From Octopus bimaculoides (Eukaryota): a DNA stretch of 64,000 nucleotides. The notes beneath the pieces are model-generated. The model saw only the letters and a program-made list of their open reading frames with translations. It made no database searches and had not been told where the DNA came from. This document shows, piece after piece, positions 1 to 64,000 of the stretch. The first letter of the stretch is position 1; every line of letters begins with the position of its first letter. The stretch spans positions 66,544,544 to 66,608,543 of the forward strand of contig NC_068992.1 of assembly GCF_001194135.2 (NCBI RefSeq). Reading direction: 5' to 3'. The position numbers and the translations under genes were made by a program.

Positions 1-40
<40 letters not shown>
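1..40. repeat. (GA)n microsatellite. Others: (TG)n(GA)n 1990-2055, (TG)n 3184-3208, (CT)n 12945-12989 and 13175-13338, (CA)n 15207-15430 and 21092-21163, (TA)n 19411-19450, 20270-20318 and 33870-33950, (ATT)n 37694-37730
   Basis: Directly visible simple repeats, several adjoining N gaps. Confidence 0.95.
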
Positions 41-42
<2 letters not shown>

Positions 43-521
43 TATGAAATACGCCGAAGTTGGCAGAAGAATGAGGGTCAGAGAAACCCTTCATTGATGC
101 ACATTATTGAAATATGTGGTGTAGGGGGTGGGGGAAAAGGTGAAGTTGATAAGCAGGAAGCTTTCTGTTGAAAATTTCTTCTTCCTTTAGATCAGTCGTC
201 TCACATAAAGAGTCTTGTCTTGTAAACCAGTGGTTGTTGGGTTTTTACTGAAATATATCAACTACATTAACATCAATATTTATCAGCTTCCAAAAATGGC
301 TATTGCAAGTGTAGGAACCAATAAAACTCTGGTATTGTACACTAGTTTTTCTTTATAATTTTTATTTTCTGTACTCAACATATTTCAGGTGATAAAAAAA
401 AAAAAAAATTGAAAAAATTTGTTTTGGTTCATAATTTAAAAACCCAGAAAAATTATTTTCCTTCCAAGTTAGTTTACTTTACAGTTCTATATTTAAGAGA
501 TGAGGAATTATGAGCATTATG

Positions 522-929
522 GATGTTTGTCTTCATCTTGTTTGTTGTTAACACAACGTTTCGGCTGATATACTCTCCAGCCTTCTTCAGGTGTCTTGGG
601 GGAAATTTCGAACCTGGGTTCACATTTCTAAGGTATTTTTTGATATTATTGTTATTGTTTAGGTCACTGCTTGGTATCGAACTCGGAATCTTGGGGTTAG
701 TAGCCTACACTCTTAACCCCAAGATTCCGAGTTTGATTCCAAGCAGTGACCTGAATAATAATAATAACAACAATAATAATAATAATGATAATAATAATAA
801 TGATAATATCGAAAAATACCTTAGGAATGAGAACCCAGGTTCGAAATTTCCCCAAGACATCTGATGAAGGTGGGAGGGTATATCAGCGAAAATGTTGTGT
901 TAACAACAAACAAGATGAGGACAAATATC
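522..929. mobile_element. ~410-bp foldback (inverted-repeat) element with (AAT)n insert, likely Penelope-like-element derived
   Basis: 522-700 is the near-perfect reverse complement of 713-929, apart from an AAT expansion at ~753-805. Both arms carry hammerhead-like motifs. Confidence 0.75.
550..595 (-). ncRNA. Minimal type I hammerhead ribozyme-like motif
   Basis: Minus strand reads GACAC CUGAAGA A GGCUG-gagaguauau-CAGCC GAAA CG U U GUGUU: core CUGANGA/GAAA/UH, 5-bp stem II, 5-bp stem I, palindromic ACGU stem III. Confidence 0.55.
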
Positions 930-1991
930 TGTCGAATGTAAATAATGTTAGTTTACTTTGTGTTGTGAACATTTTTTTTGTTGACATTCCTGTCTTTAGT
1001 GATTTTTAAACTATTTGAGGAAAACAAAAACAAGTTATCACTTTGGCATTACATCAACCAGAAATACAACTGTTTAACTTGAGAGCTTCTATTGATAAGT
1101 TACCCCCTGAATTGAAAGCACGAGCTATAAATTATAACTTGTTATGGTATATTGGGTTTCATGTTCATTGAATTTTGTTTTACATGGCAAACAGTGAGAA
1201 AATATAATAAGGACATATTTCATATAGGAATAACTTGGAATAAATTTGGTAAATATTTTGAAGGCCTGAAAGCAACGTTATCATTTGTAGAACTGCCATG
1301 AACCACATTGGGATGTTACCAGGATTGTCCTCCTGCTTTAGGAAAGCATCTTCATCGGTCCATTGCTAATGAGATTGGACTTGAAATATATTCAAGGCAT
1401 TGCTGTGTAATTCCAGCAATCAAAATATTCATCCTTGTATTGATCTTAGAATAAGAAAGTAAGATCAAACTTTTGTACAAATACGTGACATCAGCATTCT
1501 AATGATAGAATATCAAATTTGGTTCTTTTTAAAATTATTGTAATTATTATGGTAATTGGTATGTGTAGCGCTAGTGTTGTCAGACATTACTATTGAAATG
1601 ACTGAGTTGTTTGAAGAATTCCTGGGTCTGTGGTTTATTAATAATTGATTAAAGTTGGAATTCATTATTTACATTTCCATATGAAACAAATGAGTACATC
1701 TATTTTTCTTTTTTTTTACATCTCATTAAAGAAATTGTTAGTTGGTTGTCACCAAAATCTTTAGTTTGGTCATATTGGAGCAGTGGTGTCTATTTTAAGC
1801 TTTCATGCTATTTTTTAAGAGATTTTATATTTTTTTGTAATTCTTGATATGGATTAGCAAATATTGATCCATCATAATTGGCTAACTGAGTAACTACTGA
1901 ATGATTATGTATTGATTGGGTTGGGCTTTCAGTGGCAAACTTGGTTTTTGTTTCTCTATTTGAATATTAACTGTAACAAATATATACTTGT

Positions 1992-2046
<55 letters not shown>

Positions 2047-3179
2047 AGGGAGAGGGAAGAATTTGAAAAAATAACACCTGAAGATGGTAGGATACTATAC
2101 TGATTCAGAGTTTGTGAAGATAAAAACAAGATTTAATCTAAGCAATGCTATATATGTTTGTTTGTTTTTTTTTGTTCTTTTTTTACATCCTATACACAAT
2201 TCCTTTGGCACGTTCTGTTAAATGAAGGCCAAGTTTAACTCACATACACACACATCTGGTAATCACGTTACTAGTTTCTTCCTCTTTTCTCAACTTCTGT
2301 TTTGTCATTATTATCAGATTGAAGTCTTGTAAGAAACTTGAAACTTGTTCTCATTTTAGTGAGAACAATGTTTTATTCACCTCTGACTGTAAACAACTAC
2401 ACAAATGGAGAACAACGACTATATATGTTCCCTGTCCCCACCCACCCTGCACCCAAGAAGGCTTTGTTGCAAAGTGTTCTGTTACAGATGTTCTACAAGC
2501 GCTATTAAACCTTGACTAATATAATGCCTCTCAAAGTTACAATTCCCTAGATCATTAGTGATGCTGAACTTAGTTTATAGCCCTTGATGTTATGGGATCA
2601 GATTCAGCCAAAGTGGACTTAGTTTTTCATCCTTCTGGGGTTGATATCTGGCTCTTCTCCCACCCTAGAATTTCTGGCTGAAAGCTTCATGCCTGGTTTT
2701 AACATTTCATTAATAAATACTGGAAACCCTTGAATTAACCAATAATTCTTTTTTATTATTTTGGTTTGAGGAAGTGTTTGTCACTATAAGCCCTCCAAGA
2801 GCTGGATGAAGGACTCTATGCCCCATGCTCTCCAGGGGCTCTCTGAGACTGCTGAGATGGACATAGTTGATGTTACTCTTGAACAGTTGCAGGAAAGCTG
2901 CTTGCAGAAATCGAAACACTGAGAGCTAATATTCCGGGGGAGAAAGGACTGTGTGGAGCAGTTAGTGCAGGACCTTGGGTGGGGCACTGGAGGACACAAT
3001 ATGGGGGAAGAGGAAATACAAATGAACTGAGAGTGTCGAAGTAGATGTGGTAGGAGACCGGTTAACTACAGGGAGTAGAGGCCATTGTAGTAGTGGTAGA
3101 GAGAATAGAGAGTAGGCAGCAGGTTTGTGATTGACTGTATGCCAATCAGCTGAGTAGCCATTTTCTGTATGTGGCCTAA

Positions 3180-3210
<31 letters not shown>

Positions 3211-3887
3211 GCCGTAGCAGCACTGTCTCAGGTGTGACACCACTATTGTAAGTCTCACCTGCTATTTATGTGATTGTCTCACTACTTGGATACATTCCAA
3301 AACACTTTTTAAAATTCTATTTCCACCACATTTTATATTGGTTTCAGTTTTGTTGATGTTAGTTCTTCTAATTGCATTTCTCTTACCTTCTAACATTGAC
3401 AATGGTAAAGGTTATCCCCCAGTATTTAATAGTAATATTATCCAATAACTGTTGTTAGTTTGTGATAAACACCAGATGGGGGTTTGATAGTTTTCTTCAC
3501 ATGCTTTCTATGGTTATTATTGCTTCTGTACCAAATTGACTCAGTGCAGCAAGTCTGTTCCATTTATCTTTATTCAACAACAGCCTCTTCCATTTCCTTG
3601 TTGTCACTCTCCTCACCAATGTCTGTCTGTCTGTCTGTCTTGTCTTAAGTTCCTTCACCAATAAATTTGATATCTTTAACAGTTCTTACTTTAGACTTCA
3701 AATATTCTTTCATTTGTTCTTTTATCTTTCCCTCTGGTGTTGATGATAGTAATTCTCAACCTAGCGGGTCACAAGTGGAACCAGCTATCAACTGTGTAGA
3801 AATGGTAACTGCTAGAAATAGCAGCCAGATTTCTCTTAAAATCACACCTGACTGTCTTAAAAAAGATGGTAAAAATCACATTGACTA

Positions 3888-4260
3888 ATCATCATTGTTT
3901 AACATCCGTTTTCCATGCTGGCATGGGTTGGATGGTCTGGTTGAGGCCTAGAGAGCCAGTAGCTACACCAGGCACCAATCTGATCTGGCAATGTTTCTAC
4001 AGCTGGATGCCCTTCTTAACGTGGGTGTTTTTCACCTGCCACCGGCACAGGAGCCAGCCAGGTGGGTCTGGCATTGATCATGTTTGGGTAGTGCTTTTTA
4101 CCTGCCACTGGCACGGGGGCCAGCCAGGTGGGTCTGGCATTGATCGCGTTTGGATAGTGCTTTTTACATGCCACCAGTATGGGAGCCAGTCAGGGGGTAC
4201 AGGCATTGGCCATGTTCGGATGGTGCTTTTTATGTGGCACAGGAGCCAGTCAGGCAGACC
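3888..4260 (-). mobile_element. SINE/LINE-tail type repeat with internal 66-bp tandem units
   Basis: catcattgtttaacatccgttttccatgctggcatgggttggatgg is the reverse complement of the tail seen at 27890-27947. Unit starts at 4035, 4101, 4167 and ~4233. Confidence 0.75.
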
Positions 4261-5211
4261 ACTCTTAAAATCACACCGGACTGTCTTAAAAAAGATGGTA
4301 GAAATTACATTGGCTAATGCAGTATTAAAAAATGGGATGATCACGGCAGGATCCTTTATAGATCTGCTCAATCAGGGATCCTTGATAGATCTGCCTTTTC
4401 CTTCGGATGGATATGCAAAAGCAAAAAGGAGAAAAAGGAGGTGCTATAGCATTATTAAGGTTTTGGGTAATTATATTATTAGCACTTTGTTCCTAATAAG
4501 ATTTACCTTATCTGTTACAGAAATAGTCCCATGAATGTCTGGGGTTGATGAAAAAATTTATAATCCTGCCTACTATAGAGGTACAAGGCCTGAAATTTTG
4601 GGAGAAGGGGTAGGTCGATTACATCAACCTAGTACTCAACTGGTACTTATTTTACCAAATTATTATTATTAATAATAATAATAATAATAACAATGACTCT
4701 GAGTAAGCAGTTTGGTCAACTGTTTGGCTTATCTTTAGAATTGTCTCAATAGTTCTTCAGACTACTTTCACTCTGTAAAGTTATTGAACATGTAGCTGTC
4801 TGATTGATCTCTTAATTGTTGTTTATTATTGTCTTAATGGCTTGTCCAGGTTGCCAACATTCATTAACATTTGAACAATTTCAATCATTTCTTAGAATGT
4901 TTTCTGACCAAAACTGAAAAAGAAATGAAATATGAGTATTTTTGAGAGAGAGGGAGATGAAATACTTCTGTTGTCCAGTATTTTTCCTTCCCAATTAAAC
5001 AATTATTTTAACCAGCAAAATTCAATTATGTTTCACCATAATTATTGATTTGTAATTGTTTTTAACTTCAGAAGTTATCTCTTAAAAACTCAGTGAATAT
5101 TGATTTAATTAATACTAACATGTTATCATAGAACTGAAATCAATATTGTGTAATATTGCATTTTGAAACTTATATATTCTTTTTTTAAAATTTTTTTTCT
5201 TTAATTTTCAG

Positions 5212-5418
5212 GCCATTTTGCGGGCCAGTGATGCTTCCATGGGCCGTTCTCTGAGCCCTTCTCCTCCTGAACAGCGGATGCCCCGCCCAGTGTCATATAT
5301 TCGACCACTTGGAAAACAAATTATACCGCCAGAATCTATTTCCTGTAATAAAACACTGGGAGAAGGGGAATTTGGGATTGTTCAGCAGGGAATATGGACC
5401 ACAGAGAACAATGACAAG
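5212..5418 (+). CDS. Ack-like: Exon 1 (first visible): linker and kinase Gly-rich loop, [11 protein letters not shown]...[22 protein letters not shown]
   Basis: ttttcag acceptor, AAG|GTAAGA donor, 207 nt, phase 0-0, GxGxFG motif. Confidence 0.93.
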
Positions 5419-8400
5419 GTAAGACAAGCTTTCTTTTGAGAATCTTCTCTGGACTTGCATTCATTGAATGAGATTTCATGAGTTTTTGTGTGAATACTTA
5501 TTGTCTTTTAGACAAAAACTGAGTTGCATTTTATTTCAAATTAGGAGAATGTTCTAGAAATTCCTAATGTAACCTGCTCTGAAACGTTCCTCTCACCGAA
5601 TGTCTCTAGAACCTTCATTGGTAGATTAGTTTGAATATAAACTTAGCCTTTTAAGATAGGATGTTTTGAGAAAGTTTTGACTGCTAATTTTAGCAGGTGT
5701 AACCTGGACTTCCACACTGCATCCAGTGAAATAATGAATAATATAGTCCTTTATTGAGCAGAGGAATGGTATATCTGCAACAGCAGTACTGTGCTTCTTT
5801 TGTCATTTGACTGGCTTTTTACATGCCATACATTACATTAAATCAGAGCTGATCTAAATGCTGCTGCTACTACCACCACCAATGCCAATGACAGAAATAC
5901 TTGGCTGATCTTGAAGTAAACACCACCAACTTTTACAACTGACTTGTTTAACATGTGATGAAAGAAAAATTGAAGCAGTGACCATCCAGTTTTTTCTTCA
6001 GGCAGTGGAATACATTAACTAATAGTAGTTGTATGCTGTCAACTTGATGTTGACAGTCCCATGAAGGGAATAATACTACTGTTGGTTTGACCTAGGAAGC
6101 TGCACTGCTTTCTGTCGGCCTTGACACATTTCCTGTGTCCTTATGATGAAGAGCAAAGACTCAGAAACATGTCTGGATGCAGGCTTAGCTAGGTGGAGGT
6201 GCTTGTCTGTCTTTGGATTATTGGGGTTTATGTGTGTTTTATTTTACATTTGTTATTGTTTAGTTGTAAGGAAATCTGAGAGACAATACAATCATGATTA
6301 TCCTTTTTGAATATTCAAGCCTATACATTATTCAGTATGTTACCCCACTTTGGTAGGTTGTGATGTGAAGGAGATTTTGCTTCTATTGTAGTAATTTTGA
6401 CATGTCTGGTTGATTTGTTTTCTCTATTTATAGCAAATAAAGTCAAAAGTTGTTGTTGTTAAGGCAATTTCTAATGTTTTATGTTTGTTTGTTGTTGTGT
6501 GGGAACTATTTGACATGGAGACTGAATTAGCTTTGTTTAATATTTCTTAGTTTTCTCTTATTGTTATTTTTAGTGAAACTTCATGTTGCCTTTCCTGTAA
6601 TTCAGAGCTCTGACTAACCATTTATCTGTTTATGTGAATAAATATTTGTTCATTGTTTTGCTGCTGAGAATTTGTATTTATGTGGTAATTTGAAGAGGCG
6701 TCAAAATGTCCATAGTCGTCTTAGGTTGTTCTCCATTAACAACTTGTGAGATGGTGTGCACTTGGTGTAGCCATAGTCATTTTAGACACCCCCAAGGATA
6801 ACAAGTGGAGGGCAGTCACTGTCCAGTTGATTTGTTTCAAATGTGAACAGGAAGTCAGTATGTGAGGGACAAGCTTCCTACAGGCTGTGTGTGTGTGTTT
6901 GAAATTACATTATTAGCACAACATATTTTGTTGTGTGTATTTTCATTTGTTGAATTATGTGAATAAATTTGTCATCCGATGTGACATTTTACGAAAATAA
7001 GATATTTTATTCCCAAGTTAGTTTCTTCTTGTCTATTTTTTTTTTTTTAATGACAAGATTAAAGTAAATATTTTACAAACAGTAAATGATAATAGCCAGA
7101 GTTGGTGACTTTTTCATTGAACTTCATATTGTCCCTTAGTCAGTGTCGAGTTAAATAGACATAAAATGATAATGTGTCCTTTTCAGTCGACAATTGTTGT
7201 TTATTGTTGATTTACTCGACTGAATGTCAATGTAATTCTTTCTAGTGAAACTGTTAGAATATGAGCCAACACTGGTGAATGCAATCACAAGGCAACATGA
7301 AATTTCACTAAAAATAACAACGTCAGTAAATTGTCTCGTGTTGTCTGTTAAACCTTTCTCAGCAAAGAGTTCAGCTTCATTATGATGAAACGAAAAGAAA
7401 GAAAAAAAAAACTGAAGGCAGACAAAATGACGATGGGTTTACCTTTTCTCTTTTACTTGTTTCAGTCATTAGACTGCAGCCATGCTGGAGCACTGCCTTG
7501 AACAATTTTTAGTCAAGTGAATTGACTCTAATACTTTTATTTTATTAAGGCTGGTACTTATTCTATTGGGCACTTTTGCTGAGCCACTAAGTTCCAGTAC
7601 AGGGATGTAAACACACCAACCCAGGTTGTCATGCAGGTTTCTTTCAGTTTCTGTCTATCAAATGCAATCACAAGGCTTTGGTTGATCCAAGGCTACAGTA
7701 GAAGACTCTTCCCCAATGTGCCACACTGGGGGACTGAACCTGGAACCATGTGGTTGGGGAGCAAGCTCACCACGCAGCCATATCTGCACTGAATTTCTTA
7801 ATGTATATTTTGTTAATGGCAAGAATAAATTTTAATTTTTGTGCACTTCCTTGAATTGAGGGAATGTTTTTTCTTTCATACACTTCTTTAATTTTGGGTG
7901 TTTTTAACAGACGGAGCATAATTGCTTTTTAATTACTTCTGTTCAGCCACCGGGGAAAAAACACACACACACACGCACGCACGCACGCACACACGCACAC
8001 ACGTAACTATTGCATGTAGATGTCCATATATACACTTTCATATGTACATTTACATATAATGCACATGTTTAAGCATATACATGTATATGCATAAAATTGC
8101 ATCTATTTTGTGTATATGAACACATTTATGCATACATATGTACACATACAAACTTGTGTCTATCTTGTGTGTGTATAAACTTCAGTTGTCCTTGCAAGGA
8201 TTTCCTGAGTTAAAACCTTTAAAAAAACAAAAAACAAAAGTGGTTTAACAGGGTTTACGTAAGATCTTTCTACTCTTGATTATATAATGTCACAAGAGTT
8301 AAGAATAATTTTTCATAAAGTTGCATTGCTTCATTCTCTATTTACATACCATCTATAGCTTGGGTGTTAAGTAGATGAATTCTTCAGAGGAAGTCACATG

Positions 8401-11400
8401 CAAAATGTAATCATTTTGTATGCAGTGAGTGTAATTTATAATTATGTATAGCTGCATATGCATATGTGTTTATACATGCATATATATGTGTGTTTATACA
8501 TACACACATTCATAGATTTATAAGAAATTAATGGATTAGAATTTAATAAGTATTTCAGTGGTTGTTTTGAACAAGGCTTCATTTATTCTTCATGTTTTTC
8601 TGAATCCAAACCAAGTTGAGTAAAATAGATGGTGCAATCCTATTGATTGAATCAATTAGCACAGTTAAAGTCTAGATTCTATTGCAATTCCTGAGACAGA
8701 AAGCTACCAAGTATAGTCTTTCTCCTTAGGAAAATGTCTTTCTCTTTCTCTCTGTCCTAAGACAAGATTCTTATCTGTAGTGAAGCTATTTGGTTTGTGC
8801 ATCCTATGGCAATAGATGCCGATCTATTATTACAAGAATTCTCTTATTATGCATGGTCCATTGAACAAAAAAACAAGGCTTGATAATTGGATAGCCAACT
8901 TGGTTCAAATTAATTCCCTTCTGCATGCTGTTGCTAATATTGTGGTAAGTTAAGAGAAAATGAAGTTAACATCATCATATCTATATAGAGCACCATTTTC
9001 TACTACTAGAGAACTGATAAATGTATTATAAATTCTTCTTTATCTCTCTCTGTCTTGTATTCTTTTTATTCTGTTTAATCAATACATTTTATGGATTAAT
9101 AAATTGTGCTCAAGTAAAAGCTTCATTTTTCTATTTTTGATGTTAATATATGATTAGATGGAAAGGATTGTCTGGCTATCAATGTTTCTGCTCAGTCCTT
9201 TTACCAAATGTAACATCTGAGTGTATTTATAGGTTGCCGTCAGTTCATTGATGTAGCTCAGCTGCTGCTGTTTTTTCATCAGAATTATTGTAATTGTACA
9301 GTTTGGATGCTGCTATTGTAACAGACCCCCCCCCCCATAGTGTTTTTAAGGGGAAGGGCAGTATTGCTTGTGATTCTAGTCTTTCCTAAACTAGTGGGTC
9401 GTAATAATGATGGTGTTTTACATAGGATCTGAAAAATTCGGGGAAGGTTGCTCGTTGATCACATTAACCCCACCACTTGACTTCTACTTTATTTTGTTGA
9501 CTCTAAAAGGGCAAATGGCAAAGTTGATCTCAGCATAATTTGGACTCACAAATATAAAGAACCAGAAGAAATGCCACTAAACATTTGGTTTGATGCATTG
9601 ATTCTGTCAGCTTGTTACTATAATAATAATAATAACAATTAAAGAGAGTTTAATGTCCTTAATATTCAATTCAAACTCACACTCTTGCATAGCTATGGAG
9701 TTAAGAGTTTCACTTTCACTGTTTTCATGTTTGGTTCTACAGCACAGCACCTTGATCAAATGTCTTTTGCTTCACCCTCAGCGTGACACTTTGGCCAAAT
9801 GTCTTTTGCTTCACCCTCAGCGTGACACTTTGGCCAAATGTCTTTTGCTTCACCCTCAGCGTGACACTTTGGCCAAATGTNNNNNNNNNNNNNNNNNNNN
9901 NNNNNNNNNNNNNNNNNNNNNNNNNNNNNNNNNNNNNNNNNNNNNNNNNNNNNNNNNNNNNNNNNNNNNNNNNNNNNNNNNNNNNNNNNNNNNNNNNNNN
10001 NNNNNNNNNNNNNNNNNNNNNNNNNNNNNNNNNNNNNNNNNNNNNNNNNNNNNNNNNNNNNNNNNNNNNNTGTCTTTTGCTTCACCCTCAGCGTGACACT
10101 TTGGCCAAATGTCTTTTGCTTCACCCTCAGCGTGACACTTTGGCCAAATGTCTTTTGCTTCACCCTCAGCGTGACACTTTGGCCAAATGTCTTTGCCATA
10201 ACCTCAGGTCAAATGTCTTTGCCATAACCTCAGGTCAAACAAAACTTTCTAAATGGAATTTGGTTGACAGGAATTGTGTGGAAGTCCACTGAATGGACTG
10301 TTCTTGTTCTTGGGTTGTAGACTTAATCCATTGTCCAGTTTTAATACAACCACTTGACCCTTAGGATGTCTTTAAAGTCCATTGAAAGTTGAATTCGGTT
10401 TGCTGTCACCTAATGATTGAGTAGTGTCTTAGTGTAATTGTTGATGAGTTGTGTACCATGTCAGCAAGTGTACTCTATTTACTTTCTACCTAGTTGACAG
10501 ATGTACTCTATTACAATGAAGCGTGAGAAACTTGACAATTCTGGTGCAGTTTTGGCTATGAAGTTTCCAGAAATAGAGGTTTTGAACTGTATATTTACAA
10601 GTCCAGACATAAGGATTGTAGTTTTGTTTCTTTCTGATGGATATTATAACTGAACTTTGCTGCTTTTTAAGTTTAGATTCTCAGAACCAACCAGTTCTCT
10701 TTAATATCTGGAGGCATCACTTGAAATGCTTTTTTTTTTTTTACCCAAAATGGCTTGAGTTTCTAACTTTTTTTCTTGGCATGCTGTGTTTAATTAAAAT
10801 AAAGTAATAATTGTTAGCTGTTGATTAGTCACAGGTCAGTCTTCTTTGAGCTGATCTATGATCAGCGGTGTATGGTTTGAAGGAGATTTGGAAGCTATTT
10901 CTAGAACACATAGCTACATGCATTGGCTAGTAGAGTGCCATATTTATGGCTGGAATAAATCTTAGAAAATTGAAGACAATCATTAGTTTTTATTGGAGCT
11001 TTCTCTAATCTCTGAAGATTACAGGATGATGAGAAAGTCTTACTTTAGCTCTTGTGTATTTGCTTAAGGCACGTTCATATAATTTTGCTTGTTCCATTTA
11101 ACAGGGGTTCCACTCCTACTTCACAGTTGAGTGGTTAGTGAAGGAAAAGATATTCTACTGTATAAACAATTGCACAAGCAACAATATAACATAAAAAATT
11201 TATAAAGAAACAGAGAGAAGACTAGCTTTGGGAACCTTTTGTTCACATAACATAAAATAGCTGAGATTGGGAGTCGGCATGCTGTTATCTGATTCCCTAA
11301 TGTAGTAGGCCCCAAAAAAGGCTCTGCTCACAAGTCTTACCCCCTCTCTGATTTATAAATAAAATATTACAATATATTTATTGTAGTAACTGACATTGAA

Positions 11401-12941
11401 GGATAACAGCCTCTACCATTGCTGTTTGGTAGTGAAATATTAACTTTCTGTCTACATTACTGTATTGATTTGTTTTTGATTAGGTACAATGTTTCAGCTG
11501 AAAGGAGCAGGGAACTGGGGGTTTAATATAATAATATCTCCCAAATAGTACTACTTGTGGCATAAACTGAAGTGGTAAGGGCTACATTTTAGGAGTGAAA
11601 AGTGGGTCACCTGACTCAGTGTGTTGGGATTTTACATCACAGCACTTGTAAATGGTAGAGTAAATATTTGCTTTTCTGAAATAGATCCTCACATTTTATT
11701 ACATCATTTCATCTGGAATAACTTCTGTCTTAACCCTTTCAATATGAATACCTTTACATTGATGATGCATTTTATATTAAAAGAAAATGGAACTAATTTT
11801 ATGGGATTTAAAAGAAAAAAACCCAGAATGTACATAATTTAAAATCCTGTGAAAATAAATGATTGCAAATCTCATTTCATATACATAATTTCCTGACCAT
11901 TTCAATATCTTCAGTTATCATAAGGAGAAGGAAGAATCTAACTTTTCAGAATGCTGCCATTCCTCTTAGAAAAACAATGTAAAGTGTTACACAACCAAAG
12001 TGAAAAATAGAACCACTTTCTGTACGTGGTGAAGGGCTACAGCTCCTGACCCATTATTTACCTTTCCCATCAATTAAAACTTAACAAAACTCTTCTATGA
12101 ACTATTGTTGATGTGACAGACTACTTCACAGATTTTTACCTGACCTCATTTGTCAAGTTTCAGCATACATCTGCCCCTATATGTGCAGGCTTGAGGAACG
12201 CTAGTAGTCATCCATTCATGCCAGTCTCTCCTCTCCATGCCACCAGTATTTTTCCAAGGGAATGGCCACCAACTTTGCTGAAAACAGCTTGGCACTGGTG
12301 TTGTCACAGATGTTGCTGTAAGAATACAAAGAACCAGAACAACTGCCACAAGATAATCTCACATGACCCTCCCACAGCTCTGACAATCCACTGCCCTGTA
12401 TTCCATCTTATTGACACCAGAGGGACAAAAGGAGTAGTTGGTCTCAATGGAATTTGAACACAGATCCACTGACACATTCTATCCAGCACTCTTACAACTG
12501 CCAATTAAATCTTGCTCTACCCCATTCACCAGAATTTGGGATTCCATTTTTTTTTTAACACAAAAGGGCCAACTCAAGAAGATTAGTCTTTTATAAAGGC
12601 CTGAAGTGCTTCTTCTGCAGTGTTACCTGTAGACTGACACTTGTAGCCAGAATTAAAAAAAAAACTAATTTATTAGGGTTGATTTGTATTCTTGTTTGTT
12701 TATAATTTTTTTGCTTCTTACAATATCTGAGATGAAGTATTGACTTGTTGAAGTTTGCTGCTGCTGCTACTAATAGTGGTACCACCACTAGTATTAGTAG
12801 TAGTATTACAGCTGCTGCTGTTAAACTTCAGTTTTTACAACAGAACCAAAATGTTTTAAATCAAATATTATTATTGCAATCTCATTTGTTTATTTAGATG
12901 ATAATTAAATCCAAATGGGATGGATTTCTCCCTCTCTCTGT

Positions 12942-12993
<52 letters not shown>

Positions 12994-13188
12994 AAAGCAT
13001 ATTCTTTTTTTTTTTTTGTTCTTTTACTGTATGCCCCAACTAATCTATAAGTTAGAGTGACAGATCTAATTTAGTTATTGTAGTCTGTTTTAATTATGCG
13101 GATTACTGAAGCTGGTCACCTCAGGGGAAAGCAGTTCCATTGTGACTGTTTCTCAGCATAGAAAAAAAAGCTCCCCTCTCTCTCTCTT

Positions 13189-13219
<31 letters not shown>

Positions 13220-13307
13220 TTCTNNNNNNNNNNNNNNNNNNNNNNNNNNNNNNNNNNNNNNNNNNNNNNNNNNNNNNNNNNNNNNNNNNNNNNNNNNNNN
13301 NNNNNNN

Positions 13308-13343
<36 letters not shown>

Positions 13344-15204
13344 CCCCTCCTCAGCTGATTACTTTTATTAGAGTTGTTTCTACAACAACAACCCAAATGT
13401 GACACCAGCTTGATTGCTTGATGTCAGGAGCAGTGAAAGGAAGGGAGGTTGAGGCTGTAGAATTGTATCAGCAGTTGTGTTGAACCCTAGGTCATTCCTG
13501 ATCAAGATGCTCAAGCGCAGTCCAGCTGAATCTTTCCATTCTGCAATAATGGATTCAAGGTTTGCATTGTCTCCAATACTCTGGTATTGACAGAGTATTG
13601 GCTGTTGTTTTACGTTGCTCGTTACAATGTGCTTCACGTTGTTTTAGCCCTTATCTAACATATCCTCTGTTACTTTCGTGACAATAGGATGTGATTTCAG
13701 GGTAATTGTGACCCTTATTTCTAGCAAGGTTGAATGAAATGTTGTAGAGAAGTTGGTTCTTAACATTAGTCTGTAGCATCCCCTTGAGAGTGGTGTTGTG
13801 GGCTCACAAGAGGGCAGCAAGTGTCAGAAGGAGCTGCTCTGGGGTGGTGCTAGGTGTTTTGAGGGCCATGATTTCTTTCAAAAATAAATAATTTTGTATT
13901 TCTTTTTCAATTTTTCGTATTCTTCATGAATTGATAGAATCATTAGATAGTTGAACAAAAATGCTGTTGCCTTTAGTGCTTAGCCTTTTGTAGCACTCAA
14001 ATATTGGGGGGAAATCTAATTTATTTCCCCACTCCCCACTACATTTCTGGCCTTGTGTCTAAGGAGGAGATTCTTATTTAAAAAAAGAAAGCCAAAAAAA
14101 GAACTTGCTTCCAAAATCCAAATGCCATCCTATAACTCCTAGCACTCTTGACTTCTGGTTCTTGGAAATGTATGAAAGAAATCCCCTCTTCCGTGTAATG
14201 ACTGAGTGCGTGAAAGAGAAAGTGAGAGTTGTTATGTCAACCTTCTGGTTGCACGTTTAATGCCCCTTCCTTTTTCAAAATTGATTTTCAAGAGATCTTC
14301 CAATTATTTTTCTTAGGTTGAATTTATAATATTTTGATTGATTTTTGTAAAAAAAAAAAAAGAAGACTTAGCTCTACAATATCTTGTTCACATGTCTCTG
14401 CAGTGTTCAGCAACAAAATAGGAGTATTGACTTGTAACATTGCCGATTCATACTGCAGCAAAGCTAAGACGAAATATGCAGTGAATTATGAAATGCTGCA
14501 AAGATGAGATTGTTGCAAACAGGTTGAAAGTGGTTTATGTGTGTGTATTTGGGATTGTTTTACTGCTTTGATGTTTTGAAAGCAGTCAAACTTTTTACTT
14601 TTTATTCAAACTCACCAGAGATAGGATATTTTAGCATTCACGTTTCTTGGTCAAATGTGTTGCCTATTTATTTACATTGATTTGAATTAACCACGCATTA
14701 TTTTGTAGCTTCAAGATTTCAACGGTGTGTTTGCATATTTTTAGAATGACATTGTAGGGTAGGTGTGAGCGGTTGGATCTGGTCAGTTTGAGATGCATCT
14801 GGGTTTGTATGTATGTATATTTCTCTGTGTCTTAGTTTGTGTGCATTGTTTTATTTTAATATGAAAGATGTAAATATATCAAAGTAACTGTTATCTGTTT
14901 CAATTATTGAAGGTGCAAGTTGCCATAAAGTGTTTGAGCCGGGATCGTATGCAAAATGGAGTGGCAGAATTTCTGAAGGAGGCTAACATTATGCAAACTA
15001 TCGACCATGAGAACATTGTGCGAATGTTTGGAGTAGTCTTGGACAAAGAAAGCTCTCTCATGTTGGTAAGTTGACATTTCATTATCTATTTTGAAATTCT
15101 GAATTTTTTTTTCCACCCTTTTGTTTATTTCTTGTCTTAGGTTGTCTATTTTTGTAAAGTTGACCTTGTAATATCATTTCTAATTGAAATAAACAATCAG
15201 CCAG

Positions 15205-15250
<46 letters not shown>

Positions 15251-15395
15251 NNNNNNNNNNNNNNNNNNNNNNNNNNNNNNNNNNNNNNNNNNNNNNNNNN
15301 NNNNNNNNNNNNNNNNNNNNNNNNNNNNNNNNNNNNNNNNNNNNNNNNNNNNNNNNNNNNNNNNNNNNNNNNNNNNNNNNNNNNNNNNNNNNNNN

Positions 15396-15432
<37 letters not shown>

Positions 15433-18400
15433 ATATGCTAGCTCAAACAGTTCATAAATTACTTGAAATGATAGAGAGCCAAAGCCATACTGTCCAAGTA
15501 TTCCCAATCCCCCTTTTAAACCTTCTTTCTTAAATATCTATCTGAACTCTATTCTGTATAGAGATGTTCTAGAAAAGTTTGCATGTACACTGAAGAGTAC
15601 ATCTCTGTGCTTTTCCTGACTTAAAGATTTTGCAGTGTGTGAGGTCATTGAGGATTTCAGGTTCATTTAGTGTACTACTTGTCTTGAGTATCTGTCTGAT
15701 TCTTTTAGAAGAATTTCCATTATTAAATGTTCAATCTTATAGATACTAATGCAAAATAATTTACTCAAAACTCACTTCATATTTTGATTTTGAAAGGAGT
15801 TGAATATCTTCTCCAAAACTTTCTGCCTCCTTGCCAATATTTATTTCCTTCTTCTATGGAAATCTCTAATTGTATTTGATACAATGCAAAGCAGAATTCC
15901 TCTCTAGCTAATTATTTCTTTATCTGCTTCCACTCAGTCTTTTATTTATTTTTTGTTATATTGATTGGTGGAGATTCTTCTACTTCTGACTTTGTGTTGA
16001 TTACATTTCTTGGACTAAACATTGATTATTTAGGATTTCCCCTCACCTTTAGCTACTTCTTCAGAGAGCTCTCTACAGTAATTCCTTTTTCTGAAATAAC
16101 CATCATCATTTTGGAAAATACAACACTGTTCTTTCTGAGAACTTGCAAAATGATACACGTTTGTGAACACTAATAAAATACTGTTTCTTGATATGGTATA
16201 AATTGTGTGTGTGTGAATGTATATATACACACACATGCATGGACAGAGAGAAAGAGCACAAATATAGGAGATATCTAATATGTTTGTTAAAGAGTTATCT
16301 CTTAAAATGTGACATAAATAAGAAATTAAATAAATTTCCTCTTACAAAATTCTCTTGCTGATAAAGAGAAATAAAAATTTGTTATAATTAGGAGATAAAA
16401 TGTAGAAAAATAGCAAAAATTGTAGATTCTGTGATGAGTTTGTTGTTTTCTTTTTCTTTTTTTTTTGCGATTGTGCTTTCTTCAAGATAAAGGTTATATA
16501 AGCTAAGAATTTTTAGGTTTTTTTTTTTTTAAACATATGAGTTTCTAGTTTTCTAGAATGTCATGTGGAAAGATTAGTTTATATTGAAATATTGAAGATA
16601 AACTAGGTTTGGTTAGTACTGAGATGGCTGACTTGTTTAGAAACCCAAGAACTGCAAGGATGCTCCTATATTTGTGGTTCAAGTGCTGATCATTACATGG
16701 TTGTCTTTTAAAACCTTACTAAAGCATTGGATTGGTGATGTGATATAGCTGAGTGATTAAGAAGTCTACTTTGCAATCACAGAGTTCCAGGTTTGATCCC
16801 ACTGTATGATATTTTGGGCAAGTGTCATTTTTCATAGCCTTAGACTGACCCATACTTTGTGAGTGAAATAGGTGTTGATGGAAACTGTATGGAATCTTGT
16901 TGAGTGCATTTTAACTGTAATGTGAAGGGTATATCTTTGTCACCCCATTGTTTATGCGGTGCTTGAGAATTGTATTAAAGGTACTGAGTAATCCTGCCGG
17001 TGATGGTGCCGTGTAAAAAGCTCCCAGTCCACTCTGTAAAGTGGTTGGCATTAGGAAGGGCACCCAGCTGTTGAAGCTATGCCAAATGGAGCCTAGTGCT
17101 GCTCTAAGGCTTGTACCCATGCTAGCATGAAAAGCAGATGTTAAATGATGTACATGTGTTTGTGGAATACTCAGCTACTGGCGTGTCAATTCAAAAGAGA
17201 AATTAGTTGATGGAGAAACCGAATGCTCATCATTGAACAACAGACACCAACTGTAATATTGGATTGTGTGGGTCTACATATTGAAAGCCTTAGGTGTAAA
17301 CTATGATATGAAATGTGTAGGTGTGTGTGGGTGGGTAGAATAAATCATTAGAATGGGGAAATGGACTCAATCACATGAACTAATTATCATAATTTAGAGT
17401 TGGTGTTAATTAATTTTGTCTTGTGTGTCTTTGATTTTGTTCTTAGTTCTTACCATACAGTTCTTCATTTAATTATTTTGTCTTGTGAAAACTTGAAGGA
17501 AAACAGTTTTTTTAACACAAACTTTTTGAGTTACTGTCATTTTTAAAAAAAAAGAAAAAAACCCAAATAAAACACTTTCTTCTATAGAGTATTCAGTTAA
17601 GACTGGTCTAATTGGTCTAATTGGTCTAATTGTGGTGAGAATTATTGCCTTCTTCAGTGTTTGTTACATTCCACATTGAAATTGTTTTCTTTGAGAACAG
17701 TGCAGTTTGTGGAGAAATTCTACACTTCTTCTCATTGGCCATGTCTATGTGCTAATTCTATGTATATTCGAGCCAGAGTTGTTTTCTTAGTAATCTATTG
17801 TACATTTCTGGTATAAGAGTCTTGTGGTGAAGTGGGGGGGCATTGATATGTGAAATATAGCTTGTTAGGTGAGCGCTGTCCCTTCCCCCATTTTTGAATT
17901 AAATTTGTTTGTACCTTTGGTTTCTTTTCCGTGACCTGTCTGTTTACTGTCTCTTGACTTTCTCATGACTTGATTCTTATGTTTAATTAGCAACTTATGA
18001 ACTTTTTAATGGTAGATTATTTTGTCTGAGAGAGAGAGAGAGAGAGAGAGAAAGAAAGAAAGAAAATGAGATGTTTTATTTTCTGTTTTCATTTGTCTCC
18101 ATGGAATTACACAGAAGCAACACACATTTTCATTTCCCTTTTAAGGATGACAGCTACCTAAGGGGGGTTTGTTAGGGGGAAGTTGTTTGTAATGGGTTGT
18201 TTTATTACAGCAGCAATGTGATCTAAAATATATTTTCTTTGCTTATAATGGAGCAACAGGGAAAGCTATATAGGATTCAGGCATCAAGTCGATTTGTCTG
18301 CCTTACATTATTAACCCTGTTCATGTTACCTGCAGCTAATGTGCAGCAGGTTTTTTCTTCTTCTTTCCCTCCCTTTTTTTAATGTTTTAATTTTTTTCTT

Positions 18401-19409
18401 TTACATGTTTAGTTAAAATTAGTTGATATTGAAAGAATTTTTTTTTCACTGGTTTGGACATGAGCAGTGTCATATCTAATCTGTATCATTATCTGAAGCT
18501 GTTAATGATCTTAGTGGTGTGTAACAAGTCATGGTCCGATAACATCCAATTATTTCAGCCAATTTGACATTTGAAAAATACTCTTTACATTTAAACCAGC
18601 CATATCTGGTCAAGATATTTTACCTGTTTTATGTTCATGCTGGCAGTGCCCCAGCATGGCCACAGCCTCAGGGCTGAAACATACACTAACTGGATCCAGC
18701 CTCTCACACCTACCTTACAATGTCACATTCAACAGAGTGATCTGCTAAAGGCTTAAAGAATCTACGTTTTTCCGATGAATCTCTTTCTTCTGTAATTCTC
18801 ACCGAACTGAATGTCTGCACTCTCTTTTATAAAACTAACTGGATTATACTATTATATACTGATACTACTCTCTGGGCTTAGTTAGTAACAACTATCTATT
18901 GAGTAAACTATTTTCCTCCTCCTCCTCTTCACACTTAAAGAGTGTAACAACCAATGATATCACCATCATCATAACCAAAGAATAACTGAAACTCAACTGA
19001 GATTATAAAGTGTTTTTTTTTATTTTACAAAATTTATATTTTTGTTTTTACATGTTACATTCTGTACTTGAGATTTTTTTTAATGCTCTAAGTTAAAACA
19101 CGGTAAAATTTATATCTAATTAATGAAATATAACCCAATCTATTAGAATTCATATGGCTGTTTCTATCTCTCTTTCTAAGCAGTTGTGAAGAGAATTTTT
19201 GCTTTCATGTAGAACTGAAGAAGTATTTTCAAAGTTAGATATAAATAGGTTCAGTACAAGAAACAAGAGAGCAATGTTTAAATGGCTGAGGACTTGTAGT
19301 CAACAGTTGATTCAATATATTTTACACTTTTACAGTAAAGATGATGTTGGGTGAAAATGTGTTGAGCTCCAAGTTGATAAAGTAATCTTTCAGCCTGCCC
19401 CAACTGCTG

Positions 19410-19453
<44 letters not shown>

Positions 19454-20268
19454 GTACAGTGTTAACCTGTATTTGAAATGAATTAGAATCCTTTTCCTAC
19501 ACAGCCATCCTATATACATGTTTACTGAATAATTCAATTGCATTAATGTTTTCTTTCAATCCACTCTTCTGCTCCAGTTAGATAAATTAAAAGCAATAAA
19601 ACAAAGCAAACAGAAAAAAAATTGTGCTTGTACTTTTTTCTTTATGTCTGCTCTCTTTCTCCAGAAATATATCATGATTTTCTCCTTTAAATACAAAACT
19701 TAACCCAGCTGGGTTTATGTAAATCCCATAGAAACAACTTGAAATTTTCTTTCTTTCTTTCTTTTATTTCTTCTTTCCTTTCTTTCTCTCTCTCTCTCTC
19801 TCGTTTTTTTCCCTTTTTCTTTCCTCCTTCCTTTCTTTTTTTTCTTTCTCTCTTCCATCCATCCATGGGTTGGCCCCCATGGATAGGATTGATATTTTTG
19901 ATTTTCTGATTAGTTTTCTCCATGTGCCATGCTTCCAAATTTTTAACTATTTTTATCTGTCTAATCTAGGTAACAGAATTAGCACCAATGCGTTCATTAC
20001 TCGAGTGTCTCAAAGAACCTTCTCTACGTTTGGATTTTCCTGTTTTGCGACTTTGTGACTTTTCCCAGCAAATCTGTGATGGAATGGCATATTTAGAAAG
20101 CAAACGTCTCATTCACAGAGATCTAGCAGCGCGCAACATTTTGGTGTTTAGCAAGAACAAGGTAAGCTTTTCTCACATATATTTCCAATCAAAGAATATC
20201 CTATTTTCCTATCATTTATTAGTATAGCAATAATATCTTTAGTCCCTTCACCCATTAACCTTTAGAAG

Positions 20269-20322
<54 letters not shown>

Positions 20323-21089
20323 TTTTAAGTATATATATTATAAAAATATAATTATAATTAAGGGCGCTAGAATGCCAGCTCCTATATTTGACATCTACTT
20401 CTAGTGTATAGATGCTGGCATTTCAGCGTCTTTAATCATAATTATAATTATATACTTAAAAATTAATTTTACCAATATGATTGTTTTTTTATACACTAGT
20501 CACTGATATAATCATTTTAATGATTATATCCTCAATTATATATATATCTTGCATTGGGAATGTTACAATAATTCTGCCTAACTCTCAAATTTTCTTCACG
20601 ATCTCAGTTTGTGTTGTTTTATTTCCTCTACAGGTAAAGATCAGTGACTTTGGATTGTCTCGAGCCCTTGGAGTAGGCAAAGACTATTACCAGAGTAATT
20701 TTACCATCAATCTAAAACTTCCAATTGCTTGGTGAGTCAGTCCTTTGATGATGTTTTTTTATATGTTTTGATTTGAAATAGATTTAGGCTTATCGTTCAG
20801 ACTCAGAAATGCTGTATCTTTGCCAGAGAATTATTGCTTTAGCATTAAATTGTAATTATAAAGAACTTGCTTCAGTATCAGGTTTAAGTTTATTTTTGAT
20901 AGTTCTATGTTGGTGGTTGCAGTGTGCTCCATTTCAGTGTGATAAAGTATAACACAGAGTCTTTACTATGGACAGGCTTTTCAAATATTTCTTAAGACTT
21001 TAATAGTAATCCCTGATTGTCGTCAGTGTTTCCTCTTAGTGCCTGTCCATGTGCCCACATTTTACAACTATTACACAAATGAAAAGCAT

Positions 21090-21166
<77 letters not shown>

Positions 21167-24100
21167 TAATCTCATCATTGGAGTCACAAGGCTATGAGAT
21201 AATGCATTATTAATTTTAAATAATGCAAATAAGCATTATATTCAATAGAATAATCTGAATGCTAAAGGGTTAAATTATCAACAGAAATTACTTTCTGAGA
21301 GAAAGCTTTCACAAGGACACCAGGCAATGATAGGTCTTGTGTAAGAGACACAGTTGTCAAAATATTTTTAAACAAATACTACTTTTTGTTTTTTTGACAC
21401 TATTATTAGTAAGCTGTTGACAGCCCTCTAAAAGTCATTTAATGTCCATTTCTTTTTTTTTTGTCATGTCAGAGGTAGGCTTGTCCAGTTAAATGTGCAA
21501 TTATTATATTAACTGAAGGAAAAGTATAGTGACAATATCCAGTATGAAATTTTAATTGTTGAGGAATTGTTATAAAAGTCAAGAGGGTATGAAAACAAAA
21601 TTTATGGAATGAAACTAAATGATAGATTATATATACTTAAGGTCTATAATATTTGTCTGCTTTGAGGGATCATATAACATTTCTTTTGAGGGAGTCATTT
21701 GGCTAATTATTGCAGATTAAAATGTGTAGTACCATTGGTTGATTGGTACATGTTGTGTTGAGAAATGACTGGCATATAGGAAAAGAAAGTTGTATATGTG
21801 TTGAGAATCACTTAATTTAATCGAATGAATTTTTCTTTTATTGAAAAAAAAAATTGTTTTGAGAACAATATATTTTTCATGACCATTCATCACATGATTT
21901 TTTAAAACATTTTCTCCATGCTTGGACATGGGGTCACACGATCTCTGTCTTCTGAGAAACCTTTATTGTCATCAGATGTAATACTTCCTTGAAGATTTTC
22001 CTTCCCAGTTTTTATCTGGTTACTGTGTTTTCAGAACCCTAACTTCTGCTGCTCATTTGGCCCTCCTAAGTAACACTTCCTGTTGACAACTTGTAAGAGG
22101 TCTTCTGACTACTTCTAGAGAGCCATCCAGACATTTGAAAGTATTCATTCCCTGTCTGTTTTTCATGCCAATTTCTGACCCATACCAGCATGGACAACAG
22201 ACATTACATGATGATGATTATGATGATGTATCTTCCTTCCTTTTTTGTCAATAAGAGAATGATCTCACTAAATCTCTTGTGGACTCCTGATTTATATTGG
22301 ATATGAACTTAACAATTTCTACAACCACCTATTCTACAAATTGAACATGGACTCTTCCAAGACAGCCATACAATTCAGTATTCTTTCTGCTGTATCATGT
22401 TTTTGCCAGATTTACTTTCAGATCTTGTGATTCTAGACTCCCATGCATCTTTGGAACTTTGCCTCTGATTCTGCTGTGGGAACTTGCCAATCAGCATTGT
22501 GGGTACAGCCATGCTTGAACTGAATTGTTCCTGAACATGTCCATCTGTAGTTATTTCTTTCTAAAATATCTCCTGTGTCCTGACAATGATACTGAAACAC
22601 TTGTTCAGATATTATCACCTGCTCCCTCCTCTTGCTCCAGCTGCTTTCTCTGTCATTCTACATTAATGATTCTTTCAACTGTCAACAGCTGCTGATCCTT
22701 CAGTTGGATCCACTTGCTGTTGTCCCCCCCTCCTCCTCCTCCCCTCTTTCCTTCATGCATTCTCATCATTTATTAACCTCTTCTTGTGGCATTTCCTCCT
22801 GACATCTGTGATGGGAATTACACACCACTTAGCATTCCAAAGACATCCCCATTCTCAACAACACAATTTCATCATCTGAAACACATTCTCTGATCTGCTC
22901 TTCATGAACCTCTTTCTCCTTCAATCCTTGCTAGTTAAGTGTCTCGCTAGTCTTTTAGTTACCCAATATTCTACCTGGCACCATTCCTCTTTCCATTTTT
23001 TCCAGGCCTGTCTTACTTTATCATTCCACCTCCTTGTCACTTACTGATTCGCTGGAACCTTCCCTCTCCCCACACAGACTTGGTCTATGGGTTGCAGTGG
23101 TTTGTCTGTAAATCATCCCTGGACTTAAGAGCTAAGAGACTTAACTCTCTGCCTCATTAAAGATGTTTCTCTTTGTCAATTAAGTGTTGATTAATGTGCG
23201 TGCACACACACACACACACACACTCTCACAATCATATATACGCATGCACACACACACACACAGTCCTGTTTGTATTAGTATACTTCCTTTCAATGTGTTT
23301 TTACATACTTGTATTATCTTAAGTTTGTGTAGCTGTGTATGCTTGAGAAGAACATTTTGTGTTTTGCAAGTGACAAGAGTTATTGGAAAGAATGACTGAA
23401 ATTGCAGACTTCCTTTACAACATTCTTCTCTAAAGCCTATAATTTGTGTTCATCACTCTAATTACAGGTGTGCTCCGGAGTGTATCAATTATTTGAAGTT
23501 TACATCTGCGAGTGATGTTTGGTCATATGGAGTTACTCTTTGGGAAATGTTTACATATGGATTCCAGCCTTGGGCTGGAATGACTGGACAACAGGTTGGT
23601 TGCCACAGAATTTGAAGTTTTTTTTTTTTTTTGATTTCTTGAAAGAAAATCTAATTATCTTTAGAGAGATTTTTTTTTTATTGAAATATTGTATCTTTTT
23701 GATGTATTTAAAGAGTTTATATGCTCTCTGTCATATAGTCTATTTGATACAATTGAAATGAAATGGTCATCTTTGTCACCTAACAATGGCGGGGGTCACA
23801 TGATAGAGTGTACAATAAACAACTTTACAATTAATGAGAAAATCATGAAATCTGTGTTGGCATGTGTTAATTATAACCCATCAGTTACTAGAATTGCTCA
23901 AACGTTATCATTTACATTCTTCAGTGTATGGAGAGCTATTAATTTAGTTAAGATTTCCATAATAACCAGCCATGTTTAAGACAGGAATGGAAATAAACAA
24001 TATGAAAGTCCTCTAAGAAACAAGAATTTTTTTTAAAGAGGAAATTGGGATAAAATGTTAAACCATATGAGATGACTAGGTTAATTTCTCAGCCTGTCAT

Positions 24101-26070
24101 TTGACGTTTATTTTTATAGAATTTTAACCTTTTAGCATTTAAAACAGAAGCAATGACCAACACCTTTGGCATTATGTCGTACTTGAGAAGAAGACCATGG
24201 CAGATACCGGTGTCATGCAAATGGCACCCAAGCTGGTGGCATATAATAGTACTCATCACACTCTCGGAGTGGTTAGTATTAGAAAGGGCTTCCAGCTGTA
24301 GAAAACCATGTCAAATCAGACTGGAGTCTGGTGCAGCCTTTCAGCTTACCAGCCCTGGTCAAACCATCCAACGGATGTTAAATGATGTGATGATATCTGG
24401 CCAAAATATTCTACCTGTTGTATGTTTAGACTGGCCAGTCCCTGAGGTTGTTGATCGAAGATAAGTTTTACGTTAGCTTAGAGCATAGTTTGTCTGGGTA
24501 AGATGATGGAAAATTAGCAGAAACATAAACTGCAGGATAATGTTAGGAACATTTTCAAGGAATTTTGGAATAAATTAGATTGTTTTTTTTGTTCTTCTAC
24601 TAAAGATCCTTGAAGCTGTTGATCAGCCAAATTGTCAGCGCTTAGATCGACCTGATCTTTGCCCCAGAGAGTACTTTGACCTAATGAAATCGTGTTGGGA
24701 AGATGACCCAAAGGATAGGCCTACATTCAGTGAAATATTTTTGAAACAGCCAAAGGTAAGTTTATTTACCTTTCCAAGAATTTTCAAAATGATTTGACCT
24801 TTATTCTTAAAAGTTTTCTCCCATATAATTGATCCACTCTTTCTTAGTGAGCTATTCTTCATGATAATGTTCTTGTGTTTTTTGTAGATGCGCCCATCTC
24901 TGGCAAAAGCAGTTGCTGATTCTCCAGAAACCTCTGCTGGTGATGAATATTTAGTTTTTAAGGCTTACGACACCATTGTTATTTTAGATAAGAAGTAAGT
25001 GCCTCCAATTTCTAATTCCTTTGCTCTGTTAGTTTCTGACCATATTTTCTCCAAATTTTTTTGCTGTTTTCTGTTCAGTCTTCTTACAACTGTTTTATAG
25101 TTTTTCAGCTTTTAATTCCTAAATTTTCAAAATTCTTACAATGTAATTTCTGAAAAAATTTAGTACTAAAGTAATTTAAAATTTAAAATAAAGAATAGTA
25201 TACTGCAGTATAAGTTTACAATGTGTAATGAGAAGTTTGTTTCCTAACCACATGGTTTGTGAGAAAGGTTAGTTTTATTCTACCAATGCATTGTGTGTGT
25301 GCCATGCCCCGAGTTGTTGGGGTTTCAGGGCACAGTGGCAATATGCTCATACATTGTCCCTTGCCACCGATGCTTTTGCCAACTCAGCTACAGCTATCCC
25401 ATCCAGTGTGAAAGGAACCACGGGGTCAGAGCAATAGTTTCTGTGCTTGCTCGATGGAATGGTGGTATCATGTTGCCTCTCAACGATGATGGCTGAATGC
25501 CTCTAAGCTGGAATCACAGTCGGACCCAACTTGTTTTCCAAAAGCATTTCAACCTCAAGGTGCATGCCAGCCCATCACGTTTGCATGATGAATGTCATCA
25601 TCGCTGGCAGAATTGGCTTTCTGCGGGTCTTACTTCAGCACTGTCCCACCTGACTTGTTCAAAGAGATTGAGTTGAACAAAATTGCTTGCATGTGACTGT
25701 GGCTTACTGCTTGGAGTGACGTGCTTAGTAGAGCAGCTGTGTGTGTGTGTGTGAAGAGGGAGAGAAATACATACATGCATACAGACTACTCCATAGAGCA
25801 TATATATTACAGACACACATATAGTATATTTGTTTAAAATTTGTCAAAAAAATTAACTAGGTAATCTTTCCAGCTGTATTACATATTTGCGTTAATCTGT
25901 TGAACATCTTTCTGGATTAATTTCATTATCATATTTCAAAAGTAAACAATTCTGTGTTGGTGACCGTTTCTGAATTATCCTGAGACACATTTTAGGGATT
26001 TCTGCTCTAGATAAATAAGGAAACAACCTTCAGTGGTGCCCCAATGATAGAATGGTTTTCATTTCTCTCT

Positions 26071-26107
<37 letters not shown>

Positions 26108-28339
26108 TAAAGCTTTTAAAACAATTTTGTTGGTGTTGAACCCTAGAGAACATGTGTAACTAGCAACTAAACGATTGCAATTTTGACCTAGATTCAATTT
26201 TTTTTATCCAGCAAGACCACACATGCTCTCTGAGTGTTTAGATATCATTCAATATCATGGAAATATCATCTGTTGGTGTAGATTGTCATCACACTGGGAA
26301 AATTACAAAATATTCCATAGCTTGTATAAATTAAAAACACACACACACGCACACTTCTTTTAAATTTAAGAAATTAACTGGGCAGTCTCTGCAACTGTGT
26401 TAGATATTTGTATAGACCTGGTGAACATCTTCCTTGATTAGCTCATTATCAAGTTTTCATATTTTTATAAATTTCATGTAAACTGTTGATAATTCATTTA
26501 TGTTTAACTAAATTTGTTTTCTTCGTCTCTTTGCAGTCCAGAAAATGCCCCTTCAAAGTTCTGGAAAGGTGCATTGGATACAGGCAAATGTGGGCTCTTT
26601 GATGCTACAAAGACAGTTGCGTTCATTGAACCCAAGACCAGCCCCATTGAGTTACCAAGAACTTCTCTATCGAGAAAGGGTAACCAACTTCAGTTCAAAA
26701 CTTTACTCTCAATTTCTACCTTCTGCCCTTCCTGTTTTTCTTAAACTTAGCACTTGCATATTGTAATCGTAAGATTGGTTGAAACTGCATTGATGGTGTA
26801 TTACAGCTGTAAAATAGATTAAACTATATATTACAACAGTATGGCCAGATGTTGTTTCAAACATAATCATTGAAAATAAATAATCTCACTTTTCTAGGAG
26901 GATATCTACCAATCACACAACGGTGAGGAATGTTGGTGTTTAGCAATAATAAATTAGTATGATATTGAAAAATAGAAAATTGATCTAAGGAAAAGATCCT
27001 TTATGGTATGGCATCAAAGATAATGTAATTAGATATCAAATGAATGATGGATATTAATCCTGTTTATAAGCTGTAGTACATTTAATATTACTGACCTGGA
27101 AAGTGTGTGACTAATGGCCTTAAATATACAGTATTCAGTTATGAATAAGTGGCTTAGATAAAATTAATTAGCCTGGCCTGATGATGAATTGAACTTGAAA
27201 AGAGATGGTTGGTTGTTTAATTAAAACTATTACTTAAGCAAAACTTTAAATTTTCATCTGTTGAAGGGTTATTTAATGAAATTGCATTGGAGTCTAGATG
27301 TCGGAGAAAGTAATGTGTTGTAGGATCATACAAACTAAAACATCTTGCTTAAATAGATGTTAACCTGCTGCTGCTTTGATGAGGAGTAGAAACTAATCTT
27401 GCAGCATTTTACCCATCTTTACATTCTGATTTCAAATGCCACCAGGGTTGACTTTGCCTTTTATCCTTTCACGGTTGATGAAATAAGTATCAGTTGAGCA
27501 CTGGGGTTGATCTAATCCAAAATTGCTGGCCTTGTGCCAAAATTCGAAACCATTATTATAATTCATTATTTAAAATAGAAACCTGGTGGCACGTAAAAAG
27601 CACCATCTGAATGTGGTTGATGCCAGGTCTGCCTGACTGGCTCCCCATGCCGATGGCACGTAAAAAGCACCAACCGATTGTGGCTGATGCCAGTAGCCCC
27701 TGACTGGCTCTTGTGCCAGTGGCACATAGAAAGCACCATCCGAACATCATTGATGCCAGGCCCACCTGACTGGCTCCTGTGCTGGTGGTACGTAAAAAGC
27801 ACCCACTACACTCTCGGAGTGGTTGGTGTTAGGAAGGGCATCCAGATCAGATTGGAGCCTGGTGCAGCCTACTGGCTCTCCAGACCTCAGTCAAACCATC
27901 CAGCCCATGCCAGCATGGAAAACGGACGTTAAACGATGAGGATGAATTAAAAACCATGTTATAATTCATTGCACATTTAAAAAAGCATCCACACCCACAC
28001 AGTGCTGTTACTTGTTTTTTTTTTTTTTTTGTTAGCATGACTTGGTAGCATGTGCAATGGTTTTAGGTGTCCATGTAGTCACAAGCTCACATAGACAATC
28101 TCTTGGCCAAACAATACTTTGACTGAGTGTAACATCCCGGATGTAACACGTAGAAGAGGAAAGAGAGCATTCCAGCAGAAAAGAGCTGCTATTTAATTTA
28201 TTGAGGTTAAGTGGACAAAGTTAGTTAACCTAGGTGGGGTTTGAACTCAGCAGAGAACTGCAATAAATGTCACGAAGCATCTTAGTTGATACTTTAAAGA
28301 TTCAATCTGTTTGTTGTCTCACTATACACACACACATGT

Positions 28340-28380
<41 letters not shown>

Positions 28381-31300
28381 CAAGTATGTGTATCCTCATT
28401 GTTTGACGTCCACCTTCCATATATACACGTGTGTATTATATATATAGATATATATATGTGTATGTGTGTGTGTGTCTGTCTTAGTGAGACAGCAAACAGA
28501 TTGAATCCTTAAAGTATTAAATAAGATGCTTTGTGACATTTATTGCAGTTCTCTGCTGAGTTCGAATCCCACTTAGGCTAACTAACTTTCATCCACTTAA
28601 CCTCTGTGTGTGTGTGTGTGTATAAAACATGACCGTTGATACTTAATTTCCCTGTCTGTTAGAAGAAGTTAGTTGTTAGCCAGAGCTTATGGCAGTGTTT
28701 TGTTGCTTTTAGTTTCTGTTCAGTCTTTCACAACAAGCAACAACCACCCAGCTCCATAGAAAAAGTGTAGAAGTGAATCAAAAGACTTTGAAGTCACCAA
28801 AATTAGATAACGTAATGTGTTTAGATGTGACACCTTTATAGATTCAAGATTATCCTAATTGTTGAAGCCTATCTTAAATAGTGAGGTCATAAAAACCGAG
28901 CTAGATCAATCATCATGGTTCAGATGTTATCTCTGAGGAGTCTTCTGGGATGTTTAGTCCACCCCCTTACTCGTCGTACTCATGGGAGTCTTTTTCACAG
29001 CAGAAGTTCTGGTGGTTAGCCACAAAAATGAGCAAAAAAAAAAAAACCAAAAAAAAAACTATTGAATATATAAAGAAGGAAGAGTGAGCATGGAGGAACC
29101 ACTCCTTTTCCAACAGAAGAGTAAGATGTATGTATGTGTGTGTGGGGGGCGACCTGTAGAAAAAGATGATTTCATTCTAGAAGGAAAAAGGTTGACTAGG
29201 TTTGAGAAAGGCAGACAGTGTGAATGTGTAAGAAGGAGAGGAAATGTTTTATAAAAGGGATGAGGGGAGACAGGAGAAAGGGAGAACTTGAAAGTATTTT
29301 CATATAGAAAGACATTGATAATTATTGAATTATAATATTGTTAATAATAATAATAATGAGAATAATAATAACTGCAACTGTTATTATCAGAGACCTTTTT
29401 AGTGGGATGGGCAACTCCACTTGAAGAAAATTCTGAGCTCCACCTGCAAGACCATGTGTTGTTTATCTTGATGTGAGGTCACCATATCACATATGGTTGT
29501 GAGGCATGTGTCTGATGTACTCTTATCAGACAGGTAGTCATGATGGGGGTATATTGGGTTTCATATATTTGTGTCCCAGTGTCACTTTGATGGCATGTGC
29601 TACTCTCTCACTCAATAATCGTATGATAATACATAGATTCTGTGTTTTAACTCATTCACCATTAATGTAACGAGTACAACAAAAAAAATGTTCTGTAGCC
29701 ATTAGAATCAGTTGATATCGGTTAATAACAGTTAGGATGAATGTAATTGTGAAGAGGTCATTAAATCAGACCCAGTGTTGTATAAAGCTGTTGCTTCTGT
29801 TTAGCCTTACATTAACTGACTGAGGATGAAAGACATAAATCTGTTCCTCACCATCCATAGATCCAGACGGGTATTTTGATGTAAAGGAGGTAAAACTGCA
29901 TTTTCTTGCACGTTGAGAGACTGCTTAATGGCTGCTCTCTCATTGGTCTCATACGAAATTAAACAGAACTAAATGACAATGTAGACAAGTCCTTTATAGT
30001 GCCGACTTGTCGTCTTGCTAATGTGGTCAGACAAGAAGAGCTGCTTGAAAGTGTGATGACTTGAGAATTGCAACAGTGAAATTGGTTAGTTTCTGCTTTT
30101 CGTGATGGAAATATAAATACTGAACATGAAAAAGATTAGGTTTATCCGTTGTTTACGCTATATATTAGTTTTAAAATTTTCTAACATAGAAATGTACAAA
30201 ATTAAATGCAATTAGCATTGTTGATTGTGCTAGGAATACAAAGAATTTGGAGTATTGAAATGTGAAAATAGCTTTAACTTTATATCATCCTGCTATTTCT
30301 TTTTATTTTTATACTAAAATACTGCAACTTTTCTAATTAAAAAATCAAACGAATGAAATTAAAAATAGTATAAAGGAAATATTTTTATTTTTGCTAATTT
30401 CAAATTCTTTTTATAGAATCCAGTCGGAGATCAGGCAGGAAACTTCGTGCTGACATGATCAGTGGACCAAAGGACGATCTTCGACACACAGGTCATATTG
30501 GTTATGATGGAGCAGTTTTTGGTGACATACCTTTCATTGGGGATGGTAAACTTCCAGTAAAAGTAGCAAGCCCAGGTTAGTACTTGGTTCTATAAAATCA
30601 GCTGCTGTTGTTTAGTAACTTTGATGTCTGGCTTCTGTGCTTAAACACTGAAGTTTAAGCACTACAGACAGTATTTTGGCTACAGTCTCTATGTAGCACT
30701 ATATCATTGTTTAACCTCAGGTCAGCTCTGATCAAGCTGACCTATAATGAAAAGCCTTCCTGCCAAGAATACTCAGTCTTTTATTTAAATATATCTAGGA
30801 CTAGGTTATCTAATGCATCTTTTTTTTTTTTTTTTGTATATATAGATGATAGATTGCAATTTAATGGTGACTTAGCTGCTATTTTATGAGCTAGTTGGAT
30901 GGCCACATAGCAGAGCTAGAACTGATCTGTTTAATGGAGTTGAATAATAATTGACTCTACAAGACTTCTAATATTGATTTCTTTCTTCACCAAAAGGTCA
31001 CATATTATTGTGTAATAATATATTTTTAGCTTGATGAATTGAAATTGTTTCACCTGGGAATCTGCATATCAACTTCTTACTCTTTGCAGTTGACAACTAA
31101 CAACCTAACATATTTCTAACTCTAAAGTCAAGCTGTTGTCTGAATATTCAGAATTGCTTAAAAAAAACAAAGATTACTTAATTACTAATGAACATTTTGA
31201 AGTGGTGTCATTGTTTAACATGTTAAATATATTTAGACTATTATTTATTTACTATTTATGTTGTCTATATCGTGTTTATCAGTTATTATTGATGTGTTGT

Positions 31301-33866
31301 TTGATATTGGCAGGTAAATTAACTGAAGAAAGTCGTGGTGCATCGATATCATTACCGAGATTTGCAAGAGAAAGTCCGGCTCATGATCGCATCATTAGGA
31401 ATAGTCAGTCTGATATATCCCTGAATCAAGATGGATCTCGACCAGGAACTAATGGCTATGGCAACACATGGTTAGTAATCCAGTCTTTGTCTTTGTTTTG
31501 GGTGCAACCAACTTTGTTACCAACGTCATTAATGAGGAAGATATTCAACTGAGATGGAAGGCAGTTTGGCTTTGTACAAGGACGGAGTACCTCTGGTGCT
31601 CTCGTGCTAATGAGACAACTATAGGGAAAGTACTTAGCTAGGGATAAAGCACTTGACCAATCTTTTGTTGATCTGAAGAAGGCATCAGTCAGGGTTCCAC
31701 ATTCTGATGATTGCTAAGAAAACTAGGAAGATATGAAGGGCTTCCAAGAGTTGGGGACGCTATGCACAGAGGTGCTGCCAGTAAGGTGACAATCTTGCTC
31801 TCTCACCCATTCAGATTTAGACTGCATACATAAAGGGACATAATGCAGTCCAGCACTCAACTATCACCTTGTCTGATAAGCATCATCATCATCGTTTAAC
31901 GTCCGCTTTCCATGCTAGCATGGGTTTGGAGTTTATTGTGAAGAAAAGAAGAGGTCTGGTGTTTCAGTATTATTTATTTAGTTGTGAATGCTCTGAACTG
32001 GTTTTGTCCAGTTCTATATTTCACTTGGTCTTATTTAATGCCTTACTGTATGGAGAGTTCTCATTTATCTCCCTTCCTAAACTAGGCCGTTAAGAAGAAA
32101 ACGTACTTAATGCTTCTTACAAGGAGCATTTAAGAATTTATTTTTTGACAATTATATAACTACTAGCTTAAGCTAGTAGTTAGCTTTTAAGCAACCGACC
32201 AAGATCTGCAAACAGATTTTGTTGTAATTGCTTCCCAATGATGATCGTTGCAAAAAATCGTGTAAAAAAAATCGCTGAAAACAATTGCAGTAATGAAAAC
32301 ATAGGAATCCAAAATTTTAGGATTGCAGGTCTGGATTCAGCTTGGAATGTTCTTAATTTACTCACTGAGTTAGCCTTTAGATTACAAGATCAGAACAGAT
32401 TGCTAATTAATGTAGCAGAGTGTCACACTGGGTTGCCGCATCCATATAGAATTTACATTATTGGTTTTGAAATCAGTACTGATTGTTTAAATCGATTTAA
32501 TAATATTTTGTATATAAATTATTTATAGCTGGAAGTGATCTTTTCAAACTAGATTGTCTAAGTATTAGCTATTCTTGCATGAAGAAATATCAAATATTGT
32601 CAATTTATAGAGGAAGGATTTGTGGTGCAAGTTGTGATACCAGATAGTTTGGAGTTTCCCTCAGTGTTGACTGTTTTCATCATCATCGTTTAACATCAAT
32701 TTTCCATGCTGGCATAGGTTTGACGGTTTGACTGGGGTTTGGGAAGCCAGGAGGCTGCACCAGGCCCCAATCTGATCTAGCAGAAATTGTGCCTGTGTTC
32801 ACCAGACTTAAAAAATGGACTATTTCCCACCAACACTGTGAACTTGATGATAAATTATTTATTTTTTTTGTTTCAGGTCTAGTCGGGATTCTCTTGAGAG
32901 TAGTTCCACCATTCGAACTGAAGGTTCTGGTGGAGGTTATCAGGATATTGATGAAGAAATGGATTTTGATTTTGGTGATTTTAAAGTTCCTGATCTAACT
33001 GTAAGTTTTGAAAATTTACCAACAAACTTGTTTTTCTTCTAATTTTTATATTTGAAACATTTATAGTGTTCATTGTAACCCTAGGTAGTAAGTTTTTGGC
33101 AAACCAACTTTGTCACTCATTAATCATAACTGATTGTGGTGACCTCAATTATTTTGCTAATGGAGTTAATTGGGTTCATTTTCATTGATAGATTCTGATC
33201 AGAAAAGATGAAGTGGGTGGCTTTAATGCTAGTAGTGTGTAGAGTAGTAAATCTCTCTTGTCATTATTTATTAACCCTGAACTACTACTACAAATATAAC
33301 TGGACCATTTCCTTGCAAAAACTAGAAAGTATCTGTGAAATAAATAATCTGTCGGCTGGGAGTGGGGAGGGGGTATAGCAAATGTAAGACTTCAGGATAT
33401 TGATGTGAAACAATGAAATAACTTCCATCAAACACAAGCTCTGCTGCTGCTACTGCTCTTACTTTACCTTAACCACTCAGCTATTTATTTCTTACTTTAA
33501 TGGAGATGTGTAACTAAATTATCAATGAGCCGTTCTGCTCAGTTCTGTTGGTGTGGTCATGGTTTAAAGACAATCAAAGAATCATTCATTCAATGTTTTA
33601 TCTGTGATAGTTATTGTGAAGATATCATCATAAGATTGGGAATTTGTACCTATGGTTTGTATTTTACAGACCCAACACTTCTTCATTGAGCAGTCAGTGG
33701 GAGTCTATACTAAAGCTTGCTCACTCTCCTATTATAATTATTATATAAGAAATAAAAGAAAAACAAGTAAAAAAACCCCATTATTCCTCTTATTATTATG
33801 CAAATAATTATCTAATTGAAAACTGTTTTGTTTGATATAGAAACAAATTGGTCAACATTAAATTTA

Positions 33867-33907
<41 letters not shown>

Positions 33908-33917
33908 NNNNNNNNNN

Positions 33918-33954
<37 letters not shown>

Positions 33955-34449
33955 CATAAACTGCATAAAATGCATGTTTTTATTCATTTATTTTTGTATG
34001 TTTTAGACTTCACTTGATTTTGGTCCTTCTCTTATGGATGAAGTTATGAAGGCTCTTGAAGATAAAAAGGATGAAGATATTACACGTAGCTTGTCAACTT
34101 CAAAAGACACTTCCCCTGTCGTTGAAGAGACAAAGGTAGCACCTGTTGAAACTACGGCTGATGAAGAGGAAGAAAGCACAACACTCTCGCCCAAAGATAC
34201 AAGTCCTCTTATTCCTCCTCATGTTCCTGTAAGTCAACTTTCTTCTAAGGAACTCCATTTCAGAAATTAGTTTCTGTTCTCTCTCTTATATCTTCAAGAA
34301 TTAACATGATGCTTTTTAAAGGTTTAGGATAGCTGCAAAATAATGGCAAACTAACCCAATTTCATAATTATGGTAAAAGCTTGTCTCGTACTGAATCTTT
34401 TTTTATATAGGAAAGGGCTGTACACACATACACTCTCTCTCTTTCTTTC

Positions 34450-34481
<32 letters not shown>

Positions 34482-37400
34482 ACACATGTGTTAAATTCTT
34501 AGATGTTAATCTGTAATGTAAATAAAGTTAAATTAGTGTGAATGAACATATTCTATGCAGGGAGGGTAAGCAACTAACTGGAAATAATTGCAGAGTGAGG
34601 AGTAATTTTAGTCAGTGATTAATTTAAACATTTTTCTGGCAACTGTAAGGGTTTTGGTCTTATTCTGAGCTCATAAGTGAACCATAACTTGTTGTAGTGA
34701 TAGAATTACTAAGTAAATGAATAAGTTTGTATGTGTTGTGTTGTGTTGTAGGAATATAGGATTATTGAGGGATTGCTCAGAGACGCCAGCTGTTTTGTAA
34801 AACAGTAAAATTTGTGTTGCAACATTAAAAAAAGGCTAATGTAGTTATTTCTTAAAATGAGCGGGATCTAATTGAATGACTTCATTATTGTACAGGTATT
34901 TCTATCTGCCCTGGAACATTTAAAGGTAAAGTTGTACACAGGTGGATTTGAGCTGTAAATATTGAGGTAGCCAAGTTAATTCTTTGATACTCCAAAATAT
35001 TGTTAGGGTAGTTGTATGGTGTTAAATGAAGGAGAAATTAATAATTTCCTTGTAGCAGACACTAATCTATTGCAGGTAGCTTTCTTTGCAGAAACCGTCT
35101 CCTGCAAGTCAACAAGCTTCAGTGTTACTATTGTTGTTATTGTAGTTAAACGATGGTACTTAATTAGTGCTAATTAGCTGCTAAAATCAGCTGTTGAGGA
35201 TTGTCTTTGTTAGAGAGATACAACTGTATTTCTAGTGGCAGACCTTTTGTGCAGTTTTCTGGTATTTTCTATTGATTTAAACATTGTGTTCTCAGTAACA
35301 AGAATATTTGTAGTGAGTCAGATATAATCTTTTGAATTGTTCCCAGTTTGTAATTAATAGTTACTTTATAAATGTTGAAGGATGGGTGGTTGAAATCCCT
35401 GGGGTTGATGTTATTGACTAGTCCCCTCTCCTGGGGTTTCAAACTTTGTCCCTATAGTAGAAAGGATTATTCTTATCATTGTTATCGAGAGGGTGTGCTG
35501 GGAGAATTGGTAACATGTCAAAATGCTTAGCAGCATTCTTCGGACTCTTTATGTTCTGAGTTCAAATCCCACTGAGGTTAACTTTCTTTCATCTTTTCAA
35601 GGTCAATAAAATACAGCATCAGTCAAATATTGGGATTGATGTAATCACCTTGCCCCTCCACCTCAAATTGATTGCCTTGTGCTAAAATTAGAATCATCAT
35701 CGTCATAATCGTGGTGGTGAGGTGGTAGAATCATTAGAACATCGGGCAACATGTTTTGGAATATTTCTTCCTCATTCTTTACAGTCTGAGTTCAGTTCCT
35801 GACGGGGGATTTTTATCCCTCTGGGATTGAATAATATCACTAATTGTCTTTCATCCTTTCAGGGTTGATAAGATAAATATACCAGTTGAGCAATGGGGGG
35901 TGGGGGATGGGGTCAATGTCATTGACTAGCTCTTCTCTCCAAAATTGCTGGTCTTGTACCAATGGTTGAAACTATTGTTGTTGTTATTGTGGTTACTACT
36001 AATAATTATGAGACCAGGTTGGAATTGTTGCTTCTCTAATAAATAATAAATAACTATGAATAAATTTAGCAACATTAACCAAAACTAGTCATGAAAATTT
36101 TCAATAACTGTGCCTGCAAATCTAACAGCCTTTAGTAATTTATATTTATTCTTATTCAAAAATCCTTTAGTTCATGTCAATATTTCATAAGATATCTAAA
36201 ATATTCCTTACTGACTAATTTATCTTTCTAAAATTTACAAATGATTTGATTAAGTAAATGATATTATCATCATTTGATGCTTGCTACCCCAATATATATA
36301 TATAGGGGTATATATACATACAGACAGCTTTAGGTAAACTGAGTATCTAAGTAAGTGATACACTGTGGAACATGAATGATGCAGAGATGAACTCACAGAG
36401 CAGCTGTTAACAATTTGGTTTTATACAACTTATTCTGTTATTTCTCATGTAAAGCGAGAGCAGCAACTGAGGCCAGAATAATTAATTCAAATAGGACAAT
36501 GGTTCCCCATCTGTACAATGCACCAGGATGCTTCAGTTTAAGTTGGCATCTTGGTGCTGTCCATAAATAGTTTAAGCAACATTCATCGTCATTTGCGATT
36601 TAACTGTAAGGGGCAACATGGACAAAATTTAAGTGAGACTAAGAATTAAGCCAAACTAAGTATATAATGGCACATACTTGGAATAGGTCATCTGAATTTC
36701 TGAGATGGCAAATTATTGTTATTACCCATTACTATATCCAGATTAGTGTCATCATATCTTGGTTGTTGAAGCTGTTGAACCTTCTGGCTATTATGATGCA
36801 CTGATAAATCTTGCTCTCTCTTCTTCACCGATTCCACCAGAAATATTATTGCATTCTTAAATATTTTGTTAAATGAATTGTTTAATGACTATGGTTAGAA
36901 ATTAATTCAAGCAAAGGGATTTGGGAACGCAGCATTGAAATATTTTGTGCTTCTCTTTTGCAGGTGAGAGTGTGCTTTAGTCATTTGTTAAACCTTTTCT
37001 GATTTTGCTATTTTGTATCACTTTGATCCTTTCGCTGAAATGCAACATTAAAGTTCCTTTTTTTCCCCCCCTTTTAATAAAGCTCATATTTTGTTATTTA
37101 ATTATATATTAGTTTGGATGTCATTCCATTGATACTATTTGATGTTAGAATGTAGTCAAAGAACTAAATGGCAATCTCCACTTGGAGAAGGTTGTCTTGT
37201 TTTCATTACATTTGGAAGAAGAAGTAACATTCATTTACATATTTAATCTACAAAAACAGTTTCTGAGATTTGGTGTTAGAAATTTCACCTTGAACATTAT
37301 TATTATTTCAGAGGTGTAACTTGCCAGGCAAGTGATTTCATCTGAGACAGTTTGTTGGAACTAAATTGATTGCAGTGTGGAACACATATATTAACCATTC

Positions 37401-37692
37401 CAAAATAAACATGCTCTTAACTTCACCTGACCATTTATTGTTTGTTTTATTATCATCATCATCATCATCATCATCATCCAGGCAGCAAGCTGGCAGAAGC
37501 GTTAGCGCGTCGGACAAAATGCTTAGCAACATTTCTTTTGGCCCTTCATGGTTCTAAGTTCAAATGTCACTGACATTGACTTTGCCTTTCATCCTTTCGG
37601 AGTTGATAAAATAAGCACCAGTTGAGCACAGAGAGCGACATAACTGGCTTGCCCCTCCCCTCAAACTTGCTGGCAATGTGCCAAAATTAGAA

Positions 37693-37731
<39 letters not shown>

Positions 37732-40700
37732 TTACTGGTTTATATTATTGCCGATAATCATTCACTGCTTGCATAGAAATGAGACTTGGAGTTCTATGTC
37801 TCAAAGTTTTGGCAAATGCTAGCTTTTTGGCTTGGACAAAGATTAACACACCTCATTAATGGGTCAATCTTTCTAATCCACATTCTTTAATCTTCATTTT
37901 CCTTCACCTAATTGTTTTTTTTTTTTTTTACCTATTAATCTTCTTAAACATCTCAATTTTACCTTTTCTTTCTTTTGGCATAATTTCTTGTAAATTTCTT
38001 TTCTCCTCAGCATGTCTTCAATATCACTTCTGACCTTACAATTCCATTTCAGTTGTCTAAAACAATAGAATAGTTTTGGATTTCTTAAAAATTAAGATGA
38101 CATAAAAAAAAAAATTGTAAAAAAGTAAAACCAGAGAATTGAAGTCTTACAATAAGGACAGTGCTTCACCATTGCCACTATGGTTGCACTAAAGAACCAA
38201 AAATTCTCTATGAACTCAATTGAAAATCACTTCTCTATTTGCAAAATCATTCCTACCAATTCCTTCACACAATTTTGCTGTGAATTGATAAGCAAATCTA
38301 GAAAAATTGATTTGTTTTAATTATTTAAATTTAATTTCTTTTATTAAAGAAAGCTTCTCTAATATTTTTCACATTTAAAAGTGGGGTAAAGATAAAAGGA
38401 AAATCAACATTTTTGAATGAGAAACCAATTGTCAATTTATATTGATGAGAATAATGGTTTGAATATCAATAGACTCTGGGTAATTATTGTGGGATTATTG
38501 TGGGCTGATAAAAACCCCAAAAGTAGTGCTAGTGTTGTGTAGTAAGCATGTGTGTGTACCTTAGTATCCTTGTGTTTTCTATTTCAGGAAACTCCCCCCC
38601 GGGAGCCTAAATCTGAAGGAAAGAAGCAAGCAAAAGTAAAACCTATGTCTGCTCATGATGAGAAAATGATTAATAATGCCATAGCTTTAGCAAATGAATT
38701 TGCGATGCAGTGCAATAAAATGAATATGGACGATGATCAACTGAGTCCAAAATCTGAAACCAGTTCAGACTCTCCAAAGCTCATCCAAAAATTGAAGATA
38801 TCAATGAAGCGGAGTCCTAAACAGGAGCGCAAAAAGACATTTACCGAAGAGATTGCACTGAAAGCCGACCTTGATGAAGATCTTCCACCAGAGTCTCAAG
38901 AAGCTTACAATATACTTGTAATGAAAGGTGCAGGGAAAGAGAGCTCTCCCTCATCTCCAGCTGTAGAATCTCTCTCACAAGAACTAACTATTAATACTGA
39001 ATTATCCCCAAACAAAGCAGAACCAGAATCCAGCTCATTTTCCTCTACTGCTACCCTTCCCACTGCTACAATTACAAGAAAAGACTCAGACATAAAGCCA
39101 CTGAGCAAGTCCCGGGCAGCTATGTCTAAAATTGAGCCACCACCTATACCCAAACCACGTCCAGAACACAGAGTAGAACCTACCCCTCGCATCGAGTCAA
39201 TTACAAAGCCAGAAATAACTAAACCGGAATTGCCTCCCAAACCAGATATTGTTCCACAGATAGACCAACCAAAAGAAGCGCCGCCTCTTCCTGAAACTCC
39301 TCCTAGGACTGATCATTTGTCAAGAAGTGAACCAAAATTTGACTACCCAAATAGAACTGACTCTTCCATCAGGTCAGAGTCTCAAAGTAAACCAGAGATT
39401 TTGCCCAAAACAGACCTACCGAAAATGGAAAGCAAAATTGAACATCCTCTGAAATCTGAGCACCCTTCCCGTATCCCCCACCCCAGCAAAATTCCCCCTC
39501 CAACTAAGATTGAGTATTCTTTTAGAAAAGAGTCTCCACCTAGATTAGAACGATCCGAATCTCAACAACGGTCAGAACCATTACCCAGAATGGATGTCCC
39601 TCCACCACCACCCCCTACTGCTATTCCTAAAGCAGAACCTGTCGTTGAGAGAGCACACAGTGTCGATAGAGAGAACGGACATCATACTTTGAGTCTTGAC
39701 TCGTTTTCCTTTAGTAAAGAGTCTTCTCCAGCATCCAGTTCTGAGAGGTCTGTTGAGGATCGAGATATGGAGACAGAATCAAGAGATAAGCTAGGTGGAG
39801 GTTATGATAGGAGATCTGATAGCCACTCAGAGAGATTTGGCATTTCATCACCTAAGATGAGTTTCGATGAAGAATTCGCAGAACCTTCACCTCGAGAAAT
39901 TATGAGTAAGCTAGCTCGAGAGAGCCGAATTCGGCGTTCAATGGATCACCAACGAGCTATGTCCACTGAGAGTATGGATCACTCTCATATCCGGAATTTA
40001 AGGGAACCACAAGGAATTCCAACTAAAGTTGTTCCAACTGCAAATGGTGAAGATGAAGAAGTTGATACAAATCCTTTACGAATGCTGCGTGGCGGTGCCA
40101 TTCCTATTCGAGGAGGGCGTGGACAAGGTATGAAACCCCCATCTCTTCCGTTGCCTAGGTTACAGTTTACTAGTCCAACTGTTGTTGTTACTTGTACTGC
40201 TACCTCTACTACTACTTCTACAACAACAATTTCTCAGCATGCAGCCATCAGTTTGTCTCGGGGCTACAAAAGTGACATCATTGATTCAATGCCTCCTCAT
40301 CTTGTACCACGACGCACGCCTGTGGTACCGCCCCGCACCTACAGCAGTTCTAGTGAAAGCATGCCTGCCCTAGATAAATGTTTCCCGCCACAGTTGCCAC
40401 CGCGTAAGCCGTTGAGGCCAGACGAGCTGCTCAACGCCAAGCCACGGGCCAGGAAGTACCCCCTATTGCGCCATAGCGACTCTTCTTACTCCAGAGTTTC
40501 CACTTCTGTATCCATCCACTCTTCTGCCTCTTGCTCTGCTGCAACCACTGTGATGACCACTACTTCCACTACCACTACCACCGCCACCGCCACCACTACC
40601 TCTCCAGCCAAACCCCGGCCCCTCTTTATTAACTGTTTGCATGATATTCCTTCTCTCCCACCAGCTCCACCACCCCCAATAGACTTTGATGAGAACGATG

Positions 40701-43700
40701 CTGATGATGATGACGACGATGACAATGTGTTTGTTCCTTGCCAAACAGACTACTGCCCCATGCCGACAACAGCCCCACCTCCTCCCCCTCCTCCCCCATC
40801 GCCACATCCATTTCCAGCGTCACCAGCATTGTCGTCATCAGCTTCACCAACACCACCAACCTCCTTATCTCCTCCCATTTCAACCCATACCCTAGTCCCA
40901 CCCCTTCATGACTCTTCTTCTAGAGAAGCGTCTAGCATGATTTCAGGACAGTCTGGGTGTTCCACTTTCCCACGTAGGAGGTACCGTTTACAAGTGGTAC
41001 AGTATAATTTAGAACAGTTGGGATTCTATAACCATCAAGACCCATTTTGGTGTAAAACTGGGAATGTTTCGAGGTGGAAATACTCTGATAATGAAAGTTC
41101 CGAAGATCTCTCCCCAATGTCTGCCAACTACAAGACCTCCGACAGTGTCAGCTATGAAGATCTGCTCGAATTTGCTTTAGATAGGTAAACAACAAGAGAA
41201 TCTTTGGCTTTGGAAGATTTTTTTTCTTTTAATCAGTTTCTTACTTCTTCCAGTCTTTGCTAATTGTTAATGATTCTTTTAAAAACAACAACAAAAAAAG
41301 CACAAGTTATAATTATTTTGCTATGTTTGTTAGGGAAAAGTATTAAAAAGTTCTTTGGTTTTCACATCCTTATGTTTCAATTTAAGAACAAGGTTTATAT
41401 TAAAACAAGTTTATTTAACGTTTCCATCACTTTGGAGATCTTTAAAGCTTTTGGGTTCAGTGATTTTTAACAGAGAAACTGAATGTAGAATTTCAAATTG
41501 TTTGCACACACACACACACTACACACTAGTTAAGTTTGTGTATGTATGTATATATATGTGTGTGCACACACATTAGTTAACTAATATATGTATAGATAAG
41601 TGTATGTGTATATATATGAGTAAATGTAAGGATAAGCAAGTTAGACGGGTCAATATACAAATTAATATATTTAATAGAAAAAATTTATATTTGCTTAGAT
41701 ACAAAAATGTCCGATCTTACACAGAATAGAAATGATATCAAGAATTAAAGAAAAGTGTTACAAATCCAATTTAACTCAGCCCCTTTAATTCTTGATATCA
41801 TTTCTATTCTGTGTAAGATCGGACCTTTTCGTATCTAAGCAAATATACATTTTTTTCTATTAAATGCATTTAATGGTTTTTGTATATCAACTTGCCTGTC
41901 CCTCCTACATTTACTCCTCTACCCACTCATGTTTAAATATCTTGAGCATTACTAAGTGTATTCTATACGGAGAATATTCAATTCTCATCTATGAACTATT
42001 TTTATAGGTAAATATACGTGCGTGTGTGTGTGTGTGTGTGACTAAGAAAAACTTAGTTAACTTTATGTAGCTTTGTATTTCCTTGATATGGAACTAATTA
42101 CATACACACAGTTATCTATATTTTAAGTAAATGCGGACAATTATCTGTTGGTTAATTAGCACACATGCACATTTAAATCATTTATGTCAGAAAACACCCA
42201 ACTGGTGTGGTAGGATTTCATCAGTATTTTCAGGAACAATTCTTGGAATATAAATAGTTTCTTTAATTTGTTTCCATTACTATGGAACCTTTCTTGTTAA
42301 TCACTTCCATGATTCAATGTAAAATGAAATATTTTTAACAAAAAAATTAATTTCAATTTGCAATAGAATAATTGAGAAACAAAAATTTGAAAAAAAAAAG
42401 ACCCCAAATATTGTTCTAATTCCTAGTTCAACATTGCATTTCATTTTTCTTCCTTTTTCGATTCTTCAGGTAGAAACTGAAATTGGTTCCTGAATTGATT
42501 TCAGTCATCATTAATATTATTTTTATTATTAACTATTTTATTTTGTTAATTTAAACTAAGAAAATGTCTGAACTAGTTTCTCTCTGTTTTTATTAAGTTT
42601 TGAGGAACTGTTATTAGGTATTCTGCAGTTAGTATTAATAGTTTTTATAGATTCATTATTGGATATTGTATATTCTTTTGTCTCTTGTTATGTCGGTTGT
42701 TGATAGAATATTTAGATTCGTCTAGATGTTGTTGGTTTTTGAATTTCCTAATGAAACTTTTAAATGTCAAATTAGAATTATCAATTTAGTTTGAAATAAG
42801 AATATTTGAACGTTTACTCCCATTGTGTTTTGGTGGCAGATTTAAGGTGATTTAGCTCCCCTATGTATTTTTGTTGTGCCCCACATTTACGATCGTCTCA
42901 GATGGTTTTCTTGTTGTAATCAGAGTTGTGGATAGTATAATTTGATTGTTAAATTTCACATTGTTGCACTTCCTGGCTTAAACACTTCTGCAATATAATA
43001 ATATGCATAGTTAGTGCACATTGCCTGGTTAGGAATGCAGGTTTACTAGCGTATATGGTACGTGGTGGTATGGACACCACAACTAGAAACAGTTATAAAT
43101 TGTATAGCATCTATTAACTATTACAAAATGGTGTGTGTATGTGTGTGTGTGTCGTTGCTTTAGAGTTCACTTTTCCATGCTTGGATTGGGCAGACAAAAT
43201 TTGTTGAAGCAGCATTTCTACAGCTGGATGCGCTTCCTATCATCAACCGTCACCTCTTTCCAGGCAGCTTCCTATTTCCCTTTGGCTGGACACATTTAAT
43301 AGAAGACTAGACAATGAAGGACATTGCTTGTTTGACATTGTGATACTCATTTACAACTACCATGCAATGTTAACACAAGGAGTTTCACACAAAACACACA
43401 CACTCTGTACACATTTGTGTGTGTGTGTATGTGTATATCTGTGTGTGCACGCGCGCACACGCACAAACACTCACTCTACAAGAGAGTGACATACTTTTTA
43501 TAGAGATATTGTAGAATATTGTAAGCACACAGAGTTTAGGACTTCCACTGTTCACCGTTATATTAGAAGCACATAACATAGTTTGATCTCTGTTGAATAT
43601 AGAATATCTAACTCTGCAATATGTATTGATTGTTGATCACACCATATTGTTAATATTTATTAACTGGTTATTTTGTATCACCAAGTTTTAGGAAGCTATC

Positions 43701-46700
43701 CTTCGTCAACTTTGTATTGAGGAAATATTGTACTTCCATTCATTTGAAGTCTTTGAATTCTCTGGATTGGAATGGCACCATAATAGATATAAATAACAGC
43801 TCTTGAAGACCCTTATTAAACTGATCCATCGTCCTGGTGGTGGTAGTAATGGCGGTTACAGCAATGCAGGATGGTGGCTGGTGGCAGCTTCGGCGCAATA
43901 CACCCTACAATATATTGTTTTGGCATTTCTTCTTCACCTCTTCATTCACAACACCAATTTGCATGCATTCTAGTGCACACCTACACACCTTGCACACATT
44001 CTCTTTGTTGTTCTTTGTGTCTGCATGATTCTGGTTTTTGCATGAATTTTTGTTTTTCTCTTTTTAAACTTCAGTTTTTTTTTCATTTGATGAAAAGAAG
44101 AGTTTTTTGTTGTTTTCTCTGTTGTTGTTGTTGTTGTTGTTGTTTGTGGTATTGAACCGTCTTGTACTGATTGTCTTGGTTGTTCTTGTTTTGGTCAATT
44201 CTTCTTTCTCAAATCTAAAATTTTTCTTCAGCATGATGTTGTCAAGCCATGTCCTGCTGCATTTTATTTGCTTTGAGGTTAGTTGGCTTTCATAAATGTG
44301 TGTTTGGTTTGGAATGATATTGGTAAGTTTCTTGGATGCCAGCAGAATTTCTGTGAATACTTTAGATTTAGTTCCTTGTTTTTTACTGTGAGATCTGGAA
44401 TTTTTCTTTTCTGTGATAAATACTTTATTAAAAAAAAATCTACATACAAAAACAAAACCTTTGCTGTTGTTGACTGAATTTTGAAAAAAAATCTACAGGA
44501 ATAGCTTTTACTTGATTTCCCTCTGATTCCATTAAACCATGGAAATATTAAAGTGCAATTCGACTATGTGAAACTATTGACTCACAGTATTTGGGGGTGG
44601 GGGTATCAGAATTTTTTTTATTTTATAGGATTCATTAGAAAATTACTAAACCTAGAGGTTTTCCTTTCTGATTGGAAACCTCTACATTGCAGTTACATCG
44701 AGTTTTTAGGAAGAGGTAGAAAAATTACATAAATTCTTCCTTTTTATGAGCTGACTTAAGAATGGACAATAATTCACTTTACGTATGTGCATGTGGGTGT
44801 TTGTATGTGTGTGTGTGTATACTCACACACACACAGACGATGTGTGTGTATATTGGTTGGAGCATGGTATTTACTGTGTACGTTAATGTGATGATATCTC
44901 TTCATTCCTGGCTGACTGGAGCATGTTTTCCTTTGTCTTATGTCTTGATGGTTTCTACATCCTTTGTTGCTTGTGGAAGTAGTTGGAGCATGTGTCTTCA
45001 GCAGTTTTTTTAAAGTTGTTTTTTCTCTTTCATTTCTGATATCAATCTCCCATTTGTAAGTTAAGGGTGAGTTTTAAATATTTTTTCTGTTATTTTCCAC
45101 CCCGTGGCATTCTCATATATTCTATGTATGATTTTAGTATATTTGTGGTGTCTGGAACATGTTATTAATAATACCATTTTTGTCTTCCATCATTTTACAG
45201 GAACTATTTCTGTTCAGAGCATCACCATTTGATGGAACCATCTCCATGGTTACCAGCTAAATGGGTAATGGTCTGAAAAGTATATATATATATATATTTT
45301 TTTTTTCCATGATTAAAATTAATAAATATCAATTAATAAAGTTATGCTAAATTACTGTCATTTCCCAATGTCAAACAGATGTAATGTTTCAGGTAAAAGC
45401 AGCTGCAAAGAATTTCCTTAAATGTTTTTCTTGTTCTGAAAATCTGATTAAGTGTTCTGTCTAGATCTGTGTAAATAAGTTCTGAGGTTTACTTGAGTGG
45501 AAAGTAATATTTGTTTAGGGCTGTCTTTAAACAATAATTTCAAATTGATTCTGATTAATATTAACAAATGAATAGAAATCCAGATTAGTTTGTTTTTACA
45601 ATTCATATTAGACATAATTTTACAGCTTCAGAGATTCAATAGCCATTTTCCTATTCTAAGTAGCTCCAAAGAAATTTGTTTGTTTTGGCTGCTGTCATTT
45701 GAATATCTTATATACTTTGAAAACATAAACGTATACAGTAATGGTGGTCATTATTTGGATAATGTCAAATGTTCTTCTATCTTGGGGACTCTTTCTAATT
45801 TTAAAATAATTTTGTGATATTACTATTTTAATTAATAAGTTCCAAGTAAGTGGTAAACAAAAATATTTAAAATTGTATCAATAGTATCACTGTTGTGATG
45901 CATCAATTGTTAGAATTGGAAATAATTTTCTCTACAACCCATTGATACCTGCTTTTGAATAGTTTTAATTTGAGGAACCTGAAACGATGAAATTACAAAC
46001 TTATTCCTATGTAAAAAAAAAAAATTATTAAGTCTCTTTGACATTTTCAAGAATCATTTCTAATTCTTGCTTCCTAATTTGAGATTTTCCATCCAGTGTT
46101 TGTCTACAGAATCACTATCAGTGGGAAATGGTTTGTTTTTATTTCTTTGGATCAGGTTGGTTACCATTTCTATGCTAATGGCTAGTTCTGGGATAACCAG
46201 TTTGTTGTTAGGGTACCCCACAATATATATCTAAATTTTACATGCTTGTATAGTTATTGAGTTCAATTCCCAACCATGTGCTTTTGAGTTCAGTCCCAAT
46301 GTATGCTACCTTAGGCAAGTGTCTTACTATTATAGTCCTTGGTCAACGAAATCTTTGAATAGATTTGCTAAACAAAACCCAAAAGCAAGCCATTGCAAGC
46401 CTATGTGTGCACGCGCATTTGCATCCACAAAATCACCTTTATGAAATTTTGTTGTCTGTTCTCTTGTCAACAAATCATCTCACTTCACCCCTTTGAAGTT
46501 GCATGGGATACAATATCTCTCATTTGAAAAACCAAGTAAACATTAATGACAGGAAAGGCATCTGGCTACAAAACAAGGTCTCAGTAACTTACTCATCTAA
46601 CCCATGCAAGCATAGAAAAAACAAATCTGAAAAGAACACACTTGACTCGTCCCAATCACTTTGGTATCTTAAGATTTTAATGCAAAGATCATCTCAGATG

Positions 46701-49700
46701 AAATGTATTGGATCTTATTCAGTCTTTTGCCAAGTCAAATTACTATTTAACCCTAGGCCAAGCCTGATAAAGCAAATCTATGATCAGAGTTGTCCCACTT
46801 AGGCATATACTGTCTTTGTATTTTATGTCTTAATTCTTTTTTTTTTTTAAAGAAATGGTGAGGTATAATTTGCAATAACTTTGGCTGCTATTTCTAGATG
46901 TCTTCTAACTACATACAGGTTCTGTAGGGATATAAATTCATTGTATTATATACACGAGTCTTTTTTTATAGTGAAAGTCATTATGAATTGGTGTCTACAA
47001 AAAACTCTCTGTATTTAGTTGTATGTATGCGATTTATGTGAGTGCTATTAAATATTATGGTATGAATATAATTTGTAAAATTTCCAAATTTGTGTGAAAG
47101 TAAGGAAAATACAAAACAGAAAAGTCTATAACAGTTACAAAAATAGTGTTTGTTTCCATTTGTCATTTACATAGGTTGGAAGATGTAAATTTTGGCCTAA
47201 CTTTAATATTCTCAAATATCTTTTGTTGGGTCTTTCAATGTTTTTCTAAAATATCTGAGGTTCATGATTATTGGTTTTTGGTTAATTATGATGAAAGGAA
47301 TATGTAAGTGTTGCCGAGAAAGAAAATTAGGGAATCGAGGTTGGGATAATAATGGTATTGATAAATTAGAATAAGAACAGACAGAAAGTTATTGCTAGAT
47401 TTAATGAGCTGTAATAATACTGCATTGTTATTAATTAATAAGAGTTAATTAAGAATATAAGAAAATGATTAGAGAAAGATTAAAGTATTACTGAAATATA
47501 AACAGGTTTGTATAAGTGAAATAAGGTCTTATTCTTGAATTTGATAATTTCTAAAGACCTCCATGTTTGTTTTAAGGTTTTGTTTTTATTGATATATTTA
47601 ACATATTTTGATTTTTTTTGCCAATGAATTCCCTTTATGGAATTCTGTGCCCTTCTTCCTCTCTATATTTTGGTTATTACCATTCTGTTCCATTTGGTAG
47701 TTTTGGAAGAACCTGTCTTACCTCTGCTAGTCAATGAAATGAGGAAAAAAAAATAATCTGGTTAAAAACAAACAAAAAGATGCAACTAAATCCCTTCTTG
47801 TATTAATTAAAGTTAATTAGTTTTGTTTCTGGCTGTGGTAAGTATGTTTTCTAATTAGTATTGTGTGATTCCAAACAACATGGGGGTAGAAGCACTGTCC
47901 CCCCTTGGCCTCAGTAGTTGTAAGCAGGCACTGTTTTATCAGATTGACTTCTTGTGTTGTTTATTGACTTCATCTGTATTTTTTATTCTTTGAATTGTTT
48001 CCATGATTGGAGAGGAAGATGCTGTGGAAGTTTTGAGGCAAATAATTCGATGGAGGATGGGGGGTGAGGGTGGGGAGGACCAAAAAGCACGATACCATTG
48101 ATTCCATATGAGCACTGCTGACACTATATCTCAAGAATTTTGGTCTGGGATTCTATTTTTTTGCCAAAGTACTTTTAAGCATCAAGCATCATACCCCAGT
48201 CTCAGAATGTTTCTCTAAAATTATAAAATGGAATCAGTTCGCTTCCAATGACTGAATTATTTAACCAATAAAACTGACCATAATGTGGTACTGAGGGAGA
48301 TTACAGTTATAATTTGTTTTTATGTGATGGGTTAAAAGACAAGTGAAGGAACCAATGTTTGTTTTGAAGACATCACTAGTAAATCTCTGAGTGTTTCTGG
48401 TGCTTGGGAATCTGAAGGTGTGAATTGTATCTACCGCATCTTCCTCCCTAACAACTGATGAAAGCATGTTGTGTTGTGGGTCACCTACCAATCTAGATGT
48501 TAATTACAGGCAAACTCCTCTTCCACCGCAACAAGATTAGCCCCTGGTAAGACACCAATAATCTATCTTGCTATTTTTATTTATTTCTTTGCCACACTTT
48601 TATTATTTGGTGCATGGTCAGTCTTCTTGTTATTCTGACACAAGATTGGGGTGTGTTGGCAATAATAGAAAGGCCATAAGAAGTAGAGGGTGTCACAGTA
48701 CTTTAGTTGATTGTCTTCAACCTGTTGCTGTGCTACTGTTGCTCTGCATGCCCACATGTAAATATATTTATATATGTAGTCACATGTATATATATGTATG
48801 CATATACACACATGTGTATACATATATACATACACACATTATAGTTTGGTGCTATTGACTCCTGTTTCCATTTTGTTTAGAAACCTACCTCTCATGTTGT
48901 TTGCAGTCATGTCATTACTCCCCAATATGCTTATTTGTAGTCAACACACACTGCTAGTTGGAACCAACAATTATATTTTACAAGGCTTTTATGTTTTGTA
49001 TTTAAAAAAAAAAAACTTTTACCAGAAAGAAACTGATTCACTTTTTTTGGTTGATAATTATCAGCTTTCTTTTGAAAATTTCATTTATTTCCAAATATAG
49101 TTTGTCTTGTTTTAGTAATTGGTTTGTTGATATGGAGGAAAAAAACCGACAGAAAAAAAAACAAAAACACCCAAATTAAAACTGGTTTGTGCTTAAAGGA
49201 TCTCTGTTTTATTTTGGAATATTGTCACAGACTTTTATAAAGAATATTTATAAAAAAAATAACTAATAAAAAAAAAAAAACCTCAGAAAATCAAAAACAT
49301 TTATTCCTTCAACAACAAACATAACAGTATTTCCTCCAATATAGTTTAACTCTATAAAATAAAGGGTTAAGTTGATTTTAACTGGTGCTGACAAATTCTA
49401 TGACATTTATTAGAGATTAATATTTCAAAAGAAGCAGAATGAATATTGCTAATTCCCGTTTGGTAATTATTACCTATAAGTAAATTTTTGAGATAGGTTT
49501 TGATTTAAATATTTAGGAAATGTATATAGTTTTTATTTTTTTAATAGATTTAGCTTTGAAAATTGACTCTTTGATACTTTGCCTTTCATCCTTTTGGAGT
49601 TGATAAGAGCCAGTCAAGTACTGGAGTTGATGAATTGATTTATTCTCCTTAAATTGCAGGCCTTGTGCCAGAATTTGAAACCATTAATATCATCCTACCA

Positions 49701-50327
49701 AGGTCAGCTTTGCCCTTCATCCTTTTGCGNNNNNNNNNNNNNNNNNNNNNNAATAAGATAAGTACCAGTCAAGTACTGGGGTCAATGTAATTGACTAGAC
49801 CCTCCTTTCAACATCTGCTTGCCCTGTACCAACATTTGAAACCATTATTATTATTATTATTATCTTTCAGTGACCTCCTCTTCCTCCTCCTCCATTTAAA
49901 CACAACCATACCATTTTCCTCCAACTTCATTTCTTCCTTGTTGCACTGCCTATGTACTTTGTGTGACATTTCCACACATCCATCTTTTCAATATTCATCT
50001 CTGTTCTGTGTACCGTTGTTGTTGTTGTTGCTGCTACCTTTCATATTTATTTCATCTTGCCATCATCATTTCATGCTTCAGTAAATATATTTTGGAATGG
50101 AGTATTTTCTATCCATTTTTTTTTTTTTTTTTTGTTCTTAAACCTTCTAAACTTCGTAGAAAAACATTCACCTTCGATTGCAAGAGCTGATTCGAGAATC
50201 ACTAAAATATGTTCTTTTCTCTGAATTTAAAATGATTTTCTTTTTCTTGTTTCTTATCTCAATAGTTTAAAAATGTCCTATAAAATGTATATNNNNNNNN
50301 NNATGTATATCTACATCCTCATGGTCA

Positions 50328-50361
<34 letters not shown>

Positions 50362-53300
50362 GGTAATGGCTCATTTGGTGAGCATATTTAGTAATTGTTG
50401 AATTGGGAAAATGTAACAAGGCTGCTCCTCTAAAAGACAGGTACAACCCACTTTTGCCAGCTGAGTGGACTGGAGCAACATGAAATAAAGTGTCTTGCTT
50501 AAGGACACAACACACCACTGGGAGTTGATTGTAAGCCAAATATCGTAGCCACACACACATCTACATGTATCTTTGTGTCTGTGTTTGCTCCCCTGGCCCT
50601 GACAACCAGTGTTGGTGGGTTTATATCCCTGCAACTTAGCAGTTTGGCAAAAAGGGACTGATAGAATAAGTACCAGGCTTTAAAAAAGAAAAAAAAAAAG
50701 AAGTCCTGTGGTTGATTCATTCAACTAAAACTTCTTCAAGGTGGTTCCCCAGCATGGCTGCAGTTCAATGACTGAAACAAGGAAAAGATAAAAGATGTGT
50801 GTAATATTTTCCCCTTTTGATGAAATCGTACAGTTTCACTTGGTTATTATTGTAGATGTTTCTGTTCTGAATTAACAGGTAGGTCACATGTTTTACCCCA
50901 CACAATGCAGGATATAACAAAGGAAGTCTTGTTTATTTTTTCCCCTCTTTTAATGACAAATATGCTCCTAAGATATTCATTACAGCTCAGTTGACAGCTT
51001 AGACATACCAAAAGATAACCATTGTTATTACTCAATTCCACACAATGTTAGCAGGTCTACGAATAATCTTTCAGCTCTGGTAATGTCATCCCACCCAACT
51101 TGAAACTTTGATCTGATTAGAGTGAGGTGATGGGGTGGAGGAGTGTACATTCTGGGTGGGACAACATTGTGTCACTTGTAAAATAATAAATGTTTGTAAA
51201 CCTCTTGACTTTGTCAGTAATTGTTTGATAACAATTGTTATATGTTGGCATCTTTTGGCCCTTTTAACTTGTAATGAGTGTCTTAGCAGAATATTAACTG
51301 GTAATTAATTACATACTGACAATTATTGAGTTTCTGGATTCTGCTGACATTTTTACTTGGTTTAGTGAGGAAAATGACAACCACCTTACTAGTGTTTCAT
51401 GTGTGTGTGTTAGCATGCATATATAGAAAAGTGGATGTTAAATGGTGTGTGTAGTGCTAAATTTGATGTTTATTAGAAATTTAAGAAAAACAATGTACTT
51501 GCATCTAGTTACTCCGCACTGAACTCTAGTTGCCATATTGATTTCTAAAATATTGGGCTTAGATGACATTGATGAACCACTTCTTTCTTATGAGGTCCAT
51601 CTGGAGCTGCTCAATAATCATAATAATTCTTTCTACTCCAGGTACAAAAGGTGTGACATGTTTTAGGGAAGGGGGGGGGGGGCTAGTTGATTACATCCAC
51701 TCCAGTGCACAACCTGTACTTATTTCATTGACCCTGAAAGACAAAGTTGACCGTGACAGACTTTTGAACTCATGAAGTAAAGCTGGATGAAATGGTGCTA
51801 AGCATTTTTGTCCAACTATTTTCTGCCACAACCCGTATTCACTGGTTTTTCTAGTTAATTTGGCTTACTGCAGCAAGCACAATTGAAATACCTTGTCAGT
51901 GTAAGATTCCAACTTTGACCCCGTGTTCAATCAACCAGTTTTGTCATCATCTCTCAGCCAAATGCTCTGCATTTATTTCACAAATATTTATGAATGACTT
52001 TCAGTTTTTCTCTTAAGTGACACCTGCTGTTTATAGCATAATCTATTATGTGAAGTATTACTAAGTTGATAGTGGGGTAAAAAAAGATGAATGGCTTAAA
52101 TAGTTGAAGGAGTGAGTTGCAGGTTCATTGCTTTTAAACTGTTCCCTTATCACATTAAGACCAGATACAAAAATAACTTTATATTAGACCATCCTCTCTG
52201 CTCACAGTGTAGGGTTTCTGGCCTTGGTTGCTTGTGGTGTCCTTGTCGCTCTTGACATGGAATTCTCAAGTTGAGGAAAGCTCTTTTGAATTTAGTATTG
52301 CTATTAGTGACAGAAATAATAGCTTTCGGTGAAATATATTAGTTTCTCTTGCAGTGTTGGGGTATCACTTGTTTCTTAGTACTTCCCATTATATTTTAGA
52401 GTTGATTCAATCAATCTTCCTACCTTTTCTGGATATTCTCAATAGAAGAAACTTATGTATGCGAGTGTTTGTATTGGTTTCATCCATCCCAATGTCAGTT
52501 GAGGAAGCTTCTATTCAGAAAATGTCATAATTATGATCTTATTACTTATCAAATATTGAAAATTATATTGCTGTCAACAGACAAGTCTCTCTACAATTAG
52601 AAATTGATTTGTTATTGCTATAGAAAATATATTCTGCTGTGTTAGTCTTTCAATGCTGTAAATTGATCTCCACTGCTCTACCTTCCATTACCTTCTAAAA
52701 GTATGTTTTAAAGCTAGTTCCCATCGCTATCCAGTCCCTCTCTGAGTCAATCTAGAGAGACAATACAATGTGTCTCTCCTCTTTACAAGGACAACCTTTC
52801 TTGGCCACAAGCAAGTATAGTTTCTGTAGAGTTAGATCCATCAGAGATTTGCTCTCCTTTTTATGATGCATCAATAATTTCTCAGTTTTGTGAACATCAG
52901 TTAAAACAATGTCATTTCTTTATAGACCACCCACAATCTTTCCTTGTGTCTACTTTGTCCAGAACTTAACTGGGAAATTCTTAAAGTCCTCTTTACACTC
53001 ATTCAGTTCCCACAAAATGGCCATTGTGTTACCCTAGCGCTTCTTTGTGTGTATATCAATGTTTTTATTCTCTCTCTCTCTCTCTCTTACAAATGATATT
53101 AACCTTCATTTGTTCAATTTCTCAAATCTGTCATCTACTTGAAATCTAAACCCCTTCTCAACCTGTTCTGTTTCTGCCAATTAGTGACATAAAGCACTAA
53201 GCCTTCTTCAGCAGTCTTTTATTCTGTCTTCTCTGTTAAACCAAAACCCTCAGCGTTACAATTGCTTCACCTCACAATCTTACCTTTTTATAAAGCAAGG

Positions 53301-56300
53301 AGGAACAGCTTCGGTGCACACAGTTGGGGATATTTATTAAGCTTTACTCATCTTGGTTTTAAATAGCAAATGTACATATTCATAACACACGTGTATGTAT
53401 TCTAACACCCTTGTCATATTTAGTGACAGTTATTGTCTTCCCTTTTGATAACACATTGCCAAACTGCTGTCTATATTAATTAATATATAAAACAAATAAT
53501 AAATGAGTATATGCATATATACGTACAGGTATGAGCATACCTACGTCTACCTGTATATATAGGTGTATATACACAAAAATAATATATTCCAAGGGACGTA
53601 ACTCTCACAGCAGTTATCTCCCTTGGTGAAATACTGAAAACCAGAATTATCTAAAAGAAGAATGCCTATTTGTGACACTGACCTATCTCCTCTGCTACTA
53701 TTTTGTAACGCTAGATGTTATGTAATATTATAGAAATTAGTTTTTATGGCAGGAAAAACATTATTTGTTTTGGTGGGTGTTGGGTAATGTTAATTTTTGG
53801 CTGAAATGCGATGTGTATCCTAGTTTAAGGAAGTTAATATTTGTCTATGCTTGTATATAACAATATATTTAACATAATAGAATTTGGGTGAGGGCGTGAG
53901 AGAGCATAAATGATATGCCACCTGCCATGTTGTGTGCATTTAATACAACATATTTAATGTAGTGTATCTATGGATGGCACATGGTTTAGTGGTTAGGATG
54001 TTTGTCTCATCATTGTGAGGTGGTAGGTTTGATCTCAGAACCAAGGCACTTAATTTCATGTTGCTCTAATTTGCTCCTCTATAATTAAGTCCCAGCCAAG
54101 GGGTGATGGAGCGGTCTTTCGCTCTGTATGATTATTATTGAAATACTGTTTCTAGTCTCTATAATTTAGTTACCTACCAATATCATTAATACTAAAATAC
54201 TGACCAATGCCATCAATATATTAGAAATTAGTGGAACCATGAAATGTGGTAGGTAAAAAAAAAAGAAAAAATCTGTAAAAATAGTTTTTGTTGATTTTGT
54301 AATGTTCTTTTTTTTTTAAATTTTAAATGTGTTTTTTTAATTGTTTTTCTTAATACATCTTTTATTTATAACAATATTATTTTGTCAATATTGTCCTTTA
54401 GATGGTTTGAATTCTGCTAGAGCATGTTTGAAATCGATATAAGCACACACAAATCAAAATATTTATTTACAGTCTTACAAAAAAAAATATATTGTTTCCA
54501 TGTTTCATTTTTGTTGCATTATCAAATGATATTTGTAGCATTTTTAGCTGATGATGACATTTTATCATTCCAGGAGAAATATGTCTTCATTTTAGTTTAA
54601 GTAAAACTGAATGGATGTTAAAAATATATAAAATAGTTGTTTACTGTTGGTCTGGGTGTGGCAAGGGAGATGTTATTGAGATCAGGTTGAAGAGAGAGAC
54701 ACTAAACTGTGCTTTCTGGGCATTTAGTCTGCTGTCTTCTTTTCTAGTTTTAAAGTCAACTGCAACTATTTTTACCTCTCAAACAAGATACATAAATGAT
54801 TTATGTTGCTACACATTATAGCTTTTTAATGAAATGGAAACCTAAATATTTTCCTTTAGTTTTACTTGCACTATCTTCCATTTTCTTAAATTTCTTTTCT
54901 AATATATTGTGATGAAATTTGAACTTGGGAATTTTACTTTTAATGCAGAATTTTGTTTCCTGATTATACATTTATTTTTCCACATCAGCATGGCTAGACA
55001 TTTTATTGTTTTTCATTTGGATGCCCTTTCCATTGTTAACCCATTTCTCGTTCTCAATTCTCTCATTATTAAATATTCAAACTTGTCTTTGCTATTCTGA
55101 CGCAGCCTAATAAAAAAAAAAAATCAACACAAAAATCTCAAATGAATTCCCTTTTAAAGCTGGAAATAAATGTGAAACTGTTCTCTCCCTGCCCCAATAT
55201 TTCAGATTTCTTTTTATTGTCCAATGGCTTGGTAGTCATCATTCTGAGTTTTGTTCCTTCAAGAGTTCAGTTTTCTGATTTTTTTCTTCTCATTTCAAAT
55301 TCTGCTTTCTCAGGTTTTTTCCCCCAAACCTGTATGTGACACACACACACACAGGCATACATATATGTGGGTGGGTGTGAATATGTGTCATCATTTAATG
55401 TTATCTTCATTTTCAATCTGAGGATGATGACAGGAAAGGGGCATTCAGACATGAAAAACCCTGCTTTAACAAGTTTCATCTAATCCACACCATGGGGACC
55501 CAAACAAACAGGAAAGTGTAGGGAATGCATTGATGAGCTGAGAAAACAGCTTTAGGACAACACATGTACACACACAAACTTATCTGCATATACATATATA
55601 TATATATATCTATATATAATGCACTGTTCCATGATGGAATACTTTTTTTGTTGAATTTTCTATCGGGTGAGAGATAAATATTTATTTATTTACAGGACAT
55701 ATGTCTTAAGTGCTACTAATAGCTTTATATGTTGAGAAATATCTGAAACGTATCCTCAACATATGAAACTATTAGTAACACTTAGACATGTATTGTGTCC
55801 TGTAAATAAATATAAACGTGCAAATGTATGCATGTGCACATATTTGCAAGTCCATGCATATCTACATTCACGTGTGTATATAACAGAGTTGAGATTATTT
55901 TGTTTACCACTGAGTGTTATGAGTCTTGCTGCATCCTCTGGTTTGCAACACCTTGTAGTAACAAAGAATTCTCTCAGACTTACCATAAAGAAAGAATTCC
56001 TGTCTGTCAAGGAGTCCTTTCTTATTTCTAAATACACATACAAATTCTATATTCACCGTGTCTTCACATAGAAAGTTAATATACAAAACTAGAAATATGT
56101 TTGTAAATAATCAATGAGAATATAGTAATCCATTCATAGTTTAGTTAGAAACCTGTGAGATGAAATTCATGTTTGAGAAAAGCCATTATTTGCTTTTTTT
56201 TTTTTTTTTTNNNNNNNNNNTTTTTTTTTTTTTTATTATTTTTTTTTTTATGACAAAATCTGATATGAAAGCTGTAAATATGTGGTTTCCATTTCCTAGT

Positions 56301-58103
56301 GTTATCACAGCTGAAACAAAATTAAGACTTGTATTGTTAAACAGTCAACAACGTTGACAGATGTATTGTTTAGAAAATATCTTAACAATGATCATTTTTT
56401 TACCTTTCAGGAAGAAGAACTCCGAGGAAATAGAGGCTTTACGTAAATTATTTTGTAATGAGGTACGTATTTTTGGTGTTGGGAAATAATTTGGTTGGCA
56501 AGTTTTACTTTTAATATTACTGTCATGGAACTGACAGAAAATTCTTTTTTTTTTAAAGTTCTTGGTTTTAAACCTGACTGAGGTTGGATTTATTTCTTGT
56601 ATTTTCCAAGGCTAATAAAATATGTAATAATGAATTTGTAGCTTAATTAAATAATTTTGATATAATTAGGGGTAGTGATTAAAATAGCTTTACCTTAATA
56701 TTGAGTTTAATTAAATGAATTTTTTGTAGTTAGCAGGTATGATTAAGCTTACATAATTAGTGGGCTTCATTAAATTAAATTGACACAATTCTCTACAAAT
56801 TTGTGGCTTTGTACTGTAGTCAGGGAGATGGAATGGAAAAAGAATGTCTGATAAAATCATCATCATTGTTTTCCATGCTGGTATGGGTCAGACAGTTTAA
56901 CAAGTGTTAGCAAGACTGAAGACTGTGCCAGGTCCTGTTGTCTGCTCTGGCATGGTTTGTACAACTGGATGCCATACACCAACCACTTTATACTTCCTAA
57001 TTCCAACCACTTTACAGAGTGTATCGAGAGTCTTTTTATGTGGCACCAGCCTTGTGCTATTTGTTGGAATTCTTTACATTCTGAGTTCAAATTCTATCTT
57101 CATCCACGTGGATCTATAAAATTAAACCCAAATATTCTGTTTGATTTTCAAACTGGCCAGATCTGGCCTTTCACAGCAACCCTATAATGTTGTTCTAGAG
57201 ATAAACAATCACATCATTGAAATCTCAATGCTACAAAATAATAATTAATTCCAAACAATTTGAAAGAGTAAATCTGGATGAGAAAGAGTTTAAAAAATCG
57301 TTGGGGTTCAACTCTTACAAAGCATTTGACTGCCCTTTACATATATTTGTATCCTGGTTTTATTCTGTAAAGGCTTACCTGGAAAGCTAACAGTTGTTAT
57401 TGCCCTGTGCATAATGTAGGTCTACTCCCAACAGGCTGTGGGTGGGGGATACAACAGTTCTTTGAATTTCCAACTCATTCTCTCCGTGCCGTTAAGGAAC
57501 ATTGATGTAAACAAGACATGTGGGAATATTTCACATCAAAGCAAGGGGAAAAAATGGATGTTAAATGATGCCATGACTCAACATTCTTTGGTTTAGATCT
57601 ATTTTGGTCATGCATTTAGATAATTTGGTATGACTTCCACTGCAGCCTGGAGACTTATTTGCTATGAGTCCAGCTCATTAAGCAGCCACCCACTTATATG
57701 AAGTAAATATAATACAATCTATTAAAATGAGTTTTCTGTACAAAGCAGCTGGTCATTTTTAATTTGTCCTTCATTTGTTAGCAGACTGTCCGGCTGATGC
57801 CCGTGTGGTAAACAGAAGTTAAATGATGTTGGTGATGGCTGCTCCTAAAATATGTTGCCATGTAAACGTTTTGTTGTTGTTTTGTAGGTTTCTGAGGTCG
57901 ATTGCCGGCAAGCCCTGGAAGAGACCAAATGGAACATACAGAGTGCCATAAAATATATCAAGTTAAAGCAGCTGATAAGTACTGGCTTAGCTGATGTAAA
58001 TCGCTGCAAAGAGGCTCTCTTAAAATGTAACTGGGATGTAGAACAAGCTGCTGACCATCTCCTTGTTCATCCAAAAGACAGCCCAGAATGTGTGGACGTC
58101 TAA
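5212..58103 (+). CDS. Ack-like: Multi-exon ACK-family tyrosine kinase, PR2/Ack-like type (5'-partial). join(5212..5418,14913..15065,19970..20161,20634..20731,23468..23594,24606..24755,24888..24994,26537..26679,30417..30575,31314..31470,32877..33000,34007..34228,38588..41184,56411..56462,57888..58103)
   Basis: Manual splicing gives one open frame with GT-AG introns and matching phases. Motifs: [37 protein letters not shown], then SH3, CRIB and UBA-like domains. [19 protein letters not shown]...[17 protein letters not shown] closely matches Drosophila PR2/Ack-like as I recall it, rather than vertebrate TNK2. Confidence 0.93.
7450..7786 (-). mobile_element. tRNA-headed SINE
   Basis: The minus strand begins with a tRNA-like A/B-box head (tggctgcgtggt...ggttccaggttcagtccc), followed by a central domain shared with 16742-16900 and 46245-46400. 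Confidence 0.65.
9758..10236 (+). repeat. 39-bp minisatellite (AAATGTCTTTTGCTTCACCCTCAGCGTGACACTTTGGCC) spanning an assembly gap, followed by 2 copies of a related 26-bp unit
   Basis: About 3 units lie on each side of the N run at 9881-10070. The 26-mer AAATGTCTTTGCCATAACCTCAGGTC occurs at 10185-10210 and 10211-10236. Confidence 0.95.
9881..10070. other. Assembly gap (N run). Others at 13224-13307, 15251-15395, 33908-33917, 49730-49751, 50293-50302, 56211-56220 and 58375-58457.
   Basis: N characters. All fall in introns or downstream of the stop codon, mostly within tandem repeats. Confidence 0.99.
14913..15065 (+). CDS. Ack-like: Exon 2: [51 protein letters not shown] (beta3 Lys, alphaC Glu)
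   Basis: ag|GTG acceptor, TTG|GTAAGT donor, 153 nt, not present in the ORF track on +, translated by hand. Confidence 0.93.
16742..17150 (+). mobile_element. Composite SINE: tRNA-like head, central domain (ttgggcaagtgtc...catagcc), 3' tail (catgctagcatgaaaagcagatgttaaatgatg)
   Basis: Head and centre are shared with 7450-7786, and the tail is shared with 27580-27950 and 24150-24400. Confidence 0.65.
19970..20161 (+). CDS. Ack-like: Exon 3: [16 protein letters not shown]...[20 protein letters not shown] (Thr gatekeeper, catalytic loop)
   Basis: ctag acceptor, AAG|GTAAGC donor, 192 nt, HRDLAARN tyrosine kinase signature. Confidence 0.96.
20320..20464. repeat. Imperfect inverted repeat (MITE-like), ~60-70-bp arms
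   Basis: aatttttaagtatata...gcgctagaatgccagc..ctata versus tatag..gctggcatttcagcgt...tatatacttaaaaatt. Confidence 0.75.
20634..20731 (+). CDS. Ack-like: Exon 4: [32 protein letters not shown](W), activation loop
   Basis: ctacag acceptor, TG|GTGAGT donor, 98 nt, phase 0-2, DFG motif. Confidence 0.96.
23468..23594 (+). CDS. Ack-like: Exon 5: (W)[42 protein letters not shown]
   Basis: ttacag acceptor, CAG|GTTGGT donor, 127 nt, phase 2-0, APE and DVWSYG motifs. Confidence 0.95.
24150..24400 (+). mobile_element. SINE/LINE-tail repeat copy
   Basis: cacactctcggagtggtt...ctggtgcagcc...gtcaaaccatcca...ggatgttaaatgatg is shared with 27800-27950. Confidence 0.65.
24606..24755 (+). CDS. Ack-like: Exon 6: [50 protein letters not shown] (kinase C-lobe end)
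   Basis: taaag acceptor, AAG|GTAAGT donor, 150 nt, CW...RPTF motif. Confidence 0.93.
24888..24994 (+). CDS. Ack-like: Exon 7: SH3 N-half, [35 protein letters not shown]
   Basis: tttgtag acceptor, AA|GTAAGT donor, 107 nt, phase 0-2. Confidence 0.88.
26537..26679 (+). CDS. Ack-like: Exon 8: SH3 C-half, (N)[47 protein letters not shown]
   Basis: ctttgcag acceptor, G|GTAACC donor, 143 nt, phase 2-1, WKG...GLF SH3 motif. Confidence 0.9.
27580..27950 (+). mobile_element. Same family as 3888-4260, opposite orientation, with 3-4 ~66-bp units and the tail GCATGGAAAACGGACGTTAAACGATGA
   Basis: tggcacgtaaaaagcacc recurs at 27587, 27654, 27720 and 27786, and the tail is shared. Confidence 0.78.
28203..28604. 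repeat. Inverted repeat, ~122-bp arms (28203-28324 / 28482-28604) around a TG/TA microsatellite spacer
   Basis: gaggttaagtgga..aagttagtt..cct..gtggg.tt.gaactcagcagagaactgcaataaatgtcac.aagcatctta... is present in both orientations. Confidence 0.9.
29390..29620 (+). mobile_element. Additional interspersed repeat (cacatatggttgtga.gcatgtg...gtgtcactttgatggcatg..ctctctcactcaataat)
   Basis: Higher-GC block ending in an AAT-type tail, recognised from memory as an octopus-type repeat. No second full copy is in the window. Confidence 0.4.
30417..30575 (+). CDS. Ack-like: Exon 9: CRIB, (E)[52 protein letters not shown]
   Basis: ttatag acceptor, G|GTTAGT donor, 159 nt, phase 1-1, IS.P....HxxHIG CRIB consensus. 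Confidence 0.93.
31314..31470 (+). CDS. Ack-like: Exon 10: (G)[51 protein letters not shown](W)
   Basis: ggcag acceptor, TG|GTTAGT donor, 157 nt, phase 1-2, matches both neighbours. Confidence 0.82.
31527..31730 (+). pseudogene. Degenerate non-LTR retrotransposon (RTE-like) reverse transcriptase fragment
   Basis: From 31562: [46 protein letters not shown], matching the RT motif QFGF..GRST.DAIF..RQL.EKY......L...FVDLEKAFDRVP. Contains an in-frame stop. Confidence 0.82.
32680..32785 (-). mobile_element. Truncated tail copy of the same family (other partial copies at ~31885-31930, ~43150-43260 and ~56860-57050)
   Basis: catcatcgtttaacatcaatttccatgctggcat...ctgcaccagg..aatctgatct. Confidence 0.6.
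32877..33000 (+). CDS. Ack-like: Exon 11: (W)[41 protein letters not shown]
   Basis: tttcag acceptor, ACT|GTAAGT donor, 124 nt, phase 2-0. Confidence 0.85.
34007..34228 (+). CDS. Ack-like: Exon 12: [28 protein letters not shown]...[10 protein letters not shown]
   Basis: ttttag acceptor, CCT|GTAAGT donor, 222 nt, phase 0-0. Confidence 0.85.
37478..37705 (+). mobile_element. Short SINE-like repeat ending in (ATT)n. Related copies at ~27420-27560, ~35500-35960 (several), ~49570-49850, ~59700-59850 and, on the minus strand, ~4580-4660 and ~51610-51790.
   Basis: Shared core ttctgagttcaaat...gactttgcctttcatcctttcgg.gttgataaaataag.accagtt. Confidence 0.7.
38588..41184 (+). CDS. Ack-like: Exon 13: 2597-nt exon encoding the Pro/Ser/Glu-rich region (ETPPREPK...[11 protein letters not shown])
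   Basis: atttcag acceptor in frame with the 878-aa ORF. AG|GTAAAC donor is phase 2 and matches the next exon. May contain an alternatively removed internal intron (see findings). Confidence 0.85.
41671..41863. repeat. Inverted repeat, ~80-bp arms, 32-nt loop
   Basis: 41671-41750 is complementary to 41783-41863, including a long uninterrupted tccgatcttacacagaatagaaatgatatcaagaattaaag stretch. Confidence 0.92.
50560..50795 (+). mobile_element. SINE 3' portion (gataagtaccaggcttt...ccccagcatggctgcagttcaatgactgaaacaag), reverse complement of 7450-7620
   Basis: Visible similarity to the minus-strand copy at 7450-7620. Confidence 0.6.
52660..52930 (+). pseudogene. Highly degenerate LINE RT fragment
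   Basis: [17 protein letters not shown] from 52813 resembles QYGFR..RST.DLL. Upstream ALPSIT resembles (NYRPI)ALPS. Frameshifted. Confidence 0.45.
56411..56462 (+). CDS. Ack-like: Exon 14: (R)[17 protein letters not shown]
   Basis: cctttcag acceptor, GAG|GTACGT donor, 52 nt, phase 2-0. Confidence 0.8.
57888..58103 (+). CDS. Ack-like: Exon 15 (terminal): UBA-like region, [71 protein letters not shown]
   Basis: tttgtag acceptor, TAA at 58101-58103. WN..SAI.Y.KL.QL...GL....C...L....WD.EQA...LL matches the ACK-family C-terminal UBA region. Confidence 0.9.
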   Translation, partial: VSEVDCRQALEETKWNIQSAIKYIKLKQLISTGLADVNRCKEALLKCNWDVEQAADHLLVHPKDSPECVDV

Positions 58104-58343
58104 ACTCACACTTCAATATATTCTCAAATGTTAACCTGAATTTGAAACAGCAAGAAAAAACAAAAAACAAATGCAACAAGAGAAATCTCATAAAAACTAA
58201 CTTAACGAATCCTGTGACATTGCTACAGAAATGAACAAAACAAAACAAAACAAAACAAAAAAAAATCTGACTTTTATTTTCTTTTCTTTTTCTGCAGACA
58301 TTTTATATTGGAATATCTGCTTCCATTCTTTGCACCCTTCTGT

Positions 58344-58349
58344 AATAAA
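58344..58349 (+). terminator. Candidate polyadenylation signal AATAAA
   Basis: First AATAAA I noticed, about 240 nt after the stop codon. AT-rich background makes chance occurrence likely. Confidence 0.3.
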
Positions 58350-60029
58350 TTTTCCTTTTGAGGTTTTATATATANNNNNNNNNNNNNNNNNNNNNNNNNN
58401 NNNNNNNNNNNNNNNNNNNNNNNNNNNNNNNNNNNNNNNNNNNNNNNNNNNNNNNNNATATATATAAATATTATATATATATATATATTTCACTTGCAAC
58501 AGATATGTTTTGCATTGCAGTTAAACCACCACAGCCCTTGTAGCTTCTACCCCCCCCCCCATATTTTCTGGCTGCCTCAGCTAGAAAGACATCCTTGTAG
58601 ATTGTTCCCGTAAGCCTGTTGCCATCAACAATTCCAACTCCTTCAACTCAACTTGTATAATAGTGCAAAACCCTGAAACTACCAAATTTCAAATATCGCA
58701 AGCAATGCTTTGCCTTTATGATTTTTCTTTCTTTCTTCACAACATTTCACAAAGTGTTGCTGCATGCAAGCAAATCAAAGAAATAGAGAAATTTGTGGAA
58801 AGGATTCGTGTGTGTGTCAGTGCATGTGTGTGTGTGTGTGCTTCTGTGTGAAAGTCAAAACTTTTCACTGCACAAATCTAGCAATTTTAAAGAATTACAA
58901 TGAAGAAGCAAAATATCTTTGGTTATTCTTTGTAATATAATTGTGTGTGTGTATACATGCTTACATATGCATGTGTTCATATACACACATGCATGTGTAT
59001 ATAAATGTGTGTATATATGTGTGTATATACATACACACTTATAAATTCATATATATATTTATATATATGACTGCTCCCTTTTAAATTGAGTCATTAATGA
59101 TATCTGCCAGCTTTTTTCTGTTTAAAAAGAAAATACAAACATTTCCGTTTGGATTTTCTAGGCATGAAATGTAGAAGAATTGTATGTCTCTGGGGTACCA
59201 TTCTGACACCCATCCACTTTTACATATTGTGTGTGGGTGCATTACAAAGCATTGTGTGAGTTTGGTTCCTGTGATGTTTTTCTTTGGTCGACTCTTATGG
59301 TTAGAATTGTCTTGAGTAAATATATTCTGTGGACCTCGTCTCCTCAACTTGTTCTCTGTTCTGTCAACTCTTCCGGTTCCTTATTTCCATCAATAGTCTT
59401 TGAGTTCTCTATGAAATTGTTGTAAATATTTCTTCATCTTTGATTCTTCTGTCTTGGAACTTCCAAACTGTCTGCTGCCTATTCTTGTCGTTTCTTTGGA
59501 CACTCCACTGTCGTGTGTCAGTATGACTAATGACTAACTGTTGTTACGTTATATTTGTTCTTGGTTCGTTAATCTTTTATCAGTTGAATGATTATGAGTT
59601 AACATAACTGTCTTCAACATTGTTAATTAGTGTTAATTATCAATTAAGTCCTGGCCTTGATTACTTGACTCTCCCCTCGTTCTCACAGACCACCTGCCTG
59701 GCCTGGCAGAGTTGTTAGAGCCGAAATGCTTTCTGCTATTTATTCTGGTATTTCATATTTAGAGTTCAAATCTTGTTGAGGTCACCTTTGCTTTTCATTC
59801 TTCTGGGAGCAATAGAATAAAGTTATTGGTTGAGTACTAAGCGTCAGTATGTCTCCTCTCCTTAGGTAACTGACTGTGGACCTAATCTAGAGACCAATAG
59901 GATAAAGGTTGTTCATTTGGTAGAATCAGTGGAGCATCAAACAGAATACCTTGTGCCACTTCTTTCAGCTCTTCTGAGTTTGAATTCTGCCTAAGAAAGC
60001 AAAGGTTTGAACATAGTGTTGTGAAAAAG

Positions 60030-60332
60030 ATAAAATATTTTGAATGACACAACAATGCAGTACAATACAAGCAATGGACTAATAACTGTTGTAATTTAAT
60101 CATCCATAATCTGATATCATATTTCGGAATATAAACTTTCCTTCTTCAGGTATCCCTAGGAATTGATGGAGTCACTGCTATAATTATAGCAGCAATTCCA
60201 TCAATTCCTAGGGACATCTGAAGAAGGAATTTTTATTCCGAAATATCATATCAGACTATGGATGATTAAATTACAACAGTTATTACAGTCCATTGCTTGT
60301 ATTGCATTGTTGTGTCATTCAAAATATTTTAT
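60030..60332. mobile_element. ~300-bp foldback element centred on the perfect palindrome GCTATAATTATAGC, with hammerhead-like motifs in both arms
   Basis: 60030-60183 is the near-perfect reverse complement of 60184-60332. Confidence 0.78.
60213..60252 (+). ncRNA. Minimal type I hammerhead ribozyme-like motif
   Basis: GACAU CUGAAGA A GGAAU-uuuu-AUUCC GAAA UA U C AUAUC: intact core, 5-bp stem II, palindromic AUAU stem III, C17, stem I with one mismatch. Confidence 0.55.
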
Positions 60333-62304
60333 TCTTTACAAACAATACACAAGGCTTCAAGCAAACTACAATACTCTCATAGTGTTGCGATTTTTGCTTT
60401 CCAGCATTTTAGATTTCATAAAATATAGTAACAGTTAACTGCTGAGGATGATTGAATTAACTCCTCCACATTTCTTTGTGCTTAAATTAAATGCAGTAAT
60501 TAAATATGCTAATATATGATAATTAATGACAGTGCTGTAATGCTAATATATGATAATGACAGAGCTGGTGCTGTAATGTGGCAATCGGTTTTGAATCAGT
60601 GACTCAGTTATATTCTTTGTTGGAACTATTTAAAATGGTTAATGGTACAAACATTATAACATCCTCAGCCACTTGAAATTTGGTAATTCTCGTCTCCCCT
60701 TATTCTATGTGTAGTAATAATAATGGTAATTTCTTTATTTACCACTATGGGTTTGCCAAAAAAAAAACCCCCAAGACTATTGGGGATTGTACAGGTCAAT
60801 ACAGTGTGGGGGTTACACAAATAGAAGTGTGTAATCATAATGATAATCTTAATAATAGTGGTGGTAATTAGATGCTAGTGTTTTACCAATATTTTTGTTG
60901 TTCTGTCAGTCAGTGATGTTTGTTTTTATTTGTTGATGCTCCTCGACCATTCCCTCTCCAAACTAAGTCGGCTGCTGCTGCTTCTCTCCGTTTACATTGA
61001 TTGTTGATGTCTTCTCAGTTGATTCTGAGAGGATAGAAGAAAAGTAGAATGGGGGCCATTTTTGCAACTAATTTGAAAATTTAGAATTAATTTTTAGGAC
61101 TACATTAAAAAGGGTTTCTTTTTAAGTCTTAAAAAAATACCCAACTTAATTTACTAACAAAAAGGTTTTTTAAGTATAATTTCCCTGTCATCTCTAGTTT
61201 TTTTTTTTTCCTGAAGAACTTGAAACAGTTTCACAAATCTTATTCTGGAGTTCTCTCCCTTCCATTGGTGATCTCCCCATTTTCTGTGTAAAAATTAAGT
61301 TAAAATTTTTCATAAGTCATCTCTTCCATAACAAGTTAATTAACAGTGAGGGTTCCTTTATTTTTTAAATTTCATTATCCACTTAATGAAATTTTATTTT
61401 GAGGACAAAAACTGTTGCGGCAGAAGCAGTGATATACTTTTGTCATTGAACAAAATGTTTTGGATGTGAAACAAAAAGTTATTATTATTCTGCTGGTTTC
61501 CAGCTCATTTTTATTTAATGATATTTCTCTAGTTTGATTCCCAGGCCAGGCTTTGAATTTATGTCTTCATATATAATTTTTGTTATTTTCAAATGAAAAG
61601 CAACAATATCCAGGTGATAAATATTTAGTTATGGACACATTGATATCAAAACTCAGTTGTGCTGTCACTTTACAACTGAATGATTTATTTTAGTGATGAC
61701 ACCATTTCAAGTCCAATTGTTTTTTGTTTATTCTGTTTCCAGGCAGTGGACTTGCAGAGTCTGTTGGGAATCAGACATAGTATTTTATCTGTCTCTCTTC
61801 ATGTTAGGAGTTCCAATTTCACTAGTTTGACTTTGAGGTTTCTGGAGTTCATACGTTCCAGTCATGTACTTGGGTTGATGTTTTTTTTCTAGTCCAAATT
61901 AGAAACTTTGTGCCTCTGTGAGAAGTAATTATTATTATTATTTATTATTATTATTATTATTATGAAGGTGAGTTGGCATAAAAAATAGAGAGGGGTGGGT
62001 TATTTTGCAACACAGTATTTAGTTTCGTCCTTCTAATTACTGTGTTGAAATCCCACCCAAGTTAATGTTGCTCTTCCTCACTTGGAGATGAACAAAATAA
62101 ACATTAGTTATGAGATATGCCCATGCAAGATATTGATTAATTTGTGTTGTTTCTAATAAATTCTTGTTCGTTATGGGTGTTAATTCCATCTGGATGTTTT
62201 GTCTTCTCTGAGTGGAATTAACAAGAGATTGCAGTCCTTATTCACTGCTGAAACAGAAAAAAGTAGTTTTTCTTATCAACACATCTTAATGATTAATATA
62301 ATGA

Positions 62305-62335
<31 letters not shown>

Positions 62336-64000
62336 ACTGGGTACCTTGTGGTAGAGCAGAATCCCTGTTTTCAGTTTAGTCATGGTTTGTTTATGGCAAA
62401 TGGTATTTTGAATGTATAATTTATATTTTGGGTATTTTAATTAATTAGTGAAGTAAATTGAAACCTGTATGCATTAGTGTATTCATTCATGCATACACTT
62501 GCTTGTTAGCTATATATATATATGTATGTATATAGCTACCTCTGTGTGATGATTAACTTTAAAGTACAATTACTTCTACAATATCTAATCAGGTGGATTT
62601 GATGTCTTGATCCAATAGCTATGGTTGGAGAAAAAACAAAGTTTAGAAACCAAACTGAAACATCTTGCAGGAGAGCCTGATATTTTTTTTCTGGATTCAG
62701 TGAGGCAAAAATGGACAGTTTTTTTCCTTTTTTTTCTTTTGGTGGAACTGTCTGGAAAATACTCTTATTTATTTTATAATATTCCGTGTACAGTGTTTTG
62801 TTGTTCAACAAACCCCCATCTCTTCTTTGATCCACATTATATCCTTTTTGCTTTGTCATTTTTGAAATCTCAGTTATTTAGCAGCCTTGTTGGTCATCTA
62901 TTTAACATTCATGTTCCAGAGGTGGCCACCACCATCCCATCTCTCTTTTATTTATATATAATTATATATATATTTTTTTTGAAACTATAAGTGACCAAAC
63001 CATTTTTGATTGGACCAAATAGTTTGATGTTATTTCAAGAAGTCAGAAATAACTTCAATATACCAAATCTATATTTGCCCTCCCCGTCTCCTCATTCTCT
63101 TTTTCTTTTTTTTTCTTCTTTCATATAATCAATCCAGCAGATGATATCTATGCATGTTCTGCTGGAGTCACAACAACAACAACAGACAATTTAAAAGAAG
63201 ACATGAAAGAACAATAAAAATTGCTGCTAGATTTACTGTTCTATGTAGAACTACCACCACCACCACCACCACCATTACTACTATTACATTATCCTAGCAG
63301 TGTATGCATGTCTACCCCCTCCTCCACAAAAAAAAAAAATCTAACCTTTCATAATAATTTCTTATGATAAAATGCTTTTTGTTTTCTTCCAAAAGTGTAG
63401 AGGAAAATAGCTCTGCAAGGAAAAACATTTCAAAAGAAAAGAATAAAACAGTCTGAAACAAATGTTGAGTAAAATTACAAATTTGAAGGAAAAGGCTTTA
63501 AAAATATGACAAAGACTAAAAAGACAAGCAGTTTTTTTCCATAAATAAAGAGAAAATTGATATTTATTCTTTGTTGTTCTTTTAGCTCTGATCTCTCTCT
63601 CTCTCTATCTACATATATATATATATAGTTAAAATAAAACAATAACAAAAAAACATCAAAGTGAGGACGTGATATGGATAGTATTATTGGACGCTCAGGA
63701 AAGGAAAGAGAGAGTGTACAACGTTTCGGGCGTAGCCCTTCGTCGGAAAGATGGAAAGTTCGAGAAATACCCGGCGTTGCCCGGGTTAAAGAGAATACTG
63801 AAATCTAAAAACGCCGTCTAGACTACACATCATCTTTATATATAGAGATGTATATACATACACGCACCCAAACACACGTATATATATGTATATAAATATA
63901 TGAAAGTCAATGAAGTTTCGTAAAAGAAGGTGATCATGTACATACTTTCTTGCTGTTGTGATTATAACACCTCATTGTAAACTATGTTCCTTGTTTTCCC

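What the first reader, a model, noticed from the sequence alone, without database searches (positions are those of the whole stretch)
34007..34063. Borg BD3 (septin-binding)-like motif inside an Ack-like tyrosine kinase
Seen: exon 12 begins [18 protein letters not shown], downstream of the CRIB exon. Established knowledge: vertebrate Borg/CDC42EP proteins carry a BD3 (Borg homology 3) motif, approximately LDLGPS(L/I/M)LD(E/D)VL.(V/I)M, which binds septins of the SEPT6/SEPT7 coiled-coil and follows their CRIB. The match [15 protein letters not shown] versus [15 protein letters not shown] is close by eye. Inference: this invertebrate kinase may be a Cdc42-regulated septin-binding kinase (a Cdc42 - Ack-like - septin module). 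Borgs could then share ancestry with the non-catalytic half of PR2-type kinases. I do not know of this link being described.
Basis: partly seen in the sequence, partly recalled or inferred. Interest (0 to 1): 0.88.

Follow-up and report, generated by a model that had tools for sequence, protein, structure and literature searches.

The report
Borg-type septin motif in Ack-like kinase
A cephalopod Ack-like (PR2-type) tyrosine kinase gene carries, next to its Cdc42-binding site, the same short motif that vertebrate Borg proteins use to bind septin filaments; this probably shows where the supposedly vertebrate-only Borg family came from, though septin binding itself is untested.

Summary
Window 34007-34063 (+) reads [19 protein letters not shown] and opens the 12th coding exon seen of an Ack-like/PR2 kinase gene, three exons after the CRIB exon.

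The motif is not a chance match:
- It is a conserved island ([LF]D[LF]GPSL[ML]DE[VM] plus a helix) in Ack-like orthologues of molluscs, a brachiopod, arthropods, a tardigrade and amphioxus.
- A BD3 profile built from real CDC42EP3 sequences scores octopus at 15.5 bits. The best of 12,100 shuffled decoys scores 6.8.
- Profile-profile comparison gives two colinear matches to Borgs: CRIB+BD1 (E 1.6e-14) and motif versus BD3 (E 2.5e-6).
- The amphioxus Ack kinase passes Pfam's BORG_CEP threshold and reads [16 protein letters not shown].

The residues needed for septin binding in Borgs (GPS, and the L/V/L cluster) are kept in octopus. The rival, a homologue of the ACK1 clathrin box LIDFG, fails pattern and profile tests.

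Shared ancestry with Borgs is well supported. Septin binding is only inferred. A Borg review states that Borgs have no fly or worm orthologues, and no paper in the library links Ack-like kinases to Borgs or septins. I class this as a new variant of a known kind, of good interest.

The parts
34007..34228 (+). Exon 12 as seen in the window (222 nt, phase 0 at both ends). It opens with the BD3-like motif, followed by an acidic Ser/Thr/Pro-rich tail.
   Evidence: Acceptor ttttag|ACT and donor gtaagt; frame open; model phases consistent. tblastn matches to Haliotis, Mytilus, tick and cuttlefish orthologues. An intron at the same place and phase precedes the motif in amphioxus.
34013..34057 (+). Motif core [15 protein letters not shown]: a phi-D-phi-G-P-S cap followed by an amphipathic helix.
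   Evidence: Position-by-position agreement with Borg2 BD3. BD3 HMM 15.5 bits versus decoy maximum 6.8. hhalign motif versus BD3: prob 88.7-95.2, P 2.5e-6 to 2.8e-8. AF2 places a helix directly after GPS in the Haliotis orthologue, pLDDT 77-86, inside a disordered region.
30417..30575 (+). Exon 9: CRIB motif plus Borg BD1-like extension. [28 protein letters not shown] lies at about 30458-30541.
   Evidence: Pfam PBD weak hit. hhalign to Borg CRIB+BD1: prob 98.3-99.0, E 1.6e-14 and 6.8e-18. phmmer of this exon gives 23-25 bits to Borg2 and amphioxus Ack, but reaches no solved chain annotated as a CRIB protein at E<=10 in the PDB.
31314..31470 (+). Exon 10: disordered linker (…TNGYGNTW).
   Evidence: tblastn to mollusc orthologues; splice phases fit.
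32877..33000 (+). Exon 11: acidic Tyr motif [24 protein letters not shown], directly upstream of the BD3-like motif in the protein.
   Evidence: tblastn to mollusc orthologues; splice phases fit. The Tyr/acidic island is conserved (DHEYHEISDEE in arthropods, DHEYLDLEGD in amphioxus).
5212..24755 (+). Six tyrosine-kinase-domain exons: 5212-5418, 14913-15065, 19970-20161, 20634-20731, 23468-23594, 24606-24755.
   Evidence: Pfam PK_Tyr_Ser-Thr, E 1.1e-87 on the spliced product. tblastn to orthologues. Model.
24888..26679 (+). Two exons for the SH3 domain that follows the kinase domain: 24888-24994 and 26537-26679.
   Evidence: tblastn to orthologues whose equivalent region hits Pfam SH3_2/SH3_1. 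AF2 beta-strand domain with pLDDT about 90 in the Haliotis orthologue.
38588..41184 (+). Exon 13: long Pro/Ser-rich region. Conserved islands include [60 protein letters not shown] and [18 protein letters not shown].
   Evidence: 2.6-kb open frame. tblastn to mollusc, tick and cuttlefish orthologues.
57888..58100 (+). Last coding exon: UBA domain, followed by a stop codon.
   Evidence: Pfam UBA, E 1.9e-11. Match to the ACK1 C-terminus guide.

Best explanation
The window holds most of a cephalopod Ack-like (PR2-type) non-receptor tyrosine kinase gene: kinase, SH3, CRIB, a long disordered region, then UBA. Its SAM exons lie upstream of the window. Exon 12 opens with a short linear motif, phi-D-phi-G-P-S followed by an amphipathic helix. 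This motif is the counterpart of Borg homology domain 3 (BD3) of vertebrate CDC42EP/Borg proteins. The CRIB exon carries the Borg BD1-type extension (FGDxxFxG…LP). So the non-catalytic part of the kinase contains a colinear CRIB-BD1…BD3 'Borg cassette', and this much is shown here. Inferred mechanism: as in Borgs, the helix after GPS docks on the C-terminal coiled coils of the SEPT6-group/SEPT7-group septin pair. This would tether the kinase to septin filaments, and Cdc42-GTP binding to the neighbouring CRIB would set where or whether that happens. Ack-like would then be the invertebrate Cdc42-to-septin effector, with tyrosine kinase activity attached. Evolutionary inference: vertebrate Borg genes descend from this cassette of an ancestral bilaterian Ack-type gene.
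For: Gene model and domains. Conservation: the motif occurs in nearly every orthologue that covers the region. Named taxa are Haliotis, Mytilus, Crassostrea, Patella, Sepia, Lingula, many insects, an amphipod, spiders, ticks, scorpions, a horseshoe crab, a tardigrade and Branchiostoma. Similarity to BD3: Pfam BORG_CEP hits exactly the motif at profile positions 110-126 (7 of 16 orthologue segments, best E 4.9e-5). A BD3 HMM from real Borg2 beats all 12,100 decoys for 76 of 121 Ack-like proteins. hhalign motif versus BD3 gives P 2.5e-6 and 2.8e-8, against scores <=15.1 in 59 of 60 column shuffles and 16.1 for the reversed alignment. A second, colinear match covers CRIB+BD1 (E 1.6e-14 and 6.8e-18), whereas no solved chain annotated as a CRIB protein reaches E<=10. 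Bridge taxon: amphioxus Ack (XP_019623600.1) has [45 protein letters not shown] and [16 protein letters not shown] between SH3 and UBA in one 68-kb gene. It scores 28.4 bits on BORG_CEP against a cut-off of 25, and a second amphioxus prediction agrees. The intron before the motif is at the same place and phase in octopus and amphioxus. Functional residues: GPS->AAA reduces septin binding of Cdc42EP3 (PMC4700053). L102/V105/L106 of Borg3 are required (PMC8098831). Octopus keeps GPS and has M, V, M at those three positions. AF2 puts a helix directly after GPS both in the Haliotis kinase (pLDDT 77-86) and in Borg2 (low confidence). BD3 is described as an alpha-helical domain that binds the septin 6/7 interface (PMC11698036).
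Against: The octopus motif alone is below Pfam's BORG_CEP threshold (14-18.7 bits versus 25). Borg BD2 is not detectable. Many insects have Asp or Glu at the position of Borg3 L106, so the hydrophobic face is not uniformly Borg-like. Nematodes, a flatworm and a priapulid have degenerate versions. My Borg set is CDC42EP3 only. Vertebrate ACK1 binds clathrin through LIDFG at a roughly comparable place, so a different partner cannot be excluded.
Confidence: 0.55

Rival explanations
1. The motif is the invertebrate counterpart of the ACK1 clathrin-binding box (LIDFG). It recruits the kinase to the clathrin heavy-chain terminal domain, not to septins.
For: ACK1 binds clathrin through LIDFG, a non-conventional box C-terminal to the CRIB (PMC3038647; PMC10047419). 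The latter review counts Ack kinases other than TNK1 and DACK as clathrin binders. A real mammalian ACK1 fragment reads …[35 protein letters not shown]… (P0187). By eye this shares 'DFG' and a later 'PSL…helix' with the motif, as if split by an insertion.
Against: None of 92 unique Ack-like motif windows fits the clathrin box L-phi-x-phi-[DE] or the ACK1 form L-phi-D-phi-G; the residue before phi-D-phi-G is variable (S/P/T/N/K…). The Ack-like profile does not match the ACK1 fragment (negative score). The strongest conservation lies in GPS and the helix, outside any clathrin box.
Confidence: 0.1
2. The cassette is homologous to Borg CRIB-BD1/BD3, but in the kinase the helix serves another purpose. 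It could be an intramolecular regulatory contact (with the kinase or SH3 domain, or with Cdc42-bound CRIB), or it could bind a non-septin partner. Septin binding would then be a later specialisation of vertebrate Borgs.
For: The motif sits in a linker with several other conserved islands: a Tyr/acidic motif just upstream and a basic-plus-helix island downstream. This suggests a multi-site regulatory region. Insect versions replace the Borg3 L106-equivalent by Asp/Glu. No Ack-like/septin link appears in the searched literature.
Against: The residues that are experimentally critical for septin binding in Borgs (GPS, L/V/L) are the most conserved ones in molluscs, chelicerates, Lepidoptera and amphioxus. 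From general knowledge, SEPT6- and SEPT7-group septins with coiled coils exist throughout animals.
Confidence: 0.3
3. Chance resemblance of a short acidic/hydrophobic peptide to BD3, with no biological meaning.
For: The match is only about 15 residues, and the octopus sequence alone is below Pfam's gathering score.
Against: Deep conservation. Decoy and shuffle controls. A second colinear match in CRIB+BD1. The amphioxus intermediate passes the Pfam threshold. The intron position is conserved.
Confidence: 0.02

Closest known systems
Vertebrate Borg / CDC42EP1-5 proteins (Pfam BORG_CEP PF14957): CRIB, BD1, BD2, BD3
   Same: The order CRIB+BD1 then BD3 is the same. The BD3 core is shared: D-phi-G-P-S-phi-phi-D-E-V-phi..phi. 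GPS and the L/V/L-equivalent hydrophobic residues are kept. A helix is predicted to start right after GPS. In amphioxus there is also the PPKPPRLH stretch seen in shark Borg2.
   Different: Borgs are small non-catalytic proteins said to be vertebrate-only (PMC5134998). Here the cassette is internal to a protein of well over 1,400 residues (the model from the window alone is already 1,478) with SAM (in orthologues), kinase, SH3 and UBA domains. BD2 is not detected. The octopus motif is below the Pfam threshold. Septin binding is untested.
Vertebrate ACK1/TNK2 clathrin-binding motif LIDFG
   Same: Same kinase family, and a short motif in the disordered region C-terminal to the CRIB. It shares 'D-F-G'.
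   Different: The Ack-like motif lacks the leading Leu and does not fit the clathrin-box pattern in any of 92 windows. The ACK1 segment does not match the Ack-like profile. ACK1's CRIB lacks the BD1-type extension.
Yeast Gic1/Gic2 (CRIB-containing Cdc42 effectors that bind and bundle septins)
   Same: The same logic: a CRIB protein that links Cdc42 to septin filaments. Borg reviews cite them as functional analogues of Borgs (PMC5134998; PMC8098831).
   Different: No sequence relationship was tested or is claimed. Gic proteins are not kinases.
Drosophila Ack-like (PR2/DPR2), the founding PR2-type kinase
   Same: The octopus gene is an orthologue of proteins named 'activated Cdc42 kinase-like' or 'tyrosine-protein kinase PR2'. 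Dipteran members carry the motif in the forms FDQGPSLMDEMEHVF and FDFGTSLLDEMDFMF.
   Different: The D. melanogaster protein itself was not retrieved. The literature searched gives DPR2 only a CRIB, with little known function (PMC3101793).

Membership tests
[quoted passage not shown] | Tyrosine kinase domain followed (not preceded) by an SH3 domain | tested here: met
   Pfam PK_Tyr_Ser-Thr, E 1.1e-87. The SH3 exons lie after the kinase exons. SH3 Pfam hits and an AF2 fold in orthologues.
[quoted passage not shown] | CRIB motif C-terminal to the SH3 domain | tested here: met
   [18 protein letters not shown] in exon 9. The Pfam PBD hit for octopus is weak (18.5 bits, cut-off 21.3). PBD matches all 16 orthologue segments at E<=1 (best E 3.2e-8), and the first segment exceeds its cut-off (22.8 bits).
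[quoted passage not shown] | C-terminal UBA domain; N-terminal SAM domain | tested here: inconclusive
   UBA is present (E 1.9e-11). SAM exons are not in the window, although the cuttlefish and Haliotis orthologues have SAM_TNK.
[quoted passage not shown] | Best database relatives are Ack-like/PR2 proteins | tested here: met
   120 top hits are named 'activated Cdc42 kinase-like' or 'PR2', with 517-878 bits.
Borg / CDC42EP family (Pfam BORG_CEP) | CRIB with the BD1 extension (…HxG..G..FGDxSFL..Y..LP) | tested here: met
   hhalign prob 98.3-99.0, E 1.6e-14 and 6.8e-18 over 45-52 columns. The octopus exon scores 23-25 bits to Borg2, and no solved chain annotated as a CRIB protein appears at E<=10.
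Borg / CDC42EP family (Pfam BORG_CEP) | BD3 core with GPS and the hydrophobic L/V/L cluster | tested here: met
   Octopus [12 protein letters not shown] versus Borg2 [12 protein letters not shown]. Profile tests. Key residues from PMC4700053 and PMC8098831.
Borg / CDC42EP family (Pfam BORG_CEP) | Pfam gathering score (25 bits) for BORG_CEP | tested here: not met
   Octopus 14-18.7 bits. Tick 22.1 bits and moth 13.4 bits. Only amphioxus Ack passes, at 28.4 bits.
Borg / CDC42EP family (Pfam BORG_CEP) | BD2 (…PVLKNAISLP…) | tested here: not met
   No BD2 alignment in hhalign. The amphioxus BORG_CEP match starts at profile position 17, after the BD2 core.
Borg / CDC42EP family (Pfam BORG_CEP) | Small non-catalytic protein made only of CRIB plus BD1-3 | tested here: not met
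   The cassette is internal to a kinase gene, between the SH3 and UBA exons, in octopus and amphioxus.
Borg / CDC42EP family (Pfam BORG_CEP) | Binds SEPT6/SEPT7 coiled coils | not testable with these tools
   No multimer modelling or binding assay was available.
Clathrin-box motifs (L-phi-x-phi-[DE]; ACK1 variant LIDFG) | Leu at position 1, hydrophobic at positions 2 and 4, acidic (Gly in ACK1) at position 5 | tested here: not met
   0 of 92 unique Ack-like motif windows fit either pattern. The Ack-like profile does not match the ACK1 segment.

The most novel reading that the evidence does not exclude
The Borg family, described as vertebrate-only with no fly or worm orthologues, descends from a CRIB-BD1…BD3 cassette. 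That cassette has sat inside Ack-like/PR2 tyrosine kinases since at least the last common ancestor of protostomes and chordates. In invertebrates the Ack-like kinase is itself the Cdc42-controlled septin-binding effector, placing tyrosine kinase activity on septin scaffolds.
Probability: 0.4. Interest if true: 0.82.

Novelty: new variant of a known kind. Interest (0 to 1): 0.7.

Why it matters
The Borg review says Borg genes are found only in vertebrates, with no orthologues in yeast, worms or flies, and takes this as late emergence (PMC5134998). It names this as one reason so little is known about them.

The data here point to a source for the two functionally assigned Borg modules, CRIB(+BD1) and BD3. 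That source is the non-catalytic region of Ack-like/PR2 kinases, which flies, molluscs, chelicerates and amphioxus all have.

If the motif binds septins, three things follow:
- Invertebrates gain a Cdc42-to-septin effector that had been thought missing.
- Septin filaments gain a resident tyrosine kinase.
- The poorly understood Drosophila Ack-like gene gets a concrete hypothesis that is testable by genetics.

It would also prompt a fresh look at ACK1's LIDFG region as a possible degenerate remnant of the same element.

Tried and rejected
- **Exon-only search.** Searching the protein database with the 75-residue exon alone returned a single 67-residue fragment. It was uninformative.
- **First gene model.** My first model joined the CRIB exon directly to the motif exon through an alternative donor at 30556. 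It stayed in frame but was wrong. Orthologue-guided tblastn revealed two intervening exons.
- **Representative search input.** Substrings of fetched orthologues were accepted instead.
- **Unavailable papers.** Teo et al. 2001 (ACK1 clathrin motif) and Sem et al. 2002 (DPR2/DACK) are not held. I could not see how those authors aligned LIDFG with DPR2.
- **Combined bait.** Other Borg paralogues and non-mammalian ACK1 sequences were not obtained.
- **Representative search output.** It gave 818 hits, but only the top 150 (>=92 bits, all Ack-type) are visible. It therefore could not show whether stand-alone Borg-like proteins exist in invertebrates, or where vertebrate ACK1 ranks.
- **PDB searches.** Sequence searches with the CRIB exon and with the motif found nothing relevant.
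- **ACK1 by-eye alignment.** Aligning ACK1 as LIDFG…[insertion]…[10 protein letters not shown] to the motif is not supported by the profile test. I keep it only as a lead.
- **Shuffle artefact.** One of 60 column-shuffle controls gave an hhalign score of 127.9 over 2 aligned columns at the alignment end. I treat it as a numerical artefact; the other 59 are <=15.1.
- **Unplaced exon.** A regex scan did not place the exon or exons between exon 13 and the UBA exon.

Full report
**1. The observation**

Window 34007-34063 (+) translates to [19 protein letters not shown]. The opposite strand has a stop in that frame. The codons start immediately after a polypyrimidine tract and AG (ttttgtatgttttag|ACT). 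The frame stays open to 34228, where a consensus donor (gtaagt) follows. The window is AT-rich, with long introns.

**2. The gene**

I first used a remembered human ACK1 sequence purely as a guide. I then used real mollusc, tick and cuttlefish orthologues. This placed 13 coding exons on the + strand, with canonical splice sites, consistent phases and no stop codons.

| Exons | Coordinates | Content |
|---|---|---|
| 1-6 | 5212-24755 | kinase domain |
| 7-8 | 24888-24994, 26537-26679 | SH3 |
| 9 | 30417-30575 | CRIB |
| 10-11 | 31314-31470, 32877-33000 | linker |
| 12 | 34007-34228 | motif exon |
| 13 | 38588-41184 | 2.6-kb Pro/Ser-rich exon |

A UBA exon with the stop codon lies at 57888-58100.

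- Pfam confirms PK_Tyr_Ser-Thr (E 1.1e-87), a weak PBD/CRIB hit and UBA (E 1.9e-11).
- The best database relatives are 120 proteins named 'activated Cdc42 kinase-like' or 'tyrosine-protein kinase PR2'.
- A cuttlefish orthologue (cluster with Sepia pharaonis TNK2) is 78-97% identical across most exons, and about 47-66% across exons 11-13. The window is therefore cephalopod.
- The SAM exons of the orthologues are not in the window.
- At least one exon between exon 13 and the UBA exon is unplaced.
- My first model wrongly skipped exons 10-11.

**3. Is the motif conserved?**

Yes.

- A strict regular expression found it in 51 of 120 orthologues.
- An HMM built from those found it in essentially every orthologue that covers the region. 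Those without it are truncated fragments.
- An exhaustive profile search of 1.84 billion representatives, using the SH3-to-helix region, gave 818 hits at E<=0.001.
- Among the top 150, the motif is present wherever the region is.

Named taxa with the motif:
- Molluscs: gastropods (Haliotis, Patella), bivalves (Mytilus, Crassostrea) and a cephalopod (Sepia).
- A brachiopod (Lingula).
- Arthropods: many insect orders, an amphipod, spiders, ticks, scorpions and a horseshoe crab.
- A tardigrade.
- The cephalochordate Branchiostoma.

Trichinella, Macrostomum, Priapulus and a mite have degenerate versions. A Bursaphelenchus-type nematode kinase lacks it.

The consensus over 100 unique windows is [LF]-D-[LF]-G-P-S-L-[ML]-[DA]-E-[MV]-x-x-x-[LF]. 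D, G, P, S and E are 96-100% conserved.

**4. Is it BD3-like?**

Four independent tests agree.

- (a) **Pfam.** BORG_CEP, a curated model, hits exactly the motif at profile positions 110-126 of 128. It gives 18.7 bits (E 0.0039) for the peptide, and it is that peptide's only Pfam hit. It also hits 7 of 16 orthologue segments (best E 4.9e-5), ranking third after PBD and SH3. All of these hits are below the 25-bit gathering score.
- (b) **BD3 HMM with decoys.** A BD3 HMM from 69 unique Borg2 windows scores octopus at 15.5 bits and Haliotis at 21.2 bits. The maximum over 12,100 shuffled full-length decoys is 6.8 bits, and 76 of 121 Ack-like proteins beat every decoy.
- (c) **Profile-profile comparison.** hhalign of 64 Ack-like CRIB-to-motif segments against 119 Borg2 proteins gives two colinear hits. 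The first is CRIB+BD1 (45 columns, 51% identity, prob 98.3, E 1.6e-14). The second is motif versus BD3 (20 columns, 60% identity, prob 88.7, E 2.5e-6). The session's own hhalign tool reproduces the first hit (E 6.8e-18).
- (d) **Shuffle controls.** With the motif windows alone, the BD3 hit has P 2.8e-8 and score 44.6. The reversed Borg alignment scores 16.1. Of 60 column-shuffled alignments, 59 score <=15.1. The remaining one is a 2-column artefact.

**5. The CRIB is Borg-like too**

The octopus CRIB exon reads [28 protein letters not shown]. Arthropods have …HVGLDGAYFGDISFLGGKY..LP. Borg2 reads [37 protein letters not shown].

At the same nominal database size, the octopus exon scores 23-25 bits (E 1e-4 to 1e-3) against Borg2 and amphioxus Ack. 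It reaches no PDB chain annotated as a CRIB protein at E<=10. The remembered human ACK1 sequence was also not hit.

**6. The bridge taxon**

One hit of the representative search, P0312, is Branchiostoma belcheri XP_019623600.1, 'ack-related non-receptor tyrosine kinase-like'. Its order is SAM, kinase, SH3, then the following elements, then UBA:
- [37 protein letters not shown]
- PPKPPRLH
- [10 protein letters not shown]
- [18 protein letters not shown]

Further points on this protein:
- Its CRIB+BD1 has the Borg2 spacing.
- PPKPPRLH is shared with shark Borg2.
- BLASTP of Borg2 spans CRIB to BD3 in one alignment (E 2e-19).
- Pfam BORG_CEP passes its gathering score here: 28.4 bits against 25, residues 570-675 to profile positions 17-126. 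The precomputed annotation of that gene does not list the family.
- All exons lie in order on one strand of a 68-kb gene, with the UBA exon downstream of the Borg-like part. A second amphioxus prediction has the same layout, so this is not a gene-fusion artefact.

The intron just before the motif is at the same place and phase in the two species. Amphioxus has cacag|AAC CTG GAC CTT GGC. Octopus has ttttag|ACT TCA CTT GAT TTT GGT.

**7. Function**

What is known about BD3:
- It is the septin-binding module of Borgs, and it binds the SEPT6/SEPT7 coiled coils (PMC8098831, PMC12158496).
- It is described as a conserved alpha-helical domain (PMC11698036).
- L102A/V105A/L106A in Borg3 block septin binding.
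- GPS->AAA in Cdc42EP3 reduces septin binding (PMC4700053).

Octopus keeps GPS and has M, V, M at the three hydrophobic positions. Molluscs, chelicerates, Lepidoptera and amphioxus are similar. Many other insects have Asp or Glu at the third position.

AF2 on the Haliotis segment predicts the following:
- A well-folded SH3 domain.
- A disordered linker.
- A helix that starts at the residue after GPS, with pLDDT 77-86.
- A second confident helix over the downstream island [22 protein letters not shown].

For Borg2, AF2 also starts its only C-terminal helix right after GPS, but at low confidence.

That the invertebrate motif binds septins is therefore an inference from conserved key residues and architecture. 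It is not shown.

**8. The main rival**

Vertebrate ACK1 binds clathrin through a non-conventional box, LIDFG, located after its CRIB (PMC3038647, PMC10047419). A real ACK1 fragment reads [35 protein letters not shown]. By eye, this could be the same element split by an insertion.

The tests do not support this:
- None of 92 unique Ack-like windows fits L-phi-x-phi-[DE] or L-phi-D-phi-G.
- The Ack-like profile gives the ACK1 fragment a negative score.
- The strongest conservation lies outside any clathrin box.

A second rival remains open: the homology to Borgs is real, but the partner is different or the role is intramolecular.

**9. Novelty**

[quoted passage not shown] ACK reviews list no Borg or septin link. 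No paper in the searched library combines Ack-like/PR2/DPR2 with septin, Borg or Cdc42EP terms.

The library is incomplete, so prior mention elsewhere cannot be excluded.

**10. Verdict**

- Homology of the motif, and of the adjoining CRIB extension, to the Borg cassette is well supported (about 0.9 in my judgement).
- Septin binding is plausible but untested (about 0.55).
- This is a new variant of a known kind: a Borg-type CRIB-BD1…BD3 cassette embedded in a tyrosine kinase.
- It bears directly on the origin of the Borg family and offers a testable Cdc42, Ack-like, septin hypothesis.

Noticed in passing
window 33868-33950: A long (AT)n microsatellite interrupted by a run of 10 N (an assembly gap), about 60 nt upstream of the exon-12 acceptor. 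The intron sequence is therefore incomplete here.
   Followed up: no
window 32877-33000 (exon 11): A conserved acidic tyrosine motif lies just before the BD3-like motif: [23 protein letters not shown] in octopus, DHEYHEISDEE in arthropods, DHEYLDLEGD in amphioxus. It looks like a phosphotyrosine/SH2-type site. By eye it resembles the ACK1 stretch …YDPVSEDQDPLSSDFK… (the ACK1 part is from memory and from fragment P0187).
   Followed up: partly
window ~38630-38720 (start of exon 13): A second strongly conserved island: [28 protein letters not shown], a basic run plus a helix. It is conserved from molluscs to insects and ticks (KKKQATVKPISAADExTLDxAIAMAxE). AF2 predicts a helix with pLDDT about 90 in Haliotis. 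Its function is unknown.
   Followed up: partly
window 38588-41184 (exon 13): Further conserved islands lie in the long disordered exon: [72 protein letters not shown] and [10 protein letters not shown]. Several mollusc and cuttlefish isoforms end right after the GGRG…RRTARK stretch, which suggests an alternative 3' end inside or after this exon.
   Followed up: no
window 41185-57887: Exon 13 ends in phase 2 and the UBA exon starts in phase 0, so at least one coding exon between them is unplaced. A candidate open stretch at about 50972-51100 (…[12 protein letters not shown]…) vaguely recalls the Mig6-homology 'YYLLP' segment of ACK1, but this was not verified.
   Followed up: partly
window 1-5211: The SAM-domain exon or exons present in the cuttlefish and Haliotis orthologues were not found. 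The 5' end of the gene lies upstream of the window.
   Followed up: partly
L001 66290-66580 (amphioxus) and P0160 (shark Borg2): Amphioxus Ack and elephant-shark CDC42EP3 share PPKPPRLH between CRIB and BD3. In mammalian Cdc42EP3 the corresponding AKLPRL holds the KLP residues reported as needed for actin binding (PMC4700053). This is a possible third shared module.
   Followed up: partly
Arthropod orthologues (e.g. P0008, P0018, P0030), linker between CRIB and motif: A conserved D-x-A-P-L-L stretch (acidic dileucine-like), and PRQVVTPYKP right after the CRIB extension. Neither is evident in the octopus exons.
   Followed up: no
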